From: a virus
Strand: one strand, 5' to 3'
Length of the DNA: 64,000 nucleotides
Virus genome (UHGV): UHGV-0132465
The notes under the pieces were generated by a model. The model saw only the letters and a program-made list of their open reading frames with translations. It ran no database searches and was not told the DNA's origin. Positions within the stretch are counted from its first letter, which is position 1; every line of letters starts with the position of its first letter. Below are positions 1 through 64,000 of the stretch, one piece after another. The translations under genes were made by a program, and so were the position numbers.

Positions 1-192
1 GTATGACCCGTCAAGAGGATTTCCTTCCCCATCGATGCAGCCAGAAGCTCTGGCTGGATAGGTTTCAGACTGGAATGGGCAATGGAAGGCAGGATTATAG
101 GGTTCGGTTCTATAGGTGCTATGCTTCCTGGTGACCAGCAGTATGATCTGGAAGCTTATGCAACCTTTTCTCGTTAATAAAGAGGTAAATAA

Positions 193-222
193 AAAAGGGG
201 GCCGCTTGGCCCCTTTCTTTTT
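193..222. terminator. bidirectional intrinsic terminator (GGGGCC-GCTT-GGCCCC hairpin flanked by A-run and T-run)
   Basis: perfect 6-bp GC stem with T-tract on both strands; lies downstream of minus-strand gene 227-427. Confidence 0.6.
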
Positions 223-226
223 ATAA

Positions 227-427
227 TTAGTAATATTTCCAACACGACCCATCTTCAGACGGCTGGACACGCTTACCTTCATGATCGACATAGGTGTAAC
301 CACAGCCTTCACAGATAACAGGGGCCGCATAACCTTCCTTCCACTGGTCTTCTGTGATCAGTCCTTTCAGATCTCCACAGTCACGACCAAACAACTCTTC
401 AGAACAGTCTTTACAAAAATCAGCCAT
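227..427 (-). CDS. small Cys-rich protein (66 aa), zinc-ribbon-like CxxC pairs
   Basis: ORF-track ORF; CKDC and CEGC motifs. Confidence 0.5.
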   Translation of the reverse strand: MADFCKDCSEELFGRDCGDLKGLITEDQWKEGYAAPVICEGCGYTYVDHEGKRVQPSEDGSCWKYY

Positions 428-430
428 TTC

Positions 431-913
431 TCAGTCCTCGCATTTAACAAATTTTTCTACAGATCCACCAAGCACAGCTTGTTGTTTGATGGCACTTTCT
501 TCATCATAGTGGATAGACTTATGTTCCGTACCTCCAAACTTGCCTGTGTGGAAGGTGTGCACCCAAATCTCTTTAGGAAGGGATTTATTCTCTTCTTCCA
601 CCAACTCCCACATTCCCCATAAGTGATCTGTGATATCTCTGATGAAATATCCCTCGCCGAGGTTTGTATTCACACTGTAGGCCGATTCGTGATCTCCGCA
701 AATATAACGGAAGGCAGTGTACTCTTTCCCTGGCGTGAAGTGGGTATCCATTAGTATGGCTGTTAAAGAATTAGGGTCTCGAAATCCCAAAAACTTTAGT
801 TTAACAATTTCGACGTTCACACTTGCAAGATTATCCATGACAATCTCCTCTGCTTGGTTGATGAGATAATCATATATAAATCTGGTGTTGATGTCAAGCT
901 TAATTTTAAGCAA
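431..913 (-). CDS. hypothetical protein (160 aa)
   Basis: ORF in co-oriented compact block; no recognisable domain. Confidence 0.5.
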   Translation of the reverse strand: MLKIKLDINTRFIYDYLINQAEEIVMDNLASVNVEIVKLKFLGFRDPNSLTAILMDTHFTPGKEYTAFRYICGDHESAYSVNTNLGEGYFIRDITDHLWGMWELVEEENKSLPKEIWVHTFHTGKFGGTEHKSIHYDEESAIKQQAVLGGSVEKFVKCED

Positions 914-1001
914 TTTGAGAGGGTATTTTATTTAGAGAGGTAATCACACAGAGGTAGGTAGTTTATGAAGGCACAGGCCTCGTTTGAGGCCTTAAAACAG
1001 A

Positions 1002-1382
1002 TTATGACGATTTGACGTAGCGCTCTGACAAAGCTGGGAAGCCAAAAGCAGCACCTACACTACCGTACGCTATCCACCATTGAAGTTCATCGTGACACCA
1101 TTTTCCGATCAGAAAGGTGCTGGGGTAGCGAGTTAATATTTTGGCATAAGCTTTAGGGTCTGCATCCTCTGGGATAATGATGCTTGGAACATCTTTGTTA
1201 TGACCACAGCAGCAGTTTAGAGTTTTCAATCCTGCCGCCCATAGGCTCATGATAGGCTTAGCCATGCACTTATCAAGGCACACACGTTTTTTGCCGTCAC
1301 GGAGCTTTTTAGGCACATCAACGATAACATTTTGATGCTTGGCACCTTTCACTTTCCAATTATAGGATTTACACTTGCACAT
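1002..1382 (-). CDS. Cys-rich hypothetical protein (126 aa)
   Basis: ORF in co-oriented block; CxC, CLDKC and CCCGH cysteine clusters. Confidence 0.5.
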   Translation of the reverse strand: MCKCKSYNWKVKGAKHQNVIVDVPKKLRDGKKRVCLDKCMAKPIMSLWAAGLKTLNCCCGHNKDVPSIIIPEDADPKAYAKILTRYPSTFLIGKWCHDELQWWIAYGSVGAAFGFPALSERYVKSS

Positions 1383-1579
1383 TTAATCAGTCTCCATCTA
1401 GAAAGCAATACTTTACTTAAAATCTTTGTCACCTATTACGATTGCACGAATCCACTCATTGTGATGTTCAATGGCGGTAAGGTGTAACATAATGCAGTGA
1501 TTGTCATTACTAAACACGGTACGGTAAGCTTTAGCAGCACCATGATATAACTTCCACATTAAGTAATGATACCTTCGTT

Positions 1580-2059
1580 TCATGGCTCTTTCTCCGGTTC
1601 AGGATCTGGGTAATCTTCAATAATAAAAGGCCATCCATTACGCTTTGCGTCAGACTTATATTTAATCTCCTTCATTGCAAACTCTAACTGATTCTTAGCA
1701 GGAATGCAAGCCGGAGAATCATCCACCCATATGTCAGGGTAGATATCAAACTGTGCTAGGTAGGCTGCCTTCTGCACACCGCCTGTGTAGAACACACCTA
1801 CGTCCAACTCCTTGCGCCAATACTCGATGTCCACGTTGTCTTGAGTGATGAATCGGGAAGTCACAAGGTATACTGTCCACCCTTCCTTTTTCAAGTCCTT
1901 AATCAGGCGGGAGAAGATGAAAGGACTCGCATTAAATGTTCCATCAAAGTCAATGGCAATGATGTGTGTGCCGTGGCGAGTCTCATATGGGTTGCTCGTG
2001 GTGAGATTGCTGTAGTTAAAAGGGACTTCTTCCCCGCAGTAGCTGTAGTCCATATTCAC
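1580..2059 (-). CDS. HAD-superfamily phosphatase-like protein (putative nucleotidase)
   Basis: IAIDFDGTF (DxDGT motif I), LVTSR and WVDD motifs in HAD order. Confidence 0.5.
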   Translation of the reverse strand: MNMDYSYCGEEVPFNYSNLTTSNPYETRHGTHIIAIDFDGTFNASPFIFSRLIKDLKKEGWTVYLVTSRFITQDNVDIEYWRKELDVGVFYTGGVQKAAYLAQFDIYPDIWVDDSPACIPAKNQLEFAMKEIKYKSDAKRNGWPFIIEDYPDPEPEKEP

Positions 2060-2331
2060 ACCTTCTCGTTGATAAATTTACGGGCGGTTTGGTGAGTTGT
2101 TTCTGCTGTCTTCAGAATGATATTAATTTTATCGTCAAGATCATTCATCTCAGCAGTTAATTCAGGGATCTCTCCGGCATGCATGGTGAAATCATACATA
2201 GACATACCCAGGATCTCATTGATTCGGCGGTTGCATTCTGCAGCACGCTGATTCATTTTCCAAGCTAACACCAGAGCCTCTTGCGTAGCCTCCAGCGCAA
2301 AGTCTAATACGTCAGCTTCTTCTTTCGTCAT
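2056..2331 (-). CDS. hypothetical protein (91 aa)
   Basis: ORF in co-oriented block, 4-nt overlap with downstream gene. Confidence 0.45.
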   Translation of the reverse strand: MTKEEADVLDFALEATQEALVLAWKMNQRAAECNRRINEILGMSMYDFTMHAGEIPELTAEMNDLDDKINIILKTAETTHQTARKFINEKV

Positions 2332-2386
2332 CTCAGTCTCTCTTGTTGTATTGTTGGTAGGTGCATGAACACCTTATAGCTCACTT

Positions 2387-2953
2387 TTATTCAAACTGCA
2401 ATAGCAAGTCCACCACCGCACTAGGTCTGTCAACAAATTCCCCAGGCCCACATGCCCATAGAGGATATCCGTCAACATACCGCCATATCCAACCTGCAGT
2501 GTGGAGCTCAAGTAGGGCAGTGCCGTCCTTACTGTCAACCACTCTTTCCCATAGTGTTGGGCAGCGAAGCTTGAGAATCGGGTCCCCACCCTTATACCCG
2601 TCCATGTAGATACTCATTGCAAAGTTAAGCATCATCTTTTTGTGCACCGATCTTTTACTGAGGGTGCTCATCACTTCCTCTTTGTGAATGTTTGTAAGCT
2701 TCTCTTTGGCTATCCGTAGATCGTTGCAACCATTGTTCAGCAGATCTTCCAGGCACTTGATCCGAAGGTCATGAATGTCTTTGTCGTGTACCGTTGGTAC
2801 AGGGTCGTAGCGATAGAGCACCGTTGATACAAGGTTGCTCGGGTGTGGGTCTGACAGCAACCCATAACCCCAATACTCCTCTGTATCTGAAAGGACAAGA
2901 CACCCAATGTCTCTGTCAAGCTTTCCTGTGTTGTAAGCCACATTGACCGCCAT
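2387..2953 (-). CDS. hypothetical protein (188 aa)
   Basis: ORF in co-oriented compact block. Confidence 0.5.
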   Translation of the reverse strand: MAVNVAYNTGKLDRDIGCLVLSDTEEYWGYGLLSDPHPSNLVSTVLYRYDPVPTVHDKDIHDLRIKCLEDLLNNGCNDLRIAKEKLTNIHKEEVMSTLSKRSVHKKMMLNFAMSIYMDGYKGGDPILKLRCPTLWERVVDSKDGTALLELHTAGWIWRYVDGYPLWACGPGEFVDRPSAVVDLLLQFE

Positions 2954-2955
2954 AA

Positions 2956-3201
2956 TTATAGCTCCACTAGCAAAGTGCTCTCAAAATGCCTCTCATGCAG
3001 ACCACTATAAGGAACCACTTCCACAACACCGTCGCGGATGTATGGAGTCATCATGGTGACATAATCACCGAACGGGTTGGCATTATCACTAACCACGACT
3101 ACATGCTGCCCCTCCTTGGCAGAGTGCCAGATAGATCTGCACTTCATCATGTGTTCGAGAGCGCCAGGTAAAATCTTGTTACGTTCTTTACGGGTCTTCA
3201 T
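2956..3201 (-). CDS. hypothetical protein (81 aa)
   Basis: ORF in co-oriented compact block. Confidence 0.45.
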   Translation of the reverse strand: MKTRKERNKILPGALEHMMKCRSIWHSAKEGQHVVVVSDNANPFGDYVTMMTPYIRDGVVEVVPYSGLHERHFESTLLVEL

Positions 3202-3647
3202 AACAGATATAGCTCCTTATGAAAGTGGGCTTTCAATTTCTCACCGAGAAACTTCTTGATACCTTCCTCTAAAGTGTTTTCGATGTAGTCCAGCTTAACT
3301 GCTTCAATAGACATATCATAGATCGCCAGCTCTAAGCTGTCAAGTCCCATCATAGCATGAACCATAAGATTTTCATCTTCAGATACATTCAGGGGACTTC
3401 CTATAACATCGGGAGGTAGAATAGTTTCCCAATTATTCTGGGCGGTAGATCTCCCGCCATCCACCTTACGTCTCAGCTCGAATGTATTCTTAGTGTAGAA
3501 CACTTCATAAGAGACGATACGACTGTCACTTTCATAATAGACGAAGTTCAAGTAGGAGCCTAGCCGCAGTCGGCAAACTTCTACCCCAAACCATTGTTTC
3601 TTATAGGAATTTAGGCTAATGCTGTCGCATTCACGTTTGCTCAACAC
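3198..3647 (-). CDS. hypothetical protein (149 aa)
   Basis: ORF in co-oriented compact block. Confidence 0.5.
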   Translation of the reverse strand: MLSKRECDSISLNSYKKQWFGVEVCRLRLGSYLNFVYYESDSRIVSYEVFYTKNTFELRRKVDGGRSTAQNNWETILPPDVIGSPLNVSEDENLMVHAMMGLDSLELAIYDMSIEAVKLDYIENTLEEGIKKFLGEKLKAHFHKELYLL

Positions 3648-3663
3648 GGCTCTCTCCTTTTTG

Positions 3664-3897
3664 TCAATCTTCGTAAATAATGATTTCTGCTTTAGGTTTT
3701 CGTGCTTTCAGGTCCAGCTCTATCCAGTGTACCATAGCTGTTTCAAGAAAAACAGCCTGGATGCATCCGTCTTCAGCGTGCCCTACCAGCATAACAAGAT
3801 CTTCACCTTCATCATCTGCATCACGAACATACAGAATCTCTCCAGATTCAAAGTCTTTCACAACCTGATTGCTGGATAATTTACGAATTTTTGCCAT
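3664..3897 (-). CDS. hypothetical protein (77 aa)
   Basis: ORF in co-oriented compact block. Confidence 0.45.
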   Translation of the reverse strand: MAKIRKLSSNQVVKDFESGEILYVRDADDEGEDLVMLVGHAEDGCIQAVFLETAMVHWIELDLKARKPKAEIIIYED

Positions 3898-3898
3898 A

Positions 3899-4162
3899 TC
3901 AGAAACCCTCTAAAAAGCTCTTGTAGAAAATAATCTCAGTATCCACACCAGTCACGATCTTGTCGTTCCTGATTTCATCTGTAAGATAGGTGTCAAAACG
4001 CAGCACCTGTGTGGTATTGTCACACATCCACTCGGCTGTTACCATGGCAAAAATCTTAGCATCTTCATTATCTGGTGTAAATGTTACCACCTCACCGCAT
4101 TTAAACTTTTCGATAGGTTGCGTGTTAGCTTTCGGTTCTGCAATAGTGATTTTTGTAGTCAT
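3899..4162 (-). CDS. hypothetical protein (87 aa)
   Basis: ORF in co-oriented compact block. Confidence 0.45.
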   Translation of the reverse strand: MTTKITIAEPKANTQPIEKFKCGEVVTFTPDNEDAKIFAMVTAEWMCDNTTQVLRFDTYLTDEIRNDKIVTGVDTEIIFYKSFLEGF

Positions 4163-4428
4163 TACTCTTCCTTCATAGTTTCACCAAATACTTCGATACG
4201 AGCGTCAAGCTCTGTTGCTTTCAGCTCCCCAACAAAATCTTTCAGTTCTTTCTCGTCAAGATCGTATGCCCACACACAAGATGAGCATGCAGATTTCACG
4301 ATTAGCAGTGTAGATACACGGCCTGACTCTGTAATCATGCTCACAATGGTTCCTACAGGGAACGTGTTGATAGCTTTTTTAACTGGGCGTTCAGCTTTAA
4401 TTACTACCTCTGTTGCCATAAATACCAT
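4162..4428 (-). CDS. hypothetical protein (88 aa)
   Basis: ORF in co-oriented compact block. Confidence 0.45.
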   Translation of the reverse strand: MVFMATEVVIKAERPVKKAINTFPVGTIVSMITESGRVSTLLIVKSACSSCVWAYDLDEKELKDFVGELKATELDARIEVFGETMKEE

Positions 4429-4434
4429 CCTCTC

Positions 4435-5895
4435 TTACTTAGCGTACTCGATTAATTCCACAGTTTTCCCAAAGCTCGGGATATAATTTTTATTATACCC
4501 TTCGGTGAGAACCCATAAAGTATCGTACTTTTTCCACTTGTTGTCAACAGCCTTTTGTTCAAAGTTATGCTCAAAGTATAGGTCGGTCAGGACGATGACA
4601 TCTTTTGCATTCGGTATATTGGCATCCAGATACTTGAACACGCAAGCAGCTGTTGTGCCCCATGTTGAGTGGATCTCATAGTTGATCATCTCATCTATGT
4701 TACCGCGAGTGTATACTTTAACCTCTCCAACCTCAGTTGACCAACAGAACATTGTAACCTTAAACTCTTTATACAGATTGCACAATCCGGTGATTTCATT
4801 GAACATTTTCTTTAAAGTTCTTTGAGAGATCGAGCCAGAAACGTCTAAAGCCACAACAATATCTATAGTGTTTTCCGGATTACGACCAGGAACAATAACG
4901 TGCTGGTTCTTGTTTATGGCCCCAACTTTTCGCATTGTGCTGGTCAAAGACCCAGATCGGCGACCAGGTTTTCTGTAGGTCAGTTCAGCCTTTCGTTTAG
5001 ACAACATGCGTTGCTTAATAATGTCTATATAGTTGATTACAGGCTTACCTCTGTTCTTGACGAACTCACGCACCGCCTCGGGGCAACGACCTCCGGAAGC
5101 TTGCATTGCTGCCTCCAGCATGTCACCAGAGTCCTGCATGGCCTGATCTTTATCAGATTGGCTGATTACAGGTTGTGGCTGATCATACCCCATAGCCTTT
5201 CCAAGATCATCACTGGTGCCACCGTTCCCGCTCATGTGATCATCGGTTTGTCGTTTATCTCCTTGAGAGTTCTCACCTTTACCGTTCTTACTTTTACCGT
5301 TATTCTGATCTCTTTGTTTATCGAGAACTGCATAGACGTTTTCAGCAATCCATCCATGAAACTTCATGTCGCAGTAGCAATTAGCTAAGAAGCCAAAAGG
5401 CTTACCTTTTACGAACGTAGTGCTTTTCCCCTTCGGGAAGAAAACACAAGGAGGCTTGCTAAAGTCAACCACAAGGCCTGTGTTGATAACGTGATCACAG
5501 GCAATATTGAACAGCTCCGGCTCAAAGCTTTTACCACGGACCAAATGATCGCAGATAATATGCCCCACCTCATGTGACAGAAGAAAGGCCACCTCTTTCA
5601 CAGATTTTGGAGAATAGAAAACCTCAGCCATCTCAAACTGCTCGTCAGTTAGAGAGGCTTTAAGAATGGTTTTGCGCTCATCTGCCAACCCCATAATAAA
5701 CTCAGGGCTGTAATAGATGCGTTTATGGTCTGTTGCCATAGTGGAGCACCATGTGTGGTTTTCTACGAACTGCAACCCTGATAACAGTGTGCCATAAAAC
5801 GGCAGCTTTTCAAGGAGATACATACGTGCAGCCTGCAACATTCTCAGGGCATCATCTTTTTGCGAGGCAATGATTTCTGAACTTCTGCTATCCAT
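4435..5895 (-). CDS. predicted metallopeptidase (HExxH) fused to von Willebrand factor A domain (DUF2201/COG3864-like)
   Basis: HEVGHIICDH zinc-peptidase motif followed by VALDVSGSIS MIDAS motif; start moved to second ATG (MDSRSSEI) because the first ATG sits inside a GGGGCC-AAT-GGCCCC hairpin and the second has a GGAG RBS. Confidence 0.7.
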   Translation of the reverse strand: MDSRSSEIIASQKDDALRMLQAARMYLLEKLPFYGTLLSGLQFVENHTWCSTMATDHKRIYYSPEFIMGLADERKTILKASLTDEQFEMAEVFYSPKSVKEVAFLLSHEVGHIICDHLVRGKSFEPELFNIACDHVINTGLVVDFSKPPCVFFPKGKSTTFVKGKPFGFLANCYCDMKFHGWIAENVYAVLDKQRDQNNGKSKNGKGENSQGDKRQTDDHMSGNGGTSDDLGKAMGYDQPQPVISQSDKDQAMQDSGDMLEAAMQASGGRCPEAVREFVKNRGKPVINYIDIIKQRMLSKRKAELTYRKPGRRSGSLTSTMRKVGAINKNQHVIVPGRNPENTIDIVVALDVSGSISQRTLKKMFNEITGLCNLYKEFKVTMFCWSTEVGEVKVYTRGNIDEMINYEIHSTWGTTAACVFKYLDANIPNAKDVIVLTDLYFEHNFEQKAVDNKWKKYDTLWVLTEGYNKNYIPSFGKTVELIEYAK

Positions 5896-5928
5896 TAAAA
5901 CTCCAGAAGGGGCCATTGGCCCCTGTCA

Positions 5929-6915
5929 TTATTTAACGTGTTTGAAAATACTCGCCAACTCGGTCATCGTCATGCGGGTGGTCTTCATAAGGTCTGTCAT
6001 AGCTTTTTCCATAATCGGTGATACTACCATGAAGTTACCTTTAGTGAAACCTTTGTTCCAATCGGTTACCAACAGAGGTTTGATTCCTGCCCCAAGACGC
6101 TCACCAGTTAAAGCACAGCATTTGCGGATGTACGCACTCTTAAATTGGCTGAAGGACAGATCAACTTTCATACCTGCATCGTAGAACGTTTGGCAATAGA
6201 AAGTGTAAGCCTTGGCAATCTCAACATCATCAGGCAGTGCAGGAACCTCTTCTGCAACCTCCTCTTCGACCTCCTGAGGCTCTTTTTCCTCTTCAAAGGG
6301 CTGTTGCACCATTTCTTCAATTTCTTCTGTCACAGGCTCGTTTACGATGTCTGAAATGTGTTTGTTGGCTGCACGCTCTGCCATGAAATTCTTAAAGTCC
6401 TGCATTGGTGACATATCTTCCTCCTCTTCGTCAAATAGTGCTAGTTTATCTTCTTCTGTCCCGTATTGCAAGATGAAATCTTCAAAAGTATATTCATCTT
6501 TTAATTCCTCCATCCTCTCTTCGCTCAGGTGGAGCATCATTTGTTGGACAATTTTTCGATCAGTTTTGTCCTTAATCAAGATTGCGGTCGTTTTATCTAC
6601 CAGACAATCCTTGAGAGAGTTGCACCGAAGTCCCACCACACAACAGTTATCAATTGCGTAAGGACCTTCATCGTTTATCCGCTCCAAAGATGGGTAGAAC
6701 GGATTCCCCAGCCCGTTTTCATCTGTGTGCATGTCAAAAGGAATAAGGGTGTAGTCGCATACCCCCTCTCCTAAAAGTTTTTTACCGAATAGGAGGTATT
6801 CTTCCCACGACAGGTCGAACACTATACCTCGTTTTCGGGCATTATTCTGTTTGCGTCTGTATTTTTTGAGCAGGCGTTCTAGCTCTTCTGGTGTATAATA
6901 TTTTTCAAGATTCAT
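5929..6915 (-). CDS. hypothetical protein with internal duplication and acidic linker
   Basis: two related segments (GIVFDLSWEEY... and KVDLSFSQFKSAY...) separated by a Glu-rich stretch; start chosen at MNLEKYY to avoid overlap with the divergent promoter region. Confidence 0.5.
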   Translation of the reverse strand: MNLEKYYTPEELERLLKKYRRKQNNARKRGIVFDLSWEEYLLFGKKLLGEGVCDYTLIPFDMHTDENGLGNPFYPSLERINDEGPYAIDNCCVVGLRCNSLKDCLVDKTTAILIKDKTDRKIVQQMMLHLSEERMEELKDEYTFEDFILQYGTEEDKLALFDEEEEDMSPMQDFKNFMAERAANKHISDIVNEPVTEEIEEMVQQPFEEEKEPQEVEEEVAEEVPALPDDVEIAKAYTFYCQTFYDAGMKVDLSFSQFKSAYIRKCCALTGERLGAGIKPLLVTDWNKGFTKGNFMVVSPIMEKAMTDLMKTTRMTMTELASIFKHVK

Positions 6916-6946
6916 GAGTTGTCTCTTGTGCTCTGTAGGTGAAGAA

Positions 6947-6975
6947 ATCTTATCAAGTGCCTCGACAGATGTCAA
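6947..6975 (-). promoter_or_regulatory. sigma70-like promoter for the minus-strand block (TTGACA-17-TAAGAT)
   Basis: consensus -35, 17-bp spacer, -10-like hexamer about 25 nt upstream of the 6915 start. Confidence 0.5.
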
Positions 6976-6988
6976 CCTCAAAAACGTA

Positions 6989-7017
6989 TTGACTTTACTA
7001 TAAATCCACGATATAGT
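6989..7017 (+). promoter_or_regulatory. sigma70-like promoter for the plus-strand block (TTGACT-17-TATAGT)
   Basis: divergent from the 6947-6975 promoter; about 40 nt upstream of the 7058 ATG. Confidence 0.55.
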
Positions 7018-7057
7018 GCACCCATTCGAAAGAAAACGAACACAGGAGCACTTAATC

Positions 7058-7957
7058 ATGGCAAATCTTAACAGCTTTAGCACTCGGTGGAAACAAGATA
7101 TCACAACCAATCTCTCAGCAGGTGATATCCTTTCTGCAATTTACGAGGCTTTGGATGATAAAGCTACTTCAAAATCGGTTTGTACCAACCCGCTAATTCC
7201 TATAGTAATGAAGGTTATTGAGCGTAGGCTGGTATCCGGATCTGATAAGTGGACATATCTGGATAATGGAGGCCACACTTACTCCAATGGCTATGTCGAT
7301 ATAAAAGTAGAATATGCGGTATCATATCGCCGGAGCGGCTCTGTAACTTTCAACTTCTCTGGTGGTTTCCGATCTCTGGCAACTTCACCTTTTGTTTCCT
7401 CAGAGGAGAAGTTTGAACTTCCGTTCCTTTGGATGATGGCTAACGCGACAGGCAAAACCCCCGTAAGCATTCGCGTAAAATACAACTACAACGGATCTAG
7501 TAAGATCTATGCCGAGAGTGTCTCAGCAAGTTTTTATTTTGTGATGGGGGATGGAATCCTCAAACATATAAAGATGTGCGATATGCATGATGTTATAAAT
7601 GAAGTGACTGATAAGAATGTTCTGGTGAAGGATCTCAACAATTTTTATACACCTGGAGACTATTACGTCAACCGTCCACTGTGTATCTTTAATGCCGCAC
7701 ACCCTTTAGGTGAGTATCTGATCGCCAATAGCGATATTGCCAATAACCGCTTCGAGGTAGCAAGAGTGCAGAATGAGGTGTTGACATCTTGCAAGAGCGG
7801 TGATAAGTTTACCGAAGAAGAGATGGGTGTTTTAGAAATGATGGGATATAAGTGTAGCCTTTGGGTGGATGAGGTGTTTAATGACGGCATCTACGGACAG
7901 GGTATTTACCCGTTAAAGAAGTATACTGATTCCAGTCTAATTTACGCGGAGATTTGA
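7058..7957 (+). CDS. hypothetical protein (300 aa)
   Basis: ORF with CAGGAG RBS; start moved from 7016 to the RBS-preceded ATG. Confidence 0.55.
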   Translation: MANLNSFSTRWKQDITTNLSAGDILSAIYEALDDKATSKSVCTNPLIPIVMKVIERRLVSGSDKWTYLDNGGHTYSNGYVDIKVEYAVSYRRSGSVTFNFSGGFRSLATSPFVSSEEKFELPFLWMMANATGKTPVSIRVKYNYNGSSKIYAESVSASFYFVMGDGILKHIKMCDMHDVINEVTDKNVLVKDLNNFYTPGDYYVNRPLCIFNAAHPLGEYLIANSDIANNRFEVARVQNEVLTSCKSGDKFTEEEMGVLEMMGYKCSLWVDEVFNDGIYGQGIYPLKKYTDSSLIYAEI

Positions 7958-8232
7958 CTATGATGAAGTCATGTGGTAGTGTATATTATGTTGGTGAGAA
8001 TGTTCAGGCAGACAATGTGTGGAAATCCATTAAGTCCACCACCGACGATGCCTTCTTGAGTGGGTTATGTTTCCCAAATCCAGGAGACATTCTCCCCCAC
8101 TCCGGAGATTTTGTTGTCAACAAGACGGACGGTTATACCGTGTGCCTGATGGTTGAAAAAATCTTTTTAGACACTAGACACAATCACCGCCTTGTGTTAA
8201 AATTTCAAGAATGTAAAATGACAGTTGCCTAA
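7954..8232 (+). CDS. hypothetical protein (92 aa)
   Basis: ORF overlapping upstream stop by 4 nt. Confidence 0.45.
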   Translation: MTMMKSCGSVYYVGENVQADNVWKSIKSTTDDAFLSGLCFPNPGDILPHSGDFVVNKTDGYTVCLMVEKIFLDTRHNHRLVLKFQECKMTVA

Positions 8233-8244
8233 GGAGGCCTACCA

Positions 8245-8601
8245 ATGTCTAAAGTTACTTATCGTGCAGCTATTTACTGCAATGAGCAACCAATCAACAG
8301 TGATGGTCACTGCTTTTTTAAAGAAAATCAGTTGGGCTGTATTGCCCTCCTTGATGAAGGGGAAGGGTATATGATTGCATTGACAGGGTTTGAGCCTGAA
8401 GCCTTGGAAGCCAATCTGGACTACCTGGTAGAGAAGGGTGCTGCAGACTTGGTTGCCAATGGCCTCTCTATAGGCCTTGAAGAAGTGGAGCGCTTCATGG
8501 GCAATTACCGTGTAGTGCGTGAGTTTACTATCGAGGTGGAAACTCCAGAGTGGGGTAGCACTGAAACTAATGCTGAAGAAAAAGAAGAGGGGGTAGAATA
8601 A
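8245..8601 (+). CDS. hypothetical protein (118 aa)
   Basis: ORF with AGGAGG RBS. Confidence 0.5.
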   Translation: MSKVTYRAAIYCNEQPINSDGHCFFKENQLGCIALLDEGEGYMIALTGFEPEALEANLDYLVEKGAADLVANGLSIGLEEVERFMGNYRVVREFTIEVETPEWGSTETNAEEKEEGVE

Positions 8602-8858
8602 TGAAAGTACAGATCTTGACCAATGCCGAGAAGATGTTTATTGAAGATACGCCTTTTGAAACTGGTGAGCTACAGTTTGTATATTTTGTTGACTTAGATA
8701 AGGTTTTTCCTGCGCTGAATTTAGGCTTGGAGAAAGTACCTTATAAAACCCTGTGCCAGGTTGTCCGTGCCTTAGCGGCAGATGGGGAGTTCCACACCCT
8801 TGAAGATATTCAGACCTATGGGTATCTTGAACTGCAACGAGAAGAAGAGGTGGATTGA
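8601..8858 (+). CDS. hypothetical protein (85 aa)
   Basis: ORF in co-oriented compact block. Confidence 0.45.
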   Translation: MKVQILTNAEKMFIEDTPFETGELQFVYFVDLDKVFPALNLGLEKVPYKTLCQVVRALAADGEFHTLEDIQTYGYLELQREEEVD

Positions 8859-9241
8859 TAATGGCCCAGTGGAAGACAACAGTTGACCTTCATGATCAGT
8901 GGTTAGGACGCATAGCTGAAGACGGGAAACTGGTAGAGTGGGACAACAAGCATGTTAGCGAGTTGGCAAGTATTGTGGCTGGCAAGTTACGCTCCAAGTT
9001 CCCTGAACAACTGGATCCTGATAGTTCAAAGTTCGATCCTGAGTTGGAGGATGTTGTATACTACTTCGATACCGTTGATGACTACGACGCGTGGTTTGCA
9101 GCACTGGAGCTTTACCCACAAGGCTCTGCTATGCGCCAGATGGAAGAAGATTATCCTCCGTGTGAGCAATTCAATAGTGCAATGACTTGCCTCTATGATT
9201 GGGCAGATAAGAACCTTGTCTGGATTCGGACTGCATTCTAG
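8855..9241 (+). CDS. hypothetical protein (128 aa)
   Basis: ORF in co-oriented compact block. Confidence 0.5.
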   Translation: MIMAQWKTTVDLHDQWLGRIAEDGKLVEWDNKHVSELASIVAGKLRSKFPEQLDPDSSKFDPELEDVVYYFDTVDDYDAWFAALELYPQGSAMRQMEEDYPPCEQFNSAMTCLYDWADKNLVWIRTAF

Positions 9242-9285
9242 TGGGCAGGAATGGCGGCAAGGATGCTGCTTAAGGAGCAGTAGAT

Positions 9286-9555
9286 ATGTTATACCAGCAG
9301 TACGAACTTCATGCAGAAAAAGAATTAAATTTTGACAGAGATATTCACAGATATTATTATGGGAAAGTTAGAGGTCAAGCAAGAAAGTGTACTCCAACAC
9401 TCTTTTATGCCAGCAGACGACTAGCGCCAGAAGAGGCAACAGCAGAAAGGGTTGCGTACAACTGGAGAGTCACGTATGATATTGACAGATCCGATGTGAT
9501 ATCTGTTTTGGAAAACTTTGAAAACACTTACACACAAGTAGAGGACTTTTACTAA
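9286..9555 (+). CDS. hypothetical protein (89 aa)
   Basis: ORF in co-oriented compact block. Confidence 0.45.
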   Translation: MLYQQYELHAEKELNFDRDIHRYYYGKVRGQARKCTPTLFYASRRLAPEEATAERVAYNWRVTYDIDRSDVISVLENFENTYTQVEDFY

Positions 9556-10739
9556 TGTCAAGAAATGTATTCGAAAGTGGTCAAATCACTGTCCGCGAGT
9601 TGCCAGCTATTATTCAATTTGCCCAGCGTCATAACCGATCTGTCCTGATTTTAGGACCGATGGGTGTGGGAAAGAGCCAGGTGATGAAGCAGATTGCTGA
9701 TAATATGTTCGGTGAGCGAGATGACAACCTGGTTGACGTGCGGCTGTCAGATAAAGATCCTGCTGACTTATCCGGACTGCCTATCCCTGTAGAGTCAGAT
9801 GGAACTACACGTACAGTGTTTGCAATTCCAGAATTTTGGCCTGCAGATCCGAACTGGAGCGGAATTATCTTTCTGGATGAGCTTACTCATGCAGATAACT
9901 ACCTGCAGAAGGTTGCAATGCAAATTATGCTCGACAACAAGTGCGGCACCTATGCATTTCCTAAGGGCTCTGTTTTTGTAGCTGCAGGTAACCGTGCTAC
10001 AGATGGTGCTGTTCTTTCAGCGCTCGAAGCCCCTCTGGCTAACCGCTTTATCATTGTAGAAGTTACAAGCAGTGCAGAGGTATTTATTGAGGACTACGCA
10101 TTCCTTAATGGTGTACACTCCTCTGTAATTGGATATCTGAAAAGAGTTCCATCAGCTATCGATAATTATGAGGCTATGGCTGAGATTAATTGTCCATCTT
10201 TTGCCACACCGCGATCTTGGGTTGCTGCATCTGACATCTTGCACGATTTTGACAGCGGTATTATTTCTGACGCTATGGCTCGTGTTCTTCTGCAAGGTGC
10301 TATTGGTCACACTGCAGCGGTGGAAATCTGGACCTACCACACTAAGAAACGAAACTTGCCAGAAATCGGTCGGATTATGGCAGGGGGTTGCAAAGAATAT
10401 GTAGGTCCTAAGCAGCCAGATATCTTGTGGATTCTTGGGTCTGAAGGTTGTATTGCTATTCGGAATATGATGGAAAATGCAAGTGTCTCGGACGAAGACC
10501 TTGTTAGCTGCGTGGCAAACTTCCTCGATTTCCTTTGGGAAAATTTCAAAGATGAAAACCGAGACTTTGTATTCTCAGTCTTTATGGCGATGATGAAACC
10601 AAACGCTCTAGGAAATGCCTTGCTTATTGGTAAAGGCAGGGACAAGATCGTTGCTCAGCTGATCAAAGCATACCCAAACCTGATGAAGATTGTAAAAGAG
10701 TTTGGTGAAGAGTTTAGCGCCATTTTAGCTAAAGCTTGA
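9555..10739 (+). CDS. MoxR-type AAA+ ATPase (AAA_5-like)
   Basis: Walker A LILGPMGVGKSQ, Walker B IIFLDELTHAD, size and layout typical of MoxR/CoxD ATPases. Confidence 0.65.
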   Translation: MSRNVFESGQITVRELPAIIQFAQRHNRSVLILGPMGVGKSQVMKQIADNMFGERDDNLVDVRLSDKDPADLSGLPIPVESDGTTRTVFAIPEFWPADPNWSGIIFLDELTHADNYLQKVAMQIMLDNKCGTYAFPKGSVFVAAGNRATDGAVLSALEAPLANRFIIVEVTSSAEVFIEDYAFLNGVHSSVIGYLKRVPSAIDNYEAMAEINCPSFATPRSWVAASDILHDFDSGIISDAMARVLLQGAIGHTAAVEIWTYHTKKRNLPEIGRIMAGGCKEYVGPKQPDILWILGSEGCIAIRNMMENASVSDEDLVSCVANFLDFLWENFKDENRDFVFSVFMAMMKPNALGNALLIGKGRDKIVAQLIKAYPNLMKIVKEFGEEFSAILAKA

Positions 10740-10748
10740 GGAGGTTGT

Positions 10749-11129
10749 ATGGCTAAAGCAGGTAAGAGGGGAAACTACCTGGTGATATTGACCGAGGAGC
10801 CGGAGAAGGAGTACGAATGCAGCTCCACTTGCGTGATCGATATCCGAGAAAAAGATGTAGATGAAATCTGGTTTAAAATATTGGACGCTTGCGACAGCAG
10901 TGACTATTTCTTCATCTATGTCAACGATAAAGCGGGGTTCTTCCATGACGATGGTGAGTTACCGTATGAAATCTATGAACTTGTAGAGGCTTGCCATCGT
11001 GGAGATGCGGAGTTGTTTGGTCTACGGCTGAAAAGCGGTAAATTCTTCTATCAAGATGAATGCATGAATCTTCACAACTTCGTAGAGGGGACTTGCAACG
11101 ATGGAGAGATTTTGGCACACTACGATTAA
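10749..11129 (+). CDS. hypothetical protein (126 aa)
   Basis: ORF with GAGGAGG RBS. Confidence 0.5.
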   Translation: MAKAGKRGNYLVILTEEPEKEYECSSTCVIDIREKDVDEIWFKILDACDSSDYFFIYVNDKAGFFHDDGELPYEIYELVEACHRGDAELFGLRLKSGKFFYQDECMNLHNFVEGTCNDGEILAHYD

Positions 11130-11178
11130 TTTCTAAGACACACCCCGCTTCGGCGGGGATTTTCTATTTGGAGTTATT

Positions 11179-11679
11179 GTGAAAATTAAGATCTTTGCTA
11201 TTATTTTGAGCGCATTTTTATCGCTGCCTGTTGTTGCAGCACCAAAACAAAAAGTGTATCACACCTGCAAGCCGTCTGATACTAAGGAAAACATTCTGGC
11301 ATGCAATATCTACAGGGAGGCTAGAGGGGATGGCACGATGGGTATGCTGGCATCTGGGTTTGCCACACTAAACAGGAAATCTCACCCCAAATACCCAGAC
11401 ACTATAAGAAAGATTGTCTACCAACCTAACCAGTTTTCGTGGACAAACCACGGCAAAACTTTTAAGGTGACAGAAAAAGATTCATGGGATCACGCTAAAA
11501 GTCTTGCAAAGATGCTTCTAAAGGTCTATAATAACAACCATGTTGCATACATGGCTATGGATATAACAGGTGGAGCAACACACTACCATACAACAAAAGT
11601 ACGACCGAAATGGGCAAAAAAGATGCAGAGGACAGCTCAATTCGGGAGTCATATCTACTACAAGGAGCGCAATAAATGA
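11179..11679 (+). CDS. secreted SleB/CwlJ-family cell-wall hydrolase-like protein
   Basis: N-terminal signal peptide MKIKIFAIILSAFLSLPVVAA; NIYREARGD ... NR ... QPNQFSW ... HYH pattern characteristic of Hydrolase_2; GTG start with GGAG RBS. Confidence 0.7.
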   Translation: MKIKIFAIILSAFLSLPVVAAPKQKVYHTCKPSDTKENILACNIYREARGDGTMGMLASGFATLNRKSHPKYPDTIRKIVYQPNQFSWTNHGKTFKVTEKDSWDHAKSLAKMLLKVYNNNHVAYMAMDITGGATHYHTTKVRPKWAKKMQRTAQFGSHIYYKERNK

Positions 11680-13658
11680 TTGTAAACAGCAATGAAACTA
11701 AAGCGGTGCTAACTGGGAATATGGAGGTAACCAGGGGATCAATTTCTCTGAACAAAGAGACTTTTGGGCTAATCATCAAAGGGATTTATGAAGATAAGGT
11801 ACTGGCAAGCTGCCGTGAACCGATCTTCAATGCTGTGGACTCCCATGTTGAGTCTGGACGGGGTGATGTTCCGATCATCATTCACTCCCCTACAGACCTT
11901 GAACCATACTTCTTTGTGCAGGACGTTGGATTAGGCATGTCAGAAGAGATGGTCCGCAACACCTTCATGAACCTCGGAGAGTCAACCAAGCGCAACAGCA
12001 ACGCTCTGGTAGGCAATAAAGGTGTTGGTTCAAAGGCCCCGTTCAGTATGGTGGACACTTTCGATGTAATCAGTGTGCACAACGGTGTGGAAAGCACATA
12101 CCTATTGTTCTTGGACCAGGGTATCCCAAATGTCACCAAGATCCGTGAGCGGAAGACTGAAGAGCACAATGGGGTAAAAGTTCAGTTTCATGTTAAGAAA
12201 GAGCATGTTCTGAAATATCGCACCGCTATTGCATCATGCCTGCGCTATGCAAAATTTCCGTTCACTGTCACCGATCCGATGACGAGCAAGATGCTGGAGG
12301 GGGACAAAGTAGAGGCGCAGTATTATTATGAAAAAGATGGTTGGAAGATGACCATCCTGAAGGGCTACACCAGCTCTGACGAGAGTCGTGTGGTAATGGG
12401 TCACCAACCTTATCGTTCTAAGTTCCTGGAGACACTAACAGATTATCCTGCAATTTGTGTAGAGATCCCTATCGGAGATTGCAATATTAACCCAGGGCGT
12501 GAATGGACCATAGAAGGTCACGACGATGGTGGATTCCAAGAGCGTTTGGAAGCTTTTGTCAAAGAAGGCATTCGCCTTCGTGGAGCAGAAGTTGTTGCAG
12601 AATTGGAGACAGCAAAAACATCCTCAGAAGCACGCGAGATGATGAAGAACAGCGGAGTGTTCGGGCACATCTTCGGTAAGAATTTTATGTATGACCGCTG
12701 GGAAGAAACAGGGCTAGGGAATTTGGGAGACTGCGAGATCTTCGCAGGTGGCTTAAACAAAGGCCGCATAGGCTACTCTTGTTACGGAAAGGTAGAATTC
12801 CTACGGGGAATCTATTTAGTATTTAACGACGGAGACGGAAAATACAACCGGAATAAATGTAACTACTTAAGCGAGATTACCGGACGCAACGTTTTCTATT
12901 GCCGTAACACGGATCTGGTGAAAGAGTTTAAAGAGGCGGCACACCATCCGTTTTTTGCAGATACGGTCAAATTGTTATCGGAGCTTCCACGCCGACCTAC
13001 GAAGAAAGGTGAAACCAAAACCCGTTATGAGCCCGGTTATTGGGTTAAAAAACTTGAGAAGGATGGTTACTTCCGCCGTGAGCGTATTACTAAGGCAGAG
13101 TTCAGGAAGATTAAGCACTGCATTCCTTATGAGGGAGATATTCAACGTGGAAGTTGTTGGCTGGGACAAATGAGTAACATCTACCAGCAAGATTATGACC
13201 GTGTTCGTGCGGCACTCCAGATTCCTGAAGGGGAAGACCTATACCTAGTATCGGAATCTCGCCTGCTTTGGACTGATCCTGATTGCCAGTATGTTACAGA
13301 GAAAAATGTGGAACATTTGTTGAAAGAGGATGCTTGGAAATTCTTACTAACTCGCGCAGCAAATGAAACTTCATATGACAGCCTGTACAGACAGTTAGGT
13401 AAAATTATCCCCATGCAGGATTTTGGAAATTATCGGCCACATTTCCACAAGTGGGAAGGTAGCACCACGTGGAAGTACGGTGAGCTAAATCATCGTGCCA
13501 AAATCTTAATCGCCAACCGGGTTAAGTGCGGGAAGGCCTATATTGCAAGATTGGAAAAGAAATATCCACTTTTGAAGCATGTAGGCTTGAAATATTGGGA
13601 CACTCCTGCTATGATTGAATACCGTGAACTGATTGATACAAAGAATAACATCAAATAA
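11676..13658 (+). CDS. rIIA: rIIA-like protein with N-terminal GHKL ATPase domain
   Basis: GHKL boxes NAVDS, DVGLGMS, GNKGVGSKAPF...DTFDVIS resembling T4 rIIA; immediately upstream of an rIIB homologue. Confidence 0.7.
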   Translation: MIVNSNETKAVLTGNMEVTRGSISLNKETFGLIIKGIYEDKVLASCREPIFNAVDSHVESGRGDVPIIIHSPTDLEPYFFVQDVGLGMSEEMVRNTFMNLGESTKRNSNALVGNKGVGSKAPFSMVDTFDVISVHNGVESTYLLFLDQGIPNVTKIRERKTEEHNGVKVQFHVKKEHVLKYRTAIASCLRYAKFPFTVTDPMTSKMLEGDKVEAQYYYEKDGWKMTILKGYTSSDESRVVMGHQPYRSKFLETLTDYPAICVEIPIGDCNINPGREWTIEGHDDGGFQERLEAFVKEGIRLRGAEVVAELETAKTSSEAREMMKNSGVFGHIFGKNFMYDRWEETGLGNLGDCEIFAGGLNKGRIGYSCYGKVEFLRGIYLVFNDGDGKYNRNKCNYLSEITGRNVFYCRNTDLVKEFKEAAHHPFFADTVKLLSELPRRPTKKGETKTRYEPGYWVKKLEKDGYFRRERITKAEFRKIKHCIPYEGDIQRGSCWLGQMSNIYQQDYDRVRAALQIPEGEDLYLVSESRLLWTDPDCQYVTEKNVEHLLKEDAWKFLLTRAANETSYDSLYRQLGKIIPMQDFGNYRPHFHKWEGSTTWKYGELNHRAKILIANRVKCGKAYIARLEKKYPLLKHVGLKYWDTPAMIEYRELIDTKNNIK

Positions 13659-13668
13659 GGAGACCAAG

Positions 13669-14874
13669 ATGATTTTCATCTACGAACATTTCAAAACTCG
13701 TAAAGAAGCACGTGACCGCCGTGCAGAGCTTGAGAAGAAGGGTTTCACATGCGCTATTGAGAAAGGTAACACAACCTGGACACTGGCAGTGGGTGCCCCA
13801 GAGTTGTTCGATCCTGACCGTGACAGCGTCTGCTACACCCGTGAGGATTTTGAAACCCGTGAAGAGGCCCGTTTATTTCGATATGGGCTGGAAGATAACG
13901 GTAAGTACGCCATGATCTTAGACTTAGGAGAAGGTTCCGTTAAACGTTGGAGCGTGGTATATCCACTGTGTGTTGTTCACGGTGTAGGGTTCACCGGGGT
14001 AGCAATCAAATCAGAAGAGCCTTCGGTAGAAGTCAAAGATCCGGTGCTGGAGGTGGTGAGTAGTGTGTCTCAACAACAGACCCGAAGCATCGAGCCTTTG
14101 GTGGTTATTTGCGGGGAACTCCTCCAGATCACCTGCAACGAAGGTATTTTTGAAATTCGCCGCAGTGAAAGTGAGGAAGTTTACCAGAAAGTCTTCGACC
14201 ATATCTCTGTTCAGGAATATGACGAGGCAATTGGTGAAATCCTTGTCTGGTTGGAACGCAAGAATGAGTTCACTACACTTGCAGACAACCTAATCATGAA
14301 AGATGGTAAGCTCTACTACTACGGTGTAGAGATGCGATCCACCATTGCAAAGAAAATTGAGAAAGATTATGCAGACGGAACACTGGATGACCGCTATGTG
14401 AAATTCCTCGTTCGCCTGCTACGCAATCCTTCTGCAAAATCTGTAAACATGCTCTACGATTTTATGCAGGCAAACGACATTCAGATTGCAGAAGATGGTC
14501 GAATCATTTGCTACAAAGGGGTTCAGTTTAACGGCGACAAGTGGGTGGATTGGCACAGTGGTAAAGTCCCACAATACCAGGGAGCTTTTGTATCCATGCC
14601 TCGTAACTTTGTAGAGGATGATCCGGAAGCTGCATGCTCTTATGGTCTGCACTGTGCCAGCAAAGAGTATGCAAAGAGCTACGGCACTGTGATGACGGTT
14701 ATGGTTGACCCTGCCGATGTAGTCAGTGTACCTTACCAACACAACAGCGCTAAGTGCCGTGCATGCCGCTACGAAATCGTAGTAGCTCCAGAATCGCGCA
14801 AAGATGGAGACCCAATCGAGTACGTGGTTGACCGCGACGGTAACACTATCGACATTATCTACGAGGAGGCGTAA
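13669..14874 (+). CDS. rIIB: rIIB-like protein
   Basis: C-terminal half aligns by eye with T4 rIIB (NPSAKSV..LYDF..ANDI.I.EDG, MPR..VEDDPEAACSYGLHCASKEY, VDPADVVSVP...AKCRACRYEIV); start set at RBS-preceded ATG. Confidence 0.8.
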   Translation: MIFIYEHFKTRKEARDRRAELEKKGFTCAIEKGNTTWTLAVGAPELFDPDRDSVCYTREDFETREEARLFRYGLEDNGKYAMILDLGEGSVKRWSVVYPLCVVHGVGFTGVAIKSEEPSVEVKDPVLEVVSSVSQQQTRSIEPLVVICGELLQITCNEGIFEIRRSESEEVYQKVFDHISVQEYDEAIGEILVWLERKNEFTTLADNLIMKDGKLYYYGVEMRSTIAKKIEKDYADGTLDDRYVKFLVRLLRNPSAKSVNMLYDFMQANDIQIAEDGRIICYKGVQFNGDKWVDWHSGKVPQYQGAFVSMPRNFVEDDPEAACSYGLHCASKEYAKSYGTVMTVMVDPADVVSVPYQHNSAKCRACRYEIVVAPESRKDGDPIEYVVDRDGNTIDIIYEEA

Positions 14875-16244
14875 TGGAAAAAGGGCAGTACGATGTAGGC
14901 ACAGATGCTGCCCTTGTTGCAATCATGAGTGGTGAGAATGTCTTCGTAAGCGGACCTGGTGGGACCGGGAAGACATATCTTATCAACATGATCCAGTCCA
15001 TGTATGGAGACTCTTGCATAACGGTTGCCCCGACAGGGGTAGCCGCTTTAAACGTTAATGGAGCAACAGCTCACCGAACTTTCGATCTTGCCGCAGGTGT
15101 GAGCATGGAGTCAGACTGGACAGCGATAAGGGCAAAAACAGCAAAGCCTCTGAAAAGCAAGGCATTTACCATTCTAATTATCGATGAAATCTCTATGATC
15201 CGTGCTGACAAGTTCATAGAGATGGATAGAAAACTCCGCTTTCTTCGGAAAAATGACAAACCTTTCGGAGGCATTCAGGTGCTATTGTTTGGAGATTTCT
15301 ACCAAGCACCTCCAGTTGTCTCTTCCATGGAGAAGGAAGCCTACTTCAACTTCTACCACACAGACCTGTGTTGCTATACAGAATCCTGGGAGGATCTTAA
15401 TCTTCACAACATAGCCTTAGTAGACCAGTTCCGTCAGGAATCTGTTCGCTTCGCCACAATGTTGAACTGTGTTCGTGAAGGCCGTCGCATAAAAGAGGTT
15501 GTGGCAGAGCTTAACACCCGTTGCTATCATGGTGGTGTCCCAACAGATGCCTTGACCATCTGTGCCACCAATAAGCAAGCAGAGGAGGTGAACAGACGTT
15601 TCTATGATGCCATCAAGGCCCCAGAGAGGACCTACATTGGTAAAATGAAAGGTAAGTTCCCTTCCACACTGCCTGTGGAGCAGGAAATGAGGCTGAAGAT
15701 AGGTATGAAGGTTATGATAACCTCAAACGATGTTGACCCTACTCATAAAGTTCCGTATTATGTCAACGGGACACGTGCCACAGTGGTAAAATTCAAGACC
15801 AAATCCGTGGTAGTTGAGCTAGAAGACGGAACACAGGTTGAAATTGAGCCGAGATTGTGGGAGAATAACGAGTACAAACCTTCCCAGAGGTACAATATTG
15901 CCGAAAGGAAGATGGAGAAGTTTATAGAGAGGGTTGTGATCGGATCTTATGAGCAACTTCCTTTGAAATCTGGGTACGCAGTAACATCGCATAAAAGTCA
16001 AGGACTTACGTTAGATTGTTACAACCTAGACCTCGGAAAGAACGGAGCTTTCTCTCCCGGAATGACGTATGTTGCCTTGAGTCGGGTTAAGACGATACAA
16101 GGAATAAACTTGTTGCGTCCATTAAGAGAGGTGGATATTATTGTTGACCCGAGAGTCGTAGAGTTTTATAATACAACTTTCCCTGGCTTAGACGAGAAAG
16201 TCAGGAAAGATTTTGAAACTAGAGCAGAAAAGGGGGACGTATGA
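14874..16244 (+). CDS. dda: Dda/RecD/Pif1-like SF1 DNA helicase
   Basis: Walker A SGPGGTGKTY, APTGVAA, Walker B IIDEISMI, VTSHKSQGLTLD and YVALSRVKT motifs. Confidence 0.85.
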   Translation: MEKGQYDVGTDAALVAIMSGENVFVSGPGGTGKTYLINMIQSMYGDSCITVAPTGVAALNVNGATAHRTFDLAAGVSMESDWTAIRAKTAKPLKSKAFTILIIDEISMIRADKFIEMDRKLRFLRKNDKPFGGIQVLLFGDFYQAPPVVSSMEKEAYFNFYHTDLCCYTESWEDLNLHNIALVDQFRQESVRFATMLNCVREGRRIKEVVAELNTRCYHGGVPTDALTICATNKQAEEVNRRFYDAIKAPERTYIGKMKGKFPSTLPVEQEMRLKIGMKVMITSNDVDPTHKVPYYVNGTRATVVKFKTKSVVVELEDGTQVEIEPRLWENNEYKPSQRYNIAERKMEKFIERVVIGSYEQLPLKSGYAVTSHKSQGLTLDCYNLDLGKNGAFSPGMTYVALSRVKTIQGINLLRPLREVDIIVDPRVVEFYNTTFPGLDEKVRKDFETRAEKGDV

Positions 16245-16579
16245 GTTTGTGGAGAAATATAGTTAACTACGTGTGCGGTAATCCAAATCCTGAAGAGAAG
16301 GATGTTGTGATTCACGATTTTACTAAAAGATCTCGTGAAAAAGACCTCCTGCTAACAAAGGTGATCGATAAAGACCCTATAGGGGACTGGGCAGGGTTTG
16401 CGTTTACATCTGACAAATACACCTTTAACAAAGGTGACTACCTTGTTGTGGATTTTAACGAAGACATCGAGGGTGCTGAACCTTACTATCAGACCCTTAT
16501 CGTTGCAGAGTGTGTTGAGCTCTCTGCAAACATGCATAGTTTGATTCTTTTTGAGCTTGACTCTGAAGACCTTGAGTAG
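16241..16579 (+). CDS. hypothetical protein (112 aa)
   Basis: ORF overlapping upstream stop. Confidence 0.5.
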   Translation: MSLWRNIVNYVCGNPNPEEKDVVIHDFTKRSREKDLLLTKVIDKDPIGDWAGFAFTSDKYTFNKGDYLVVDFNEDIEGAEPYYQTLIVAECVELSANMHSLILFELDSEDLE

Positions 16580-16639
16580 TAAGATGTGAGTCTAAAGGGG
16601 AGGAGTTCCTCCCCACAAAAACTAAGGAAGCACTAAACG

Positions 16640-16942
16640 ATGAAACGTTATAAACCATACACTTTTGAAATCGATTTCGAACTTGACGATATGCTTACTG
16701 TGGAGGCTCAGGCAGTTGTCCAGTTGCCAGACCCGGAGTGCCGTGATTCTGATGTTGATTATTACGGATTTAGACAAATTACCGATGTGCATGTTTACCA
16801 CAACGGTGAAGAGGTGGACTTCCACCAACTGCCAAACGATATGCGCCACTCGATTTACAAACGGGCAGCACGTGAACTAGAGTCCTATCTGGATGCAGCA
16901 ACAACAGCGGCTGCATTTGCTGAAGAGACAGGAGGTTTCTAA
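16640..16942 (+). CDS. hypothetical protein (100 aa)
   Basis: ORF with AAGGAAG RBS. Confidence 0.5.
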   Translation: MKRYKPYTFEIDFELDDMLTVEAQAVVQLPDPECRDSDVDYYGFRQITDVHVYHNGEEVDFHQLPNDMRHSIYKRAARELESYLDAATTAAAFAEETGGF

Positions 16943-17337
16943 TGATTACAGATGTGAAGATTATCCAATACCACCTAACCAAATTAGAAGATGCTGAAAA
17001 AGAGCTTTCAGAAGTTCTGAACAGTGGGTATACTTTACTGACATGCTCCTGTTCAGACACATACATTGTGTGGACACTTGCTAAGAAGGAAGAACCAGCC
17101 GGAATCTTGGTGCCAAACCCTAAGATTATTAGTGAGGTGGACTACTACTCTCAAGATGGCCTGCCAGAAGGCTGGGAAGCATGGGAAGGTGGTGAAAACC
17201 CTGCACCAGGTAAGTGGGTAAAATACAAACTACGTAGCGGTGCACAGTATGCTGACTACTCTGATGACCTAGACTGGAGTCACTCTTCACCAGGATCATC
17301 TGCAAGTGCATATGATATTGTTGCTTTTCAGGAATAA
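16942..17337 (+). CDS. hypothetical protein (131 aa)
   Basis: ORF in co-oriented compact block. Confidence 0.5.
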   Translation: MITDVKIIQYHLTKLEDAEKELSEVLNSGYTLLTCSCSDTYIVWTLAKKEEPAGILVPNPKIISEVDYYSQDGLPEGWEAWEGGENPAPGKWVKYKLRSGAQYADYSDDLDWSHSSPGSSASAYDIVAFQE

Positions 17338-17349
17338 GGAGAGAGTGTT

Positions 17350-17832
17350 ATGTCAGATTTTATGTGGAAGGTAGGTTATGCCTCTCCTGAAATGTGTGAG
17401 GCTTGCTTTGTGAAAATAGGCCGCGAGGATATTGACAAAGTGATCCTTAAGTTTCGTGATGTGTCTGTAATCGGCAACCGAGTTCTTAAGCACTTAAAGA
17501 ATCTGAAGCTCACCAAGAAGAAGTTCTTCGGACTTTTCGAAGAGAAAGTTGATGCTTGGACCCATTGCATTCAGGAAGCTAAATCTCACTACAGTGCTAT
17601 CGTTACTCCGGAACGGGTAGCCAAGATGGAAGGATTCATCAACAGCACGGAGTTTGAGTGCCTAAAGGCTGCCCTTGATAGCTATCCAAAGTGCCTCAAA
17701 CACCTTGACAAGTATGTAGAAAAGGATGGTGAAATGTATCTCACCCTAGACGCATACTATGAGATGCAAGAAATTTTAAATTTAGATTTGACATTGGTAT
17801 CTACCGAGTATACAATAGGTATCCGGGTTTAA
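17350..17832 (+). CDS. hypothetical protein (160 aa)
   Basis: ORF with AGGAGAGAG RBS. Confidence 0.5.
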   Translation: MSDFMWKVGYASPEMCEACFVKIGREDIDKVILKFRDVSVIGNRVLKHLKNLKLTKKKFFGLFEEKVDAWTHCIQEAKSHYSAIVTPERVAKMEGFINSTEFECLKAALDSYPKCLKHLDKYVEKDGEMYLTLDAYYEMQEILNLDLTLVSTEYTIGIRV

Positions 17833-17838
17833 CACTAG

Positions 17839-17865
17839 GCCCTGCCCGAAAGGGTGGGGCTTTTT
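17839..17865 (+). terminator. intrinsic terminator (GCCCTGCCC-GAAA-GGGTGGGGC + T5)
   Basis: GC hairpin with GNRA loop followed by TTTTT; identical copy at 27998. Confidence 0.7.
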
Positions 17866-17883
17866 GCATTAGGAGACAGCAAA

Positions 17884-18648
17884 TTGAAATTTATCTACAA
17901 AGAACACTACCACAAAGGTGTTGTGTGGAGTCTATTTGACGGGTCTGGTGGTGCAGTTATTGACTGGGCAAAAGCTGGGTACCTGTGCCTGTGCTTTAAT
18001 GCAGAAGGTGCTGACCACGGTAGTTATGCAGAGGTGATAACCGATCATCCTAACATTCACTATGTGGATTATTGGATTGATCCATGGTTCCCTCAAGAAA
18101 CTTTTTGCATGTATCCAGCTCCAGACTTTATTCTTGCATTTCCTCCGTGCACGCATTTAGCAGTATCCGGAGCTGCACACTTTAAGAAAAAGCTGGCTAA
18201 GGATCCTCTGATCCAAATTAATGCTGTGAAAGATGCTCGGGTTGCAGAAGAGTTGGGAGAGATTTACGATTGCCCGTGGCATGTAGAGAACCCTGTAGGA
18301 GTTATGTCAACACTGTGGCGAAAACCTGATTACCGTTTTCATCCTTCGGATTATGGCGGGTATTTACCAGAGGATGATGTAAACCCATGGTTTCCTGAAT
18401 TTATAGCTCCACGTGATGCCTACCCAAAAATAACTTGCGGTTGGATAGGTAATGGATTTATAATCCCCGCCACAAAACCTGTCCCGCAAATAGTTGATGC
18501 GGTTAGCGGTTATTCCATGCAACACGCTAAGCTAGGTGGAAAGAGTGCAAGGACGAAGATGATTCGAAGCCTTACACCACGTGGCTGGGCAAGAGCTGTA
18601 TTCTTAGCAAACGAGCCTGCAGTAAGGAGAAGAATTAATGGGCAGTAA
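17884..18648 (+). CDS. C5-cytosine DNA methyltransferase-like protein (compact, no obvious target-recognition domain)
   Basis: LFDGSGG (motif I-like), FPPC (motif IV-like Pro-Cys), HVENPVG (motif VI-like ENV) in canonical order; start proposed at TTG 17884 after AGGAG RBS because the ORF-track GTG lies in the terminator stem. Confidence 0.5.
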   Translation: MKFIYKEHYHKGVVWSLFDGSGGAVIDWAKAGYLCLCFNAEGADHGSYAEVITDHPNIHYVDYWIDPWFPQETFCMYPAPDFILAFPPCTHLAVSGAAHFKKKLAKDPLIQINAVKDARVAEELGEIYDCPWHVENPVGVMSTLWRKPDYRFHPSDYGGYLPEDDVNPWFPEFIAPRDAYPKITCGWIGNGFIIPATKPVPQIVDAVSGYSMQHAKLGGKSARTKMIRSLTPRGWARAVFLANEPAVRRRINGQ

Positions 18649-20716
18649 ATTCATGGCATCTGCATACAACCGTTTCGGTGAGCCAAACCCGAAAGCAACT
18701 AAGTATAAAAGTGGGGGAAGTGTGAAACGAGACTATCGTGATGAAAAAGAAGTTGAAACTGTAGAGACTGTTTTAGAAAATACTAAAATTGTCCCTGTTC
18801 CACAACAAAATATTGGACTGATGGCTGCACAATATTTTGGTGTACGATCATCGCTATCTCAAGAGGATGGTGTAACTGTTACTGCCACCTACTTCCCGTA
18901 TTATGACCGCTACGGTAATCTATCCGGCTTTAAAAAGCGGGACTGGACAATCCCTAAAGAGCAAAGGGGCCATTTCTCGGTTGTTGGCATAGTAAAGGCC
19001 AACTCCCAAATGTTTGGTCAAAAGCTGTGTGCATCCTCCAACAACCGTAAGCAGATTAACGTTTGTGAGGGAGAAGGTGATGTTATTGCAGCATGGCAGG
19101 CTGCATATCAGGTGCAAGTAAAAGGAATTCTCACCAATGCTAAAGCCCCAGCGAAGGTGAAGCAGTGGGCTAAAGAGGTCCAGGATGGGATCGATGCAGT
19201 TATCAACGGCGGCGATCTTGCAGGAAAACCCTGCCTACCTTTTGTTGGAATTAACTGCGGGTGTGCAAACGCAGTAGACACTTTTGCGAACAATGAGAAA
19301 TTTATCCGTAGCTACGGAACAGTGGTCCTTGCAATGGACAACGATGCAGCTAACGAGGTAGAGAAGCAAAAACACGTTATCAAAGGTGTTGAAGCCACAC
19401 ATAATATCGCAGCATTTTTGATGGCTGATAACGTTTACCACGTGGAATACCCAGGTGAGGTAAACGACCCTGATGGTGTAAAAGATATTCGTGACATGCT
19501 GAAGGCTAAAAAGCTGGAAGATATTGTCAACATGTTCCGTCACCCAGTCAAATATGTGCCTGATGCTGTATCTGATTTAGAAGACTTCTCCATTGAATCT
19601 CTTCGTAAGAAGACTTCCAATGGCGTGGATATTAGTGCAGAGTTCCCTAAACTGCAGAAGATGCTGAAAGGACTCCACAAAGGCACCTTGATGATGCTGA
19701 CAGGCCCGTCTGGCGGTGGTAAAACAACTGTAGCCAAGAAGCTGGAACATTGCATTGCAAGATACTTGATGGATCCAACATGCCCTAAAGCTGATGATTA
19801 TGAAGAGGATGATCGCCTGTGCCTGATTCACCTTGAAGAGGATCCTGAGGAAGCAATCAACTCTCTGTACGCTAACCAGCTGGGGTTTGATGTTAAAGAG
19901 TTTGTTGAAGACCCCAGTCAGTTCCTGACCGATCAGGAGCACGCTGAGATTCATCAATCTTGGGCCAAGGCCGGAAAAATCAAAGTGTTCAAGCATTTCG
20001 GCTCCATCCCTGTAGATGAGCTGATCACTAAGCTTAAACAAATGGTGTGCCTGTATCACTGCCGTTACATTGTGCTGGATCACTTGTCTATGGTGATTTC
20101 AGGGCTTAATGTTAAGGATGAGCGTAAAGAGCTTGACATGGCTATGACTCAACTAGCCGCGTTCTGTAAGCAGTTTAATGTGTTTATCTTGGTGATTGCT
20201 CACCTGAAGCGCACAGAGATTGTACCTCCGAAGGATAAGGATGGAAATCCGTTACCTTTCTGGTACCCTGTACGAAAAGAGAACCTTCGTGGTAGTGCCG
20301 GATTGGAGCAACTTAGCTGGGTGGTTGTCGGGGTAGAGGCAGAGGAGATGGTGGATCGTTCCCGTGGACGTGTCCGACTGGTAGGTCTTAAAAACCGCCC
20401 AGCAAAAACCTTAGGTATTGCAGACACTCTAGTTATGGATCCCCACACAGGCAAGTTCCATGATGCCAGCAACTGGTACTGGGACAAAGAAATGCAGATG
20501 TTTACAGACGGGGAAGGTGGGGAGGTTGTTTGGAGACCTCAGGCTATGTTTGAGGATCAGGAGCATGCAGTTGTAGAAACACCTGTAGGCAAGGTTGTGG
20601 CTGATAAGGTTATAACCCCTGCTGTTAACCCTGTTGACACACAGGAAGATCTTCAGTATGATGATCCGTCCTCTAACCACGTTCCTGGTTTTGAAGACGA
20701 CGAAACACCTTTTTAA
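18638..20716 (+). CDS. bifunctional primase-helicase (TOPRIM + DnaB-like helicase)
   Basis: TOPRIM-like CEGEGD and MDNDAANE; Walker A GPSGGGKTT; Walker B-like IVLDHLS. Confidence 0.85.
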   Translation: MGSKFMASAYNRFGEPNPKATKYKSGGSVKRDYRDEKEVETVETVLENTKIVPVPQQNIGLMAAQYFGVRSSLSQEDGVTVTATYFPYYDRYGNLSGFKKRDWTIPKEQRGHFSVVGIVKANSQMFGQKLCASSNNRKQINVCEGEGDVIAAWQAAYQVQVKGILTNAKAPAKVKQWAKEVQDGIDAVINGGDLAGKPCLPFVGINCGCANAVDTFANNEKFIRSYGTVVLAMDNDAANEVEKQKHVIKGVEATHNIAAFLMADNVYHVEYPGEVNDPDGVKDIRDMLKAKKLEDIVNMFRHPVKYVPDAVSDLEDFSIESLRKKTSNGVDISAEFPKLQKMLKGLHKGTLMMLTGPSGGGKTTVAKKLEHCIARYLMDPTCPKADDYEEDDRLCLIHLEEDPEEAINSLYANQLGFDVKEFVEDPSQFLTDQEHAEIHQSWAKAGKIKVFKHFGSIPVDELITKLKQMVCLYHCRYIVLDHLSMVISGLNVKDERKELDMAMTQLAAFCKQFNVFILVIAHLKRTEIVPPKDKDGNPLPFWYPVRKENLRGSAGLEQLSWVVVGVEAEEMVDRSRGRVRLVGLKNRPAKTLGIADTLVMDPHTGKFHDASNWYWDKEMQMFTDGEGGEVVWRPQAMFEDQEHAVVETPVGKVVADKVITPAVNPVDTQEDLQYDDPSSNHVPGFEDDETPF

Positions 20717-20774
20717 TGTTTAACCAAGAGTGGGAGGGGTAGTACAACCGCCTCCCCTTTAAGGAGAACTGTAT

Positions 20775-23552
20775 ATGAGTATGTGGTCTTTCGATTTTGA
20801 GGCCTCTGGCCTGCTGGAAGATCCAGATCTTTATTATCACTGCGGTTTGTTTAAAGAGTTGAATAAGAACCGTTTTATGCTGTTCCTTCCTCTAAATGAC
20901 CGCACACACTACTCTGAAGAGGATGTGGAGAAAGCTAAGAACTTCATTCTGGCAAAGAAGACCCTTTATACAGATTTTGATGTTCGCATAGCAGATTTTT
21001 CAGAGTTGGAGGGTTGGCTTACAGGTAACTCAGACTGGTCACCTACAGCTTTGAACTGTCATAACTGCTACAGCTACGACTTTATGCTGATGGAGAGATT
21101 ATCCGGTATTCATTTTGATATGTTCCGTGATCCTAAATGCATGGGAACTATCAACGACCACCAGGTTAATCTGTTTGATACGTTAGCGATGAGTCGAATC
21201 TTGTGGCCTGACCGCCCTTTGCCAAAAGGTTGTCCGGACGCAGTATTCAATCCAGTTACCAAGAAAATGCAGCCTGTTGGACCTCATGGTCTTATGGCAT
21301 GGGGCTATGCCCTTGGTAACCAGAAAGTTCAAATCGATGACTGGCGTGAGCTTCCGCTGTGGAAGTATGTGGATCGTGTGTTCGAGGACGTTATCATTCA
21401 GGAGTTGCTCTGGAAGGAGTTGGTAGCGGAATCAAAAGGTGTATTCTACGGCAAATCTGACATGCAGAACTTTATGTACGATCCTGCCAAAGAGAAGCCG
21501 AAAGGCTTCAAGAAGATCACCTGGAAGAACGCATTACGCCGAGGCATGTTACAGCACTTCCTGATGGAGCTGCAGGCTCGACAGGGGGTGTATTTCGACA
21601 TAGATGGGGCTATTGCTTTACGTGACCGTTGCGATGCGTGGATGAAAGAGATCGCTGATCGTGTTGAACCACAACTTCCTTTAAAAGAGCTATCAATGTC
21701 TCAGCGGCCTAAGTTTCCTGAAAAGCCGTTTAACCAGGATGGGACAATCTCCAATAATGGTTGGAAATGGTTAAAAGACAAGCTTGGCTACCCTGTAGAC
21801 ATGAGTGCTTTAGAGTTCAAAGCTCCTCCTAAGCGAGCATTTACCTCCACAGGGGATGTAAGTAAGATGGGGATAAAATGGTGTGAAGAGATGGGCTGTA
21901 AAGACCCCGATAAGATGGCTGATTTCTTAAGGGGGTATATCAAAGGAACTTCTACACCACACCCTTTACCTAAAGAGCTGATGGATCAGGCGATAAGTGA
22001 CCTACAGCAGAAGCGAATGCCTGACTGCAAGATACCTATGAAAATCAGCAATCAGGACGACATCAAGCGATACCTGATCAGTGCTGGTTGGCTCCCAACA
22101 ATGTGGAGAACTAAGGATGTAACTAAGGACAGCAAGAAGAAAGCTTTACCTGATGCAGATGTTGATGCACGAGTATATGCATATATGGACGAGCTTTTGG
22201 AGTCAGAGTATTGTGACCTAATTATCAACTTCTGGAACAAAACTGATGCTAAGTTTCAGACAACTGTACATAAGTTCAGAAGCTTCCCTAACTCTGAAAG
22301 AATTAAAAAGGAAGTGTTCGGGAAAATACGTAGAAAAGCCAGAGCGCTTATTACTTCTCCGCAACTGAAAGATACGTTTGGACACCTATGTCCGAATCTT
22401 GAAAAATTGAACGGAGAGATGGCTAAAGATATCGTTTTGTGGTTATCATTGCGAAACCGCAGATCGGTCCTTGATCCAATCAAGGAAGATAAGGTCGATA
22501 CTGGTCTTCTTAATCATCCACGTTTGAAGATTGACCACAAGCTTCCTGCTAAAAGTTCTGGATTAACAAACACTTCCAGACAGAAACATAGTATTTGTGC
22601 AAACATGCCTAAACCATCTCCTAAAGTGGTTATGGGTAAAGAGATGCGTAGTCTGTGGGGTGTTCCTCCGGGATACTTTGAGATCGGTATTGACGGATCC
22701 AACTTAGAGCAACTCATCGGGGCCTGGGGTGCCTTTGAGTTTGACAACGGTCTGTATTATGATGTTGTAAGTAACGGGGACGCGCACCAAAACAATGCTG
22801 AGGCATATACAAAAGTAGCAGGTAGAGAGGTGTCTCGTAACGATGGTAAACCTATCACGTATGGGGTTATGTATGGGGCACAAAAAGATAAAGTTGCAGA
22901 TATGCTGGATATCTCTCCAGAACTGGGGCAGAGAGTAATTGATGCTCTCTGGGATGCCAACCCAGGTCTTAAGGGGCGCAAAGAGGATCTGGAGAAATTC
23001 TGGGAAGCAACAGGTAAGAAATTTATCTACTCTTTTGACGGGCATGCCATTTGGACCCGCTCTAAACACTCTTTGCTTAATGCATATCAGCAAAATGGCG
23101 GTGCATCGTTGTGCGACTTGGTCGGAATCCTCATGCACCACCAAATGGTGAAGCGTGGATGGTATGATGAAGGTGTTCGTCGTATTATTTATTACCATGA
23201 CGAATATCAGCTTCAAGTGCCTGACACCCCTAAGTATAAAACTGTATACACCTTCGACACAATTGAAGAGCTGGAAACATTTAAGGCCAAGCAGGAGGCT
23301 AAACTTCATGTGTTCGACGGTCATAAGTACAAAAAGGCACGCAAGGATGAGGATGGAAACGAAGTGGTTGACAAGGACGGAAATACGGTATATGATCCTA
23401 TCTTGAATGATGACGGAAAGCTTGAACTTATCTGGAGCCCTGTGGGCGAAATGGTGGTGCATTGCTTCTGGCAGGCTTCTAAAATGATGGGCGTTCCGTT
23501 CCAGATCACAGGTGAATACTTGTGCGGTCGTAACTGGGGCGATTGTCACTAA
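20775..23552 (+). CDS. family A DNA polymerase with 3'-5' exonuclease domain
   Basis: FDFEASGL exo motif; motif B R..K....YG (REVSRNDGKPITYGVMYG); motif C YYHDEYQ; AAGGAG RBS. Confidence 0.9.
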   Translation: MSMWSFDFEASGLLEDPDLYYHCGLFKELNKNRFMLFLPLNDRTHYSEEDVEKAKNFILAKKTLYTDFDVRIADFSELEGWLTGNSDWSPTALNCHNCYSYDFMLMERLSGIHFDMFRDPKCMGTINDHQVNLFDTLAMSRILWPDRPLPKGCPDAVFNPVTKKMQPVGPHGLMAWGYALGNQKVQIDDWRELPLWKYVDRVFEDVIIQELLWKELVAESKGVFYGKSDMQNFMYDPAKEKPKGFKKITWKNALRRGMLQHFLMELQARQGVYFDIDGAIALRDRCDAWMKEIADRVEPQLPLKELSMSQRPKFPEKPFNQDGTISNNGWKWLKDKLGYPVDMSALEFKAPPKRAFTSTGDVSKMGIKWCEEMGCKDPDKMADFLRGYIKGTSTPHPLPKELMDQAISDLQQKRMPDCKIPMKISNQDDIKRYLISAGWLPTMWRTKDVTKDSKKKALPDADVDARVYAYMDELLESEYCDLIINFWNKTDAKFQTTVHKFRSFPNSERIKKEVFGKIRRKARALITSPQLKDTFGHLCPNLEKLNGEMAKDIVLWLSLRNRRSVLDPIKEDKVDTGLLNHPRLKIDHKLPAKSSGLTNTSRQKHSICANMPKPSPKVVMGKEMRSLWGVPPGYFEIGIDGSNLEQLIGAWGAFEFDNGLYYDVVSNGDAHQNNAEAYTKVAGREVSRNDGKPITYGVMYGAQKDKVADMLDISPELGQRVIDALWDANPGLKGRKEDLEKFWEATGKKFIYSFDGHAIWTRSKHSLLNAYQQNGGASLCDLVGILMHHQMVKRGWYDEGVRRIIYYHDEYQLQVPDTPKYKTVYTFDTIEELETFKAKQEAKLHVFDGHKYKKARKDEDGNEVVDKDGNTVYDPILNDDGKLELIWSPVGEMVVHCFWQASKMMGVPFQITGEYLCGRNWGDCH

Positions 23553-23603
23553 TGTAAACTATCAACACACGGAAGTGTTGTTAGACAAAGAGAGGAGACT
23601 TTT

Positions 23604-23888
23604 ATGGTAGTAGAACCAACAAAAACATTTACCTCCATGACTATCCCTGTCATTATGCAGGTAGAGTGCGTTCAGGTGTCCCAAGTGTGGCCCGGTACTA
23701 AAATTCCAACAGGGCCTGATTTCTTTCAGGTCGGCAAAGTGTATAATGTCTGGAAGGCACCGGATTGTTACCCTTTCATTAAAGATGACCGTGGAATGTT
23801 ATGGTATCTGGGGAATGATTTGACACTGCATCTTGGAAATGCTATTATTGCAGTGTTCCGGCTCAACAAGAAGGAGACAGATCAATGA
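23604..23888 (+). CDS. hypothetical protein, tandem paralogue 1 of 3
   Basis: shares GKVY...DD.G..WY motif with the next two ORFs. Confidence 0.5.
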   Translation: MVVEPTKTFTSMTIPVIMQVECVQVSQVWPGTKIPTGPDFFQVGKVYNVWKAPDCYPFIKDDRGMLWYLGNDLTLHLGNAIIAVFRLNKKETDQ

Positions 23889-24112
23889 CAACTTTGGTTA
23901 AAGCTACGTTTGTAGAAGAAAAGATGACAGACCTGTCATTCTTTGAAGAAGGTAAGGTCTACAAGGTTTATTACGATAAGGATCGCAGGAACAATATGAT
24001 CGAAGACGAGGACGGTATCTCCTGGTATATCTCCCATCTGGCAAATGGTGAGTATCATATCTATGGGACCACCCTACTTGCCAAGTTTGTAGTTGTTGAA
24101 GAGGATCTATGA
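23885..24112 (+). CDS. hypothetical protein, tandem paralogue 2 of 3
   Basis: overlapping stop/start; shared motif. Confidence 0.5.
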   Translation: MTTLVKATFVEEKMTDLSFFEEGKVYKVYYDKDRRNNMIEDEDGISWYISHLANGEYHIYGTTLLAKFVVVEEDL

Positions 24113-24303
24113 AAGTAAAGTATCTGGCTGAAGGTATGAGTAGGTATTTTACCCTTGGGGAAGAGTATTGGCCCTTCACGGAAAATGGAGATGTATACGT
24201 GAAGGATGACCAAGGTGTGCCGTGGTTTCTGCACCATAATGGGTTGGGATATTCCATCTACTGCGGTGCGGTGAACAACACAACCCTTGCAGAGTTTGTA
24301 TAG
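24109..24303 (+). CDS. hypothetical protein, tandem paralogue 3 of 3
   Basis: overlapping stop/start; shared motif. Confidence 0.5.
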   Translation: MKVKYLAEGMSRYFTLGEEYWPFTENGDVYVKDDQGVPWFLHHNGLGYSIYCGAVNNTTLAEFV

Positions 24304-24313
24304 AGGAGGTAGA

Positions 24314-24685
24314 ATGTTAGTAAAAGGTACCCACACAGTCAAGCAACGTATTGAAGTTGAGATTGATGACTGCGAGCTGAAGCATATTTTACAGTCATGC
24401 TCCAACGTTTTGCTCCTCAGTATTCTCCAGGAGCGAGCGGAGAACGAGTTCTTAAATGCACTGGCAGGCCGCCCCGGTGACTTCTGTGTGCGTAAGCGTG
24501 GTGACAACAAGTCATGGTTGTGGGAAATCGATGCCGACTGGGATTACCACAAAAATGAGGGTATAGATGAGCCTATTCGTGAATTGACAGACAAAGAGAT
24601 TCAGATGTACAATGAAGTTTGTCATTGGGCAAAACGCCAACAAATTTACCTCGACCCTGTGTGGCTGATTGAAAATAGCCATTGA
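24314..24685 (+). CDS. hypothetical protein (123 aa)
   Basis: start set at ATG after GAGGAGG RBS. Confidence 0.5.
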   Translation: MLVKGTHTVKQRIEVEIDDCELKHILQSCSNVLLLSILQERAENEFLNALAGRPGDFCVRKRGDNKSWLWEIDADWDYHKNEGIDEPIRELTDKEIQMYNEVCHWAKRQQIYLDPVWLIENSH

Positions 24686-24760
24686 CAAGAAGTAAGATTA
24701 GATATAAGATGCTTCACACAAACAGAGCGTTGATTTCAAATAATTAAGGAGACCTCCAAG

Positions 24761-25015
24761 ATGAAAATCACTTTGAAGCCAGAATGCGTTGCAAATGACC
24801 GAGCTTTTAAAGATTGCACAGTCGGTGCAATTTATGAAGCAGAGTTTTGTGAGAATCCCCTGGTAAAAGCCCTTCTGGAAGAAGGGGCCCCTTTATCACA
24901 AGAAGAGATTGATGAGCTGGAAAACTCAGCACAGTGCCTTACCTTTAAAGATGATGAAGGAGACTCTGTCTGGTGCACTGTTAATGAAGTAGTTTTTGTA
25001 AAACCTGAACATTAA
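24761..25015 (+). CDS. hypothetical protein, paralogue pair A
   Basis: shares DRAFKDCT...KDDEGD motif with 25079-25351. Confidence 0.5.
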   Translation: MKITLKPECVANDRAFKDCTVGAIYEAEFCENPLVKALLEEGAPLSQEEIDELENSAQCLTFKDDEGDSVWCTVNEVVFVKPEH

Positions 25016-25018
25016 TAC

Positions 25019-25047
25019 TTGACAACAGTGATGGGGCCTAATATAAT
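25019..25047 (+). promoter_or_regulatory. sigma70-like promoter (TTGACA-17-TATAAT)
   Basis: perfect consensus hexamers with 17-bp spacer upstream of 25079. Confidence 0.6.
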
Positions 25048-25078
25048 GGCCCTATCAAAACGAAAGGAGACCACAGCA

Positions 25079-25351
25079 ATGACCAAACAATATCAACGAA
25101 TTAAAGCCAAGGTTAAGCCAGACTATCTGGAGAAGGACTCTGCTTTTCGGGACTGCACAGCAGACAAAATTTACACAGGGGCCGTCCTGCTAAACGATGA
25201 ATTTGAAGTGGATGTGCTAGGTAAGGAGGCTACTATCAAGGATGACCAGGGAGATTATGTTTGCTGCACCACACGTGAGCTAGAAATCTTAGAATACTTC
25301 GGTGAAATCTTCACCTCTCTTGATGATTACTTAGATGACGAGGCAGAGTGA
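25079..25351 (+). CDS. hypothetical protein, paralogue pair B
   Basis: start at ATG after AAGGAG RBS; DSAFRDCT...KDDQGD motif. Confidence 0.5.
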   Translation: MTKQYQRIKAKVKPDYLEKDSAFRDCTADKIYTGAVLLNDEFEVDVLGKEATIKDDQGDYVCCTTRELEILEYFGEIFTSLDDYLDDEAE

Positions 25352-25752
25352 TGAAAAACATTTGGGATATTAATATCTTTGAAGCCTCTGAGCTTGACGG
25401 TGCCGATGGGGTTATTATAGTTTCTGATGGAAAGGCAACACTGACCTCTGGACTGACCTATGAGGACACTACCTACGCACTGGGAGATCTTGCCTTGTTG
25501 AAATCAACAGGTGACTCTCTGGAAGAACGTCTGCAAGGATTTGCCTTTAAAGAAGGCACAAGCACCACACTGATGTGCACTACACGCACTGTTCAGTTGG
25601 GCAACGGGGTCTATATGGTCATTGCAGTGTGCCCCAAATTTAGCAACATCAATAAAGATGATGCTGACGCTGTCAACGACGTGGTTGTCCTCTTCGTTGG
25701 TGACGCTATGGCAGATCTGATGAATGCAGGAGAAGCAGCAAATGAAGACTGA
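25348..25752 (+). CDS. hypothetical protein (134 aa)
   Basis: ORF in co-oriented compact block. Confidence 0.5.
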   Translation: MMKNIWDINIFEASELDGADGVIIVSDGKATLTSGLTYEDTTYALGDLALLKSTGDSLEERLQGFAFKEGTSTTLMCTTRTVQLGNGVYMVIAVCPKFSNINKDDADAVNDVVVLFVGDAMADLMNAGEAANED

Positions 25753-26044
25753 AAACATCAACCCAACAGGATTCTTGAAAGTATACCGTGAACTGCTGTA
25801 TACTACAGAAGATAGTGTTCTAGAGTATCCAGAATATCTTTTGCTGTATAAGTATCTACAGGAAGCTGGTGAAAATCTACCAGTTAGTGCAGAAGGCGGT
25901 CCGAACTGGATATACAGCGCATGGAGAAAGGTTGACATTCTCCCAGATCCAGGAAAAGATATGGTAGTTTGGCAGCTTATCAACAACATCGGGATTCCAA
26001 TCTTTGATGAGGCTGTTAAAATCTATTTTGAACTTGACGATTAA
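25742..26044 (+). CDS. hypothetical protein (100 aa)
   Basis: start at ATG after GGAGAAG RBS, overlapping upstream stop. Confidence 0.5.
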   Translation: MKTENINPTGFLKVYRELLYTTEDSVLEYPEYLLLYKYLQEAGENLPVSAEGGPNWIYSAWRKVDILPDPGKDMVVWQLINNIGIPIFDEAVKIYFELDD

Positions 26045-26061
26045 TATCAGGAGACCTTAAG

Positions 26062-26307
26062 ATGGCTGAAGTAGTTGCTCGCGCAGGACAGAAAGTACGT
26101 TGTGTTGAAGTTGGTTTCGGCGGCAAAGGTTGCCAGAACCTAACACAAGGTAAGGAATACGCTGTTATTTCTGGTGGTGGCGATAAGAGCATTGTGTTCG
26201 ATGACCATATTCTGGATGTTGAAAACTTTGAAATAATTGACGATGATGGTGATCCGATCACCTGCCTGCTGAACGGGAGTTGGGGTACTTTCGAAGTAAT
26301 TGGCTAA
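26062..26307 (+). CDS. hypothetical protein (81 aa)
   Basis: ORF with GGAGAC RBS. Confidence 0.5.
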   Translation: MAEVVARAGQKVRCVEVGFGGKGCQNLTQGKEYAVISGGGDKSIVFDDHILDVENFEIIDDDGDPITCLLNGSWGTFEVIG

Positions 26308-26390
26308 CAAATACCTGTTGTAATTTGCAGAAGGAGATGCTAAAATGGTGTCTCCTTCTATGTTGTTCAAATAAAATCGGAGATTCCATA

Positions 26391-26756
26391 ATGGAACAAA
26401 TGAACGATCAAGCGTCGGTTGCGATGAACGAGCAAGAACAACCTCAAGAATTTTTCTTAGGGTTAAGTAAAGATCAAGTGTCTCTTCTGCTAGTGCTTTC
26501 TTCTTTCATGGGAAGACTTCAGGAGCTTACACAACAGCCAGAGGCTGAACAATTATTCCAGGCTCTGCGTGAAGAAGAAAAATATCGTCGTTTGGACTAT
26601 GCCTTAGGTTGGGTAGCTCAACAACGAGATATGCTGATGGCCCTCTCTGGGACCACAAGTTTTGCAATGGGCCTGTTGGCTCAAGTTCAGGACAAATTAA
26701 TTCAAGCAGGGTTTGCACACACGGCAAACACTAACGAAGAACAAGGAGATAAATAA
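26391..26756 (+). CDS. hypothetical protein (121 aa)
   Basis: start at ATG after GGAGA RBS. Confidence 0.5.
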   Translation: MEQMNDQASVAMNEQEQPQEFFLGLSKDQVSLLLVLSSFMGRLQELTQQPEAEQLFQALREEEKYRRLDYALGWVAQQRDMLMALSGTTSFAMGLLAQVQDKLIQAGFAHTANTNEEQGDK

Positions 26757-27982
26757 TGAGCGTTATTCAACAATTCGCTAACCCGATGAATCCGCGTGAA
26801 ACTGTTTTACTGGCTCACGGCATGATTAAACGTGTCAGCATCAAGCCTATCAAAGGTGCTGATCCTACAACAGGTATTAAAACCACTGTGTGGCAAGGTA
26901 AGAAAATTGAATCCAGCCACACCATCTCTTTACTGATTTCTGAACTGGATTCCTCTGATAACCTGCTTCAAGGTGGTGAAGAAGTTTGGATCAGTATGGG
27001 TGATAAGCTGCTTAAACCGGGTCATCAAGACTCTGTCTCTGTTAAAATTGATGACAAGTGGGAAACTGTAACGCCAGGATGGATCGTAAATATCCCTTTG
27101 AAGGCAAACGAGCATAACGGTAAGACCTATTACAAAGGCTCCCTGGCTAAGATGGTCAAGCTGGGTGCAGGAGAGGCTCCAGCAGCGACTCAGCAGCAAA
27201 AACAGCAACAAGGTGCACAATCACAAGGCCAGAAGCAGAAACCTCAGCAGAATGCCAATCAGGACGTTTTACGCATCTATGGCGATGTGACTCAGATTGT
27301 TGGCAACGTGGTTACTGTCAATGATCACAAGATTGGTGAAGGTGCTATGGTTGTCTCTGATGAGCAGCTTAAAGACCTGGTGGTAGGTGGTCGTGTTGCA
27401 GCTATTGTTGACAAAGACACCGGGAATATTATCAGCGGTTTTAAAGCCTACCCCCCAAAGGCAGAGAACAGCACTCAAGGCTCTGGTGGTAAGCGTAAAT
27501 CTTCTTATGATCCTATCGGTGTAGAAACAGGGCATAGCATCAATGCGTTGCAAATCATCCTGGATCGCGGGTTTAAGGTAGACAATCCTTTAGACGTGGC
27601 TAAAACACTACACGTTGTCACCATTGAGCTTAAGAAAGAGTACGCTCAAGCCACCAACCGAACTGAAGATGAAGTAGGTGCCAGTGTTGGTAATGCGGTA
27701 TTGAACGCTTGTCGCCGTATTGACAAGAAAACGAAAGTTGACGATTTTGCAGTAGCAATTACTGCAGAAGCAAAAGATGTCTTGACTAATCTTGCTGAAC
27801 CGTTGTATGATTGGATCAAGAACGGTGCTGGGGCCACTGACCATCAAGAACCTCAAGCTGCCAAACAGGAGGCCGCTCCACAGCAAAACACTGTAGACGC
27901 TCCTCCTGTAGATGATGGGGAAGACGACCCTATGGATCAGAATCCAGCACAGTACGCCTTTGATGATGACATTCCTTTTTAA
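26756..27982 (+). CDS. ssDNA-binding-protein-like protein with Gln-rich linker and E. coli SSB-type C-terminal tail
   Basis: ends in AFDDDIPF, matching the E. coli SSB C-terminal DDDIPF tip; Gln-rich low-complexity linker; N-terminal fold not recognisable by eye. Confidence 0.55.
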   Translation: MSVIQQFANPMNPRETVLLAHGMIKRVSIKPIKGADPTTGIKTTVWQGKKIESSHTISLLISELDSSDNLLQGGEEVWISMGDKLLKPGHQDSVSVKIDDKWETVTPGWIVNIPLKANEHNGKTYYKGSLAKMVKLGAGEAPAATQQQKQQQGAQSQGQKQKPQQNANQDVLRIYGDVTQIVGNVVTVNDHKIGEGAMVVSDEQLKDLVVGGRVAAIVDKDTGNIISGFKAYPPKAENSTQGSGGKRKSSYDPIGVETGHSINALQIILDRGFKVDNPLDVAKTLHVVTIELKKEYAQATNRTEDEVGASVGNAVLNACRRIDKKTKVDDFAVAITAEAKDVLTNLAEPLYDWIKNGAGATDHQEPQAAKQEAAPQQNTVDAPPVDDGEDDPMDQNPAQYAFDDDIPF

Positions 27983-27997
27983 CATCTAGTTAACATA

Positions 27998-28025
27998 GCC
28001 CTGCCCGAAAGGGTGGGGCATTTTT
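27998..28025 (+). terminator. intrinsic terminator, second copy of the 17839 hairpin
   Basis: identical GCCCTGCCC-GAAA-GGGTGGGGC stem-loop followed by T-run. Confidence 0.7.
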
Positions 28026-28044
28026 GTATAAGGAGGCCTGAAAA

Positions 28045-28461
28045 ATGACATTAGAAGATATCATTGTTAAACCTGAGAACTATGACCAATACAATCTATC
28101 AACTCAATCTGTGGACCTTGGATGCGCCACTGTCAGTGCGTGGCTGGTTAACGGAAAAGAGCTGGATAAATGCTTAGAAGCTCACATAACTGTTAACAAG
28201 TTCCTTGATGAAAATACTCACTGGCTTGAGGGTGCAGGTGTATACGCTTCGTGGCTAGAGAGTATGGGATTTGACTACCAATCTGAAGAGGGGTGGTGGA
28301 GCTATCTGGCTATCTGTCCGGAGACGTTGCAATGCTTCATGAAATATTCTGAGGATTTGGAGTACCGGGCGGTGGTTGACAGTGCTATTGCCCGTTATAG
28401 CCGCAAACCTTTTTCCCACGACATTAAAACTGTGGGAGAATTTGTTGAAGTTTTCTGTTGA
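28045..28461 (+). CDS. hypothetical protein (138 aa)
   Basis: ORF with AGGAGG RBS. Confidence 0.5.
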   Translation: MTLEDIIVKPENYDQYNLSTQSVDLGCATVSAWLVNGKELDKCLEAHITVNKFLDENTHWLEGAGVYASWLESMGFDYQSEEGWWSYLAICPETLQCFMKYSEDLEYRAVVDSAIARYSRKPFSHDIKTVGEFVEVFC

Positions 28462-28557
28462 CACAGGTTGTAAGGTGTGCAATTATAACCTTGTTGAGCT
28501 GGAGGATGTGATGAACGAAGAAAACTGGGATGTGTAACTAACAGGAGGCCACTGCCC

Positions 28558-28755
28558 ATGATTTATCGAATCCGTGTGAGAGAAGATGCACCAGGTTGTT
28601 ACTTTGACTGGCGTGGGTGGTGGTTTCTCCACCCAATGGATGGACTCACAGATAGAATGCTAGATGCTGCCCTTTACACAGATACTGACATAGAGTATAA
28701 TCTTTACTTGAAGGATGGTATCGATAACGGCCTGTTTGAAGCAATTCCTGCGTAA
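28558..28755 (+). CDS. hypothetical protein (65 aa)
   Basis: ORF with AGGAGG RBS. Confidence 0.45.
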   Translation: MIYRIRVREDAPGCYFDWRGWWFLHPMDGLTDRMLDAALYTDTDIEYNLYLKDGIDNGLFEAIPA

Positions 28756-28820
28756 GAGAATGTGATCGCCATGTTTTATGATCTTCCTGTAGCACCACCT
28801 ATTGATCCTGGAGAACTACG

Positions 28821-29246
28821 ATGATTTATGAAATGCCAAAACTGATTCGTGACGATGCACGAAACGCCCACACCTTTATTATGGGCAAGCGCATGGATAT
28901 TATTTGTCACAAAGACTTCTGGGAAGGGAGCTACTTCACAGAATATTTTGGAAAAATGGATGATGGCCTACTGATCCAGTTTTACACCGATGCGGAAAAC
29001 AACATTAGTTGGGAGTTCGAGACCGAAGATATCCATAAACTTTTCACCTTCCTAGACATTAAGGTTAAGGCCAAGTTTGAAGAAGGTGAGTGCGACGATT
29101 GTGGATTTTATGAGGTAACAGATTTCTATCTTCCGAGCGGTAAAAACCTTTACTATGAAAGCCACTTCGGTAACTCCAATATGCCACAGTGCTGGACTGA
29201 GTTTTTTGAAATTGTGGAAGAGGAGCTGGAATATCGTGATTATTGA
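28821..29246 (+). CDS. hypothetical protein (141 aa)
   Basis: ORF in co-oriented compact block. Confidence 0.5.
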   Translation: MIYEMPKLIRDDARNAHTFIMGKRMDIICHKDFWEGSYFTEYFGKMDDGLLIQFYTDAENNISWEFETEDIHKLFTFLDIKVKAKFEEGECDDCGFYEVTDFYLPSGKNLYYESHFGNSNMPQCWTEFFEIVEEELEYRDY

Positions 29247-29694
29247 TACTGTGGAGGGAGATTTAATCTCCCTTTTTAAGAGCGGTGCTGGTCACCTGAT
29301 CCACGGTTGTAACTGCTTCCACACAATGGGTAAGGGTGTAGCGAAACAGATTGCCCGTGAGTTCCCTCAAGCATTGGAAGCTGATAAAATGACTATGCAC
29401 GGTTGCCTAAGTAAACTGGGCGCGTTCTCCCGCTGGGAGCACTTATCTCCGAGAGGTATTGTCTACGGAATAAATCTGTATACTCAGTTCTACCCAGGGC
29501 CTAATGCTGAATATTTCTCAATACTGAAAGGCTTTGAGCGAGTCAATGAAGTATTTGAGGGGTCGATTTTACCATTCTACATCCCTAAGATCGGGTGCGG
29601 CATAGGTGGTTTGAAGTGGGAACATGTAGAGGACATTATTAACCTTGCCACTTTTGATATAGATATTATCGTGGTGGAGTACAAAGAGTGTTGA
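29236..29694 (+). CDS. TARG1/OARD1/DarG-like macrodomain protein (putative ADP-ribose hydrolase)
   Basis: GDLISLF...HGCNCFHTMGKGVAKQIAREFP and IPKIGCGIGGLKWEHVEDII align by eye with human TARG1 (GDLFA...[38 protein letters not shown]); GTG start after GGAG. Confidence 0.7.
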   Translation: MIIDTVEGDLISLFKSGAGHLIHGCNCFHTMGKGVAKQIAREFPQALEADKMTMHGCLSKLGAFSRWEHLSPRGIVYGINLYTQFYPGPNAEYFSILKGFERVNEVFEGSILPFYIPKIGCGIGGLKWEHVEDIINLATFDIDIIVVEYKEC

Positions 29695-29748
29695 CAGCTA
29701 TATTTTAAGGTGGTATAGTCACCACAACGATTAAGACAGAGGAGCACT

Positions 29749-29949
29749 ATGGAGACTAAAATCTTAATTCTAGCTGTGATAGATACAACAGAAGGAGCCA
29801 TGTTTGAATCTGCAGGAGGGTATTTCTACCTGCCCTACGGAAAAAGAACTTCCGAGCCGAGTAAAGATTCAATCCTCAAAGTGTTCCCGTGTGCTTTCTG
29901 GCTGGAGATCCTGGTAGAAGATTGCAGAGGATTGGGGAGAGAATTATGA
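29749..29949 (+). CDS. hypothetical protein (66 aa)
   Basis: ORF with GAGGAG RBS. Confidence 0.45.
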   Translation: METKILILAVIDTTEGAMFESAGGYFYLPYGKRTSEPSKDSILKVFPCAFWLEILVEDCRGLGREL

Positions 29950-30140
29950 GAAACAAGAAAGAGCTTTACTCTGGTGAGTGGATAAACGATCAACAGGTAG
30001 GAGAGGTAACCTGCTTCCGGTGCTTTACTCGGTACAATCTTAAAACTGCACCAAAAAGTGTTCCAAAGACTGATGGTTATTACATAAAAGAACCTCATTG
30101 CCCAAAATGCAAATGCCGAGTATACTGGAGTAACCTGTAA
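29946..30140 (+). CDS. zinc-ribbon protein (64 aa)
   Basis: CFRC ... CPKCKC cysteine pairs; ATGA stop/start overlap. Confidence 0.5.
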   Translation: MRNKKELYSGEWINDQQVGEVTCFRCFTRYNLKTAPKSVPKTDGYYIKEPHCPKCKCRVYWSNL

Positions 30141-30203
30141 AAGGTTGACATCTGAAAACTGCGGTGTATAATATAAACATAAACTAGCAGAGAGGGATAA
30201 ATT

Positions 30204-30395
30204 ATGGTAATTTTTAATCGAGACGGTATCATAGTTAGACAGCACCCATTCCTTGAATACTATCAAGTTGAGCAATGGTGTTACGGGGATTGCAGTCATT
30301 CCTATGGGCAAAGTTGGGGATATCGAACAGTTTTTGAATCAACAAATCTTGATAAAGTAAAACAGAAAGTCTTAGAACTTCTTAACAACAAGTGA
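30204..30395 (+). CDS. hypothetical protein (63 aa)
   Basis: ORF with GAGAGGG RBS. Confidence 0.45.
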   Translation: MVIFNRDGIIVRQHPFLEYYQVEQWCYGDCSHSYGQSWGYRTVFESTNLDKVKQKVLELLNNK

Positions 30396-30405
30396 GTATT
30401 ATACT

Positions 30406-30738
30406 ATGGTAACATTAGAAAGACGTAAAGCTATCGCCGCCACACTGGCAGATATCTTTTGGGATTGCAATTTAAAAGATACTCGAAATTGTGGCGCATC
30501 TGTAGATGTATTATTTCCACGACCTACCATTATTGCGATGGGTAACCTGCTGGATACAGTTACAGGTGCATGGGATAAGGAGGGCGGTTTCTATATCTGG
30601 CAACCTGTCTACGGAGCCTGGAAAGAGGTAAGAGGCGCTGATGACTTTGGGCCTACAGCCGCTAAGATGGATGGTTGGAAAATTTATGTTGGGAACGATA
30701 TGAAGCTGAAAGGTGAGATTGTTTACTGGTTACCTTAA
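30406..30738 (+). CDS. hypothetical protein (110 aa)
   Basis: ORF in co-oriented compact block. Confidence 0.5.
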   Translation: MVTLERRKAIAATLADIFWDCNLKDTRNCGASVDVLFPRPTIIAMGNLLDTVTGAWDKEGGFYIWQPVYGAWKEVRGADDFGPTAAKMDGWKIYVGNDMKLKGEIVYWLP

Positions 30739-30758
30739 TAAAACGCAGGAGATAAAGT

Positions 30759-31004
30759 ATGAACAAAGGGTGGACATTTGTAGACGGCGTTAAAAACATG
30801 CCTCTCGGAAAGTATATCGTAGCCATGGCTGACGAGAATGGTAATGTGGATTTCGGAGTTTGCGAGATTGTTCTTGCAGGATCTGGTGACTATGCCCACA
30901 AAACTGGGATAATTAACGGTCATTTCTACTTTGATTACAACCCTGTTGTGGCGTATATGGCTATGCCAGAGTTAGAGCTCCCAAAGGAGGGTGCAGATGT
31001 TTAA
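30759..31004 (+). CDS. hypothetical protein (81 aa)
   Basis: ORF with AGGAG RBS. Confidence 0.5.
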   Translation: MNKGWTFVDGVKNMPLGKYIVAMADENGNVDFGVCEIVLAGSGDYAHKTGIINGHFYFDYNPVVAYMAMPELELPKEGADV

Positions 31005-31194
31005 GCTTAAATCTGCATGGAACATTGCTGTGGGTGATGAGATCCGCATTCCGGGTGGGAAGACCGTTATGAAGATATCCCGTATTGAATACGAAGGCGA
31101 CCGTGTATTCCACATCTTTGCAGAAGATGGTCGGGAAATTTATGTACAAGCAGGCTCTCACATCTATATCCGTAAGAAAGGGGGTGACAAATGA
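30991..31194 (+). CDS. hypothetical protein (67 aa)
   Basis: ORF with AGGAGGG RBS. Confidence 0.45.
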   Translation: MQMFKLKSAWNIAVGDEIRIPGGKTVMKISRIEYEGDRVFHIFAEDGREIYVQAGSHIYIRKKGGDK

Positions 31195-31520
31195 CAGAGA
31201 TCATTATTTCAACTGCAGGGTATGTATTCCTGACAATCATTGCTCTGACCATTTTGGTGGCGGTATATGGATTTGTTATTCTACCTATTCTTGAGACAAT
31301 TAGTTTGTGTCGGTGTTGGAGAAAGGCTTACGGTCCACAGCCGTGGAGGGACTGGCCCCACCTGGTTCGCATAGCGTTCTCTTATGCTTATGATCACGCC
31401 AGCAGTGCATGCATAACCGGGTATCACGCTCACAATTGGAACTGGGAAGGGTTGGGTAGATGGAATGTTATAAAGACCATACCTCTACGTATGCACAAGC
31501 CTAAAAACAAAGACAGTTGA
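31191..31520 (+). CDS. hypothetical membrane protein (109 aa)
   Basis: hydrophobic N-terminal segment; ATGA overlap with upstream stop. Confidence 0.5.
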   Translation: MTEIIISTAGYVFLTIIALTILVAVYGFVILPILETISLCRCWRKAYGPQPWRDWPHLVRIAFSYAYDHASSACITGYHAHNWNWEGLGRWNVIKTIPLRMHKPKNKDS

Positions 31521-31550
31521 TACTTGAAAATCCCTGGCACATCAAGTATA

Positions 31551-31583
31551 AGGAGGATTTCTAAAATGGATTTCCTCCTTTTG
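31551..31583 (+). terminator. candidate intrinsic terminator (AAGGAGGA ... TCCTCCTT stem + TTTT)
   Basis: 8-bp inverted repeat followed by T-run after last gene of the block; could alternatively be RBS plus start of a 35-aa hydrophobic ORF (31566-31673). Confidence 0.4.
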
Positions 31584-31832
31584 ATATTTTACCTGGCCGG
31601 ATATTTTAAAATCCTTAGAAAATCAGAAAATGGATCGAAAACTAAAATGGATTTTTCAAGACAGGCGCGATAAGATGTGCTGCTCATTCTATCGTTCGCA
31701 CCGTACTTTAAGTCACTATTCCAGATTTTCCGCACATACTCTCACCCTTCTACCAGAACTTTCCCAGCTTACCTCTGACCTTTTATAACAATAAGTCCAT
31801 TATTATCAGAAAGTTTCGGCACATCTCTCTCG

Positions 31833-32010
31833 GTACTCGATCTGTTTTTCATTTCAAAGACCTGATTTTCTGAAAATTTTTCTCGATAAATTTCTTAGTA
31901 CTCGATCTGTTTTTCGTTTTCTGAATCAGATTTTCTGGAAATCGTTCCGGCGCTCGACCTAAAATTTTTGGGGACGAAATCGATTTTTCGTTTTCAGAAA
32001 TGGATTTTTA
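31833..32010. repeat. three spaced direct repeats (GTACTCGATCTGTTTTTC and derivative) with adjacent AT-rich tract
   Basis: exact 18-bp repeat at 31833 and 31898, degenerate third copy near 31980, about 65-bp periodicity, in an ORF-free 600-bp region. Confidence 0.6.
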
Positions 32011-32161
32011 AAATTTATATATGGGAATATTTTATTGGATATTGTTTTATAGGAAATTGTTACGGAGGGTAATTAGCATGCTAATTAAATTTATTAAATG
32101 CGAGGAGTTCTCATTTAGAATTTTGAATGATAATCATTCTCGTTTGCAGAATAACGGGCAC

Positions 32162-32313
32162 CCCCGGTGATTGTCTCCCGGCCCCTGTTGCCCCGGCTTG
32201 TTATTATAGTATCACACAGGACAAAGAAAGCAAGGATTTTTTGCATGAATTTTTAAACGATAATGATAACAGTTCTCATCTCATGCAACGCCCATCCCCG
32301 GTGGTTGTCTCCC
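32162..32313. repeat. GC-rich island with two direct repeats CCCCGGTG(A/G)TTGTCTCCC
   Basis: 18-bp repeats at 32162 and 32296 with one mismatch; all six frames open because of composition, no RBS. Confidence 0.5.
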
Positions 32314-32541
32314 CCGTCACCGGTGCCTGCCGTCCTTCCGATAAGTATATTGTGCCACCTAGCGGGGCCGCTGTCAACACCTTTTCAAAAAATTTTCTAA
32401 CCTGGTTCGTCCACCGCCGCAACCTGGCGGGGCCAACCATGCCGGGGGGCAAAATTATAAAAGTGGTTGCGCCTGGTCCTGAAAGGCAGTATAAAAGAAT
32501 CAGGAAAGAGAGATACCCAACAAGGCGAGGAGGAAAATAAA

Positions 32542-32712
32542 ATGAAAGGTAAAAATAAAAAAGATATCTCAATGAACTGCAAGGATATTAATGCAAAACG
32601 TGAAAAAGCGGCCCGTGATGCCCTGGTCAACTGGTTGGACTATGAAAAAAGGATGGTTGAAGCTGCAGGAGCTGCCGCCGGAGCTTTTTACCCTAAAAAT
32701 AATTTAAGATAG
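32542..32712 (+). CDS. small basic protein (56 aa)
   Basis: ATG after GAGGAGG RBS; first gene of the small-gene array. Confidence 0.45.
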   Translation: MKGKNKKDISMNCKDINAKREKAARDALVNWLDYEKRMVEAAGAAAGAFYPKNNLR

Positions 32713-32801
32713 CTATTGACAACGTGGCGAGTAACCTGGTATTCTTATCCACAAGATGAACAACACCGCTACACCATGCAGCTAACAGAGAGGAAAACAG
32801 C

Positions 32802-32999
32802 ATGAACGCATACGGCATTAAAGTACGTCGCAATATTCGCCAGGTGGTCACCGATCAAATGGTTTGCCGGGTGGATGTAACCATCAACAATGGGCAAGGT
32901 CTTTATAAATTCCGTCGCGGTCAGAGCTATACCCGGCAACAGCTTAATCGTTGCGCCCTGACAAAAGGACAGATCAACCACTGGTTTAATAAAAAATAA
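32802..32999 (+). CDS. hypothetical protein (65 aa)
   Basis: own promoter-like element and RBS. Confidence 0.5.
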   Translation: MNAYGIKVRRNIRQVVTDQMVCRVDVTINNGQGLYKFRRGQSYTRQQLNRCALTKGQINHWFNKK

Positions 33000-33003
33000 G
33001 TAT

Positions 33004-33032
33004 TGACATATAGTCCGACACCAAATACACTA
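33004..33032 (+). promoter_or_regulatory. sigma70-like promoter (TTGACA-17-TACACT)
   Basis: consensus -35 and spacing upstream of 33064. Confidence 0.55.
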
Positions 33033-33063
33033 AAAGCACAAAAGACACTGAGAGGATAAAATC

Positions 33064-33462
33064 ATGAAAACCACTACCTTTAATTTTGATAATGCGGACT
33101 TTTCTTTTTCTGATGTCAAGAACTGCCGTCGTGATCGTGGATTTTACAAGGCTTATAATCTGGTGGGCCTGGACGATGACAATAATTTGCACGAAGTAGC
33201 TGAGATCCGGTATTATGCCGCCGCCAGCGGGAACACTCAATACTGCGTTTTTTGGATTCACGACAACAAGAACAATAAGTACGGTTATACTGGCGGGAAG
33301 GCGAGCGGTCACGGTTACGATAAAGCTAATGCAGCACTTGAGAGCGCATTAAATGCTATGGGGATCACTGCCAACGGCTGGATCTATGAAGAAGAGTTTT
33401 TGTCGGCACTTGCTAACCACCTGGGCTATAAAAAGCACATTGTAACATGCGCCCACGAATAA
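33064..33462 (+). CDS. hypothetical protein (132 aa)
   Basis: ORF with GAGAGG RBS. Confidence 0.5.
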   Translation: MKTTTFNFDNADFSFSDVKNCRRDRGFYKAYNLVGLDDDNNLHEVAEIRYYAAASGNTQYCVFWIHDNKNNKYGYTGGKASGHGYDKANAALESALNAMGITANGWIYEEEFLSALANHLGYKKHIVTCAHE

Positions 33463-33468
33463 AAATTG

Positions 33469-33497
33469 TTGACACGCTGCAAAATTCAAGTAAACTA
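33469..33497 (+). promoter_or_regulatory. sigma70-like promoter (TTGACA, -10 TAAACT)
   Basis: consensus -35; -10 resembles the one inside the 45-bp repeated element. Confidence 0.5.
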
Positions 33498-33506
33498 ATC
33501 ACAAAA

Positions 33507-33525
33507 GGCGGGAAACATTCCCGCC
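33507..33525 (+). promoter_or_regulatory. 5'-UTR stem-loop GGCGGGAAACATTCCCGCC
   Basis: perfect 7-bp GC stem between promoter and RBS; near-identical copy at 36060. Confidence 0.6.
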
Positions 33526-33544
33526 AACACAAAGGAAAAAGATC

Positions 33545-33949
33545 ATGAATAAGAACGTACGCCGCATCATGAACGAGCTGGCAAACGATGAAAAAATTAT
33601 TGACATGCATTTGATCAACATTTGCCGCCGTTGTGTAACATATAACAACCGCGCCGCAAAAGCGCGTGAGATGAACGCAAAAGGCACCTTAAAGCCCTTC
33701 CAGGTGGTGGTAAAGGCCATTAAAGATGTAACTAATACGGCAAACCAGGTACAGGGGAACACCAACGAGAGTACCAGTATTGATCCGGCTTACATCATGA
33801 AACGGATCCGGACCTGCAAGAACAAAGAGCAAGTGTATAACGTCATAGACTGGTTGGATTCCATGGGCGACGTGGTGTACAATAGGTTTTCTGCAGCTAT
33901 CGAGATCCAGCTTGACAGGTTGGACGGGAAAGTACTGAAAACTTACTAA
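33545..33949 (+). CDS. hypothetical protein (134 aa)
   Basis: ORF with AAAGGAAAAAG RBS. Confidence 0.5.
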   Translation: MNKNVRRIMNELANDEKIIDMHLINICRRCVTYNNRAAKAREMNAKGTLKPFQVVVKAIKDVTNTANQVQGNTNESTSIDPAYIMKRIRTCKNKEQVYNVIDWLDSMGDVVYNRFSAAIEIQLDRLDGKVLKTY

Positions 33950-33951
33950 GT

Positions 33952-33996
33952 TTATTTTTAGATGGCCTTGACTCCAGGGCCATCAATAAAGTAAAC
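33952..33996 (+). repeat. 45-bp conserved intergenic element, copy 1 (TTATTTTTAGATGGCCTTGAYTCCAGGGCCATCAATAAAGTAAA)
   Basis: contains inverted repeat GATGGCC/GGCCATC and promoter-like TTGAYT ... TAAACT; copies at 34582 and 38318. Confidence 0.7.
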
Positions 33997-34029
33997 TAAT
34001 CTCAGTTAAGCGAAAAAGGGGGCTTTAAG

Positions 34030-34149
34030 ATGAGCACTACACGCCAATACACAAAGGTAACTATTATCGTTTGCGTTGTCGGTTACATCCTGGCGCAAAT
34101 GTTAATGAGTAGCGCTAACAGTTTTGCAAAATTTTTCTTAAATTTTTAA
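34030..34149 (+). CDS. small hydrophobic peptide (39 aa)
   Basis: RBS-preceded ATG; predicted single transmembrane segment; below ORF-track cutoff. Confidence 0.35.
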   Translation: MSTTRQYTKVTIIVCVVGYILAQMLMSSANSFAKFFLNF

Positions 34150-34176
34150 TTGACAAGCTAACTTAGATTGATATAC
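34149..34176 (+). promoter_or_regulatory. sigma70-like promoter (TTGACA-16-TATACT)
   Basis: consensus hexamers upstream of 34229. Confidence 0.55.
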
Positions 34177-34228
34177 TTAAACACGTAAACGGGAAAACTT
34201 CCCAGAACACACAAAAGGAGAAAACATT

Positions 34229-34579
34229 ATGAATACTTCCATCACTATGACCGCCGAAGAAAAAGCCCTGCAGATCGCCGCTCTGAAAAAACAGATTGCA
34301 GAACTTGAAGACAAGATCGACAATTTTGAAATCGACGAAGACAAATACGACGATAAATATGATGAATGGCTAGACGAAATCTATGGCGAAATTATGATCG
34401 GTTGTATCTCTTTTCTTCCGTCGCATATCCTCAAAGAGCTAGATCCTATCGCTTACCGCTGTGGCTTTAGTGATTATATTGATAGCCTAGATATTGAAGA
34501 TGACGAAGACTATCAGGAATTGCAAGCGGAGCTTGAAGAAGTGAAAGAAGAGCTTGCAGAACTGGAAGAAAACGAGTAA
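34229..34579 (+). CDS. acidic hypothetical protein (116 aa)
   Basis: ORF with AAGGAGAAAA RBS; Asp/Glu-rich. Confidence 0.5.
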   Translation: MNTSITMTAEEKALQIAALKKQIAELEDKIDNFEIDEDKYDDKYDEWLDEIYGEIMIGCISFLPSHILKELDPIAYRCGFSDYIDSLDIEDDEDYQELQAELEEVKEELAELEENE

Positions 34580-34581
34580 GC

Positions 34582-34626
34582 TTATTTTTAGATGGCCTTG
34601 ATTCCAGGGCCATCAATAAAGTAAAC
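34582..34626 (+). repeat. 45-bp conserved intergenic element, copy 2
   Basis: near-identical to 33952-33996. Confidence 0.7.
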
Positions 34627-34668
34627 TTTACACTGTTAACACTGAACTAATACAGAGGAGTTAAAACC

Positions 34669-34914
34669 ATGGCCGCACTAATTACCAAATATTATGCCCC
34701 TACCAACACCAAAAGCGCCCGTATCATGGTAAAAGGCTTCGGACGTAAAAAGGTTTACACCTGGGATTATTCCCTAGACATGGAAGACAACTACACCAAC
34801 GCAATGACCGATTTTATTAATGATCTGAATAAACAGATCTTGACCGACTACAAAGTGACCGATATTGCCTACGTCGGGGAAGGCGGGATCTGTTTTGTAG
34901 GCATTGTGAAATAG
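34669..34914 (+). CDS. hypothetical protein (81 aa)
   Basis: ORF with GAGGAG RBS. Confidence 0.5.
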   Translation: MAALITKYYAPTNTKSARIMVKGFGRKKVYTWDYSLDMEDNYTNAMTDFINDLNKQILTDYKVTDIAYVGEGGICFVGIVK

Positions 34915-34989
34915 TTATTTTTTCGGTGGTCCTGGCTGCAGGGCCATCTATAAAGATAATTTATTAACACCATGAAAGGAGAAAGTAAC

Positions 34990-35343
34990 ATGATCAGCGG
35001 TGCAAGTTTTATCATTGGCGCTATTGCTACGGCTTTAATTGTAAACAAGATCCAATCCAAAAACGAAAAAGAGAGCAACGCCTTTACAGAATACCCATTT
35101 TGGGTATTCAACGACAACGAAGACTATATAATCAAGTACAAGGATGAGAAGGGCGACCAGGTAACACCACGACCGATCCCGGCTTACAAGATGCAAGAAA
35201 CACTATACCGCCTAAAGGCTGGAGGCGCAAAAATCGTAGACTTTTGGGGATATGATTGCAAGGATCAGGAGGTTATAAAACGGCGTATCCGTGCGATTCA
35301 GGCAAATATTGAAATCAGTAAAGGGGGAAGTTATGAAAATTAA
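34990..35343 (+). CDS. hypothetical membrane protein (about 117 aa)
   Basis: start at ATG after AAAGGAG; N-terminal hydrophobic segment. Confidence 0.5.
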   Translation: MISGASFIIGAIATALIVNKIQSKNEKESNAFTEYPFWVFNDNEDYIIKYKDEKGDQVTPRPIPAYKMQETLYRLKAGGAKIVDFWGYDCKDQEVIKRRIRAIQANIEISKGGSYEN

Positions 35344-35530
35344 TTTCGAAAAAATTGTAAAGCGCCCTCATGATTCCGAAGAGTTGCCGAAACGCCGCCA
35401 GCGTAACAATAAACTGAATAAGCCAAAAAGGTTTGGGAAGATCTGGCGGAATCACTATGATCGCAAATTACCGGGCCTGCTTTTGGAACGTGAACGACAG
35501 GCAGAACGATACCGCCATAAAGACAAATAA
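35333..35530 (+). CDS. small basic protein (65 aa)
   Basis: ATG after AAGGGGGAAG RBS; Arg/Lys-rich. Confidence 0.45.
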   Translation: MKINFEKIVKRPHDSEELPKRRQRNNKLNKPKRFGKIWRNHYDRKLPGLLLERERQAERYRHKDK

Positions 35531-35538
35531 CAACCAAC

Positions 35539-35566
35539 GCCCCGCCATTGTGCGGGGCTTTTTATT
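35539..35566 (+). terminator. intrinsic terminator (GCCCCGC-CATTGT-GCGGGGC + T-run)
   Basis: 7-bp GC stem followed by TTTTTA. Confidence 0.65.
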
Positions 35567-35711
35567 TCTATCCCGCCGATAGCGCCCCTGGTTGGCCCCA
35601 CAAGCCCCCTAAAAGCCCCTACCTATGCAATCCCCTTTCTTAACCTGAAAACAGCGCCCAGGGCCGTTTTATGGCGTTAAAAATATTATTGACAGTGATT
35701 TTATTTAAAGC

Positions 35712-35739
35712 TTGACATCTTAAACAGGTTAGATATACT
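35712..35739 (+). promoter_or_regulatory. sigma70-like promoter (TTGACA-16-TATACT)
   Basis: consensus hexamers upstream of 35772. Confidence 0.55.
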
Positions 35740-35771
35740 AACCACATCAAAGAGAGAAAGGAGTAAACGCC

Positions 35772-36032
35772 ATGCGTAAATTAAAAAATTTTGATAAGGT
35801 TGATGTTGTCCTGAATAATTTTTACTACTGCAACAACAAGGCCATTTGGTGGCGTGATAGTTCCACCGATAAAGTCAAGGCGCGCTTTCTCCAGGGGCAC
35901 TGGCAAGGCCGCCCAGTGATTAAAATCATGGGGCAATTGGCAGCGTTTAAAAATTGCCGCCGTGTTGATGACGTTGAAGAGATTTTAAACATTTTGCGCC
36001 ACAATAATTTAAAAAATAGCGTTGACAAGTAA
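35772..36032 (+). CDS. hypothetical protein (86 aa)
   Basis: ORF with AAAGGAG RBS. Confidence 0.5.
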   Translation: MRKLKNFDKVDVVLNNFYYCNNKAIWWRDSSTDKVKARFLQGHWQGRPVIKIMGQLAAFKNCRRVDDVEEILNILRHNNLKNSVDK

Positions 36033-36049
36033 ATCTAGATAAGTATACT
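36022..36049 (+). promoter_or_regulatory. sigma70-like promoter (TTGACA-16-TATACT)
   Basis: consensus hexamers upstream of 36107. Confidence 0.55.
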
Positions 36050-36059
36050 TAAACACACA

Positions 36060-36078
36060 GGCGGGAAAACTTCCCGCC
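36060..36078 (+). promoter_or_regulatory. 5'-UTR stem-loop GGCGGGAAAACTTCCCGCC
   Basis: perfect 7-bp GC stem about 10 nt after the -10 element; paralogous to 33507. Confidence 0.6.
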
Positions 36079-36106
36079 ACTAACAAAGAAAATAGGAGAA
36101 AATATC

Positions 36107-36730
36107 ATGACCACCGTTAACATTACCACAGGTTACAATTTATCTTTCGACGTGCTGACCGATGAACAAAAAGAAAAAGCTATTGAAATGGTCCGCGAAA
36201 GAGAAGAACACAGCGGGGATAACTTTTTTGCAGAAAGTGTAATTGAAGACTATAAAGAATATATCTTTCCAGAGTATGGCCTTGAAGATACCAAGGTACA
36301 TTGGTCCGGCTTTTGGTGCCAGGGTGACGGCGCGTCAATCAGTGCGGAAAACGTGGATTTAGAAAAATTCTTGCGTAAAGTCAAGTCTCTGACTAAATTC
36401 CGCTCAATTCGTCACTTGTTCGGCACAATGCACGATGGCGAGCTATCCGCAAGTGTTGAGCGTGATCCATATAGCCGCTATAGTCACGAAAACACTGTAA
36501 GCGGGTACATCGATACTACATGGCTAGACCTGACAGCCAAGCAAGAAAGTAAGGTTGAAGAGCTGGAAGAGTTGATCACCGAGACGGTGCGGGAGCTATC
36601 CCGCAAGGTTTACGTAGACCTGGAGCAAGCTTATCTTGAACAATTTACTACCGAAAACCTGATCGGCCTTATCGAGGCCAATGATTGGCGGTTTGATGTG
36701 GATGAATATGGCGAGATGACTTTTTCATAA
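36107..36730 (+). CDS. hypothetical protein (207 aa)
   Basis: ORF with AGGAGAAAA RBS. Confidence 0.55.
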   Translation: MTTVNITTGYNLSFDVLTDEQKEKAIEMVREREEHSGDNFFAESVIEDYKEYIFPEYGLEDTKVHWSGFWCQGDGASISAENVDLEKFLRKVKSLTKFRSIRHLFGTMHDGELSASVERDPYSRYSHENTVSGYIDTTWLDLTAKQESKVEELEELITETVRELSRKVYVDLEQAYLEQFTTENLIGLIEANDWRFDVDEYGEMTFS

Positions 36731-36818
36731 ATAAAGTGTTGCAATAACCTAAAAACCTGCTATATTAAAACTCAAGGGGCAAGACGTTTGCCCCACACAA
36801 AACAAAGAGGAAAACATT

Positions 36819-37199
36819 ATGAAAAGCACCACTAAAGCCATTGACACCGTTATGTTTAACCTGGTTACCTTTCGTGAGGATATGAAAGATCTTCCACGTG
36901 AAACAGTGTGCGATCACATCGAAAACTATCGCAAACTGATCAAACAACTGCCTTTAAAACGTGACCAATATGCGGCTAACGCTATGCTTAACGCCATGAT
37001 CAAAAAGATGATCCAGTGTGATTTAACTCTGGCCTATGATTATGCAGGCGGTCGTTTTGCAGTATACAATCAGCCCGTGCCCGGTATGAGCACCACTGAA
37101 GAATTGCACGCGTTAAATCTAAAACAAGATGTATGGGATAGCATGCCCCGCGTGGTGGTGTGGGCAGAAAGCGGAAAGATTTACGGCGATAATTTTTAA
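36819..37199 (+). CDS. hypothetical protein (126 aa)
   Basis: ORF with AAGAGGAAAA RBS; upstream UTR hairpin GGGGCAAGACGTTTGCCCC. Confidence 0.5.
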   Translation: MKSTTKAIDTVMFNLVTFREDMKDLPRETVCDHIENYRKLIKQLPLKRDQYAANAMLNAMIKKMIQCDLTLAYDYAGGRFAVYNQPVPGMSTTEELHALNLKQDVWDSMPRVVVWAESGKIYGDNF

Positions 37200-37266
37200 T
37201 CAGGTAACAGGCGGCGGCATATTTGCCGCCTTATTGTTAAGCAGAATTGTAAGAGAGGTACACAGA

Positions 37267-37638
37267 ATGGAATTTATTATTTTGGCTGTATTAGTTGCCT
37301 TGTTCAACGCCTGGATAGCTGGCAAAACAGGTAGATCCGCTTTTCTATGGTTTGTTATATCTATTTTCCTGGGAGTGGTTGCAACCATTGTATTAGTTAT
37401 CCTTGCAATTGTTGACAAGGATAATAATAAGAAAGGTAAAGTATTTTCCGACCTGTATGACGCTCAAACTTTTGTTAACGCCTATTATAGTGATCTTCCG
37501 GTCTCCTTGCGCTGCAGCCTAGCGCAACAAGTTTTCGATGAAGCTAAAACCAGAGAACAGGCCCATGAAATATGTCTAACCGAGGCAGATCGCCTATTCG
37601 AGAGGAATAGAAAATATGTGGACCAGCCGTTTAAATAA
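37267..37638 (+). CDS. hypothetical membrane protein (123 aa)
   Basis: start at ATG after GAGAGG; two predicted transmembrane segments. Confidence 0.5.
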   Translation: MEFIILAVLVALFNAWIAGKTGRSAFLWFVISIFLGVVATIVLVILAIVDKDNNKKGKVFSDLYDAQTFVNAYYSDLPVSLRCSLAQQVFDEAKTREQAHEICLTEADRLFERNRKYVDQPFK

Positions 37639-38113
37639 TGCCACGTTAATTAATCCCTTTAGTGAAGATTTGAAGCCAGCGGCCTGGCGTGAGGGATTCA
37701 ACACAGAAAGATTTATTTTCAGGCCTGACCTTGAGGAATTTTATAACAATGGATCGAACAACGACAGAGATAATTTTTCTTGTAATGTGCGTGGTGATAA
37801 TACTCCTGGGGGCCATTACAAACCACGTCACTGCTAACAGGAGGAAAGGGGGAGACGATGACAACCAAGGATAAGCCCCGCACCGATAAGGTGCGCCGTG
37901 TTATGGTATGGCTTGAGATCATCGCCCTTGAAATATTGTTAGGCGTAGGGATGTACTTTATCGCTGTAAGTAACTGATAACGGCCCCCAATCCCTGGGGG
38001 CTTAACTTTTTCAAAAATTTTTCTTCTAGGGTGTTGCAATCCGGTCCGGAATATGGATAATAACAATCAACGGGGAGCAATCCCCACCACAAAGACTAGA
38101 AAGGAGAAACAAA

Positions 38114-38314
38114 ATGAGTAACAATATCCGCGTTATTAACTTCAAAAAAGAAGAAAAAATTGCCGTGCTGATTGACGGTCAAGAAATCTTTAAAGGTGAT
38201 TATGAAGATCATCAAACGGCGATTAGTATCACTCGCGTGATTGGTTACCATAATTTTTACCCTCAAGGCGCTGAGGCAGCAGTAAAACGAATTAAAGAGA
38301 TTGTAGGCCTGTAA
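38114..38314 (+). CDS. hypothetical protein (66 aa)
   Basis: ORF with AAAGGAGAAA RBS; upstream UTR hairpin GGGGAGCAATCCCC. Confidence 0.5.
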   Translation: MSNNIRVINFKKEEKIAVLIDGQEIFKGDYEDHQTAISITRVIGYHNFYPQGAEAAVKRIKEIVGL

Positions 38315-38317
38315 AAT

Positions 38318-38361
38318 TTATTTTTAGATGGCCTTGATTCCAGGGCCATCAATAAAGTAAA
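38318..38361 (+). repeat. 45-bp conserved intergenic element, copy 3
   Basis: near-identical to 33952-33996. Confidence 0.7.
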
Positions 38362-38399
38362 TTTAAACCCTGTTAAAATAATCAGTGCAAAAAGGAGTA

Positions 38400-38717
38400 A
38401 TGATCATGTTTATCCAGGCTAATAATCTTTATTTCTTTGATGGTCAGATCGTAGACGGCGTGGAGGTGGAAATCACTGGGTGCCCTGGCGGTCAGGTTAT
38501 GACTTTTCGGAATAATGCCTTTGATGATTCTCATATCGTTATGAGAATGGAAGTTAGTAAGCTGGATGATAAGAAAACATTGATTGACTATTCCGTCAAA
38601 GATCATCCAGACTACCACATGATCTATGGTGATTTGTGCATTGTTGACCGTGACAAGGTGAACGGCATTGTTATAGCCATTGTGAACGATGTTTTCTCTG
38701 AGTATTCCGGCAAATGA
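38400..38717 (+). CDS. hypothetical protein (about 105 aa)
   Basis: ATG after AAAGGAG; exact start (38400 or 38406) uncertain. Confidence 0.5.
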   Translation: MIMFIQANNLYFFDGQIVDGVEVEITGCPGGQVMTFRNNAFDDSHIVMRMEVSKLDDKKTLIDYSVKDHPDYHMIYGDLCIVDRDKVNGIVIAIVNDVFSEYSGK

Positions 38718-38928
38718 TGCAAAATAAGGCCCCTGGCAGGGCCTGCAGCGATATAATCACATAAAGGCTATGCGGTTGCATGGCCTTTATTATTTTAGCG
38801 TTACAGCTGCCCCCAAGGCGCTTAAAAAATTTTTAAAGAAGTACTTGCATCAAGCCCCACAATATGGATAATAAGAGTTGTCGAGGGGGCTATGCCTCCA
38901 ATCATTAACAGAAACAGGAGTTAAAACT

Positions 38929-39213
38929 ATGGCTATTGTTACCGCTGGCGATGTAGTAGAAATGGAAGCAAAATACTTAAAAGCGGGTATGCATATCCTA
39001 CGGAATGATCAAGAGTTATTATTAACGATGGTCGACTATAATCCCGGCCAGGATTATCCAAGCATCGACTACTTTTTTGAGTATGTTGATGAAGAGTTGA
39101 AAGAGGATGAGGCCTATTGCGGTGAGTTCTGCAACTTCTTTTGTCCTGATGAGGTTGTAAAGGTTATTTATCAACCTGGCGTAGCTTTCCCGCTGCACGC
39201 TATCAATAAATAA
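38929..39213 (+). CDS. hypothetical protein (94 aa)
   Basis: start at ATG after ACAGGAG RBS. Confidence 0.5.
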   Translation: MAIVTAGDVVEMEAKYLKAGMHILRNDQELLLTMVDYNPGQDYPSIDYFFEYVDEELKEDEAYCGEFCNFFCPDEVVKVIYQPGVAFPLHAINK

Positions 39214-39268
39214 ACCTGGCGGGGCCGAAAAGGCCCCCAATTATGAAAATAAAGATAGGTTAATCATC

Positions 39269-39502
39269 ATGATGGAACAAATTAAACGCGCCGAGGCTAT
39301 TAATGGCAATGTGATCTATTCTGTCAGCAAAAACGAAAAAGGCGTACCATATGCGGCGGTAATAGTACAGCCTGACGGCGATTATTGGCTTACTGTGTAC
39401 GGCGCGTATTCTTTCGGTCGTCCAGTGCATGATAAAATTTTGAAAGTAGCTAACCCTACGGGGAAGAATATCACGGCAGAAAAATTTTTTGAAAATAATT
39501 GA
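39269..39502 (+). CDS. hypothetical protein (77 aa)
   Basis: ORF in co-oriented block. Confidence 0.45.
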   Translation: MMEQIKRAEAINGNVIYSVSKNEKGVPYAAVIVQPDGDYWLTVYGAYSFGRPVHDKILKVANPTGKNITAEKFFENN

Positions 39503-39574
39503 CATGACCGCCTGAAAGTGTAGTATATAAATCAAAGGGCAAGCCCCGCCAACCACAAAGAGGATAAAAAAATC

Positions 39575-39754
39575 ATGGCTATTATTGCAAAGACCGAGAT
39601 TGCAGGTTTAGATTCTATTCTCCTGGCATATGAGGAAGCTATAGAAATGTATGTGGTTTCCTATGGTGAGTATATCCGTGAATATACATCTATTGATCTG
39701 GCTTTTGAATGTTATATCCGCCAGGTAAATAAAGCATATGATGATTATCGTTAA
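39575..39754 (+). CDS. small protein (59 aa)
   Basis: own TTGACA promoter, UTR hairpin and AGAGGA RBS; below ORF-track cutoff. Confidence 0.4.
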   Translation: MAIIAKTEIAGLDSILLAYEEAIEMYVVSYGEYIREYTSIDLAFECYIRQVNKAYDDYR

Positions 39755-39845
39755 AATAGTTTGACAACAAACAACTATCTAACAAAGCATAATACATAAG
39801 GTGGTAGAATGATCCGCCACCTGGAACAAAGAAGAGGTAAACACC

Positions 39846-40091
39846 ATGAAAAGCAATAAAGGTTATAACGGTCACAAAAACAAAACTCATTGGAATGTAA
39901 GCCTTTGGATTAATAACGATGAATCATTATACTTATACGCTGTAGGCTTAATAAATGAGTGCGGCAATAAAGATAAAGCGGCGGATCTAATGTGCTACAG
40001 ATTAAAACAGGACGGAATCACTCATACACCTGATGGTTTCAAGTATAGTAAAACTGCAATCCGTGCCGCTATGGTAGGAATGAAACACTAA
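39846..40091 (+). CDS. hypothetical protein (81 aa)
   Basis: ORF with AGAGG RBS; upstream UTR hairpin. Confidence 0.5.
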   Translation: MKSNKGYNGHKNKTHWNVSLWINNDESLYLYAVGLINECGNKDKAADLMCYRLKQDGITHTPDGFKYSKTAIRAAMVGMKH

Positions 40092-40165
40092 AAGCACATA
40101 GCCGCCTTACCCTGGGGCTGTGGTAGCGGCCCCATGAATAAGGTTACTAACAAAGAATAGAAAAC

Positions 40166-40270
40166 ATGAAACAGAAATTAATTGATGCGGTAATCCTGGT
40201 TATTGCCCTGGGTATTGGCCTGATTGCAACCATGGCTAATATGATCTTGTCTTCCAACGGTATCGGATAA
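40166..40270 (+). CDS. small hydrophobic peptide (34 aa)
   Basis: RBS-like purine tract; predicted single transmembrane helix. Confidence 0.3.
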   Translation: MKQKLIDAVILVIALGIGLIATMANMILSSNGIG

Positions 40271-40279
40271 GGTGGGCAA

Positions 40280-40495
40280 ATGATCACCAACAAAACAGGC
40301 AAAACAGAATTTTTACGCAACTTGCAGATCGGCAAGCCCGAGATCTGGTATTGCACTAAAACACCACGTGACGAAATGAAAGACTTCACCGCCACGCTGC
40401 AACGGGTAAAGATATCTATCACGCAGAAAAAAGCCTTGATAGTGGTTGAAGGTGAGATCCCTCAAGCCGTTGTTATAATTGAGCGTACAGCATAG
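40280..40495 (+). CDS. hypothetical protein (71 aa)
   Basis: ATG after AAGGTGGG RBS. Confidence 0.45.
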   Translation: MITNKTGKTEFLRNLQIGKPEIWYCTKTPRDEMKDFTATLQRVKISITQKKALIVVEGEIPQAVVIIERTA

Positions 40496-40586
40496 TTTAA
40501 TTTATACAGATACCCGAAAATTAACCAACAAAGCATAAACAGGCGGTTACCGCCGCCTTAAACGTAGCAGAAAGAGGATAGACAAC

Positions 40587-40871
40587 ATGAAAAAGATGAT
40601 CGCAGTGGTTGCCCTGGTTGTTGGACTTAATGCGCCTGTAATGGCTAAAGAGCTGGCAAAAGAGGTTGATCTAACGGATATCCATGCCGTCAATCAAATC
40701 GGGGTTACTTATCGCTTATGCCTTGCCGCTAAAACTTTTAATGACGGTACAACAGAGTACTACGGATTCGAGGGTATCCGGTGCGGTGAGCTTGCTCGCG
40801 ACCTTAAGGAAGATCCAGACCTGGAGGATCTGCCCATCACCGTAAACGGTAAAGCTTACGTAAACCGTTAA
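40587..40871 (+). CDS. secreted hypothetical protein (94 aa)
   Basis: signal-peptide-like N terminus MKKMIAVVALVVGLNAPVMA; AGAGGA RBS. Confidence 0.5.
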   Translation: MKKMIAVVALVVGLNAPVMAKELAKEVDLTDIHAVNQIGVTYRLCLAAKTFNDGTTEYYGFEGIRCGELARDLKEDPDLEDLPITVNGKAYVNR

Positions 40872-40873
40872 CC

Positions 40874-41008
40874 ATGAGAAAGATGATCATCACCTTGGGG
40901 ATTGTGGCGGGATTGCTGGCGCTCTTTCCCCTTATGGTTAGGTATGTGCTGATCAGTGTTGTCCTGGTAGTCAGCGATCTAATGTTATATATTAACTCAT
41001 TGTTTTAG
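40874..41008 (+). CDS. small hydrophobic peptide (44 aa)
   Basis: immediately follows upstream stop; two hydrophobic stretches. Confidence 0.3.
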   Translation: MRKMIITLGIVAGLLALFPLMVRYVLISVVLVVSDLMLYINSLF

Positions 41009-41016
41009 GTGGAATA

Positions 41017-41208
41017 ATGACAGCAGAAGAAGTTAAAAAAGTACTGGCAGTACTACGTTACCATAATCATTGTAAGGTGAAGAATGATCCTGATTATCTC
41101 GATTCATCCCTTGAAGAGGATACACTACAAGCCATAAGTAACATGCAAGAATTGCTAAAGCGCATGACAGAGAAAAACCGACCGGACTACATAGGCGAAA
41201 AAATATAA
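41017..41208 (+). CDS. hypothetical protein (63 aa)
   Basis: ATG after AGGTGGAA RBS. Confidence 0.45.
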   Translation: MTAEEVKKVLAVLRYHNHCKVKNDPDYLDSSLEEDTLQAISNMQELLKRMTEKNRPDYIGEKI

Positions 41209-41419
41209 TCCTTATTGACTAGAAAACAGGGCTTGCAATGGTCCTGTTTTTTGTTATACTTATTCCACGGCAGGCACCTGGCGACGGGGGGAGACAATCA
41301 CCGGGCCTGCCTGTCATATAAGAACTATAAAAACCGTTGACATCTGCCAGGGGGTGGGGTAACATTTATCTTGAAGGGGCAAAAGTGCCCACACAACAAC
41401 CAGAAGAGAGGAAAACATT

Positions 41420-41692
41420 ATGTCAAGCTGGATTAATCAAGAAGTCGAATCACGTTTTAATGCTATCTGGGATCTCGTAGAAAAAGAGGACGGAACATCA
41501 AGCCCCTACCTCAACAATTTGGAATTCCATTTTGTGGAAGCGATGAACGCAGAACATGATCACGAAGGTGGCGCGGATGAGTTCGCTAAAGGTTATGGCT
41601 TTAACAATGCCAACGAAATGATCGAGTCGGTTGTACTCCAAGCCGAGGAAGATTATCAATTAAAAACGCTTGAATTCTGCCGCCGCAAGTAA
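41420..41692 (+). CDS. hypothetical protein (90 aa)
   Basis: own TTGACA promoter, UTR hairpin GGGGCAAAAGTGCCC, AGAGAGG RBS. Confidence 0.5.
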   Translation: MSSWINQEVESRFNAIWDLVEKEDGTSSPYLNNLEFHFVEAMNAEHDHEGGADEFAKGYGFNNANEMIESVVLQAEEDYQLKTLEFCRRK

Positions 41693-41752
41693 TAAGATAA
41701 TGACAAGGGCCGAAAGGCCCACTAATCAGAACCGCACAAAGAGGAAAACATC

Positions 41753-42016
41753 ATGAAACGTCTTGATCAGCTCAAATTAGTTCAATATATGGCTTATCGT
41801 GTTCTTGAAGTACAGAAAGGCAGCAAAAAAGAAGTTTGCGAGAAAGCGTACAAGATCTTTACTCGCAAAAAAGACGATTGGATGTTACGCCAGACTAAAA
41901 AGGCTGACATCTTGGGGTACCTGGAAGAAGAGATCCGGCTTGAAGAACAAGAAGAGATCCGCCGTAGTGAGGCAGATTATCAGGCAGCTTGGGAAAACTG
42001 GATGAGCAACAAATAA
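41753..42016 (+). CDS. hypothetical protein (87 aa)
   Basis: UTR hairpin GGGCCGAAAGGCCC then AGAGGAAAA RBS. Confidence 0.5.
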   Translation: MKRLDQLKLVQYMAYRVLEVQKGSKKEVCEKAYKIFTRKKDDWMLRQTKKADILGYLEEEIRLEEQEEIRRSEADYQAAWENWMSNK

Positions 42017-42158
42017 TACAACAAGTTACATGGTCAGGGGCAATAAAGCCCCTTGATCACACAAAAATTATGCTATCCTTGTTGACAGAGATCGGCAGTT
42101 TTGCTATATTCTTTTTGAAGGGCAGTTGTAAGAAAATTAACTAAGAGGTAAAAACACC

Positions 42159-42578
42159 ATGAACATTAAATCTGATAATCCGGCATATAGCTTTGATAAC
42201 GCTTTTTGTCACGGTCCGGCGGCGAAAGGATTCGAAATCGATGGTAAACTAATTATTGTCAATGTTGACGGGGAAGAGGTTGCAGTATATCCGGTGGCAG
42301 ACGTTAAAAGCCGTCTACAATGCCGCATCGATGTTACCGCCTACCAGCTTGATCCGGTCCGGGTAGTTGCCCTGGTCCTGGAAGAAGAAATTAAAGCAAT
42401 GCACCACAGCAACAAGTTTATTGGTGACGCTCAAGATAATATGCAGGTATGCCGCTATAAAGTTAATGAAGTGCTTAAAGAGTACGGCTATAAGGATTTA
42501 ATGATCAAGCGTGATGAAAAATTCCGCTACCGTAACGACCTGGCAAATCGGATTTTTGAAATATACGAATCATTATAA
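42159..42578 (+). CDS. hypothetical protein (139 aa)
   Basis: ORF with AGAGG RBS; last gene of plus-strand array. Confidence 0.5.
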   Translation: MNIKSDNPAYSFDNAFCHGPAAKGFEIDGKLIIVNVDGEEVAVYPVADVKSRLQCRIDVTAYQLDPVRVVALVLEEEIKAMHHSNKFIGDAQDNMQVCRYKVNEVLKEYGYKDLMIKRDEKFRYRNDLANRIFEIYESL

Positions 42579-42596
42579 TTTCTTAACTGAATTATC

Positions 42597-42623
42597 AAGG
42601 GGCTTAAAGGCCCCTTTCTTTTT
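42597..42623 (+). terminator. intrinsic terminator (AAGGGGC-TTAAA-GGCCCCTT + TCTTTTT)
   Basis: GC hairpin and T-run after last plus-strand gene. Confidence 0.7.
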
Positions 42624-43208
42624 GTCTGCTCTTCTCCTACCATAAACGGCCCTACCTGGCAAGTGGAATAATTGACTAGCCATCAATCCCACACACTGTA
42701 TAAATATACATGGAAAATAACTATTGCATAATTTTTCATTGTGTGGTAGCAAGGCCATTTTTACCCGTTTTCTCTCCCAAAATTGCACGTAATGCCGCTA
42801 TTGCACAAAATTTAACCTGATGCACATCTTCAACATCTTGTCAATAACTAAAAATCTTTATAAGTCATACACTTACACAACCATAAAGCCGTGTTCTACG
42901 TGAAAAATCGAGTATAACTATAGCCGCCAGATCTCAGAATTTACGTACGTTCACCATTCTATAGCCTGCAAAGTATTTATTCCAACCACAGAATAACGGA
43001 ATAGTCAATACCTGCATAAAATAATTATTCGTGTAAACTGCATAACATAAATCAGCTCAGGTGTCAACATTTTTCGTAAGCAGTTCGAAATTGTCACGAT
43101 AAGTTATTATACACAAAGAAATCTTTAGTCGTCTAATGGTTACTATACATTACTAATCTGACTGGAATCATTAGATGACTAAGAGAAAGATAAGAAATAA
43201 TTAATAAT

Positions 43209-43518
43209 GTAATTGTTTTACCTGTAACAATAAGGCAACTATGCAAACGAATGGCATGGCGCGACGGAGTCGCGACATAATATAAAAGCAGTAACCATCA
43301 CCCCCGTGATAGTTTTTCTGCAATCTATTACTCAGATCATAGTTGCCTTGTATTTAGTTAATCATGACATAACAAGCAAGGCAACTATAGATCTTCTAAT
43401 AGTTGCCCTGCTTTTATATTATGTCATAGAAACGCCCGAAGGGGTGACCTAGTCACCTGGCATAGCCAGCGAAAGATTATTATCTTGTTAATTGTTTTCA
43501 TGCAAACGAATGTCATGG
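43209..43518. repeat. cluster of palindromes and iteron-like repeats (AAGGCAACTAT / ATAGTTGCC x4; GCAAACGAATGNCATGGC x2; GGTGAC-cta-GTCACC)
   Basis: multiple direct and inverted copies within 300 bp of an ORF-poor region between convergent gene blocks. Confidence 0.6.
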
Positions 43519-44268
43519 CTTATCATCTATGCGTGAACTATCCAGGCGTAAACAGTCTATGCGGGAACAATCTATACGGGAACAGTGAGGCATGCAATAG
43601 TAACAACTGTTATTGTATCCGGTGTGTTGAGTATGCCCGGTGTGTCACTATTATGTCACATTATGTCAGACAAGTTTTTCTCCTCTTTGTCAAGTGCTGC
43701 ATGAAAAATTTACAAACTGGTATGGTAGCATTTTTGCGGCCCTGTTTACATTCAGAAATGTATGTATAATCCTTGGTGTGTGGGCGTTTAGACGTCTGGA
43801 CGGTCAGAAGTCCGCAGGTCAATATCTAATCTATTGGTTGCTAACTATATCCCACACAAATAGTAAGAAATATAATTGTTATGTGCGTAAACAGTAACCC
43901 ATGTTATCAATCCCTGTATGTATCGCCAGTGGTGCGCATAATGGGTATTATGTTAAATTGCCCGTAATGATAACTATTCTCACAATGATAGGTATTCTCA
44001 TTCATCCCCACAAGATAGATTGCAAATGTTGTGCCACTGTGTGAACGGCCTGGTCTATTAATTTGCCTCACTGCCTCGATATTTGAGAATTATTATAAAA
44101 ATGAGAAGTATTCCCATTCCGTCCGCCTGGCAGCACTCCTGTAGGACAAGCACAAAATCGGGGCATAACTGACCTGTTCAGATATTTCTGGCTGACTCTT
44201 CAGGTCTGTGTGGGAAAAGCCAACCTCTCCGGCGGCGGGGTAGGGGTCAATTAAAAAATTTATGCGGT

Positions 44269-44325
44269 GTATGAAACCCTCTTCAGGCAAGGTGTGTATT
44301 ATGGTATGAAACCCTCTTCAGGCAA
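44269..44325. repeat. exact 22-bp direct repeat GTATGAAACCCTCTTCAGGCAA x2, 35 bp apart
   Basis: perfect duplication; flanked by related G-rich motifs at 44226-44250 and 44371-44396. Confidence 0.7.
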
Positions 44326-45084
44326 TGATATTTGTGGGTGTGATATTTGCTGGAAAGCCAGATATGACGGGACTCCCGGCGGGGCAGGGGTAGTACAGAC
44401 AGGGAAAATGTGGGGATGTAGTTGGGGAAATTGATCAGACAGGTAGAGTATGGAATATGTTATGAATATGTTAAATATGGAGGGTGAATATCTGTAGGAT
44501 TTGTGTGTAAAATCAAAGACTTAAGTGGTGTTGTGGTATTTTCTATAAATAATTCAAGTTTAATAGGTAATATTTGTCTCTATCCACTTTGTGTGGTAAA
44601 CAGATTTAGATGAAATTGGTTTACAAGTGTATACATAATATACAAATTAAAGATACAAGAAACCCCCCTCCCCCTTCGGCTACCATTCACCTTTTCCTCT
44701 GACTGGTACTTAAACACTTATTCAGACTCTTCAGGTTATCACCCATATACTATATGGCAGTGACTGGTGTCCTCCGGCCCCTCTTTCGTCACCCGTCCGC
44801 TTCGCCAAGCTAATGCCATAGCCAAATGTTCGGTTGTTCACCCTGTTCACTCAGGTGTATCTCCATACCCCTTCAAACCGAAGAGAACAGAAAACCCGAA
44901 TTACTCGGTAAAAGAAAAGAGAAGAACTTAATTTTATCAAGATAGGCAAGAATGTCAAGGGATGACTGCTCACTAAACAAGCAAACAGTCATGTGTGGTA
45001 GGTAAGTGATTGTAGTGGTGGAAAATTTAGTTGAAAGATGTGTTATAGTGCTCCCAGCACTTTAGCCGGGCAGCTAATTGTGTG

Positions 45085-45300
45085 TCAGTCCAGAGGTTCA
45101 TCCTCCACTTCACTGAAATCAATGTTCATGGTCTCTTCCCAACCATCGATCTCAGCACAAGAGTGAAGTTCTTTAGGGTTTACTCCCAAAGCCTCAGCAA
45201 CAGAGTCTATATTTAACACCTCTGGCAGGTATGATTCATCAAATTCAAGGTAAATCAGGCCACGAGTGTTGTCAGCCCCACCAAATATTTCTATTTTCAT
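45085..45300 (-). CDS. small acidic protein (71 aa), MK(I/V)-family member
   Basis: ORF with GGAG RBS; starts MKIEIF like several downstream paralogues. Confidence 0.5.
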   Translation of the reverse strand: MKIEIFGGADNTRGLIYLEFDESYLPEVLNIDSVAEALGVNPKELHSCAEIDGWEETMNIDFSEVEDEPLD

Positions 45301-45419
45301 GAAATCTCCTCTGGAAATGAGAGTGTGAACAGGGTTATACGTTCCAATATGATGGAATTATGCACGTTTGCCTCTTCAGGCCATGCTTTAGCATGATAAA
45401 CTTATGTGGGCTCGGTGCT

Positions 45420-45632
45420 TCATAGTCTCCCACCTCTGAACTCTTCGTGCTCAGGCATAATAGAGAACCAGATATCTACGATGTCTTCCCACGTTAGGTC
45501 ATCAGCCTCAGGATCTACCTGGAGCGAAGATGGAGAATCTTCAGAATCGAAGTTTTCCTCTTTCACTGGCTCAGCCAAGGGACATATGGTCACTCCTTTG
45601 GATGTCTCTTCAGATGCATGTGTGTTGATCAT
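45420..45632 (-). CDS. acidic hypothetical protein (70 aa)
   Basis: ORF in co-oriented block. Confidence 0.4.
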   Translation of the reverse strand: MINTHASEETSKGVTICPLAEPVKEENFDSEDSPSSLQVDPEADDLTWEDIVDIWFSIMPEHEEFRGGRL

Positions 45633-45939
45633 GTTCCACCCGTGAGTATTCCGGCAACAGCTGCTATGGACGTGATGATCATCAGGATCACCACTAAAAC
45701 CTCTGACAATGTTTTCATTGTGTATTCCATATTATCCAAACAATGTGTGGATATTATCACAGGAGCGGTAATGTGTCAACAGAAGCGCCGCGAGGGTTTG
45801 GTTAAAATCCGAGCGTATGGTGATTTGGGTCAAAACGGACGTGCGTTCTCGCTACGCTCGAAATAGAGAGTTGTTTACAGGCCGTCCTTAAACGCTCTGT
45901 AATAAGATTATCCATCTAAGGTATGCAATCGTGCACCAG

Positions 45940-45968
45940 ATAAAGAAAAGGACGCCACAGAGCGTCCT
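45940..45968 (-). terminator. intrinsic terminator on minus strand (AGGACGC stem + U-run)
   Basis: 7-bp inverted repeat followed on the minus strand by TTTTCTTTAT, just downstream of gene 45993-46304. Confidence 0.55.
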
Positions 45969-45992
45969 AGGTGCCTTAAATTTGATATTTTG

Positions 45993-46304
45993 CTATACCC
46001 ATGAGGGCTTGTCCAGGTTGGAGTAACTGAAAGGGGTCAAAAGGTGACTGTCAAAATCTTTCAAACTGTCCAGATCTTTTTCCTCGTCCTGACACCATCT
46101 GTGTCTACATTTATTGTTGTAGTGCATGGAATGCATAGCGTTCTGCAACTTAATAGGCACAAGTGATTCAGGAGTAGATAGAATTGTTGGGTATGCCAGG
46201 ACTATCTCAAACAATGGAAACACATCGAAACTGAAGTCTATTTCTGCTGAGGTTGCTGGCATATAGGAGTATTTAGCTGTCGTTGTAGACATAATCCACC
46301 TCAC
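45993..46304 (-). CDS. hypothetical protein (103 aa)
   Basis: ORF in co-oriented compact block. Confidence 0.5.
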   Translation of the reverse strand: MRWIMSTTTAKYSYMPATSAEIDFSFDVFPLFEIVLAYPTILSTPESLVPIKLQNAMHSMHYNNKCRHRWCQDEEKDLDSLKDFDSHLLTPFSYSNLDKPSWV

Positions 46305-46633
46305 ACAGGCTTGATAATACCTTCACCGAATAACTCTTTATATTTAATCTTATCAGGATCCCACTCCTGGATAATTTCGAAGACAATATCCAGCCCGGGG
46401 ATAATCACTTCTCCAGTATCAAGTCTGGCAAGAACAAAACCGGAAGGTTGAATGGTTTCCCAGTTACGGCGATCAGAATAGAATACTTCGAAAATATCAC
46501 CAACCTCAATCCGTTTCTGTTGCTCAAGATGATCCAGGTTCTCTTTCATGCGGATGCAGCGTATTTTACGTGCAGGCCACAGGCCACCTGCATCACGTTC
46601 ATTTAGCTCTTTTACAGTAATCGGCATTAACAT
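46301..46633 (-). CDS. hypothetical protein (110 aa)
   Basis: ORF, 4-nt overlap with downstream gene. Confidence 0.5.
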   Translation of the reverse strand: MLMPITVKELNERDAGGLWPARKIRCIRMKENLDHLEQQKRIEVGDIFEVFYSDRRNWETIQPSGFVLARLDTGEVIIPGLDIVFEIIQEWDPDKIKYKELFGEGIIKPV

Positions 46634-46652
46634 CTCTGATCTCCTTCATAGG

Positions 46653-46682
46653 TAGTAAAAAGAGGGGCTTTGAGCCCCTCTT
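46653..46682 (-). terminator. intrinsic terminator on minus strand (AGAGGGGC-TTTGA-GCCCCTCT)
   Basis: 8-bp GC stem followed on the minus strand by T-run. Confidence 0.65.
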
Positions 46683-46687
46683 TGTCA

Positions 46688-46993
46688 TTATTCTACAGAG
46701 CGTTTGAACAGAATGTCTGCTTCAGACATGTGCTCAACCTCCTCTTCGATTTTAGCTCGACGTTTTTCAGCTTCGTAGCGGATATCGAACTCGGTAGCCA
46801 CCAATGACTTGATAAACTTAGGAGAATACAAGTGATCCTGTTTCTCGACAAGAATAATATCCTTGATAGCGTCTTTCAGATCTTTAATCTGAAGCTGAAG
46901 TTCCACCAGCTCTTCAATTGTTTTACGGAGGCGATCACGCTCTGCAATGTCAGAAGGAAGAGAGGTGAACAGTTCAACTTTAGATTTAGCCAT
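46688..46993 (-). CDS. hypothetical coiled-coil-like protein (101 aa)
   Basis: ORF; heptad-like charged sequence. Confidence 0.5.
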   Translation of the reverse strand: MAKSKVELFTSLPSDIAERDRLRKTIEELVELQLQIKDLKDAIKDIILVEKQDHLYSPKFIKSLVATEFDIRYEAEKRRAKIEEEVEHMSEADILFKRSVE

Positions 46994-47021
46994 AGTAAGA
47001 GTCTCCTTATATTGTTTTAAA

Positions 47022-47273
47022 TTAGCGTTCTACAAAAATACCGTTCAGTTCGATAACCAGGAATTTCTGGTCTTCACTATCGTCACGTGCCAGCACCTCA
47101 CAGACGTAACGGTCATCTCCGTCATCATCGCAGTCAAATACAAGGCTGAGGACTTTATCATGATAAACCTTCGCCACTACCGCCTCGTAAGTGTTGCCGA
47201 TTGTGAATCCAAGATAGTCCCCGATGCATTTGACAACAACATGGTCGCCAGCATTTAAGTCAATCTTCGCCAT
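47022..47273 (-). CDS. hypothetical protein (83 aa)
   Basis: start moved to ATG after AAGGAG RBS. Confidence 0.5.
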   Translation of the reverse strand: MAKIDLNAGDHVVVKCIGDYLGFTIGNTYEAVVAKVYHDKVLSLVFDCDDDGDDRYVCEVLARDDSEDQKFLVIELNGIFVER

Positions 47274-47400
47274 TACTGTGCTCCTTGGGTGATAATATGG
47301 TATGTAAAACTTTAACCAGAGATGTGAATAACGCCCCAAAACACACAGATAGCGCTAAAACGGATAAGGCCATCATTAAAGCTTCAGTAAAATCAGTCAT
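47260..47400 (-). CDS. small hydrophobic protein (46 aa)
   Basis: ATG after AAGAGGTGAGGA RBS; hydrophobic core; below ORF-track cutoff. Confidence 0.35.
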   Translation of the reverse strand: MTDFTEALMMALSVLALSVCFGALFTSLVKVLHTILSPKEHSNGED

Positions 47401-47428
47401 TCCTCACCTCTTGTTAGTAACTATACTA

Positions 47429-47692
47429 TCATTTATCTTTGCCGTCAAGAACTTTTTTAAATCTCTCAGGAATATCTCCTGTTCTTAGATAGTTCATGAC
47501 CTCACAAGGTTCCCACTTAAACTTCTTACACAGCAGGGCGGCTGAGATTGTCTCATTGCGAAAAGAAAGGATATCAATATCCCACTCTGAGAACCCTAAT
47601 TTCCGAAGAGTGGCTATAGAAATCCTCACAGCAACCCAACAAGAGAGGCACGCAACAAACGCTACTGCTACAACCCACACCAAGATGTTCAT
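47429..47692 (-). CDS. hypothetical membrane protein (87 aa)
   Basis: N-terminal hydrophobic segment. Confidence 0.5.
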   Translation of the reverse strand: MNILVWVVAVAFVACLSCWVAVRISIATLRKLGFSEWDIDILSFRNETISAALLCKKFKWEPCEVMNYLRTGDIPERFKKVLDGKDK

Positions 47693-47781
47693 ACAGCCCC
47701 CTTAATGAAATACAAGACATAGTGCCAAGGTCACTATCCCGCAAATAATTAACAGTGTCGTTGCAACCTTGGCAAGATTTA

Positions 47782-48069
47782 TCATAGCGTCTCTAAAATT
47801 TCATACCCTTCGGGTCGGAAAACAAGCCACTCAGGTGCTCCATTTGGTCGATACGCTTTATACAGAACAACCTGATCTCGGCACATACACATTGCTACAT
47901 AGTTTTCATCCACACCTGCAGCCTGCATTGCATCTTCTTCTCCGGCAACCGCTTTGCTTACAACTTCCTTGGTAGGCAGGTGGGCGATCAGCTCGTCACC
48001 ATCGTTAATTCCAAAATGGCTGAGTTCTCCATTGGTGTCTTTAATCTTGATCTTAACCAAATCTTTCAT
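47782..48069 (-). CDS. small acidic protein (95 aa), MK-family-like
   Basis: ORF in compact block; ends YEILETL. Confidence 0.5.
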   Translation of the reverse strand: MKDLVKIKIKDTNGELSHFGINDGDELIAHLPTKEVVSKAVAGEEDAMQAAGVDENYVAMCMCRDQVVLYKAYRPNGAPEWLVFRPEGYEILETL

Positions 48070-48398
48070 TAGTCTTCCCCCAAGTTCAAAGGTCCTAAGA
48101 TCTCATATGCCAGATTAGAAGTTACCAGAGGATCTTCTGCATCTTTAGTATTATACCACCCGTGAATAACCAGAGTCCCACTTTGCTTCATGTCTAACTG
48201 GAACTGTTCTGCCGTTTCCTCATCCATCTCCAAGATCTCCATGAGGTATTTGATGTTAGGAAGGTATGCAGCTGTTACAGTCCCCTCTACTAGGCCTTCA
48301 GGCCAACCTACATCCGGATGACAAGTAGGGACCAGAGAGGTCAGCTTGATAGTGTATGCTTTTTCTGCACGAGCCTTCAGTAACGGATCAATTTTCAT
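48069..48398 (-). CDS. small acidic protein (109 aa)
   Basis: ORF abutting neighbours. Confidence 0.5.
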   Translation of the reverse strand: MKIDPLLKARAEKAYTIKLTSLVPTCHPDVGWPEGLVEGTVTAAYLPNIKYLMEILEMDEETAEQFQLDMKQSGTLVIHGWYNTKDAEDPLVTSNLAYEILGPLNLGED

Positions 48399-48748
48399 TA
48401 TTCTTCCTCCTCTTCGGTGCCTGCTTCCAGTAGTAAGTTAAGAACATCTTCAGCAGAAGGTTCGTAGAACTCTTGGCCTTCGTTGTCGATGATACGATAG
48501 TCATCACCACGAATAATCAGAGGATCGTTATCAAAACCTTCAAGACCTTTAACAACGACAACACGGTCGATTGCCATCATTGTAAGAACTTTATCAACAT
48601 CTTCCTCTGCCACACCATACTGCAGCAGGATGTCTTTGGTAGGAGGAACAGCATCAACCACAACACCGTTACCAAAACCTTCCGGAAGTTTAGCTAAAAT
48701 ATCTTCCGGAACCGCATTCATATCAAAACCTGTGATCTCTACTTTCAT
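48398..48748 (-). CDS. small acidic protein (116 aa)
   Basis: ORF abutting neighbours; poly-Glu C terminus. Confidence 0.5.
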   Translation of the reverse strand: MKVEITGFDMNAVPEDILAKLPEGFGNGVVVDAVPPTKDILLQYGVAEEDVDKVLTMMAIDRVVVVKGLEGFDNDPLIIRGDDYRIIDNEGQEFYEPSAEDVLNLLLEAGTEEEEE

Positions 48749-49009
48749 TTACAGCACCTCTTCGTCAACTACTTCATAAAAATGGCTTGGGATTGCAATG
48801 GCGTTCTCGCCTTCACCTAAGAACACTGTCCCACTAACGATTAACATTAGAAGAACGTCTGCGATACCTTCCTCGGGTACGTTGCCAAAACCTTTAATCA
48901 GCTCGTAGGTTGGAAGATTTACCTCTAAGATGTCACCATCCTTAGAACGGAAATCAACACCGTCCTGAATCTCTGCCGTTTCAAGGTTTTTCAATTTAAT
49001 CTTCATCAA
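48749..49009 (-). CDS. small acidic protein (86 aa), MKIK family
   Basis: MMKIKLKNLE start, EVVDEEVL end as in paralogues. Confidence 0.5.
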   Translation of the reverse strand: MMKIKLKNLETAEIQDGVDFRSKDGDILEVNLPTYELIKGFGNVPEEGIADVLLMLIVSGTVFLGEGENAIAIPSHFYEVVDEEVL

Positions 49010-49085
49010 TCAGTCTCCTGTCTTGTTAAGATGGAGGTATTATTGCACACAGGGTTGGTGTTGTCAACACCTGTGTGGCATAAAA

Positions 49086-49481
49086 TTACTGAAATAGTGC
49101 AGATAAATTACCTTCTGGTGGGAACTTATCTGCCAGGAATGGGGTTAGAACAGTGGCCTTCTGAATATCAGGGGTCCACTCATTGTTCAGAACATCCCAG
49201 TAGTACGCAATGTTACTGTGTGGGTGCCGCATTACGAACTTTTTCCCTTCGTAGTCAGTTGAAACCTCTACAGAAGAAATAACAACAGAGTCTTCAAGGG
49301 TTTCTTCATAGAAAGATCCACCCTCAAATTTCCAACGAGATGCAAGAGCTCCTGCCTTGAACGCTGCAGATAACGGACTGTCTGCAAGAACATACATTTC
49401 TTGCACTCTGTCACTGCGATCTTTGCTTCTTACATTGTATACAGTATCCGAGCTATACTCAACACGGTATAGACTTACCAT
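49086..49481 (-). CDS. hypothetical protein (131 aa), paralogue of 51288-51686
   Basis: shared FV(M/I)(R/V)HP.S...(Y/H)YW(D/N)....(E/K)WTP motif. Confidence 0.55.
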   Translation of the reverse strand: MVSLYRVEYSSDTVYNVRSKDRSDRVQEMYVLADSPLSAAFKAGALASRWKFEGGSFYEETLEDSVVISSVEVSTDYEGKKFVMRHPHSNIAYYWDVLNNEWTPDIQKATVLTPFLADKFPPEGNLSALFQ

Positions 49482-49813
49482 TACCTAACCTCCTCAATAA
49501 CTTCCACATCTGAACCCACCACAAATGCAAAAGGGCAGGTTTCATGAAAGATATCCGGATCTCCACCAAGCTTGCTAACTATCTCTCCACCACTAATAAA
49601 CACAAGCTCACCAATATTCATCAGATTGCTAAAATAGTAGCCATAATGATTGAAGAATGCAGCTGGGTCAGGTAGACTGGTGGCCTCAAGCTCTACATTG
49701 CTTGAGATCACTTTCTTATCATACCCTCTCGCCTTTTGAGATGCAAGATCTGCAGAGTCTTCAGGAGACCGGAGATGCACAGGAATTGTTTCACCAATAA
49801 AGCGTACTTTCAT
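49481..49813 (-). CDS. small acidic protein (about 110 aa), MKV family
   Basis: start moved to MKVRFIGE after GGGGTGAG RBS; ends EVIEEVR. Confidence 0.5.
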   Translation of the reverse strand: MKVRFIGETIPVHLRSPEDSADLASQKARGYDKKVISSNVELEATSLPDPAAFFNHYGYYFSNLMNIGELVFISGGEIVSKLGGDPDIFHETCPFAFVVGSDVEVIEEVR

Positions 49814-49817
49814 ATTC

Positions 49818-50081
49818 TCACCCCACAATCATAGCTTCAAAAGGTGTCATAAACGAATAAACAGCATCATCATCTGCTTCAGGGAATGCCCCCAAAGACT
49901 TTATGTCTGATCCCTTGACAAATACAAGGTTTTGATCAAAAGCTTCTTGGGGATCAATCCGATACATATCTCGTAGGATATTGCTTACCTCCTCATCAAG
50001 AGGTGAGTATGCTGTGCACGTTTTTCCAATCAAGCTTTGAGAATCAGGGTATCCACCTGAAGTTTTAAAATAAACAATCAT
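49818..50081 (-). CDS. hypothetical protein (87 aa)
   Basis: ORF in compact block. Confidence 0.45.
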   Translation of the reverse strand: MIVYFKTSGGYPDSQSLIGKTCTAYSPLDEEVSNILRDMYRIDPQEAFDQNLVFVKGSDIKSLGAFPEADDDAVYSFMTPFEAMIVG

Positions 50082-50172
50082 ATAGTATCACCTCTGGCAA
50101 GAGATGGGGATTCCTTTCCCACAAATAATTACAAACCTTCCTTATCGAGGAAGCATGCTAATCCAAGCAGGA

Positions 50173-50442
50173 TTATTCCTCTACAATCTCATACACATCA
50201 GGAGTTACAATCAACTCTTCTCCGTTACCCGGTGCAACAAACACCACCAAGCCTTCAGGTGTGTGCTTTTTAGCCATCTCGATAACATCTTCTCGCAGAG
50301 CTGGCTCCATCAGATCAAAGCCTTCACCCAGGGCATCACGAACCACCTTCATATAGTCCACTGGTTGTGCTTCAACAATCATGCCTTCAACCAGTCCACA
50401 GTTTTTGTCTGCCAGCTCAGTTTTGAATAATTTAATTTTCAT
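50173..50442 (-). CDS. small acidic protein (89 aa), MKIK family
   Basis: MKIKLFKTEL start, YEIVEE end. Confidence 0.5.
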   Translation of the reverse strand: MKIKLFKTELADKNCGLVEGMIVEAQPVDYMKVVRDALGEGFDLMEPALREDVIEMAKKHTPEGLVVFVAPGNGEELIVTPDVYEIVEE

Positions 50443-50468
50443 TTAGAGGTCTCCTCAATTATTTGATA

Positions 50469-50570
50469 TTAATAGCCGTAACCTAACACATTAACTACAA
50501 CTACGATTGCAAACATAATTTCAAAGCATGCAATCTCTACATTTGGGACTAATTTCTTAATCATACCCAT
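50469..50570 (-). CDS. small hydrophobic peptide (33 aa)
   Basis: ATG after GGAGAATGAGGTG RBS; single hydrophobic helix. Confidence 0.3.
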   Translation of the reverse strand: MGMIKKLVPNVEIACFEIMFAIVVVVNVLGYGY

Positions 50571-50579
50571 TGTAGCACC

Positions 50580-50897
50580 TCATTCTCCAAAGTCAATCTT
50601 TACTTTGCCTTTCCCCTTACCTTTCTTTCCACCACATTTAGCCAACTGACGTGCTGCAACATCTACCATACGGTCAGTTGCCTCGTAAGCATCACTGCCT
50701 TTAGCTTTGGCAATAACTTCTTTTCCGGAAGTGTCAAAAATGAACGCCATAACTTCCTGGTGATCATTTTCAACTTTTACACTCACACGTGCATAGTTGG
50801 CAGAGGGGTGCAAACGCTCCAGCTTAGACATTTTGTGGGAAATGAAAGACACCATACCTTCAGTGATTTCTACGTTGCCAGTGATTTCAATTTGCAT
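50580..50897 (-). CDS. hpf: ribosome hibernation promoting factor / RaiA (YfiA)-family protein with Lys/Gly-rich tail
   Basis: MQIEITGNVEIT...KLERL...A.VSVKVE N terminus and ...ATD...DVAARQL.K matching E. coli HPF by eye; extra C-terminal GGKKGKGKGKVK tail. Confidence 0.8.
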   Translation of the reverse strand: MQIEITGNVEITEGMVSFISHKMSKLERLHPSANYARVSVKVENDHQEVMAFIFDTSGKEVIAKAKGSDAYEATDRMVDVAARQLAKCGGKKGKGKGKVKIDFGE

Positions 50898-50979
50898 AAC
50901 GTGTTCCTTTTAAAGAAGAGGGAACCAAACCCTCTTTGAAAACAATGATACTAAATCTGAAGCGTTGTGTCAACAGTTT

Positions 50980-51270
50980 TTACAGCTTGTCGTCGATAGT
51001 TTTTAAAATATCCACAGCAAGATCTGCCATTTTTCGAACATACTCTGCAAACTCAACAGGATCCTTGATCAAAGAATTCACAGGGTCGTACCCTAGAGCG
51101 TTCAAAATGGCTGCAGCATCTACAACCTTCTCATCATTTGCGAAGATCTCTCCATCAAACTTGTAGGTCCATTTTGAGTCAATCTTGGCAGAGAAGGATT
51201 GGTCAACGCTTGTTACACCATCCTTTTTAAACTCTCCAGTGTTATCAGTGTCCAGAACTAAATCCATCAT
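50980..51270 (-). CDS. hypothetical protein (96 aa)
   Basis: ORF in co-oriented compact block. Confidence 0.5.
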   Translation of the reverse strand: MMDLVLDTDNTGEFKKDGVTSVDQSFSAKIDSKWTYKFDGEIFANDEKVVDAAAILNALGYDPVNSLIKDPVEFAEYVRKMADLAVDILKTIDDKL

Positions 51271-51287
51271 GTTAGTACCTCACTGTT

Positions 51288-51686
51288 TCAGTCTAGCTTT
51301 TCTTCAACAACCCCATAACTTGGGGCAGAGTCAAGAGCTTTCTGGTTTAAAAGTGGCGTAGCAGAATCTGCAAACGGTGTCCAAGTTTTTGTTCTGGCAT
51401 TCCAGTAATGCTTCACTCTGGAATCTGGATGCACTATAACAAAAACTTTTTCACTTGTCAACACATTAATTTCTTCTACACCCTTGCTGATAATTTCTCC
51501 GTCATAGCCACCAGTCTGGTATCCTTCGTACCAGGTTCTTGCATATGCATAGCCAGCCTGCCAGCATGCAGCCTCCTCCGAGGTGGAGACTACGTAGAAG
51601 TCTTTCTCAAATTCTGGGATACGCCCTTGCTTTACGCTCCAAGACCCGCGAATTTTCATTGTAACTTTGAACAGTTTATTTTTCAC
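51288..51686 (-). CDS. hypothetical protein (132 aa), paralogue of 49086-49481
   Basis: shared motif with 49086-49481. Confidence 0.55.
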   Translation of the reverse strand: MKNKLFKVTMKIRGSWSVKQGRIPEFEKDFYVVSTSEEAACWQAGYAYARTWYEGYQTGGYDGEIISKGVEEINVLTSEKVFVIVHPDSRVKHYWNARTKTWTPFADSATPLLNQKALDSAPSYGVVEEKLD

Positions 51687-51698
51687 AACGGTTACCCC

Positions 51699-51953
51699 TC
51701 ACAGCTCTACAATCTCTGCATCTGACCCTGCCCCAAAGGCATAATAGGATTCTTCCCCGAAATAATATTCCGGTGCACCAGCAGCGATCAGGTCTGATCC
51801 CAAGATAAACACCACGTTGTGGCCTACATAACTGTGATGTTGCCGCACAGGATCATCCCACGGCAACCCTTCAAAGTATACCGCAGGAACGACCTTTCCA
51901 TTCAGGAAGGATTGTCCCAAGTAGACGTTAGAATCAAGAATTTTAACCTTCAT
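51699..51953 (-). CDS. small protein (84 aa), MKVK family
   Basis: MKVKILDSNVYLGQ ... SDLIAAGA ... EIVEL. Confidence 0.55.
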   Translation of the reverse strand: MKVKILDSNVYLGQSFLNGKVVPAVYFEGLPWDDPVRQHHSYVGHNVVFILGSDLIAAGAPEYYFGEESYYAFGAGSDAEIVEL

Positions 51954-52170
51954 TCTCGTCCTCCACTATCTCTACATCCTCACCAAGGGCAAAGTTGTAG
52001 GTCCACTGACTGTCAAAGCAGTCCTGAGATGCACCAGCGGCAATAAGATCTGCACCTTTTATTTTTAAAAGGTCAGGATAATCTTCGTTAGGGATAGCGG
52101 TAAACACTTTCCCCACTAAGGGCTCCTGACCAATATAGAAGCTTGAATCTAAAACTTTAACTTTCATCAA
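51943..52170 (-). CDS. small protein (75 aa), MKVK family
   Basis: MMKVKVLDSSFYIGQ ... ADLIAAGA ... EIVED; tandem to 51699-51953. Confidence 0.55.
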   Translation of the reverse strand: MMKVKVLDSSFYIGQEPLVGKVFTAIPNEDYPDLLKIKGADLIAAGASQDCFDSQWTYNFALGEDVEIVEDENEG

Positions 52171-52451
52171 CGGTCTCCCTCAGGCGGTTGTGGAACGTAA
52201 ACACTGTTACGAATCTCGTCAGCAGTGTAGTAACAAGTTTTCCCCTCTCTGCCCCTGGCAGCAATGTATTCAGCTATACCAATAAGTGCCATAGCCTTGG
52301 TGGCGTATCTCTTAAGCTCGTTAGCTCCCCAGCAAAATCTCTGCCAAAACGGTATGAAACCGAATAGGTACACCTTCTGTTTCACTATCCAATAAGTTCC
52401 TTTACAGATCACTTTAAACTCTGCAGCACTATTGCTAACACCATTGCTCAT
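52167..52451 (-). CDS. hypothetical protein (94 aa)
   Basis: ORF, 4-nt overlap. Confidence 0.5.
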   Translation of the reverse strand: MSNGVSNSAAEFKVICKGTYWIVKQKVYLFGFIPFWQRFCWGANELKRYATKAMALIGIAEYIAARGREGKTCYYTADEIRNSVYVPQPPEGDR

Positions 52452-52463
52452 TATCTTCTCCTT

Positions 52464-52748
52464 TTATTTTTCTGGGTTTGGCAGATATTGCACATTGGCA
52501 GGAGGAACACCGGATAGCTCCCAAACAACCATAGTGCTGTACCCTGGCACACTTCTAACATTTAAAAGAGTAGGAGCACCAACACATTTAAACTTCCTTT
52601 TCCCAAATCCGTTCTCCATCATAACCCAGTATCCGGTATCCTGATCACCGGGAATTTGTGTTCCATCATCGTCCACCCAGCGGACGGTCCATTTCGATAC
52701 AGCAACGGCTCGGTATTTAAACTTTTTAAACCACTCAAACAGTTTCAT
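52464..52748 (-). CDS. hypothetical protein (about 94 aa)
   Basis: start moved to MKLFEWF after GAGG RBS. Confidence 0.45.
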   Translation of the reverse strand: MKLFEWFKKFKYRAVAVSKWTVRWVDDDGTQIPGDQDTGYWVMMENGFGKRKFKCVGAPTLLNVRSVPGYSTMVVWELSGVPPANVQYLPNPEK

Positions 52749-52932
52749 CTTCAGCCTCGCTTGGCAGCCCTTCCATTTTGACATACCGGAAAGTGTTGCC
52801 GTAATAGTTGATCCATGACATCAGCTCACTTTCTTGCTCTTCCTCTGGGATGGACTCTCTAACGCTGACAAGTTTTAAGAAAACCCAATCACAATCCACC
52901 CCCATCCTACCAGACAGACAATAGTGCTTCAT
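52735..52932 (-). CDS. hypothetical protein (65 aa)
   Basis: ATG after GGGAGGG RBS; 14-nt overlap with downstream gene. Confidence 0.4.
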   Translation of the reverse strand: MKHYCLSGRMGVDCDWVFLKLVSVRESIPEEEQESELMSWINYYGNTFRYVKMEGLPSEAEDETV

Positions 52933-52950
52933 AAAACCCTCCCGCCTGGT

Positions 52951-53145
52951 TTAGAATATTGCTTCTTCCATTGCACCTGAGAGCAACAAAGAGGTAATCT
53001 GGCTAACATTCATCTCAGACTCCACTTCCTCTCCTTTGAAAGGTTCGCGGCAGAATAGGACTGTTTCAGGATTTTTACTTCGAACAATATAATACAAATC
53101 ATTCAAAGTGTTGTAGTAATAAGTGTTAAAATGTAAGTTTTTCAT
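52951..53145 (-). CDS. hypothetical protein (64 aa)
   Basis: ORF in compact block. Confidence 0.4.
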   Translation of the reverse strand: MKNLHFNTYYYNTLNDLYYIVRSKNPETVLFCREPFKGEEVESEMNVSQITSLLLSGAMEEAIF

Positions 53146-53429
53146 TTTCTAGTCCCCTTTTTAGATTTTTGTGCAGAAACGCTTTCTGCAATACGAGACA
53201 GGCGTTCTTCTGAAGCTTTACCTACCCCAGGTTTCTTGAGCGGGTTATCTTTATGACCGCAATCCAATTGGATGCTAGATACATCCCCAACCTTGTAAGT
53301 CAATTCTAGCAAAAGGTTGTCGTCCTTGTCAAATGTTTTTACGATAAATTTTTTATCGTCCTCCTTAACTTCATATCTAGTACCTGCAGTATACAGCATG
53401 GTGCCATCAGCGTAGGATATCCAGATCAT
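53142..53429 (-). CDS. hypothetical protein (95 aa)
   Basis: ORF, ATGA overlap. Confidence 0.5.
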   Translation of the reverse strand: MIWISYADGTMLYTAGTRYEVKEDDKKFIVKTFDKDDNLLLELTYKVGDVSSIQLDCGHKDNPLKKPGVGKASEERLSRIAESVSAQKSKKGTRK

Positions 53430-53773
53430 TGCACCTCCTTCTGCTGCAACAGCATCAACTCTTTGTTGGAAATCTTTACTGCTGTCTTTATTGTCCCATC
53501 TTCACGGAACCACGACCAGAATTCTACAGTATCACCACTATCAAGCAAGGCATGACCATGGTAAAAATCTTTGTCCTTAGACAGTTTCTCATCTATATCT
53601 GCATCGACACATTCGTGATCCATAGCATTCTGCCTGAATGCATCGGTTATGCCAATGCACGCCTTACTCTCAAGGCTGGTATACCCAATATCTTTTAATT
53701 CAGTTTCCCAAGTCCAGTATCCTACAAAAGCTACAACAGCCACCCACATTAATATAGATTTAATCTTTGACAT
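53426..53773 (-). CDS. membrane-anchored hypothetical protein (115 aa)
   Basis: N-terminal hydrophobic helix ILMWVAVVAFVGYW. Confidence 0.5.
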   Translation of the reverse strand: MSKIKSILMWVAVVAFVGYWTWETELKDIGYTSLESKACIGITDAFRQNAMDHECVDADIDEKLSKDKDFYHGHALLDSGDTVEFWSWFREDGTIKTAVKISNKELMLLQQKEVQ

Positions 53774-53833
53774 TCTCTCTACCTCTTTCTTAGTTTATTT
53801 AGTTATGGCACATCCTTTGTGCCATAATGCACA

Positions 53834-54295
53834 TTACTTAAACAACAGTTCAAAATAGTGCAAAATTAACAGAAGTTGAATTACGCCTAGCACAACTGCA
53901 AGTATGTTGATCTTAGAATCAAAAAACTTCTTAACTTTTACCCTAAAAGGCTCCTTAATGTCCTTTACGATCCTATTTATAGATGATTTCATATCCCTGA
54001 TTACCATCCTAAACATTAGAGACGGATCTTCCTTCTCTGTAACGGAATCGAAAACATACTCTCTTCGGTCATAAGGACCTCCAGATCTGCGTATTAACCT
54101 CTCCACAGATACCTCGTACGACACACCTGTAACGTAATCATCTATGACAAGTAGTGACGGGTCTTTATCGTCCAAAGGTATCAAAGTTATCTTTCCAGAT
54201 TTTGTTAAAATTTCTCCTTTTTCAAGCAGTGTGTACCAATGCTCTCTACCAAGGTTGTTGAGGCACGTTTTTACATATTTAACAAACATCGTCAC
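53834..54295 (-). CDS. hypothetical protein with C-terminal transmembrane segment (153 aa)
   Basis: ORF; hydrophobic C terminus. Confidence 0.5.
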   Translation of the reverse strand: MTMFVKYVKTCLNNLGREHWYTLLEKGEILTKSGKITLIPLDDKDPSLLVIDDYVTGVSYEVSVERLIRRSGGPYDRREYVFDSVTEKEDPSLMFRMVIRDMKSSINRIVKDIKEPFRVKVKKFFDSKINILAVVLGVIQLLLILHYFELLFK

Positions 54296-54477
54296 CCCTC
54301 ATCGCACGTCTGATATAGCCATTCTATGAAATCTTGATACCACTCTCCCTCTGAGCGCTCCGTAGGCCAATAATCTTCCCCCTCTCTTGCATTAAAATCT
54401 GAGTATTCAACTTTCCACTCCTTTACCAGCTCGTGGAGAAGGTTTTCAGCCTGTTCTAAGGATTTATTTTTTGTCAT
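54292..54477 (-). CDS. hypothetical protein (about 61 aa)
   Basis: start moved to ATG after AGGGGA RBS. Confidence 0.4.
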   Translation of the reverse strand: MTKNKSLEQAENLLHELVKEWKVEYSDFNAREGEDYWPTERSEGEWYQDFIEWLYQTCDEG

Positions 54478-54712
54478 TACTGTCCCCTTTTTCAAGATAA
54501 TTATACATCAGCGCCGCGCCACCTAAAATGGCTACCAGCAGTAATACCCCAGAGAGCATTTCAATAAACATGGCTTGAAACATTAGAAGGCCCCCTAATT
54601 TCACGCACCATTTTAAATACATATTCTTTTCCCATAAAGGTGCCCGGCTAAGATCTGCGTAGAATGCAATCTCTTTAAGAACAGTATAAACAGTTTTAGG
54701 TGCGGTATCCAT
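54464..54712 (-). CDS. hypothetical membrane protein (about 82 aa)
   Basis: start moved to MDTAPK after AAAAGGAGAG RBS; two hydrophobic segments. Confidence 0.45.
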   Translation of the reverse strand: MDTAPKTVYTVLKEIAFYADLSRAPLWEKNMYLKWCVKLGGLLMFQAMFIEMLSGVLLLVAILGGAALMYNYLEKGDSNDKK

Positions 54713-54932
54713 CCCTACTCTCCTTTTTCCCCTTACGGATATTCTTGTGGTAATCAACTAGGCACATTATTACGATGAAGATAACAACAGGCCAAAAGGG
54801 CGCAGCAGTGATGATGGTGATAAAATCATCAAACTTCACCCTTCGTGTAGACACGATGCATATACCTGCCAAGATTACTGCTGTTAGAACAGCTACTACC
54901 AGGTAACCTATCAGCACAGCATCTATACTCAT
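54696..54932 (-). CDS. hypothetical membrane protein (78 aa)
   Basis: two hydrophobic segments. Confidence 0.45.
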   Translation of the reverse strand: MSIDAVLIGYLVVAVLTAVILAGICIVSTRRVKFDDFITIITAAPFWPVVIFIVIMCLVDYHKNIRKGKKESRDGYRT

Positions 54933-54950
54933 TGGCTCCTCCTTTGTAGG

Positions 54951-55496
54951 TTAAATTGTACACTGCAGGTGGTTGCCGAGGGTGTCAAGAAAATTATCCC
55001 GTTCTTTCTCAGAGTTTTCATGGGTGTAGCTGAAAAACATATCTAGAATAACCTTATTGATATATTCCAGCTCCTCTGTGTTCAGGTACTTAGCAGGATC
55101 TACAATGACATCCCAAATATCATACAAACCGCACTCATGATACCCCCAACGCCGCTCAATTGTCAAACTGAGCGGCAAATCTTTACCATCACAAACAACC
55201 TTCCATCTGCAGATGTTGGTATCTGGACGTACCTGTGTACGGTATACCTGTACAAAATCCAATTTGAATTGGAGGTACTCGTCATACAATTTAAGTACAA
55301 AACTCTCGATTTGTGGAGATACTTTTGCAGCAAACTGTGCGTATTTGTACTTGCACTGGATGATCTTTCTGCGTTTTGCAGTTAAATTTTTTGCAGCCAG
55401 TTGTTCTTCAGTGTACCTCCACCTACGATCAACAAACGCAACAGGGTCTTTGTCCCCATAGAGGTCTTCCCAGTTAATCAGAAGCATACCTGCCAC
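54951..55496 (-). CDS. hypothetical protein (181 aa)
   Basis: ORF in co-oriented compact block. Confidence 0.5.
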   Translation of the reverse strand: MAGMLLINWEDLYGDKDPVAFVDRRWRYTEEQLAAKNLTAKRRKIIQCKYKYAQFAAKVSPQIESFVLKLYDEYLQFKLDFVQVYRTQVRPDTNICRWKVVCDGKDLPLSLTIERRWGYHECGLYDIWDVIVDPAKYLNTEELEYINKVILDMFFSYTHENSEKERDNFLDTLGNHLQCTI

Positions 55497-55726
55497 TCCT
55501 CCACAACTTCAAGGCCTTTGCCGCCTCGTTCTGGTAGATTACTTAAAGACAGGTAATACGTATAGTCAGGAGAGATCCTGCCAGACTCTGCACCTGCAGC
55601 TAGTAAATCTTTTCCCTTAACCATGACAACATTATCGTTTGCAGATAGCCGTTTTGCTTCCACAATTTTACCAACGCAGTCAACCAAGGAAGGGTACCCT
55701 AAATCTGTAAGAAATTTAACTTTCAT
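55478..55726 (-). CDS. small protein (82 aa), MKVK family
   Basis: MKVKFLTDLGYP ... KDLLAAGA motif. Confidence 0.55.
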   Translation of the reverse strand: MKVKFLTDLGYPSLVDCVGKIVEAKRLSANDNVVMVKGKDLLAAGAESGRISPDYTYYLSLSNLPERGGKGLEVVEEWQVCF

Positions 55727-55765
55727 GCTACCTCCTGCTTTTACCGTCCCTGGTAAGATAAATTA

Positions 55766-56164
55766 TTACTGAACAGATCGCGGAGCTGGGAAGGATAACT
55801 CTTCTAAAGAGAAGATTTCATTTCCCACAATCCATGTTGCCGGATCATCCGGGTTGACTGGATAGATAATCATCACCTCGTCCGTGTTACATACTCGCTT
55901 TTTACCTGTGGAGTTATCAGCAACTAGCATGCGAGGCTCTTCAGAGATACACAAGTATCCACCACGTCCAACTGTCCCTTCTACAGGATCCTGGCCTTTT
56001 ATCACGATGAATATCTTCTCTCCTGAGGTGATATTACCTTGCACACTCACCGTTTGACCAACCTTGGATGTGCCAATCTTAGTGACTTCGAACATTACAT
56101 CACGGATAACTGTTGCATAGTTACCAGAGACTTTCTTACCTTCTTCAGTAATCTCAATCTTCAT
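55766..56164 (-). CDS. hypothetical protein (132 aa)
   Basis: ORF in co-oriented compact block. Confidence 0.5.
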   Translation of the reverse strand: MKIEITEEGKKVSGNYATVIRDVMFEVTKIGTSKVGQTVSVQGNITSGEKIFIVIKGQDPVEGTVGRGGYLCISEEPRMLVADNSTGKKRVCNTDEVMIIYPVNPDDPATWIVGNEIFSLEELSFPAPRSVQ

Positions 56165-56433
56165 AATCTAGGCTCCTTAAATGAATCTATATAGTCAATT
56201 AAATCCCAAGCATCCCTATGACCTGTCAGAGGGTATACTTCTCCAAGAGGGATCATAGCAATAAGCCTATCAAAAACCCAGTCTGGACGCAACATTTTAT
56301 GATGATATTCCCACTCACCTTCCACAGATTTTTTCTGAGTGATCAGAATCTCTGTGTAGTGTTTTGCCTGTCTTGAGTAAATTGAAAATGACTTATACAT
56401 AGATGACCCCCTCTTGTTGAAAACAAAATACAC
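56161..56433 (-). CDS. hypothetical protein (90 aa)
   Basis: ORF, 4-nt overlap. Confidence 0.5.
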   Translation of the reverse strand: MYFVFNKRGSSMYKSFSIYSRQAKHYTEILITQKKSVEGEWEYHHKMLRPDWVFDRLIAMIPLGEVYPLTGHRDAWDLIDYIDSFKEPRL

Positions 56434-56435
56434 TA

Positions 56436-56720
56436 CTACCAGGTCACTGTCAAGTAGGCAACTGTGTTATTTTTCTCCGGGGAGATGCCAACAACATCCA
56501 CCTGCAGACCTCCTGCCCTCAAATCCCCAACGATGTGTGGGAAGTAGTCTGAGAGGTGTGATGGAAGATTTATCGAAAATCCGCATCCCAGAAAGCCTGC
56601 TAACGCCTTATTTTGTATCTCCCCTACAATCGCATCATAAATGGAGTTAAGCTCGTCAGGGAGAGTTACAGGACGTTTTAGCGCTAACTGGTGCAACTTG
56701 TCCTTAGCACTCATTTTCAT
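56436..56720 (-). CDS. hypothetical protein (about 94 aa)
   Basis: start moved to MKMSAKD after GGAGG RBS to abut the upstream gene. Confidence 0.5.
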   Translation of the reverse strand: MKMSAKDKLHQLALKRPVTLPDELNSIYDAIVGEIQNKALAGFLGCGFSINLPSHLSDYFPHIVGDLRAGGLQVDVVGISPEKNNTVAYLTVTW

Positions 56721-57250
56721 TTCAAGTCTGCCTCCGGAGGTGCCAACCACATAAATGGTGGTAGGTCTAAACGGTTCTTCTTGTCCCACACAAAATATGC
56801 ATATGCTTGCCCGTCAGTTCTGCCATTCGATTGGAATGATGGACGCTTAGATATTGTGATCACAGTGGTAGGGGCATTATCAAGCCACCATTCAAATCTG
56901 GCCTTGCTTTCCAGAAAATTAAGACGCAAAAGCATAATAACTACGTCGGCATCTTTCAACGCCTTGTCCACAAACTCACGAGCCAGGCTGTACGGCGGGT
57001 TGGTGATAATACAGTCAACATGGTTGTATTCTGTATTCAGATAGTCAACACCTTCTTGGATTTCTCCCCATGCAGATCCTAACGGCATACGGGAGTAGAA
57101 CACACCTGAGGCGCTATTCCTGCAAGGCTCCAAATAGGTCCAATCTTCTGGGAACGGAATGAGGTCATACAACCCTTCTGCACACCACTCTGGTGTCACA
57201 TATTCATCATAGGCGTTACGTTGTTCGTCAGGTTTTCTAGCACAAGTCAT
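56717..57250 (-). CDS. phage Dam-family DNA N6-adenine methyltransferase
   Basis: YVTPEW...LEPC... then CIITNPPYS (NPPY catalytic motif), size about 177 aa as in small phage Dam proteins. Confidence 0.65.
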   Translation of the reverse strand: MTCARKPDEQRNAYDEYVTPEWCAEGLYDLIPFPEDWTYLEPCRNSASGVFYSRMPLGSAWGEIQEGVDYLNTEYNHVDCIITNPPYSLAREFVDKALKDADVVIMLLRLNFLESKARFEWWLDNAPTTVITISKRPSFQSNGRTDGQAYAYFVWDKKNRLDLPPFMWLAPPEADLK

Positions 57251-57261
57251 GCAAATCTCCA

Positions 57262-57290
57262 GATCATAAAAGCCCTCCGAAGAGGGCTTT
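57262..57290 (-). terminator. candidate intrinsic terminator on minus strand (AAAGCCCTC-UUCG-GAGGGCTTT)
   Basis: 9-bp stem with UUCG loop downstream of the ClpP-like gene. Confidence 0.5.
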
Positions 57291-57301
57291 AAGATTAATG
57301 T

Positions 57302-58351
57302 TTAAGCTTCTTCGATAATTCCTGCGCCCAGGATTTTTTCATTGAGCTCTTTTGCTGTTTTAATAATATTGTCCACCAGACGCTTGCGGGTCTTATCTTT
57401 AACCTGAACTTCTTCACCTCCGTTCAGGGTGGTTTTCAATTGGGACAAAATGTCCTGAAGCTCTACCACAGAGAATCGCTGCAGATCTTCCGAGGTAATC
57501 TCACTCAGTGCAATCTTAACGGTCTCACCACTCTCCATCTGCAGATTCAGGAACACAGTGTGAACATCACCTTTCATACCATTTGCTTTTGCAGACTCAA
57601 CAGCGTGAACCAGCTCGTCCAGAGATGTGCATTGGTGAATCTCTGGCAGGCCTGCTTCGCCTAGCACACCTTCTTCATCACTTTTTGCCAAAAGCTTTTT
57701 CGGTTTCTGCCCATTCTGAATGCGCTGAATGTTTTCATCGTCCAGAATGATAGCACCAGTTCGAGCTGCCAGCTCTTCTCCATCCAACCACACTTCTCCA
57801 CCAGCCGTGATGGATGCGATCTCATCTTCTGTCAGAACCCCACCGTAGTATTTTTCGATCAGGCGTTCAAAACGTTTCTTCCAGTAGTTGACCTGAGTAT
57901 TCATGTTCACACCGTTGCCATAGGTGCCACCTTGATAGTAGTGGAACATAAACTCTGTGTCCGGAGCCACAGTTCGTTCTTTGCAACCCAGCCATAAGAT
58001 TGTTCCTGCTGAGCAGCACATCCCTTCAGCGTGTACAACAACGCTTGCCTGAGACTCGCGGAATGCCTGCAAATACGCCATGGCAATGTGGACGCAACCA
58101 CCAGGGCTGTTAACAATTACACGGATACTTTCTTCCGGCTGTGCCATACGAATTGTTTGCAAACGGGACATATGATCCTGCAAATCATCAAGATCGTCAA
58201 TATAAAGCACGTGGTCAACAACTGGCGTTGGGTAGCTGTATGTTTCCATAATACCACCAGGCATACCAAACATTTTATTACTCATCGGTTCGAAGCCGTT
58301 CTGTTTTTCTTTCATGCCGTGTACCATGGTGCTGCGAGGTGTTAAATTCAT
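57302..58351 (-). CDS. ClpP-family serine peptidase with C-terminal extension
   Basis: VNSPGGCVHIAMAYL and GMCCSAGTIL matching ClpP nucleophile region; 349 aa. Confidence 0.8.
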   Translation of the reverse strand: MNLTPRSTMVHGMKEKQNGFEPMSNKMFGMPGGIMETYSYPTPVVDHVLYIDDLDDLQDHMSRLQTIRMAQPEESIRVIVNSPGGCVHIAMAYLQAFRESQASVVVHAEGMCCSAGTILWLGCKERTVAPDTEFMFHYYQGGTYGNGVNMNTQVNYWKKRFERLIEKYYGGVLTEDEIASITAGGEVWLDGEELAARTGAIILDDENIQRIQNGQKPKKLLAKSDEEGVLGEAGLPEIHQCTSLDELVHAVESAKANGMKGDVHTVFLNLQMESGETVKIALSEITSEDLQRFSVVELQDILSQLKTTLNGGEEVQVKDKTRKRLVDNIIKTAKELNEKILGAGIIEEA

Positions 58352-58411
58352 GTGAGGTCCTTAATGTTGGAAAGTTAAAAGCGATCTATTTAAACCTGAT
58401 TCTCATTTACT

Positions 58412-58723
58412 TTATTTAGCAATTACCATGGAATACTTACAATTGTCAGAAGCATCACAGGTCAACGATTGCCAGTCTACCACATACCACGTGTCATTGT
58501 CAACAATTACTTTATCCCCTGTTCTGTAAAATGTGTTGCTTTCAATAACACGGGACTCAGTGAAGAATCGGTGTCTTCGCTCACGTAGTAGCGCCAAGTT
58601 GATTATGTTACCACCGCTGTCCTTAATCCACACATTCTTGTATCCTTTGTTTGCCAAAATTGTCTCACCGTTATAGACAAATAGGCAGTATATCTTATTC
58701 AGTCTCTCTTGTATTGTAGCCAT
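58412..58723 (-). CDS. hypothetical protein (103 aa)
   Basis: ORF with AAGGAG RBS and own promoter. Confidence 0.5.
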   Translation of the reverse strand: MATIQERLNKIYCLFVYNGETILANKGYKNVWIKDSGGNIINLALLRERRHRFFTESRVIESNTFYRTGDKVIVDNDTWYVVDWQSLTCDASDNCKYSMVIAK

Positions 58724-58748
58724 ACTGTCATTCTCCTTGTTTTGTTCG

Positions 58749-58777
58749 ATAATACCTAAAACTTATCTGTTTGTCAA
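58749..58777 (-). promoter_or_regulatory. sigma70-like promoter on minus strand (TTGACA-17-TATTAT)
   Basis: consensus hexamers about 25 nt upstream of the 58723 start. Confidence 0.55.
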
Positions 58778-58822
58778 TAATTGTTTTAGATATTTAAGGG
58801 TGGAATAACCACCCTTTTTGTA

Positions 58823-59611
58823 TTACTCGGAAACAGGCGTCCAAATATGATTTGCACGATCCTTAATAAGATTGAGTGCAATCTGACGACCCAACCCGGA
58901 ACGAACGACATCATCTGGGCTATCAAAGCTAATCATCCCAACCTCAGGATCTGGATGACGAGTAAAGAAATCCGTTACCCATGCAAGCCCAGACTTACCA
59001 GGGATGTCACGTTGGCTATTATCACCCATGATTACAAGTGTGGCCTGATCAGAGATCCTTGTGATAATTGACAACATCTCTTCAGGGTTAGTTTGCTGTG
59101 CCTCGTCAATTAGGACAAAGCATCGCTCATCGAAACTACGACCACGAATGCTTTCAACTTCACAGATCTCGATACGACTGTTCTGACCATCTCCCAGCAT
59201 TGCGGCAAAAGCACCTTTGCCAACACGACGACAAATCGTGTCCATCATGCTTCGGAGATAGGGCCACAGTTTCTGCATTGCGTTTCCAGGTTTAAACCCT
59301 GAAGTCTTTCCTGTCTGAACGTAAGGGCGTGCAACAATGATCTTATCAATCTCGTTCTTACGCAAAAGATCACCTGCATATGCGGATGCCATGAATGTCT
59401 TACCGGATCCAAACACACCGTTTACAATAATAATCTTACGCGATCCTAGATAATCAAGATACTTTTGCTGCTTTTTGTTCATTGGTCTGAGAGCTGGAGC
59501 TGTGTGCTCTCGTTCGTCAGCAAATTTCTCAGCAGCCTTACGCAGACGATCAGATTTGCGAGCCTCTTTGGCTTCATCACGCATGCGTTTTGTTTCTTTA
59601 GCTCGACCCAT
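58823..59611 (-). CDS. phoH: PhoH-like ATPase
   Basis: Walker A GVFGSGKTF, Walker B CFVLIDEAQ, LVIMGDNSQ; 262 aa. Confidence 0.9.
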   Translation of the reverse strand: MGRAKETKRMRDEAKEARKSDRLRKAAEKFADEREHTAPALRPMNKKQQKYLDYLGSRKIIIVNGVFGSGKTFMASAYAGDLLRKNEIDKIIVARPYVQTGKTSGFKPGNAMQKLWPYLRSMMDTICRRVGKGAFAAMLGDGQNSRIEICEVESIRGRSFDERCFVLIDEAQQTNPEEMLSIITRISDQATLVIMGDNSQRDIPGKSGLAWVTDFFTRHPDPEVGMISFDSPDDVVRSGLGRQIALNLIKDRANHIWTPVSE

Positions 59612-59649
59612 GTTGGGACTCCTTTCAGATTGAGATGTGTCAAGAACTT

Positions 59650-60000
59650 CTACTGCAACAGTTTTTCAATAGCCGCTTCCATGCTGCTTGCAACAGCCTG
59701 AACTCGGATATTCATCTCTTCTTGGCGGATCAGCTCCTTAAGCTCTTTAACGGTGAATTCTTTGGAGAAACCTTCCACCATAATCTTGTGCAAGGCTTCT
59801 TGCGTGTCTACTTGCAAGAACTTTTCCAGTTTGTTGGCAGAGGCCTCTAAATCGGCCCGAATACGTGGGTCATCTGTTCGGTTCAGCATTAGGCGTAAGC
59901 CATCAAGATTGGTAGAAATAGCGTCTGCATGTTGAGTAACCAACCGTGGCAAAATGAGATCTACAAACTTACTGGCTAAATCAATACGCTCTTGTGTCAC
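59650..60000 (-). CDS. hypothetical protein (116 aa)
   Basis: ORF (GTG start) in co-oriented block. Confidence 0.45.
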   Translation of the reverse strand: MTQERIDLASKFVDLILPRLVTQHADAISTNLDGLRLMLNRTDDPRIRADLEASANKLEKFLQVDTQEALHKIMVEGFSKEFTVKELKELIRQEEMNIRVQAVASSMEAAIEKLLQ

Positions 60001-60172
60001 TGTTGCACCCCCTCTTCATCTCCATGATATTTCTTTTCACGCTTGTGTTTTTTCTTAAGCTCAAGCGCAATCTCTTTCTTGTACGCCTTCTTCAAGGCTT
60101 TTTTAGCCATTTGGCACCTCCTCTGCTTTCATTACGATAATTATAACCAACTTACCAAAGCTTTGTCAACGA

Positions 60173-60646
60173 TTAGTCAACCTGAACCCAACCGCCTGCT
60201 ACCTTTTTAAACATTCTTTGGTTATCGCTGCCTCGGAATGGTTTCTTTGTTGGTAAATCTTTTACATACTTGCCATCAATGATGATATCAGCCAGCTCAA
60301 GAACATCACTAGAGATATGCTCAAATGTGAACCCAGTATACACAAGAATAGTTTTCTTGTCACCAAACTTTTCCTTAATTCTCCTCATAAGTTTAATAAT
60401 ACCGGGCTCATTATACGTAGCCAAAGGCTCTCCACCAAGCAAAGAAATACCGCATATAGATTCATTGTCTAAATCTGACAAAATTCTCTGCAAATCTTCT
60501 TCGGTGAATTCTCTTCCCTTATCTTTTGACCAAAATGCTTGATTAAAGCAACCAGGACAAGCGTGTGGGCACCCAGATACCCACAAGGCCGTCCTGAGAC
60601 CTGGCCCTTCGGTGTAGGATATTTCTGTGTATCCGACAATATTCAT
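60173..60646 (-). CDS. nrdG: anaerobic ribonucleotide reductase activating protein (radical SAM)
   Basis: GPGLRTALWVSGCPHACPGCFN cluster, GGEPL, YTG, RGS.NQ matching E. coli NrdG. Confidence 0.9.
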   Translation of the reverse strand: MNIVGYTEISYTEGPGLRTALWVSGCPHACPGCFNQAFWSKDKGREFTEEDLQRILSDLDNESICGISLLGGEPLATYNEPGIIKLMRRIKEKFGDKKTILVYTGFTFEHISSDVLELADIIIDGKYVKDLPTKKPFRGSDNQRMFKKVAGGWVQVD

Positions 60647-60759
60647 AAGTACTCCGCATCACATTTAGGACAATGCCAAATAAAATCGTCCAGTGCCTTG
60701 CACCAACGAAGATTGCAATGACAACCACACTTGCAAATTTTATAAATACCTGACGACAT
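60643..60759 (-). CDS. small zinc-ribbon protein (38 aa) between nrdD and nrdG
   Basis: ATG after AGGAGGTG RBS; CKCGCHC ... CPKC cysteines; stop overlaps nrdG start (ATGA); below ORF-track cutoff. Confidence 0.45.
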   Translation of the reverse strand: MSSGIYKICKCGCHCNLRWCKALDDFIWHCPKCDAEYL

Positions 60760-60822
60760 ACTGCACCTCCTAGTTTACTGTGTAACAACAATATGCCACA
60801 TCCTTGTGGCTTTTGTCAAGTA

Positions 60823-62946
60823 TCAGCAACCACAGCTTCCGTAGTGCTTAACCCGTTCTATAACTTCCGCTTGCTTACCTTTGTTGTAAGGTCGGGAGTT
60901 TGGACTGGACAGATACCCAGATACACGTCTAATCACACTGATCGTTCCATCTTCATGGTTTCCGCACTCTGGGCATACAAAGCCTTTAGCTGTTGCACTG
61001 AACTCACCAGAGAATCCACACTTAAGACATTTATCCACAGGTTGGTTAATACCAAAATACATAATGTGTTTATACCCGAAATCGACAAGGGATTCCAAAG
61101 CATCCAGGTTGTTTTTCAGGTTAGGTGTTTCTATGTATCCAATGTTGCCGCCAGAAGAGATCATAGCAAAACCTTCCTCATACTTCCACTTGTCAAAAGG
61201 TGAGCTATTGATCCACACGGGTTGGTGGAAACTGTTGGTAAGGTATTCGTGCTCGTGCTTCAACACTTCAGGATATTCACGATCTAGACATGTTGCAGCC
61301 TTATAGCACAAGCTCTCTGAAGGAGTGCCGTACAAGCTGAATGCCAGACCACTTTCTTTTTTGTACCGATCACAAGCGTCTTTCATGTGTTGAAGGATCC
61401 CAAGAGCTAAGGACTTGTCTCCCTCTCTGCCTAAAATCTGGCAGGTTTCATACACACCAATATACCCAATACTTATGGAAGCATACCCGTCATAGAAGAG
61501 TTTATCAATACTCTCTTCAGGATCCAGGCGAGCAAGGGCCCCTTCACACCACATGATGGGGTTCTGCCCTGCCTTTGTTCCTTTTAGACGGTTAACCCTT
61601 ACAAGGTGAGCCTCGTATGCCAGATCCAAGTACTCGTCAAGAACTGCAAAGAAATCAACACCTTCCGTTTTAGCTTTTGCCGCAATCATTGGTAGGTTAA
61701 GGCTAACAACACCTAAGTTGAATCTGCCAAGGTATTTCTCCTCTCCTGTTTCCAAGTCATTGTATTTGCTAAGAAAACTCCGGCAACCCATGCTTGTGAC
61801 ATTACCTTCTGTTGAACCTGTCACTTTTCTATTTAGTGGTACAGATACGAAGTCAGGATAAATCCGCTCTGCAGAGCATTCCAGAGCTAATCGTTTCAAA
61901 TCATAGTTAGGATCCCCGGGGTTCATGTTGATACCCTCCTCCAGGAAGAACAGCACCTTAGGGAACACAGGTGTGATACGTTCTTCACCAAGACCCATTT
62001 TGTGGACTTTCAGGTAGTTTTTGGTAATCATTCTACCAAAGATTGAGGTATCCAGTCCTAAACTTAATGTGATGAATGGGGTTTGCCCGTTGACAGAAGT
62101 TAACGTATTGATTTGGTATAGCAAAGTTTGCATACTATCAAACACGTCTTTATCCGTCATTTGCATTGCAACAGTCTCAGCATCAGGCAACCATTGTTCC
62201 TGACAAAATTTAAGATTCTTCTCATAGGTTGCTTCAGCATACTGCGCCAGATAATGATCAATATGGCTCATGGTCTGACCACCATATTGAGCACTAGCTA
62301 CTGCACTAGAGATTTGGCTGAGGATTGTTGTTGCAACCCCTATTGACTTCGGCTTACTGACATGGGCGTTGCCAATGTTGAATCCGTTTTCCAGCATATC
62401 CGGATAATTCACCAAACAACAGTTTGTTAACGGACTGATCAGATAGTCAAGATCATGCACATGGATGAATCCCTTGTTGTGCTCTTCGGAGACACGATCT
62501 GGCAGTATCTGTGTTGATGCAAGGTGTTTGCTAAGGATACCTGCAAGCAGGTCACGATGAGTATGTACATGATTAGTGGGCTTATTTGCGTTTTCTTTTG
62601 TAAATTCATCACAAGTTCGATCCAAGAAGCCACTAATATCTGCAAGCAGTTTTCCACCTGCCTCTCTGTTATTATCTCTTGTCTGTCTATACTGGATATA
62701 TTCTCTGGCTGCACATTTTAAACCCATATCCATAAGAGCATCTTCAACAAGGATATGGATATTTTTTACAGAGATCGTGCACTGGTCGGTTGGTAGATTG
62801 TTGGCAACAACTTCATTAACCGCACAAGCGATCCGGTAAGCTTCTTCTTCAGTATGCCCAGATTCAAGTAAGGCGGACTCTGCCGCCTTGATTACCTTAA
62901 CTCCGTTATAGACCTCTTCTCTACCGTCCCGTTTTACAACTTTCAC
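60823..62946 (-). CDS. nrdD: anaerobic ribonucleoside-triphosphate reductase (class III)
   Basis: N-terminal ATP-cone MKVVKRDGREE; C-terminal CxxC zinc site and glycyl-radical motif RRVSGYL. Confidence 0.9.
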   Translation of the reverse strand: MKVVKRDGREEVYNGVKVIKAAESALLESGHTEEEAYRIACAVNEVVANNLPTDQCTISVKNIHILVEDALMDMGLKCAAREYIQYRQTRDNNREAGGKLLADISGFLDRTCDEFTKENANKPTNHVHTHRDLLAGILSKHLASTQILPDRVSEEHNKGFIHVHDLDYLISPLTNCCLVNYPDMLENGFNIGNAHVSKPKSIGVATTILSQISSAVASAQYGGQTMSHIDHYLAQYAEATYEKNLKFCQEQWLPDAETVAMQMTDKDVFDSMQTLLYQINTLTSVNGQTPFITLSLGLDTSIFGRMITKNYLKVHKMGLGEERITPVFPKVLFFLEEGINMNPGDPNYDLKRLALECSAERIYPDFVSVPLNRKVTGSTEGNVTSMGCRSFLSKYNDLETGEEKYLGRFNLGVVSLNLPMIAAKAKTEGVDFFAVLDEYLDLAYEAHLVRVNRLKGTKAGQNPIMWCEGALARLDPEESIDKLFYDGYASISIGYIGVYETCQILGREGDKSLALGILQHMKDACDRYKKESGLAFSLYGTPSESLCYKAATCLDREYPEVLKHEHEYLTNSFHQPVWINSSPFDKWKYEEGFAMISSGGNIGYIETPNLKNNLDALESLVDFGYKHIMYFGINQPVDKCLKCGFSGEFSATAKGFVCPECGNHEDGTISVIRRVSGYLSSPNSRPYNKGKQAEVIERVKHYGSCGC

Positions 62947-63221
62947 TTTTTCTCTCCAAAACCATTCTTAACAAAAGAGATGAAATCGTCAGCACCACCT
63001 ATGTGGACACTATCAAGGTTGCTTTCCAAGAAGATCTGAGGCAACGTTCTGGGAACAAATGGACTACACTTCTCAATAAGCTCTTCTTTTGTGTATCCTT
63101 CACCGAGCGTCTTGTATACGAAAGGTATACCTTTGCTTGCTGCAAATTCTTTTGCTCTTACACAATGTGGGCAGTTATCCTTACCGTAGATGATAATGAA
63201 AAAAGATTTTTCACAGCTCAT
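62943..63221 (-). CDS. glutaredoxin / NrdH-like redoxin
   Basis: CPHC active site in IYGKDNCPHCVRAKE; 92 aa; adjacent to RNR genes. Confidence 0.75.
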   Translation of the reverse strand: MSCEKSFFIIIYGKDNCPHCVRAKEFAASKGIPFVYKTLGEGYTKEELIEKCSPFVPRTLPQIFLESNLDSVHIGGADDFISFVKNGFGEKK

Positions 63222-63224
63222 GTA

Positions 63225-64000
63225 TTAAAACTCCCAAATTTCTTCTTCAGCGTCATTAACAGTTGTGTTGACGCGATAGTCGGTGTTAGACATTTCCTGG
63301 TTAGCCGTCTGTTGCAGTGAAGGTTTCATCCACACCTGCATAAACGGTAACGGGTCTTTTGTTGGCGGCACAAAGTCTTTGTCGATGTTATAGTAATCAT
63401 AAATCGGTGAACAGTTATAGTCAACCCATTCTTTAAGTAATGGTGAGTTAAGCCCTATAATCGCCCTTCCTTCGCTGAAAATATAGTCACTCCAACCGTA
63501 CTCCTTGATCCGTACTTCGTCAAGAATCTCTTTTAACTCTCCCTTAATCTCAAGAAAGCTTTGCTCCCATGTAGGATCATCAAGCAGGATATCGATGATA
63601 GCAAAATCACCTTTCGAATGCAGCATCTCATCAAGCATAATTTTTTGAACGAGTTGTGCAACTTGAACAAAAATACCTTGCTCAGCTACTGCGAACGTAC
63701 ATGCAAAACTTGCAATAAACTCAATACTCTCTAGAGCTAAAAGTGCAAAAAGTGCTCTAAGGATACATTTCCGTACAACATCTTCTTCAACACTGGAAGG
63801 ATCCAGTCGGTATTTTGCACCAATAACCTCAAGCTCTTGCATATATTTGACAATAACTCCAGACCTGCTTAGCACGTTCTGGTTTTCCTGAATCTCTTCT
63901 ATAATCTCACGAGCATTAGGAAGGCATTGTCTAACAATCTCTGAGTAAGTTAGTGCATGAAGAACCTCGATCTCAGACTGCTTCATCAACAAGGTGAAAA
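63225..64000 (-). CDS. nrdB: class I ribonucleotide reductase small subunit, C-terminal part (gene continues beyond window end)
   Basis: LESIEFIASFA...DE..H di-iron/ferritin-like pattern; ORF open to window edge, so the ORF-track M at 63992 is probably internal. Confidence 0.7.
   Translation of the reverse strand, partial: FTLLMKQSEIEVLHALTYSEIVRQCLPNAREIIEEIQENQNVLSRSGVIVKYMQELEVIGAKYRLDPSSVEEDVVRKCILRALFALLALESIEFIASFACTFAVAEQGIFVQVAQLVQKIMLDEMLHSKGDFAIIDILLDDPTWEQSFLEIKGELKEILDEVRIKEYGWSDYIFSEGRAIIGLNSPLLKEWVDYNCSPIYDYYNIDKDFVPPTKDPLPFMQVWMKPSLQQTANQEMSNTDYRVNTTVNDAEEEIWEF

Follow-up and report, generated by a model that had tools for sequence, protein, structure and literature searches.

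In T4-type phages, PeSL (promoter-early stem-loop) regulatory cassettes were reportedly described by Arbiol, Comeau and Krisch in 2010; a PeSL joins an early sigma-70 promoter to a stem-loop, in a cassette that is repeated between small early genes. The primary origin of T7 consists of tandem promoters followed by an AT-rich tract, and oriF and oriG of T4 consist of a promoter followed by a DNA-unwinding element, with priming from an R-loop. Fur boxes are familiar from the upstream regions of iron genes in bacteria and, in prophages, of a few cargo genes such as stx1 and sitABCD, and Fur operators usually overlap the promoter that they repress. The rV5-like phages, which have broad host ranges and are candidates for therapy, already encode a ribosome hibernation factor. 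Literature searches returned no report on the gene-free region considered here in rV5-like phages, no transcriptome of this phage group, no Fur-binding experiments on these phages, and no conserved Fur operators in control regions of strictly virulent phages.

The window, a stretch of 64,000 nucleotides from virus genome UHGV-0132465, belongs to a Vequintavirus (an rV5-like coliphage), and the locus is a GC-rich island (32130-32540) that forms the right half of a gene-free region of about 1 kb known from at least five genera. This island is cis-regulatory DNA; it is no gene, and no structured RNA in its own right. Within it two tandem cassettes point leftward, on the minus strand and against the flanking genes, each made up of a predicted host-type sigma-70 early promoter, a G-rich 5' leader of 40-60 nt with an invariant box, and a putative Fur operator downstream; the leader of unit 1 also carries a covarying hairpin and a 3' arm able to pair with the leader 5' end. 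The anatomy alone, that of non-coding promoter-leader-operator cassettes, we consider very likely. The whole statement including mechanism, in which Fur-operated cassettes would drive non-coding leftward transcription toward an AT-rich iteron tract, is put forward tentatively, as somewhat less than an even chance. The features, in window coordinates, are these:

31521..32542, no strand: gene-free control region between two co-directional plus-strand early-type genes, with the island as its right-hand 40%
31833-31850 and 31898-31915, plus strand: two exact 18-nt iterons, GTACTCGATCTGTTTTTC, with a GATC in each
32096..32116, no strand: decayed Fur-like palindrome, AAATGCGAGGAGTTCTCATTT, right half-site intact and left degenerate
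32124..32144, no strand: putative Fur operator 1, with the 7-1-7 core TGATAATCATTCTCG at 32128-32142, centred on C32135
32150..32160, minus strand: leader 3' arm, UGCCCGUUAUU in the transcript sense, the conserved UGCCYGYYAUUC segment
32162..32179, minus strand: unit 1 box (first repeat), GGAGACAATCACCGG in the transcript sense, from 32178 to 32164
32178..32196, minus strand: covarying 4-bp hairpin, arms 32178-32181 and 32193-32196, 11-nt loop
32233 to 32203, minus strand: predicted sigma-70 promoter P_L1, -35 TTGCTT (32233 to 32228), 19-nt spacer, -10 TATAAT (32208 to 32203)
32262..32280, no strand: weaker Fur-like operator 2, core TGATAACAGTTCTCA at 32264-32278, 3 mismatches
32296..32323, minus strand: unit 2 box (second repeat) and hairpin, GGAGACAACCACCGG in the transcript sense, from 32312 to 32298
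32377 to 32349, minus strand: predicted sigma-70 promoter P_L2, TTGACA, 17-nt G+C-rich spacer ending in TG, CACAAT
32384..32392, no strand: A-run of variable length, with differences of 1-8 nt between phages
32400..32540, plus strand: GC-rich variable segment, with a mosaic breakpoint near 32440
41233..41304, plus strand: unit 3 cassette, predicted promoter TTGCAA-16-TATACT at 41233-41260, leader with GGAGACAATCACCGG at 41290-41304

The preliminary description had presented the segment as a GC-rich island in AT-rich surroundings, and the composition bears this out: 49.4% G+C at 32130-32540 against 34.3% in the rest of the gap (its left part, 31521-32129), with 43.3% for the whole window and the richest cores at 32150-32200 (66.7%) and 32285-32450 (61.4%). 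The island is GC-rich because promoter spacers and leaders are G+C-rich. Fur-box palindromes and minus-strand promoters, which that description overlooked, explain most of the conservation and GC-richness, and the feature reaches further than had been proposed, across the gap from 31521 to 32542 and to a third copy of the repeat at 41290-41304. The suggestion of a foreign insertion or a mobile-intron remnant, to be judged by presence or absence of the island in related genomes, does not survive the comparison. The island is present throughout, in the records of all 122 close relatives, and its core is positionally conserved across five genera: Seunavirus, Mydovirus, Certrevirus and Phapecoctavirus keep it in gene-free DNA at the equivalent place. 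Four genera besides Vequintavirus have gene-poor gaps of 0.7-1 kb at that location, and there the sole gene in the region is a small minus-strand ORF with no function assigned (DUF7170 or PHROG families). A search against E. coli genomes returned no homologue of the whole island. Only 32440-32540 is swapped for another allele: the version in this window is common only to MiataMamis, and ten other genomes carry another. A probable weak promoter of the gene at 32543..32712 is predicted within this segment (TTGCGC 32467-32472, 17-nt spacer, TATAAA 32490-32495). Four GenBank records start or end in the gap region, each at different points, and a literature search returned nothing on physical genome ends there.

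Codon periodicity is absent throughout the gap, and annotators of related genomes call small ORFs there inconsistently. The island was said to be open in several frames on both strands and to have no start preceded by a ribosome-binding site; it does hold overlapping ORFs of 137, 98, 77 and 45 aa, and the ATG at 32127 has no upstream Shine-Dalgarno. The further claim that the 137-aa ORF is non-coding is upheld. Among 12 aligned Vequintavirus genomes its variable columns, counted by position modulo 3, number 12/11/11 versus 12/9/42 and 4/8/16 in the flanking genes, and its alternative codons are synonymous in 6 cases versus non-synonymous in 24. The ORF from this ATG varies from 7 to 137 aa across phages, with a C-terminus different in each and a stop at codon 8 in MiataMamis; it is frameshifted by the A-run, which lies on the upstream (UP-element) side of P_L2, and a Pfam search with it gave no match. 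Against this evidence, it is extremely improbable that the ORF, which carries the annotation ORF198 in rV5 and corresponds to PHROG 14993, truly encodes a protein. In its favour, 10 of 11 relatives have an open frame of 91-109 aa from this ATG, and the match to PHROG 14993 reaches E = 7e-58. As coding support that match is circular, the family having been built from these same annotations, and the ORF remains open only because the DNA there hardly varies. A small leftward ORF in the gap was rejected as well, there being no periodicity in any frame. The ORFs annotated across the gap in many GenBank records (rV5 ORF198-199, PHROG 14993) should be treated as artefacts.

The paired direct repeats of the preliminary description are real: CCCCGGTGATTGTCTCCC at 32162-32179 and CCCCGGTGGTTGTCTCCC at 32296-32313, an 18-nt direct repeat with at most one mismatch that arose in none of 5000 dinucleotide shuffles of the segment. 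The repeat is longer than was noted, 27 nt at 85% identity (32153-32179 and 32287-32313), and upstream of it a second repeated piece occurs as AATGATAATCATTCTC at 32126 and AATGATAACAGTTCTC at 32262. The short GC inverted repeats said to follow each copy are likewise found, as CCGG 32178-32181 with CCGG 32193-32196 and as CCGGTG 32298-32303 with CACCGG 32318-32323, the latter placing the unit 2 box in the loop of a hairpin. Read on the minus strand, the repeat is the box GGAGACAAYCACCGG, which lies 20-55 nt downstream of two leftward sigma-70 promoters and whose sequence in unit 1 is kept across five genera. In unit 3, on the plus strand, the box again follows a promoter, and the cassette runs in the direction of its gene; it precedes a second promoter (41337-41365) and the gene at 41420..41692, contains a terminator hairpin with the -35 in its loop, and is conserved in 217 phage records across genera, the leader being followed in relatives by Fur-like palindromes. 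The orientation of the cassette is fixed because unit 3 precedes a gene on the plus strand.

Both leftward promoters are predicted with recognizable hexamers; in these two and in the unit 3 promoter the hexamers stand 16-19 nt apart, with A at -11 and T at -7. P_L1 has a predicted start near 32196, and its hexamers are invariant across 12 Vequintavirus genomes, with a suboptimal spacer of 19 nt. Orthologs in other genera, also leftward, read TTGCAA-17-TATATT, TTGATC-16-TATTAT and TTGACC-17-GATAAT. P_L2 scores 10/12 against the consensus, and its -10 in relatives is CACAAT, CATAAT or CAAAAT. The P_L2 element AAAAGGTGTTGAC resembles the early-promoter consensus of Certrevirus, AAAA(N3)TGTTGAC (PMC7344957). 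In all 30 lineage types leftward promoters score 8-12, with unrelated spacers. A scan of the minus strand over 31400-32350 returned no terminator-like site by which a discrete leftward RNA would be delimited.

Operator 1 (32128-32142) departs from the Fur consensus (19-bp form GATAATGATAATCATTATC; 7-1-7 model TGATAATNATTATCA) at 2 positions, and over 19 of 19 nt (32128-32146, TGATAATCATTCTCGTTTG) it is identical to the operator of the E. coli mntH promoter, a match present in 3973 of 5426 E. coli genomes. The palindrome of mntH is centred 56 nt upstream of the start codon, where a 19.9-bit Fur site at -56 is tabulated with citation of Fur-repression studies (PMC2189734, Table 4). A second palindrome used as a query against E. 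coli gave 9 uninformative matches. Across the 64-kb window there are 21 matches to the Fur consensus at 3 mismatches or fewer versus 5.5 +/- 2.2 in shuffles, and the three best (32128, 43968 and 44084) all lie in gene-free DNA; besides the two operators of the island there are four Fur-like boxes, at 43966-44118. Operator 2 reads TGATAATCGTTCTCA in most other Vequintavirus genomes, which is nearer the consensus, the decayed palindrome at 32096..32116 has a full palindrome as its counterpart in other genera, and relatives carry arrays of 1-6 Fur-like palindromes. Operator 1 lies at about +55 to +75 downstream of P_L1, at a spacing from the box that is indel-free in all lineages compared. The only promoter that it overlaps is a weak rightward candidate, TTGAAT-18-CAGAAT, with an unconserved -11 base.

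The structured RNA that had been proposed is supported in so far as there is a small RNA-like element, one covarying 4-bp hairpin; as a free-standing RNA it is not supported. In this hairpin 92.6% of cells are paired versus 56% after shuffling, a value that 0 of 5000 shuffles reached, and six stem types occur (CCGG/CCGG, GCGA/TCGC, CGGG/CCCG, CGCA/TGCG, GCGC/GCGC and CGCC/GGCG); the pairs were counted by script, since MAFFT alignment of loop-trimmed hairpins shifted the register, with the arms set by fixed flanks and two lineages placed by best fit. The loop is rich in C as read on the plus strand and in G as read in the leftward RNA, and the RNA-like element most likely lies on the strand opposite to the one first noted. 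Covariation is confined to this hairpin within the island; the unit 2 hairpin does not vary among 12 Vequintavirus genomes. Given the MAFFT alignment, RNAalifold called only a different, weak 4-bp helix, CGGG/CCCG around a 5-nt hypervariable linker. We rejected this helix, since the lineages disagree on its wobble pairs and since it is in competition with the pairing between the two leader ends, which has the better support. In that pairing the possible partners of the 3' arm are two stretches at the 5' end of the leftward transcript, 32189-32193 and 32200-32205. The minus-strand sense is favoured by G.U pairs and by one compensatory change, and in 11 of 16 lineages the promoter-downstream sense gives the better pairing; the helix is not predicted in every ortholog. 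Folding of 32150-32345 gave z-scores of +0.44 for the plus strand and -0.62 for the minus, which is no improvement on shuffles, and single leaders scored from -3.0 to +0.8. The covariance-model search advised earlier gave no Rfam match at E <= 10 for window 30500-34000, and chance miRNA matches only on four related loci. A free-standing structured ncRNA, an intron remnant or a recent foreign insertion would suit a segment that is GC-rich and repeated, with inverted repeats and one covarying hairpin, but these folding and Rfam results, together with the constant position in all relatives and other genera and the missing E. coli homologue, make any of them very unlikely. Two further candidates were rejected by eye: a minus-strand G-quadruplex, whose G-runs are not conserved in Certrevirus, and a CsrA sponge, the GGA motif being about as frequent as composition predicts.

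Promoter activity, Fur binding, gating and the purpose of the transcripts we infer from this arrangement. Early in infection host RNA polymerase would start at P_L1 and P_L2 and produce non-coding leftward transcripts, and Fe2+-Fur bound 55-200 bp downstream would act as a gate or roadblock, such that the reach of the transcripts into the AT-rich iteron tract (31830-32120) would depend on host iron status; alternative leader pairings may modulate the gating. The tract, at 30% GC, extends from the iterons to 32125, with a degenerate third iteron copy near 31962-32008, and homologous TCTCGATCG iterons occur in Seunavirus and Certrevirus.

Several points tell against Fur-gated cassettes. The operators lie downstream of the promoters, unlike the usual overlap. 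A rival reading is a convergent switch in the classical overlapping layout: the Fur box would control a rightward promoter (TTGAAT 32123-32128, 18-nt spacer, CAGAAT 32147-32152), whose -35 and spacer the operator overlaps as in mntH, the C-rich plus-strand RNA would be the leader of the early genes from 32543 or, in other genera, an sRNA of about 200 nt, and this rightward RNA would meet P_L1 and P_L2 head-on, with iron status setting the balance of rightward and leftward transcription. Most lineages retain the TTGAAT, and between operator and box there are no indels in any of the lineages compared. That a rightward RNA also exists is argued by the GC-rich element of relatives, which forms, on the plus strand only, a terminator-like 12-bp hairpin (3-4 G.U pairs) with a U-rich tail, lies between the two promoters and keeps its pairing through C/U changes opposite G; the pyrimidine-rich loops of the plus strand would suit an anti-Shine-Dalgarno sRNA. 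The essential -11 A, however, is unconserved (CTGAAT in Mydovirus, CGGAAT in several Certrevirus-like lineages, CTAAAT in MiataMamis), the start predicted for this promoter, near 32159, would lie within the conserved leader segment, in unit 3 the box is oriented the other way with respect to promoter and gene, and no plus-strand terminator follows in the window, and we judge the switch unlikely. Much the same doubt attaches to a transcription-primed origin, in which the G-rich transcripts of the tandem promoters would form R-loops and open the AT-rich palindrome and iteron tract. Read leftward, promoters, G-rich leader, 30%-GC palindrome tract and exact GATC iterons follow in an order that recurs in other genera, and among the genes of the phage family are a T7-like primase-helicase and a family A polymerase; the replication genes have been described in a study that could not locate the rV5 origin by skew (PMC3606486). 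Yet R-loop priming needs neither a sequence-conserved box nor Fur-consensus palindromes, unit 3 sits in an ordinary intergenic spacer before a gene, DnaA boxes are not enriched in the gap (one perfect box, at 32745, lies outside it, and none cluster within), and the skew signal is no more than transcription gives (also PMC3606486).

Two further readings are less probable still. The palindromes of an amplified genome might leave phage transcription unregulated and titrate host Fur as a decoy, derepressing iron uptake and favouring iron-dependent phage enzymes; each genome has several Fur-like boxes, all of them in gene-free DNA (32128, 32264 and the four at 43966-44118), relatives have arrays of up to six, and titration by multicopy Fur boxes is the principle of the Fur titration assay (PMC2189734). 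The fixed, indel-free spacing of the proximal operator to the leader and the recurrence of the promoter-leader-operator order in three units argue instead for coupling in cis, and a gain within a single lytic cycle is speculative, leaving this an improbable account. It is similarly improbable that box and hairpins form a cis-acting leader RNA independent of Fur, whether for put-type processive antitermination or a promoter-proximal pause. A sigma-70 promoter always precedes the box, at a distance of 20-55 nt, the box contains a -10-like hexamer (GACAAT or GATAAT), and three mutually complementary segments could form alternative helices, but Rfam similarity is absent, the structure is weak and non-uniform, and no terminators to override were identified. 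The Fur-gated cassette has further weaknesses of its own: the P_L1 spacer is 19 nt, the window yielded no leftward terminator, the prediction of leader structure is not uniform and the whole island is no more stable than shuffles; a phage protein could, moreover, read the palindromes instead of Fur.

The Fur-gated cassette suggests that a virulent phage reads host iron status. A broader proposal, which we think unlikely in its entirety, is that virulent phages of the Vequintavirinae and Stephanstirmvirinae built host Fur operators into the cassette, that Fe2+-Fur gates non-coding transcription into the iteron and AT-rich region and makes origin firing or an early developmental decision iron-dependent, and that the box GGAGACAAWCACCGG is a novel leader element, acting in cis, for which the reader would be RNA polymerase or a phage factor. 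If the cassettes work in this way, rV5-like phages would adjust their early transcription or their replication to the iron of the host; this would bear on phage efficacy at iron-limited infection sites and would offer a handle on the unmapped origin and early regulation of the rV5-like group.

Known systems offer parallels, with differences. Operator 1 shares with the Fur operator of E. coli mntH its 19-nt identity at 32128-32146 and the palindromic 7-1-7 architecture, and the arrays of relatives cluster as host Fur sites do, but the putative phage operator resides in a virulent phage downstream of well-predicted promoters. The face-to-face promoter switches of P2 and 186 likewise place closely spaced opposed promoters in a phage control region, whereas the phage here is virulent; like the box, HK022 put is conserved and sits within the first few tens of nucleotides of its transcript, but the two do not match in sequence or structure. 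With the T7 primary origin and T4 oriF/oriG the likeness is one of anatomy alone: tandem promoters feed an AT-rich tract with iterons beyond, and a G-rich RNA would favour a stable hybrid, but the promoters here are of the host sigma-70 type and are accompanied by a sequence-conserved box and Fur-like palindromes. PeSL, compared by description, resemble the locus in their short repeated promoter cassettes, in the terminator hairpin of unit 3 and in the mosaic breakpoint adjoining the island; they differ in that three copies occur here in 64 kb, two of them opposing genes, and in that the conserved part is the downstream leader box with its Fur operator.

Judged by its sequence, the window is that of an rV5-like coliphage, and positions 31500-33000 match 122 phage records at 80-95% identity, nearly all of them Vequintavirus. 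Some 16-18 UNVERIFIED 'Campylobacter phage' records (MG0656xx, e.g. L066) are rV5-like coliphage genomes, about 87-93% identical over this region, which points to a misassigned host or to contamination. The island at 32130-32540 lies in a gene-free gap (31521-32542) whose neighbours are small genes, all on the plus strand, and its GC content of 49.4%, against 34.3% in the left part of the gap and 43.3% in the window, bears out its earlier description as GC-rich; two cores inside it reach 61-67%. Early-type promoters (32355-32371 and 41343-41359 in the window, and at related loci) have unusually G+C-rich spacers, often with a CC(A/T)GG (Dcm-type) site, and these account for part of this richness.

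The island is not a protein-coding gene. When 12 Vequintavirus genomes are aligned, the columns that vary within 32127-32384 split 12/11/11 over the three positions modulo 3, a spread that rules out coding in any frame of either strand; the flanking genes give 12/9/42 and 4/8/16. Within the annotated 137-aa ORF the alternative codons are synonymous in 6 cases and non-synonymous in 24, codon 8 of the frame is a stop in the relative MiataMamis, and the A-run at 32384-32392 varies by 1-8 nt among phages, giving a different C-terminus in each; the match to PHROG 14993 merely mirrors earlier annotations of the same ORF. No codon periodicity was found across the whole gap, and the small ORFs annotated there differ between related genomes, depending on the annotator, a sign that none is real. 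The preliminary description had preferred a non-coding reading to the 137-aa ORF, and the 12 genomes, with no protein-like codon-position conservation, agree.

The paired direct repeats that it reported are confirmed, as 18-mers at 32162-32179 (unit 1) and 32296-32313 (unit 2); a repeat of this kind did not arise in any of 5000 dinucleotide shuffles. The repeat unit exceeds this 18-mer, here called the box, by an upstream AT-rich piece (AATGATAATCATTCTC at 32126, AATGATAACAGTTCTC at 32262) that is a Fur-box-type palindrome, and a third copy of the box lies at 41290-41304 (unit 3) in the opposite orientation. The accompanying features are:

32377 to 32349, minus strand: predicted leftward promoter TTGACA-17-CACAAT, from a promoter scan
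32233 to 32203, minus strand: predicted leftward promoter TTGCTT-19-TATAAT, read from the sequence, hexamers invariant in the aligned Vequintavirus genomes
41233-41260, plus strand: predicted unit 3 promoter TTGCAA-16-TATACT, upstream of the box at 41290-41304
32264-32278: weaker Fur-like palindrome of unit 2, nearer the consensus in most other Vequintavirus genomes
43966-43984, 43984-44002, 44082-44098 and 44100-44118: a further four Fur-like palindromes, away from the three units in a second gene-free region (42800-45080), of which two rank in the window's three best consensus matches

Strong leftward promoters (score 8-12 of 12) are predicted at corresponding places in every lineage examined, with spacers unrelated in sequence and mostly G+C-rich, and their positions put the box, GGAGACAAYCACCGG in the transcript sense, 20-55 nt downstream of them. 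At unit 3, which is conserved across genera (217 records), the box precedes a second promoter and then gene 41420..41692, and Seunavirus and Certrevirus relatives have Fur-like palindromes about 40 nt after the leader; this layout fixes the orientation of the cassette and gives its order as promoter, G-rich leader with box, and putative Fur operator. Units 1 and 2 are two copies of this cassette that point leftward, opposed to the flanking genes, and face a 30%-GC tract and then the exact iterons that start at 31833 and 31898. Five copies of the motif AAATGGATTT are spread over 31550-31660 and 31833-32008, regions with three 47-nt iteron-like repeats at 65-74 nt spacing (GATC in two), and related iterons (TCTCGATCG) are present in Seunavirus and Certrevirus. 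A perfect 18-bp palindrome in the AT-rich tract (TAATTAGCATGCTAATTA, 32070-32087) is nearly invariant in Vequintavirus, and one of two perfect DnaA boxes in the window (TTATCCACA, 32745-32753) overlaps the -10 hexamer of the promoter that precedes gene 32802.

The 19 nt at 32128-32146 (TGATAATCATTCTCGTTTG) recur unchanged in the promoter of mntH, in 3973 of 5426 E. coli genomes. The palindrome there is centred 56 nt ahead of the mntH start codon, a position for which Table 4 of Chen et al. (PMC2189734) gives a 19.9-bit Fur site, with citations of Fur-repression studies. Matches to TGATAATNATTATCA with at most three mismatches number 21 in the window (5.5 expected), and the best three (32128, 43968 and 44084) are all in gene-free DNA; other genera carry arrays of 1-6 Fur-like palindromes at the corresponding place. 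A literature search turned up no description of Fur boxes in the genomes of virulent phages. The second large gene-free region, 42800-45080, which holds the four further palindromes, lies where the rV5 paper draws a 'non-coding' box.

Foreign insertion, which had also been proposed, is not supported: every close relative has the island, and E. coli has no homologue of it. Seunavirus, Mydovirus, Certrevirus and Phapecoctavirus each have a comparable gene-poor gap, and in it a 60-75-nt core (window 32108-32181) that has stayed 81-94% identical. There is a mosaic breakpoint at 32440-32640, and one allele of this stretch, taking in the N-terminal half of gene 32543..32712, is common to the window and MiataMamis, and another to ten other Vequintavirus genomes. 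In one related locus (L058, IMG/VR 2974574029_000001, about 6250-7080) an insert of some 900 nt, with a minus-strand gene start in it, separates unit 1 from the GC-rich element and may be a mobile gene that landed in the control region. Other genera have a small minus-strand ORF here, 3' of a third leftward promoter (L005 572-763, L007 2808-2993, L009 2776-3198, L010 2781-3047), of DUF7170 or PHROG families of unknown function and absent from Vequintavirus. Four GenBank records (L004, PQ002170.1; L005, PP681140.1; L006, LC739538.1; OR786310.1) start or end inside the control region, the end of the phiWec189 record falls at window 32134, and the R7 record has an 'attL' repeat annotated at 12-91.

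A stable free-standing RNA is likewise unsupported, since 32150-32345 does not fold better than its shuffles, with z = +0.44 for the plus strand and -0.62 for the minus, and the suggested Rfam search, run on the window region and related loci, gave no usable match. What stands is a small candidate riboregulator-like element. The box is conserved at the sequence level, and directly after it (after CTC in the plus-strand view) a 4-bp stem closes a 9-18-nt pyrimidine-rich loop, its arms co-varying in six ways (CCGG/CCGG, GCGA/TCGC, CGGG/CCCG, CGCA/TGCG, GCGC/GCGC and CGCC/GGCG), a count that takes the arms from their fixed flanks and, for two lineages, uses the best-fitting placement. Pairing holds in 92.6% of cells, against 56% with 3' arms shuffled (0 of 5000 shuffles reach 92.6%) and 31-56% with arms slid. 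The 5' arm has a possible alternative partner in a conserved 3' segment, UGCCYGYYAUUC, separated from the box by a 3-5-nt hypervariable linker; in 11 of 16 lineages the promoter-downstream sense gives the better version of this helix, which is not predicted in every lineage. The preliminary description was partly right, on the non-coding, riboregulator-like character, but it overlooked the predicted Fur operators and minus-strand promoters, which explain most of the conservation.

The anatomy, a non-coding and deeply conserved promoter-leader-operator cassette present three times, is well supported. The function that we infer, and favour, is Fur-gated non-coding leftward transcription; what speaks most against it is the place of the operators, downstream of the good promoters. 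The classical overlap of operator and promoter exists solely for a rightward candidate, TTGAAT-18-CAGAAT, in which the -11 base is not conserved. In other genera it is the plus strand alone that folds a GC-rich element between the two leftward promoters into a terminator-like hairpin, which makes a rightward RNA meeting the leftward promoters head-on a serious rival. The element order would suit a transcription-primed origin, which leaves the Fur-like sequence and conserved box unexplained, and the fixed spacing would be unaccounted for if the palindromes were a pure Fur decoy.

The cassettes point to possible iron sensing by a virulent phage. The elements are of known kinds, here in a new variant form. 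At 41220-41260 a terminator-like hairpin holds the unit 3 -35 (TTGCAA) in its loop and its T-run is the promoter spacer, with stems that differ yet pair in relatives; this composite of terminator and promoter resembles the PeSL cassettes of T4-type phages.

Follow-up and report, generated by a model that had tools for sequence, protein, structure and literature searches.

A PeSL-like array of early-gene cassettes in an rV5-like Vequintavirus, with a putative role of its hairpins at mRNA ends

The closest known system to the locus described here is the PeSL cassettes of RB49/phi1. In RB49 and in Certrevirus PBES02, the equivalent GC stem-loop lies in the promoter spacer or over the -10 and therefore cannot be in its own transcript. 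The PeSL authors reported that one stem-loop without an obvious U-tract cut downstream lacZ expression as much as rrnB T1, a drop that counts against reading the hairpins described below as mRNA stabilisers. In the rV5 paper, genes 164-238 were assigned to one early unit with sigma70-type promoters. The original prediction for the present locus overlooked that a name, PeSL, already exists for such an architecture.

The window, which is the whole 64,000-nt stretch analysed, belongs to a Vequintavirus, an rV5-like E. coli phage (about 92% identity). Its array of small genes (Table 1) has exactly the protein sizes that had been predicted, a coding fraction of 0.77 and a usual intergenic gap of 60-91 nt. 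As also predicted, almost all of the genes lack recognisable domains. Two of the 29 products passed the Pfam thresholds (Phage_1_1 for gene 35333 and DUF7249 for gene 39846), and no recognisable function was found with Pfam for the other 27, which fell below them. The host-takeover role that had been suggested for the array is thus putative. The proposed promoter-driven module of early type corresponds to the sigma70-driven early region of rV5-like phages, following the assignment in the rV5 paper. The figure of about 25 monocistronic genes was too high, as at least ten genes stand in polycistronic groups. At least ten of the 29 have no promoter of their own (35333, 37267, 37616, 37858, 39269, 40166, 40280, 40587, 40874 and 41017), and these overlap or abut the preceding gene or come after a promoterless hairpin. 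The window also encodes an Srd-like protein; in T4, the Srd protein enhances the action of RNase E on host mRNA (PMC4980113).

At a score of 10/12 or more, the plus strand of the array had 11 sigma70-like sites and its minus strand 0, whereas dinucleotide shuffles averaged 1.81 and never exceeded 6. Nine of the 11 end 33-58 nt upstream of an ATG. A promoter of at least 9/12 was present within 60 nt for 12 of the 29 genes. Sites of 8/12 are present at a further 5-6 genes, four of these sites being inside a 46-nt palindromic element (class II in Table 1). The idea that nearly every gene has its own promoter goes too far, a promoter-like site being present at 17-18 of the 29. Outside the array, at 7-32 kb of the window, the majority of strong promoters have no hairpins, which counts against the mRNA-stabiliser reading.

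At ten genes a GC hairpin begins 6-13 nt past the -10 (33545, 34229, 36107, 36819, 38114, 38929, 39575, where it is weak, 39846, 41420 and 41753); at least nine such genes, with a gap of about 10 nt, had been expected. The individual hairpins were found where they had been placed, and CACAAAGAGGAAAACATCATG occurs verbatim upstream of gene 41753, but the hairpin at 33507 reads GGCGGGAAACATTCCCGCC and not the version containing AAAACTT that had been given. We defined a strict composite as a promoter of at least 8/12, a hairpin of at least 5 bp and an SD-ATG within 35 nt. Eight composites were found on the plus strand of the array and 0 on the minus strand, compared with a mean of 0.095 and a maximum of 2 in 200 shuffles (enrichment about 80-fold). 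The hairpin was present in the minimum free energy fold of nine of the ten modules, with the SD-AUG region predicted to be 46-81% unpaired.

Table 1. Positions of the array, its modules, palindromic elements, terminators and related features in the window
Feature	Position	Strand	Remarks
Early small-gene array	32542..42578	+	29 genes, 34-207 aa; orthologous to rV5 ORF196-ORF164
Promoter-like TTGACA-18-TATTCT	32716..32745	+	Before gene 32802; no strong hairpin
Promoter-like TTGACA-17-TACACT	33003..33031	+	Before gene 33064; no hairpin; P195A in rV5 annotation
Class I module TTGACA-16-TAAACT, 10 nt, hairpin GGCGGGAAACATTCCCGCC (33507-33525), leader, ATG 33545	33469..33525	+	z = -5.3; hairpin inverted in most relatives
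Class II element, 46-nt two-tier palindrome TTATTTTTAGATGGCCTTGACTCCAGGGCCATCAATAAAGTAAACT	33950..33997	+	-35-like TTGACT in loop; -23.6 kcal/mol, z = -6.95
Class I module TTGACA-16-TATACT, 13 nt, hairpin GGGAAAACTTCCC (34191-34203), ATG 34229	34150..34203	+	P192 in rV5
Class II element, copy 2	34583..34627	+	Before gene 34669; TTGATT in loop
Class II variant	34915..34960	+	Before gene 34990; two-tier fold kept via G.U pairs; -35-like box lost
Canonical terminator GCCCCGCCATTGTGCGGGGC then TTTTTATTT	35539..35558	+	
Promoter TTGACA-16-TATACT	35712..35739	+	Before gene 35772; no hairpin; P186 in rV5
Class I module TTGACA-16-TATACT, 10 nt, hairpin GGCGGGAAAACTTCCCGCC (36060-36078), ATG 36107	36022..36078	+	
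Class I module TTGCAA-16-TATATT (TG-extended), 9 nt, hairpin GGGGCAAGACGTTTGCCCC (36776-36794), ATG 36819	36739..36794	+	Hairpin inverted in FV3
Terminator-like hairpin AGGCGGCGGCATATTTGCCGCCT then TATTGTT	37209..37231	+	Genes 37267, 37616 and 37858 downstream without promoter
Terminator GGCCCCCAATCCCTGGGGGCT then TAACTTTTTC	37982..38002	+	
Class I module TTGCAA-16-GATAAT, 10 nt, hairpin GGGGAGCAATCCCC (38072-38085), ATG 38114	38034..38085	+	
Class II element, copy 3	38316..38363	+	Before gene 38406
Terminator ATAAAGGCTATGCGGTTGCATGGCCTTTAT then TATTTT	38761..38790	+	
Class I module TTGCAT-16-GATAAT, 12 nt, hairpin GGGGGCTATGCCTCC (38885-38899), ATG 38929	38845..38899	+	
Hairpin GGGGCCGAAAAGGCCCC without recognisable promoter	39221..39237	+	Before gene 39269; inverted in L016; promoter plus hairpin in the ESCO37 homolog
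Class I module, degenerate hairpin: TTGACA-16-TAGTAT, then GGGCAAGCCCC, ATG 39575	39499..39547	+	Hairpin in relatives is GGGGCAACAAGCCCC
Module TTGACA, 21-nt spacer, CATAAT, bulged hairpin GGTGGTAGAATGATCCGCCACC (39800-39821)	39761..39821	+	Before gene 39846; spacer 17 nt in L017/L019
Single-gene cassette (DUF7249 gene)	39860..40153	+	Absent from rV5, L016, L020; 33-nt junction overlap in SD/ATG leader
Hairpin AGGCGGTTACCGCCGCCT without promoter	40541..40558	+	Before gene 40587; inverted in FV3, L018
Terminator AAAACAGGGCTTGCAATGGTCCTGTTTTTTG	41220..41253	+	
Class I module TTGACA-17-TAACAT, 11 nt, hairpin GGGCAAAAGTGCCC (41377-41390), ATG 41420	41337..41390	+	P168 in rV5
Class I module TTGAAT-17-TAAGAT, 8 nt, hairpin GGGCCGAAAGGCCC (41707-41720), leader ACTAATCAGAACCGCACAAAGAGGAAAACATCATG	41670..41755	+	Extra gene inserted and leader duplicated in rV5, L006, L014
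Promoter TTGACA-17-TATATT (TG-extended)	42082..42110	+	Before gene 42159; P164 in rV5; palindrome around -35 with compensatory changes among relatives
Array-closing terminator AAGGGGCTTAAAGGCCCCTT then TCTTTTTG	42597..42616	+	
Like module outside array, TTGACC-17-TATAAT, 9 nt, hairpin 16182-16205	16144..16205	+	
Like module outside array, TTGACT-17-TAAGAT, 11 nt, hairpin GGGGAGGAGTTCCTCCCC	16557..16614	+	
Module TTGACA-17-TATCAT, 8 nt, hairpin AAGAGGGTTTGGTTCCCTCTT	50916..50973	-	

The homologous regions of related phages, from which the hairpins might have been missing, do contain them. Hairpins persist in 13 related genomes and are retained in nearly all orthologs, while loops vary, whole hairpins invert (four exact inversions) and stems are replaced. 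Column variability over 10 modules and 13 genomes was 0.08 for the -35, 0.18 for the -10, 0.15 for the SD, 0.23 for the stem, 0.57 for the loop and 0.36 for the spacer, the three hexamers being the least variable columns. At module 38885, 11 relatives have 11 different hairpin sequences, all of which fold, and one pair alternates between G.U, A-U and G-C. Like modules, with the hairpin 9-14 nt past the -10, occur in Phapecoctavirus, Justusliebigvirus, Certrevirus and the jumbo Asteriusvirus. In the window and four other phage groups, hairpins near strong promoters lie almost only at this distance, with essentially none elsewhere within +/-60 nt; the gap has its mode at 10-11 nt in 131 distinct instances. 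The parts are real and non-random, and their position is kept in at least five phage genera while the hairpin sequence drifts, inverts or is replaced. We regard it as extremely improbable that the hairpins are functionless GC palindromes, produced by poly-G/poly-C slippage and hitch-hiking with duplicated promoter modules. G-run and C-run lengths do differ between close relatives (e.g. at 38885 and 36776), and the modules form few sequence families, which suggests duplication. However, nearly all orthologs keep the pairing even where the hairpin has been replaced, inverted or changed on one side, the position is constant in five genera despite different stem sequences, and the enrichment over shuffles also speaks against this origin.

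We lean towards an array of PeSL-like early-gene cassettes in which the hairpin would stabilise mRNA ends and the leaders would double as recombination homology. A typical cassette opens with an AT-rich stretch that holds the preceding stop codon. Next come a promoter of the host sigma70 type (often TTGACA-N16-TAnnnT) and a short initial region that is AT-rich. A GC hairpin of 5-8 bp follows, beginning about 10 nt past the -10 (at about +2 to +6 in the predicted transcript), and an unstructured A/C-rich leader ending AAAGAGGAAAACAT(C/T)ATG completes the cassette. Every cassette would fire from its own promoter right after infection. RppH and RNase E require single-stranded 5' ends, which accounts for the stabilising effect of 5' structure (PMC3997798); in its own mRNA, the hairpin would be a near-terminal 5' stem-loop hindering RppH and 5'-end-dependent RNase E. 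In read-through RNA from the cassette upstream, cleavage in the open leader may leave it as a 3' stem-loop that keeps out 3' exonucleases. Translation would be uniformly strong thanks to this open A/C-rich leader, and the repeated leaders could provide the homology by which recombination shuffles single-gene cassettes within and between phage lineages. A stabilising 5'-terminal stem-loop is plausible, as it fits the fixed spacing (predicted unpaired 5' tails of 2-6 nt) and the absence of a U-tract. The 5'-terminal position is predicted from the -10 spacing only, and an unpaired tail of 3-4 nt is borderline for an RppH block. Counts of G.U and A.C in the stems (26 vs 22) showed no strand asymmetry, which counts against the mRNA-stabiliser reading.

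Alternatively, the hairpins might be transcription attenuators or terminators that halt or damp polymerase coming from the cassettes upstream, and perhaps also polymerase from the very strong promoter of their own cassette, so that small, potentially toxic genes are held at capped expression and insulated from their neighbours. The PeSL stem-loops have been interpreted in this way in print, with one reporter experiment in RB49/phi1, and the in-promoter stem-loops of RB49 and PBES02 can act on upstream transcripts only. The Murica annotators labelled the class II elements "terminator", which also favours attenuation, as does the occurrence of promoterless hairpins. No recognisable promoter was found at four array hairpins (39221, about 40094-40131, 40541 and 42038); these are conserved, even inverting, and therefore have some function that does not need a 5'-terminal position. 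Like the in-promoter stem-loops, they count against the mRNA-stabiliser reading. Nevertheless, we consider attenuation unlikely. No U-tract follows the hairpins (mean 1.07 T in the next 8 nt, and at least 5 T in 3% of the 131 distinct instances), so they are not intrinsic terminators. Genuine T-run terminators exist separately in the same array, which is split by six canonical ones. The hairpin is kept at three of the four promoters already behind a canonical terminator (38034, 38845 and 41337, at about 50-120 nt), where it would be redundant. Termination at +4 to +22 would, besides, abolish the transcript of the cassette itself, and PBES02 cassettes that have both a spacer hairpin and one past the -10 suggest two different roles.

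Gene-sized insertions, deletions and swaps among relatives break in the conserved leader or at the SD/ATG. The insertion and deletion junctions show leader overlaps of 33 and 27 nt, modules of the Phapecoctavirus type are found in the replacement cassettes of FV3, EmilHeitz and L007, and cross-subfamily homology blocks start 6-17 nt upstream of the ATG and end at the stop codon. Such breaks inside repeated leaders could mean that hairpins and leaders act at the DNA level only, as recombination hot-spots, as patches of homology or as sites for a phage DNA-binding protein or nuclease mobilising single-gene cassettes, with RNA structure as a by-product. The inversions of whole hairpins point the same way, and so do the recurrence of identical hairpins many times per genome (GGCGGGAAATGGTTTCCCGCC at least five times in VEcB), the G-arm-first polarity of the hairpins (61 vs 6), which is absent from terminators (26 vs 23), and the class II element, whose three copies are 100% identical across 13 genomes. 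We still find this quite unlikely, as the junctions fall in the 27-33 nt leader and not in the hairpin, and a recombination site would not need tight -10 spacing. Stable cruciforms would generally need longer arms than the 5-8 bp present here. Moreover, the free drift of Vequintavirus loops and stems argues against sequence-specific protein recognition. A single-strand, RNA-level constraint is indicated by the G.U pairs of the class II variant and by the oriented loop motif of non-Vequintavirus relatives, where 21 of 37 distinct hairpins have U(A/G)G in the loop vs 2 with the flipped form.

The conserved initiation motif that had been proposed was borne out: positions -16 to -1 carry 15.4 bits, whereas the values for three further gene sets in the window were 3.9-6.1 bits. 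The A+C content of the leader is 73-80% in the array and 52-55% elsewhere. For the "common translational operator" proposed with it we found no specific evidence. Cassette crossover points (overlaps of 27-33 nt) fall in this uniform leader, and its uniformity is therefore explained at least as well by shared descent and recombination. It seems very improbable that AAAGAGGAAAACAT(C/T)ATG, with or without the hairpin, is the operator of a RegA-type translational repressor encoded by the phage or of an RNA-binding regulator of joint early-gene shut-off. An operator would fit an initiation region far more uniform than elsewhere in the genome, and related genera, with their oriented loop motif, give a hint of a factor that recognises the hairpin. 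However, no RegA-like or other RNA-binding protein was identified, and the motif amounts in essence to a strong SD followed by an A-rich spacer, as expected for efficient initiation. Leaders also differ among genera while the architecture persists, and in the lineage of this phage the loops vary without constraint and undergo inversion.

Compared with known systems, the array is a variant of the "promoter-stem-loop" cassettes of T4-like phages and not a new kind of system. The difference lies in the hairpin, which is inside the promoter in the PeSL of RB49/phi1, whereas in this phage it lies past the predicted start site and would be transcribed.

A database search with 9.9 kb of the small early gene array (32542-42578) found matches in 294 phage records. 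The best full-length matches were Vequintavirus genomes with 91-94% identity (rV5, FFH2, navn, Murica, FV3 and others). In rV5, the counterpart of the segment runs from ORF196 to ORF164 and forms the distal part of the long early unit '10-1-238-164'; its annotation already has six 'Sigma70-type promoters' and two terminators. The array region was also matched with 91-93% identity by about 20 GenBank entries under the name 'Campylobacter phage' (C5, D#, A142, C3, C9, D1 and others), which are probably rV5-like and phi92-like genomes that were mislabelled or are contaminants. GC skew showed that genes on the + strand span ~8 kb to ~44 kb of the window. Within the array there were 29 of them, encoding 34-207 aa as predicted, with a coding fraction of 77% and intergenic gaps typically of 60-91 nt. 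All 29 proteins were scanned, and Pfam families were absent from 27, which agrees with the expectation that almost all would lack recognisable domains. The two products above Pfam thresholds were a T7 gp1.1-like protein (gene 35333; genes are named by their start coordinates) and DUF7249 (gene 39846). A scan for tRNA and tmRNA found none.

Between the array and the - strand genes that follow, ~2.4 kb (42620-45050, GC 0.38) had no convincing ORFs and correspond to the 'non-coding' box of the rV5 paper. Within this stretch, the motif ATAGTTGCC/GGCAACTAT recurs in both orientations at 43225-43416, and there are a perfect 18-nt inverted repeat (43274/43408) and a 22-nt direct repeat (44269/44304). 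This may be an origin-like region.

Promoters were scored by the matching positions in the -35 and -10 hexamers (maximum 12). In the array, 11 sites of at least 10/12 were found on the + strand and none on the - strand, compared with 1.81 +/- 1.41 (maximum 6) in dinucleotide shuffles. Nine of these 11 end 33-58 nt upstream of an ATG. It had been proposed that nearly every gene has its own promoter. Sites of at least 9/12 precede 12 genes and 8/12 sites precede five or six more, so the proposal was only partly upheld. The proposed number of about 25 monocistronic genes was not, as at least ten genes overlap or abut the preceding gene or come after a promoter-less hairpin. Genes 37267, 37616 and 37858, which are membrane-like, lie between two terminator-like hairpins (37209-38002) and have no promoter; their expression would require read-through of the weak terminator at 37209.

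At ten genes a GC hairpin begins 6-13 nt downstream of the -10, where at least nine such genes had been expected. We call the promoter with such a hairpin and a Shine-Dalgarno (SD) leader the class I module. The strict composite of promoter, hairpin and SD-ATG occurred eight times on the + strand of the array and never on the - strand, and its mean in 200 shuffles was 0.095. Hairpins in general numbered 30 in the array region versus 9.3 +/- 2.7 in shuffles. At 7-32 kb of the window, the hairpin was absent at most strong promoters. The initiation motif of the original prediction was also recovered, with 15.4 bits over -16..-1 versus 3.9-6.1 bits in three other gene sets of the window. Its leader consensus is AAAGAGGAAAACAT(C/T)ATG, and the A+C content of the leaders was 73-80% versus 52-55% elsewhere. 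RNA folding predicted the SD-AUG region to be mostly open. A translational operator shared by these leaders would be another explanation of the motif, to which we give lower weight. Rfam covariance models at gathering score had no matches in the whole window.

Coordinates of the features in the window (two of the indels have 27-33 nt leader overlaps)
Feature	Position	Description
Class I module		promoter, ~10 AT-rich nt, 5-8 bp GC hairpin, open A/C-rich leader; the type originally predicted
Class I outside array	16144 (+)	
Class I outside array	16557 (+)	
Class I outside array	50973 (-)	
Promoter-less hairpin in array	39221	
Promoter-less hairpin in array	~40094-40131	
Promoter-less hairpin in array	40541	
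Promoter-less hairpin in array	42038	
Canonical terminator	35539	with T-run
Canonical terminator	37209	with T-run
Canonical terminator	37982	with T-run
Canonical terminator	38761	with T-run
Canonical terminator	41220	with T-run
Canonical terminator	42597	with T-run
Class II element	33950-33997	46-nt two-tier palindrome TTATTTTTAGATGGCCTTGAYTCCAGGGCCATCAATAAAGTAAAYT
Class II element	34583-34627	46-nt two-tier palindrome
Class II element	38316-38363	46-nt two-tier palindrome
Class II element	34915	diverged copy
Indel	39860-40153	
Indel	41721-41747	insertion in rV5
Indel	38698	
Indel	41216	
Replacement	39504-40215	

The class I hairpins resemble rho-independent terminators in being GC-rich and intergenic, and a simple scanner called several of the array hairpins as terminators on the - strand. 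The comparison over all loci yielded 131 distinct instances; the gap between -10 and hairpin was most often 10-11 nt, and the mean hairpin energy was -10.7 kcal/mol. The U-tract is absent: the 8 nt after the hairpin contain only 1.07 T on average, and five or more T in 3% of the instances. Therefore, class I hairpins are not intrinsic terminators. Unlike terminators, they lie downstream of a promoter and have the G-rich arm first. Three of the four promoters downstream of a real terminator (38034, 38845 and 41337) still carry the hairpin, which is therefore not there to stop upstream transcription. Over all loci, the arm order (G-rich 5', C-rich 3') was 61 versus 6 for hairpins after the -10 and 27 versus 4 for those inside promoters; terminator-like hairpins had no arm bias (26 versus 23). 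This polarity is identical on both strands and says nothing about which strand is used.

The upstream regions of orthologous genes were taken from 13 Vequintavirus loci. Among the ten modules, column variability was lowest in the -35 (0.08), the SD (0.15) and the -10 (0.18), followed by the stems (0.23), the initial region and leader (0.29), the spacer (0.36) and the loops (0.57). The aligned columns have the profile to be expected if the promoters and ribosome sites are real and the hairpin is constrained in structure. The hairpins were kept in nearly all distinct orthologous sequences while their sequence changed, so they are present in the homologous regions of relatives, as the original prediction demanded. 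For example, the 38885 hairpin had 11 different sequences in 11 loci, all of which fold, and one of its pairs is G.U, A-U or G-C. The composite is non-random and conserved both in position and in structure; that the hairpins have no function is a reading to which we give lower weight.

Four hairpins (33507-33525, 36776-36794, 39221-39237 and 40541-40558) were exact reverse complements of orthologs in comparison with loci L001, L013, L016 and L018. The 33507 hairpin has an ACA versus a TGT loop; inverted orthologs were found in FV3 for 36776, in L016 for 39221, and in FV3 and L018 for 40541. The kept stem and flipped loop amount to inversion of the whole palindrome at the DNA level, and since orthologous hairpins are found inverted, such inversion is evidently tolerated without penalty. 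In the Vequintavirus lineage, the sequence and the orientation of the loop do not matter. Antitermination sites of the boxB/nut type were ruled out, because the loops vary and the hairpins invert (ACA/TGT, GACGT/ACGTC, GAAAA/TTTTC), and no boxA-like conserved motif was seen in the array leaders. We also compared G.U with A.C pairs in the stems as a test of selection at the RNA level. There was no strand signal (26 versus 22), but the test is uninformative because the stems are mostly perfect and the hairpins invert.

A second kind of element, class II, has a -35-like TTGAYT in the loop of its palindrome and a -10-like TAAAYT at the 3' end. It folds at -19 to -24 kcal/mol (z = -4.8 to about -7, the extreme being -6.95) into a two-tier helix of 9 + 10 bp with a 2x3 internal loop. 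Its sequence was 100% identical among the three copies and across 13 genomes, in which the flanking genes differ by 5-10%. Such identity points to concerted evolution or very strong sequence constraint. The diverged copy has lost the -35-like box and keeps its fold via G.U pairs. The Murica annotation labels class II elements 'terminator'. RNase III processing sites span some two turns of duplex RNA, in many cases interrupted by an internal loop. The predicted class II helix of ~19 bp is in the same size class. Another palindrome (42073-42092) lies around the -35 of the 42082 promoter and showed compensatory changes in relatives (ATCCTTG..CAAGGAT, ATCCCTG..CAGGGAT, ATCCCC..GGGGAT).

Pairwise comparison of the window with 13 relatives revealed gene-sized indels and replacements with breakpoints in the intergenic modules. 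The genomes rV5, L016 and L020 lack the DUF7249 gene, the two flanks overlapping by 33 nt in the SD/ATG leader; the next gene is directly preceded in rV5 by the same promoter and hairpin. Conversely, rV5, L006 and L014 have an additional gene before 41753, and the 27-nt leader ACTAATCA...CACAAAGAGG is duplicated with one copy on each side. The replacement cassettes of FV3, EmilHeitz and L007 have modules of the Phapecoctavirus type, TTGACA-16-TAAGAT-GTATCACATA-GGGCGGCAATAGTGCCGCTC. Homology across subfamilies took the form of single-gene blocks, each running from 6-17 nt upstream of the ATG to the stop codon. Two examples are 39566-39756 (92.7% with the Justusliebigvirus VEcB) and 39829-40085 (93% with L008), while the neighbouring genes are only 71-80% identical. 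These comparisons show the composite module at the junctions of recombination. Hairpins and leaders might then be recombination sites acting as DNA, but we give this explanation lower weight as the reason for the hairpins.

An IMG/VR scan with gene 36819 found five loci only, and our comparisons were thus made mainly on GenBank phage records. The module was common in phages that have single genes in common with the array. Strong promoters carried it in 10 of 17 cases in the Phapecoctavirus ESCO37, 11 of 25 in VEcB, 7 of 19 in the jumbo Asteriusvirus SP27 and 21 of 48 in three IMG/VR contigs. Within +/-60 nt of the strong promoters of those phages, hairpins start almost only 9-14 nt after the -10. 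A 16-nt spacer was found in 35 of 49 hairpin-bearing promoters versus 27 of 82 others (Fisher P = 3e-5). This shared preference suggests a single module family rather than convergence. In the other genera (Phapecoctavirus, Justusliebigvirus, Asteriusvirus and Certrevirus; loci L002, L004, L005, L008-L010 and L022), 21 of 37 distinct hairpins had the oriented loop motif U(A/G)G and two had the flipped form, which hints at a strand-specific constraint in those genera. Their hairpins after the -10 share a common initial sequence of the GTATCACATAG type, and a few recur verbatim many times within one genome. Certrevirus PBES02 (Cronobacter phage PBES 02 of the Vequintavirinae, L022, 3197-14130) has mostly the arrangement of the T4-like phage RB49. 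In its early promoters, a GC stem-loop exactly fills the -35/-10 spacer (TTGACG-GGGGCCGGGTTAGGCCCC-CATAAT), and five promoters have this spacer hairpin and a second one after the -10. The literature on rV5 and Certrevirus gives sigma70-like promoters and no hairpins.

A start ~7 nt after the -10 would place the class I hairpin in the transcript, and the mRNA would begin with 2-6 unpaired nt followed by the hairpin. The hairpin could shield the 5' end of the cassette mRNA, since a single-stranded 5' end is required by RppH and by the 5' sensor of RNase E; this requirement is the accepted basis of stabilisation by 5' structure (PMC3997798). These 5' ends are predicted from the -10 spacing, and a tail of 3-4 nt would be borderline for blocking RppH. 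We found no transcriptome or start-site maps of Vequintavirus, phi92-like, phAPEC8-like or PBECO4-like phages in the literature. Against a shield, the stem-loops of RB49 and Certrevirus lie outside their own transcripts. Attenuation of transcription by the hairpins is another explanation; the authors who described the T4-like cassettes in RB49/phi1 observed that one such stem-loop strongly lowered downstream lacZ expression (PMC2839356, PMC4122927). We weigh it lower than a bookend role, in which the hairpin would be a 5' shield on its own mRNA and a 3' exonuclease barrier on the read-through RNA of the upstream cassette. We favour the bookend role because promoter-less hairpins are conserved and most cassettes have no terminator between them.

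A possible rationale would be a phage Srd-like protein that acts with RNase E against host mRNA. The ORF at 5929-7110 (- strand) had 'HNH endonuclease' as its best PHROG match (3.5e-109), secondary matches to 'decoy of host sigma70' (2e-12) and 'Srd anti-sigma factor' (1.6e-8), and no Pfam match. It is probably the ortholog of rV5 gp11, which the rV5 authors described as an Srd homolog; T4 Srd stimulates RNase E against host mRNA (PMC4980113). At 4435-5916 on the same strand is a 493-aa protein with DUF2201_N (putative metallopeptidase, 2.6e-28) and a VWA-like DUF2201 domain.

With more doubt than confidence, we put forward a wider proposal. At least five genera of large lytic coliphages (Vequintavirus, Certrevirus, Phapecoctavirus, Justusliebigvirus and Asteriusvirus) might use one standardised, exchangeable expression 'socket', in which a promoter is followed by a 5' hairpin fixed at +2 to +6 and then by an A/C-rich, open SD leader. 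The hairpin would be a cap-like 5' shield that spares early mRNAs while the Srd-like protein turns RNase E on host mRNA, the oriented U(A/G)G of Stephanstirmvirinae and Asteriusvirus would be read by a specific factor, and single genes would be swapped across subfamilies by recombination in the leaders. We consider the regularity itself solid and of moderate interest. It would carry the idea of a mobile regulatory cassette beyond T4-like phages, into several unrelated groups of therapeutic coliphages, and would account for the mosaic ORFan-rich early regions that differ among isolates otherwise 92-95% identical. The transcribed position of the hairpin would replace a vague 'terminator/attenuator' label with a concrete hypothesis of 5'-end protection, possibly tied to manipulation of RNase E. 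For annotators, class I hairpins are not terminators, and the probable true boundaries of early transcription units become visible. Synthetic biology could also draw on the modules as a natural collection of expression cassettes that are compact and insulated.

Several known systems share parts of this architecture. 5'-terminal stabilising stem-loops are known from the T7 phi10 leader and from the ompA and papA leaders (the latter two cited in PMC3997798). The array modules resemble them in the short stable hairpin a few nt from the predicted 5' end, the open leader and the strong SD. All three are single transcripts with mapped 5' ends and measured half-lives, whereas the array has predicted ends and a module repeated genome-wide, in some cases without a promoter. 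The T7 early operon has intercistronic 3' stabilisers and RNase III processing sites, and REP-type stem-loops are comparable. The likeness lies in intercistronic stem-loops on a read-through early transcript, which could set the ends of mRNAs and protect them. However, RNase III needs a longer duplex than the 5-8 bp of class I hairpins, and T7 early genes have three clustered promoters in common, in contrast to one promoter per gene in the array type. N4-type DNA hairpin promoters were set aside, since they need a virion RNA polymerase, which does not appear in the part of the rV5 annotation examined, and since good sigma70 promoters precede the hairpins here.

The closest known system is the promoter-early stem-loop (PeSL) cassettes of the T4-like phages RB49/phi1, T4/PST and KVP40/nt-1 (Arbiol et al. 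2010, PMC2839356; Comeau et al. 2014, PMC4122927). Both have an AT-rich stretch, a near-consensus sigma70 early promoter, a Gn-loop-Cn stem-loop and a conserved SD with ATG, all intergenic, in dense arrays around small ORFans of a plastic region, and in both the elements bound indels and replacements between close relatives. In the array, AT-rich DNA upstream of the -35 and the sigma70-like early promoter lie in short intergenic regions; the promoter-associated GC stem-loop is represented by the ten hairpins after the -10, the four class II elements and the 42082 palindrome; and the conserved SD and start codon stand at the 3' end of the element. The array thus shows every structural and evolutionary hallmark of PeSLs that we examined, but the dominant position of the stem-loop differs, with consequences for the mechanism. 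The PeSL definition has five position subclasses, including 'downstream of -10' (PMC2839356, PMC4122927). Further properties of PeSLs are that the stem-loop reduces transcription downstream and that flanking elements recombine to give mini-circles. In the hyperplastic region of RB49 that we examined, stem-loops lie in the spacer (offset -24) or over the -10 (-14 to -16), and after the -10 in only one of 15; those of T4 and nt-1 are upstream of the promoter. Class II elements and the 42082 promoter, with the stem-loop over the -35, correspond to the RB49-type subclasses overlapping the -35. In the array, by contrast, the stem-loop lies 9-14 nt after the -10, that is, in the predicted 5' UTR of the cassette itself. 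The lineages also differ, being Vequintavirinae, Stephanstirmvirinae and Asteriusvirus here, while the searchable literature describes PeSLs only in T4-like phages. A tblastn search with gene 41420 for its reported RB49 homolog did not have RB49 among the 40 matches listed. Thus, the PeSL-like architecture is known, and what differs is its occurrence in non-T4 lineages and the predicted transcribed position of the stem-loop; it is not a categorically new system.

Follow-up and report, generated by a model that had tools for sequence, protein, structure and literature searches.

The closest described relatives of the element reported here are the promoter-early stem-loop (PeSL) cassettes of T4-like phages (Arbiol et al. 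2010, PMC2839356; Comeau et al. 2014, PMC4122927). PeSLs are short repeats, near-identical to one another, in the intergenic gaps between small early ORFs that are non-essential, with the upstream stop codon placed within an A/T-rich tract (PMC2839356, PMC4122927). They combine σ70-like –35 and –10 boxes with a stem-loop that lies between or overlaps them and contains G-T pairs, and a Shine-Dalgarno sequence and start codon follow 20-45 nt downstream. When copies recombine, ORF cassettes are deleted or inserted and a chimeric element stays behind; PeSLs are also involved in exchanges between different phages. Our element resembles PeSLs in all these respects.

A second likeness is to the RNase III signals of the T7 early region (R0.3, R0.5, R1, R1.1, R1.3), a family of near-identical intercistronic hairpins in early transcripts of the host polymerase. 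Here too, a lower stem and an asymmetric internal loop carry a 10-bp upper stem with a tetraloop, and the signals often adjoin or overlap promoters. Bacterial REP and intercistronic stabilizer hairpins, as in malE-malF, are transcribed, repeated imperfect palindromes that follow a stop codon within an operon. Like these, the element could keep 3′ exonucleases away from the message upstream and bring about differential expression; unlike them, it is phage-borne, unrelated in sequence, without a RAYT transposase and equipped with promoter-like boxes.

Copies of the element and their genomic context

The window, a 64,000-nt stretch of viral DNA (UHGV-0132465), comes from an rV5-like E. coli phage (Vequintavirus) and includes its early small-gene region. 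A 47-base element occurs there four times between small early genes, always on the plus strand, as three near-identical copies and a diverged one, all confined to 4.4 kb; PeSLs, by comparison, are present in dozens and in T4-like phages rather than in an rV5-like myovirus. The 45-nt strings have their first bases at 33952, 34582 and 38318, as originally predicted, and their 24-nt core GATGGCCTTGAYTCCAGGGCCATC matches the plus strand of the whole window at 33961, 34591 and 38327 with 0 mismatches, against a chance expectation of 0 matches (100 dinucleotide-preserving shuffles). A profile built from the three copies retrieved a fourth, degenerate copy at 34919-34962 (E = 6e-6) and, in agreement with a covariance model, no further copy in the 64 kb. 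This degenerate relative had been anticipated, but it spans 34913-34961, so that the position assigned to it, 34927, is internal and not its start.

Every copy begins at the stop codon of the upstream gene, which confirms the claimed placement (TAA 33947-33949, TAA 34577-34579, TAG 34912-34914, TAA 38312-38314). The first base of copy 1 is the last stop-codon base of gene 33545-33949, copy 2 is directly 3′ of the stop of gene 34229-34579, and copies 4 and 3 follow the stops of genes 34669-34914 and 38114-38314. The proposed search of related phages revealed the same three-plus-one copies in the same places in ∼120 sequenced relatives with 86-95% identical genomes, which refutes a recent local duplication, the fallback explanation offered at the outset.

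Conservation of the RNA fold

In the folded plus-strand RNA, a tetraloop closes a 10-bp G+C upper stem, which a 2×3 internal loop separates from a 10-bp A-U lower stem. What had been described as a 7-bp inverted repeat is thus a 10-bp stem (GAUGGCCUUG/CAGGGCCAUC, including one U·G pair) with a 4-nt loop, accompanied by a second, A-U stem of the same length. Each of the four copies takes this fold, with –21 to –25 kcal/mol and z values of –5 to –7.5. Copy 1 (33949-33997, plus strand) forms the full bipartite hairpin with loop ACUC (–25.0 kcal/mol, z = –7.5; 82.8 bits), its lower stem pairing 33949-33958 with 33988-33997 and its upper stem 33961-33970 with 33975-33984. Copies 2 (34579-34627, plus; –21.1 kcal/mol; 81.6 bits) and 3 (38315-38363, plus; –23.6 kcal/mol; 80.2 bits) form full hairpins with loop AUUC, and diverged copy 4 (34913-34961, plus) adopts the same fold with loop GCUG (–22.4 kcal/mol; 73.8 bits). 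When all 56-nt plus-strand folds of the 64-kb window are ranked, the elements take places 3, 9 and 16 despite a G+C content of only 29-38%, copy 1 being the third most stable. PeSLs differ in lacking the second A-U helix, which here joins the upstream T-tract to the –10 region and makes the structure a bipartite helix of ∼22 bp.

The pairing analysis covered 56 instances, 38 of them distinct, taken from 17 sources. Standard pairs occupy 98.3% of the pair cells, compared with 33-57% when the partners are slid, and both stems are 97-100% paired while variation is concentrated in the loop and at the stem end. In the lower stem, four pairs vary on both sides. The five varying pairs of the upper stem show one-sided changes to or from G·U, with a single unpaired cell; a double compensatory change was never found there in these instances. 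All four informative upper-stem transitions (A20G, C24U, C33U, A40G) give G·U on the plus strand, where the minus strand would have A·C. Flank-anchored searches of the ∼120 genomes found no alternative upper-stem sequence.

Copy 4 is conserved in 15 of the 15 genomes sampled. Its 5′ arm reads GGUGGUCCUG, the A-U/U-A pairs of its lower stem are swapped relative to the other copies, and its –35-like box is gone (CTGGCT), yet every RNA pair is kept (10/10 in each stem). It also shows compensatory variation of its own (C-G versus U-A; G·U, A-U and G-C), and its minus strand reaches only –8.1 kcal/mol, against –22.4 for the plus strand. Conservation far above that of the flanking genes had been claimed. 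This is true between paralogous copies, whose flanks are unrelated to one another; between orthologues the difference is only moderate, with 14-22% variable sites in the element and 24-39% in the 200-nt flanks (10-15 genomes). The covariation represents few independent events, because all sequences come from one genus and one transfer; the best reading of these alignments is nevertheless that the RNA fold is the feature under selection.

Likeness to RNase III processing signals

Among the functions originally suggested (operator, RNA processing site, dedicated promoter class), RNA processing is the best supported: the structure is specific to one strand, pairing is preserved through G·U on the plus strand only, and the dimensions and distal box match T7 R1.1. 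From the R1.1 site (CCUUUAU/GAUU) and the uR1.1 numbering (PMC1540722), we infer a scissile bond CAAU/AAAG on the 3′ side of the internal loop, at 33987/33988 of the plus strand in copy 1 and at 34617/34618, 38353/38354 and 34951/34952 in copies 2, 3 and 4. In this register, an 11-bp helix from cleavage site to loop, the distal box is canonical, with U-A (db1) and U·G (db2) under the loop-closing pair as in the T7 signals. The proximal box has the A-U of the T7 signals at pb2 and no G-C at pb4; two of its four positions deviate from the uR1.1 optimum (pb1 is U-A, not G-C; pb3 is G-C, not A-U). Because of these deviations, and because db2 is changed to C-G in copy 4, reactivity towards RNase III could be low. 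The element further differs from the T7 signals in having no sequence homology to them and a regular 10-bp A-U helix as its lower stem. By this analogy, the hairpin most likely serves as an RNase III processing signal of the T7 type or as a 3′-stabilizing signal, not as a terminator.

Promoter-like boxes and neighboring promoters

The DNA of the element carries TTGAYN, an 18-nt spacer and TAAAYT. The predicted TTGAYT...TAAACT arrangement holds for copies 1 (33968-33997, plus; TTGACT/TAAACT; 9/12 matches) and 2 (34598-34627, plus; TTGATT/TAAACT), whereas copy 3 (38334-38363, plus) has TTGATT/TAAATT. In copy 1, TTGACT occupies the top of the stem and the loop, the spacer is the 3′ arm and TAAACT is the 3′ arm of the lower stem. 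The boxes score 8-10/12 with a suboptimal spacer, weaker than those of PeSLs, and chance alone would produce ∼35 sites of similar score in a 14-kb stretch. The –10 and downstream sequence of copy 1, AAGTAAACTAATC, is identical to that of a consensus-like early promoter at 33469-33496, and PhagePromoter predicts a promoter on the same 30 nt in phage Gotham. In phage KKE7M, the element's TAAATT lies 11 nt before a 5′-UTR hairpin, exactly where sister phage muut has the –10 of its promoter (TTGACA-16-TAAACT), so that the element hexamer has replaced a genuine –10. The genes downstream of the elements have no canonical promoter of their own. The element therefore probably carries a promoter, judged from its sequence to be modest and of the ordinary σ70 type, akin to the neighboring early promoters and not a special class as had been proposed.

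Upstream of copy 1, the early promoter TTGACA-16-TAAACT with its 5′-UTR hairpin (33469-33525, plus) drives gene 33545-33949, and its transcripts therefore read into the element. Promoters at 34150-34177 and 38034-38061 have the same role before copies 2 and 3. The terminator scan found no terminator-like site between these promoters and the elements.

Recombination at the element

Copies 1 and 2 enclose a gene cassette (33998-34578, plus) that is present or absent among relatives. It contains a 39-aa gene (34030-34149), the strong promoter TTGACA-16-TATACT (34150-34177, plus), a 5′-UTR hairpin (about 34190-34205, plus) and a 116-aa gene (34229-34579). Four genomes (an IMG/VR contig and phages magaca, ECP26 and phiWec189; the contig is our L009) lack exactly these 630 bp and carry, at the deletion junction, an element that is a chimera of copies 1 and 2; from these junctions, copies 1 and 2 have recombined and removed the cassette. 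Copy 2 is also the 3′ boundary of a cassette shared with KKE7M, and a gene cassette has moved into a Justusliebigvirus, a member of another phage subfamily, with one junction within the element. Judged by such junctions, phage genomes have demonstrably swapped or lost gene cassettes at the element, as at the PeSLs of T4-like phages. Only one of ∼5 indel sites in the 10-kb region lies at the element, which is therefore not the main driver of local plasticity. Loop variants are common to the paralogues of a genome (ATTC in the window; ACTT in rV5; ACAC in MiataMamis, Alma and V18). The lower stem, the PeSL-like role in recombination and the transfer to another subfamily go beyond the original prediction.

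Proposed function and alternative explanations

We lean towards a composite, PeSL-like intercistronic cassette, in which an RNA hairpin core (T7-type RNase III signal or 3′ stabilizer) overlaps a modest promoter and doubles as a recombination linker, and consider this somewhat better than an even chance. The element would then be a further example of the known PeSL kind and not constitute a new mechanism. Within the early-gene region, which is non-essential, host σ70 RNA polymerase would initiate at the strong early promoters and transcribe the upstream gene and on into the element, whose transcript would form the 47-nt bipartite hairpin, the selected feature. The hairpin would most likely act post-transcriptionally, as RNase III processing signal or 3′-end stabilizer; a cut in the internal loop (CAAU/AAAG) would give an upstream message that has the upper hairpin as its cap and is uncoupled from the downstream cistron. 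The A/T-rich upstream tract, TTGAYN in the loop, the 18-nt spacer and TAAAYT would probably provide a modest promoter for the downstream gene. Being near-identical direct repeats, the copies are recombination substrates through which gene cassettes are deleted, inserted and exported.

Alternatively, the element could act on the DNA level only, as a special set of σ70 promoters with a palindromic operator (GATGGCC-N10-GGCCATC) lying over the –35 and spacer and with an incidental RNA fold, where a dimeric phage or host repressor switches three downstream genes off or on together. A 24-bp palindrome covering the –35 region is a common operator layout, and the boxes, A/T-rich tract and gene-proximal place are promoter-typical; the PhagePromoter call in Gotham, the KKE7M junction, which makes TAAAYT interchangeable with a real –10, and the promoterless downstream genes point the same way. 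We consider an operator on duplex DNA unlikely: in copy 4, the palindrome is broken at 2-3 positions of one half-site (5′ arm GGTGGTCCTG versus GATGGCCCTG, the reverse complement of the 3′ arm) and the –35 is lost while the RNA pairs remain intact in all 15 genomes. Moreover, every informative transition is G·U-compatible on the plus strand only, the existing U·G pairs of the main copies are A·C mismatches on the opposite strand, and the lower stem covaries, which an operator would not need. Improbable, too, is an intrinsic terminator or attenuator that curbs read-through and makes the downstream gene reliant on the element's promoter. The stem-loops of canonical PeSLs were proposed to act in this way and lowered downstream lacZ expression in T4-like phages (PMC2839356), the place directly after a stop codon is terminator-typical, and the window holds, at 41220-41260, a true terminator whose hairpin loop contains a –35. 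However, AAUAAAGUAAA comes after the upper stem, and no more than three U come after the full hairpin; no copy has a U tract after either stem or, unlike PeSLs, a polyG/polyC run, and the U-rich tract sits 5′ of the hairpin, the reverse of a terminator on either strand. Neither the scan, which calls the true terminators at 35539, 37209 and 42597, nor the terminator annotation of phage Alma contains the element.

Still less probable is a neutral repeat or recombination scar that spread with the cassettes and was homogenized by gene conversion, with no role in expression. It would account for the concerted evolution of the loop variants, for the deletion and transfer events, for phage rV5_ev146, which is viable with copies 1 and 3 deleted, and for the decay of copy 1 in Gotham, where the 3′ arm is lost. 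Copy 4, though, is too different for conversion and retains its fold by means of wobble pairs and compensatory substitutions; gene conversion also fails to account for the bias of variation to the loop and stem end of well-paired stems, and across genomes the element is conserved above its flanks. The explanation to which we give least weight is a site for a dedicated RNA- or ssDNA-binding phage protein without host RNase III, such as a translational or stability regulator, or a hairpin-acting recombinase like integron integrases on attC. An upper stem near-invariant across ∼120 genomes, beyond the needs of pairing, would suit such a protein, as would the position of the element at the 3′ end of a mobile cassette, and in the PeSL work, too, a specific recombination protein was a matter of speculation. 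No candidate protein was found, however, and the junctions fit plain homologous recombination, lying in shared promoter/–10 sequence or within the repeat, while the other indels of the region do not involve the element.

The repeated element in the early region of rV5-like phages

The original prediction had described a near-identical 45-nt intergenic string with starts at 33952, 34582 and 38318, and both the repeats and these positions were borne out in the window sequence. On the + strand, perfect matches to the core GATGGCCTTGAYTCCAGGGCCATC are located at 33961, 34591 and 38327; 100 dinucleotide-preserving shuffles gave none. A profile HMM built on these three copies revealed an additional, diverged copy (34919-34962; E = 6e-6), and all four were recovered (74-83 bits) by a covariance model with its filters switched off. 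With neither model were further copies found in the whole 64 kb. We refer to the full elements as copy 1 (33949-33997), copy 2 (34579-34627), copy 3 (38315-38363) and the diverged copy (34913-34961). Direct-repeat analysis showed that the similarity between copies extends over ∼63 nt, outside of which the sequences are unrelated. The four copies are distributed between six small ORFs; each starts with the stop codon of the ORF before it, and 22-45 nt separate its end from the next start codon.

The surrounding 6 kb are 92-95% identical to ∼120 rV5-like phages (Vequintavirus), including rV5 (DQ832317) and Phage 203, and fall among the small hypothetical genes of the rightward early region (rV5 ORFs 164-238), which the rV5 paper describes as one transcription unit with many sigma-70-type promoters. 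The element is mentioned neither there nor in the Certrevirus genome paper, and the rV5 record carries no annotation at its positions; our search of the literature on rV5-like phages returned no transcriptome, end-mapping or biochemical study. A 66-nt query comprising copy 2 matched three places per genome in essentially all of the ∼120 phages and one place in KKE7M, a phi92-like Justusliebigvirus of another subfamily. Each complete genome contains 3+1 copies, all within this 4.4-kb stretch. A recent local duplication, the fallback explanation of the original prediction, can be rejected, since the flanks are unrelated and the copies occupy the same positions in ∼120 genomes.

In distant mode, blastn with a 2-kb region returned Vequintavirus only (86-95% identity), and an exact pattern of the 3′ half retrieved from IMG/VR two rV5-like contigs, which account for three loci (L006, L009 and L010; one contig contains two of them), as well as 12 chance matches in coding DNA. 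Among the relatives are 17 "Campylobacter phage" records (MG065635-MG065690; host Campylobacter jejuni) that, over the region of the element, are 88-93% identical to E. coli rV5-like phages. Their stated host looks doubtful, and the records may be contaminants or mislabelled.

Folding and conservation of the element

As + strand RNA, every copy folds in the same way: 10-11 A-U pairs form the lower stem and 10 pairs (GAUGGCCUUG/CAGGGCCAUC, including one U.G) the upper stem, which is set off from the lower one by a 2x3-nt internal loop and capped by a tetraloop. With folding energies of -21 to -25 kcal/mol (z = -5 to -7.5), the elements rank 3rd, 9th and 16th among all + strand 56-nt windows of the 64 kb, despite a G+C content of only 29-38%. 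The - strand folds less stably, and that of the diverged copy scarcely does so (-8.1 kcal/mol). Relative to the main copies, the diverged copy carries three changes in the 5′ arm (A-U to G.U, C-G to U.G and U.G to C-G), with pairing kept at all three positions, while in its lower stem an A-U and the adjacent U-A pair are exchanged on both sides.

The region was retrieved from 15 further genomes or contigs and afterwards from another three, and we aligned the 56 + strand instances recognized by the model, which comprise 38 distinct sequences. Standard pairs make up 98.3% of the 760 pair cells of this alignment, compared to 33-57% after a shift of the 3′ partners by 1-3 columns. In the upper stem, 99.7% of the cells are paired, and its five variable pairs show, bar one cell, only one-sided changes to or from G.U. 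Two-sided changes are found at four pairs of the lower stem (U-A/A-U/G.U/G-C; A-U/U-A; U-A/C-G; G-C/A-U/G.U), where only the two outermost variable pairs include mismatches. This covariation is statistically modest, since it comes from a small number of events in closely related phages. A flank-anchored pattern applied to metagenomes in search of alternative upper stems returned, among the matches listed, only copies with the same stem besides many A/T-rich chance matches, and thus added no covariation.

The direction of the changes is informative. All four informative transitions of the upper stem (A20G, C24U, C33U and A40G) result in G.U on the + strand, while read on the - strand they would be A.C. 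This consistent pairing pattern points to a structure of the RNA (or of the + strand) rather than to a palindrome in duplex DNA. The interpretation given in the original prediction is partly supported: of the functions it considered, a protein-binding operator on duplex DNA is disfavored, while the readings as an RNA processing site and as a promoter are both compatible, with cleavage and promoter firing as their inferred parts.

Comparison of orthologues revealed 14-22% variable sites within the element, mostly in the loop, versus 24-39% in the 200-nt flanks. In one genome, that of phage Gotham, copy 1 (2439-2495) has an 8-nt deletion that takes out the upper stem's 3′ arm (…TTGACTCCAATCAATAAAG…), and with it the hairpin as well as the -35/-10 spacing. 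The diverged copy has kept its hairpin in 15 of 15 genomes sampled, although a -35 box is absent (CTGGCT or CTGGTA), which argues for a hairpin function independent of the promoter. The element is probably a + strand RNA hairpin maintained by selection. No Rfam family, ToxI-type phage RNAs included, reached its gathering score anywhere in the window, and SurC, snoZ194 and rhtB were dismissed as sub-threshold chance matches over copy 3.

Promoter-like boxes within the element

The element combines its stem-loop with sigma-70-like boxes: TTGAYN extends from the stem top into the loop, the 18-nt spacer coincides with the 3′ arm, and TAAAYT lies in the 3′ arm of the lower stem. The stem-loop covers the -35 region and the spacer. 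The order of features is a stop codon in an A/T-rich tract, the boxes, a Shine-Dalgarno sequence and a start codon. The boxes are weak, with scores of 8-10 out of 12, and the diverged copy is devoid of the -35. In Gotham, PhagePromoter called exactly these 30 nt, from TTGACT to TAAAYT, as a promoter at copies 2 and 3.

The early promoters of the region consist of an A/T-rich tract, TTGACA, a 16-17-nt spacer and TATACT or TAAACT, often followed after ∼10 nt by a G+C 5′-UTR hairpin, CACAAAGAGGA and the start codon (ATG). The -10 of the element and the sequence downstream are nearly identical to the consensus-like promoter at 33469 (AAGTAAACTAATC) and close to those at 34150 and 36022. Genes located 5′ of elements own canonical promoters (33469, 34150 and 38034), and none were found for the genes located 3′ of them. 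We put the chances that the element's own promoter is active at about even. Promoters of the N4 hairpin type or the Frpo type, which act on single-stranded DNA, were set aside because the loop would leave the -35 single-stranded and because rV5-like phages are reported to rely on the host polymerase (rV5 paper).

Two further composites occur besides the element. A second repeated cassette is found in the window at 33469-33525, 34150-34205, 36022-36078, 36739-36794, 39499-39550 and 41337-41385, and in the Justusliebigvirus muut at 552-612 and 871-931. It is made up of an A/T-rich tract, TTGACA, 16-17 nt, TATACT/TAAACT, ∼10 nt, a G+C 5′-UTR hairpin (for example GGCGGGAAAACTTCCCGCC), CACAAAGAGGA and ATG. 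This architecture is common to Vequintavirus and Justusliebigvirus, and its 5′-UTR hairpins look like stabilizers of mRNA 5′ ends. At 41220-41260, a terminator-like hairpin of 14 pairs followed by TTTTTTG carries a -35-like TTGCAA in its loop, with an extended -10 (TGTTATACT) immediately behind the T run. Here the same genome combines a stem-loop and a promoter in another, distinct way.

Termination and RNA processing

A stable hairpin behind a stop codon could be read as an intrinsic (Rho-independent) terminator. This role is unlikely on sequence grounds because a U tract is missing 3′ of either stem on both strands: the bases next to the hairpin on its 3′ side are AAUAAAGUAAA and, for the - strand, CUAAAAAUAA. 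With a T-rich tract 5′ and an A-rich tract 3′ of the hairpin, the arrangement is the reverse of a terminator. A terminator scan called the real terminators at 35539, 37209 and 42597, but not the element, and the annotation of phage Alma likewise marks these three sites and the 5′-UTR hairpins while leaving the element out. This reading was therefore rejected. According to the same scan, no terminator-like site separates the elements from the strong promoters 5′ of them, and we infer that transcripts from these promoters read through into the elements.

Such transcripts would present the hairpin as a potential substrate of RNase III. We folded the T7 early processing signals R0.3, R0.5, R1, R1.1 and R1.3 and obtained upper stems of 9-13 bp and loops of 3-5 nt; R1.1 has exactly the 10 bp and tetraloop of the element, and the upper-stem dimensions of R0.5 and R1.3 are also the same. 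By the helix length rule taken from PMC1540722, RNase III acts on an irregular helix of ∼20-22 bp with an asymmetric internal loop, and the element provides 10 bp, a 2x3 loop and another 10 bp.

Agreement at the level of individual pairs is partial. In the minimal substrate uR1.1 of Pertzev and Nicholson, a helix of 11 positions connects the cleavage site with the loop. Positions 1-4 form the proximal box, in which pb4 is closest to the cut and pb1 corresponds to position 4; the middle box comes next, and the distal box (U.G, then U-A) lies directly below the loop-closing pair (PMC1540722). The favored proximal box reads G-C, A-U or U-A, A-U, A-U or U-A (PMC1540722). In the element, pb4 falls on an unpaired A.A of the internal loop, which keeps this position free of G-C, pb3 (G-C) and pb1 (U-A) are non-consensus, and pb2 (A-U) is of the required type. 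In the distal box, db2 is the stringently required U.G and db1 the canonical U-A. The diverged copy has C-G at db2 and G.U at pb2.

By analogy with R1.1, which is cut at CCUUUAU↓GAUU, cleavage of the element would be predicted at CAAU↓AAAG on the + strand, that is, at 33987/8, 34617/8 and 38353/4, and at 34951/2 in the diverged copy. The upstream message would then end in the upper hairpin. That RNase III is the nuclease acting here is a tentative proposal, and we consider it less probable than not. The element yields two predictions, RNA ends at CAAU↓AAAG that depend on RNase III and a weak promoter start ∼7 nt after TAAAYT; if true, these would bear on the relative expression of many early genes of rV5-like phages.

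Recombination between copies

In the IMG/VR contig L009 and in the phages magaca, ECP26 and phiWec189, the cassette between copies 1 and 2 (33998-34578), which consists of a 39-aa gene, the 34150 promoter and a 116-aa gene, is absent. These four genomes instead harbor a single chimeric element that is flanked upstream like copy 1 and downstream like copy 2, corresponding to a deletion of 630 bp. The loops differ between genomes and are common to copies within a genome: copies 2 and 3 have ATTC in the window, ACTT in rV5 and ACAC in MiataMamis, and copies 1 and 2 have ACTT in APCEc02 and ACAC in both Alma and V18. Such sharing is a sign of gene conversion between copies over distances of up to 3.7 kb. 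The copies act as recombination substrates.

Relatives differ at about five indel sites in the region, and those at ∼32438/32638, 35684-35694, 38698/38717 and 39860/40153 are located away from the element. The evolved rV5 line rV5_ev146 has lost copies 1 and 3 through deletions whose end points are not at the element; relative to the window, the blocks 33538-34042 (∼0.5 kb) and 35480-41296 (∼5.8 kb) are missing, which shows that much of the region is dispensable. Together with the 8-nt loss in copy 1 of Gotham, these indels and deletions lead us to regard the element as one recombination substrate among several and as not essential. The 81-aa gene between copy 2 and the diverged copy (34669-34914) has homologues of 35-46% identity in unrelated phages by tblastn, namely Seuratvirus-like siphoviruses (CAjan, slur01), Pseudomonas KIL-like myoviruses and 40-kb Klebsiella T7-like phages, and is therefore a widely shuffled early gene. 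In this search, all homologues came from unrelated phages and none was useful for comparing the element.

The region contains other structured or repetitive segments. The most stable + strand 56-nt fold of the whole window (40095-40150; -25.3 kcal/mol) lies within 39861-40152, a segment absent from rV5 and Gotham. A ∼47-nt repeat occurs three times at 31823-32008 (72% identity, 65-74 nt spacing), in a stretch without convincing ORFs 5′ of the gene at 32127, possibly the "non-coding" block of the rV5 paper. A perfect 22-nt direct repeat (GTATGAAACCCTCTTCAGGCAA) is present at 44269-44290 and 44304-44325, 35 nt from start to start.

Transfer of a cassette into KKE7M

The single copy outside of Vequintavirus could be traced to an insertion. 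Phage muut carries a plain promoter (TTGACA-16-TAAACT), followed after 11 nt by a 5′-UTR hairpin, a ribosome-binding site and gene 136. In its close relative KKE7M, a module is inserted into this muut-type promoter. The left junction is the end of the spacer, from where the sequence continues as that of the window's 34150 promoter from its -10 (GATATACT...); the right junction falls within AGTAAA of the element, after which the muut sequence resumes (ATATTCATTAAGG...). The inserted unit therefore comprises the -10 of the 34150 promoter, the 5′-UTR hairpin, the 116-aa gene and the sequence up to the -10-like hexamer of the element. Homology for the left-hand exchange was supplied by the second, promoter/5′-UTR hairpin cassette. 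Because the hexamer of the element in KKE7M occupies the exact site of the former, genuine -10, which is the strongest promoter evidence available, the element can be regarded as promoter-equivalent in geometry and homology. KKE7M represents an unusually clean natural example of a promoter-gene-hairpin unit placed into the promoter of a phi92-like phage, with the two junctions resolved to a few bases.

Comparison with promoter-early stem-loops

The closest described system is the promoter-early stem-loop (PeSL) of T4-like phages. PeSLs are near-identical intergenic cassettes of hyperplastic regions, with a stop codon in an A/T-rich tract, sigma-70-like boxes that a stem-loop separates or overlaps, and a Shine-Dalgarno sequence and start codon downstream; recombination between them deletes or inserts ORFs and leaves chimeric elements and mini-circles (PMC2839356, PMC4122927). 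The element largely fits this description in another phage family: near-identical copies separate small early ORFs of a plastic, non-essential region, a stable stem-loop overlaps the promoter-like boxes, and one ORF cassette has been deleted via the copies, leaving a chimeric element (the 630-bp deletion), and another inserted with one junction in the element (KKE7M). It differs from PeSLs in that its stem-loop is not terminator-like, a second covarying helix yields a ∼22-bp RNase III-sized substrate, the promoter boxes are weaker and the family has four members only. The mode of action of the hairpin, processing or stabilization rather than termination, may be the part in which the two systems diverge.

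We slightly favor a composite explanation, in which a PeSL-like cassette unites an RNA hairpin, a promoter and a recombination linker. The hairpin could also be a dedicated "cassette-end" module whose folded form is read by a specific phage factor, either an RNA-binding regulator or an attC-like hairpin recombinase, which would define mRNA ends and actively move promoter-gene-hairpin cassettes between unrelated phage subfamilies, from Vequintavirinae to Stephanstirmvirinae. Bearing on this idea, the upper stem is sequence-invariant beyond the needs of pairing, and the element forms the 3′ end of the cassette that crossed subfamilies. Nevertheless, we rate such a module as highly improbable.

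The composite, PeSL-like reading extends the idea of early-gene regulation combined with modular-shuffling linkers beyond T4-like phages to rV5-like phages, a group in wide use for therapy and biocontrol, without introducing a new principle. For genome annotation, the 47-nt motif should not be labelled a plain "promoter", as is done by PhagePromoter.
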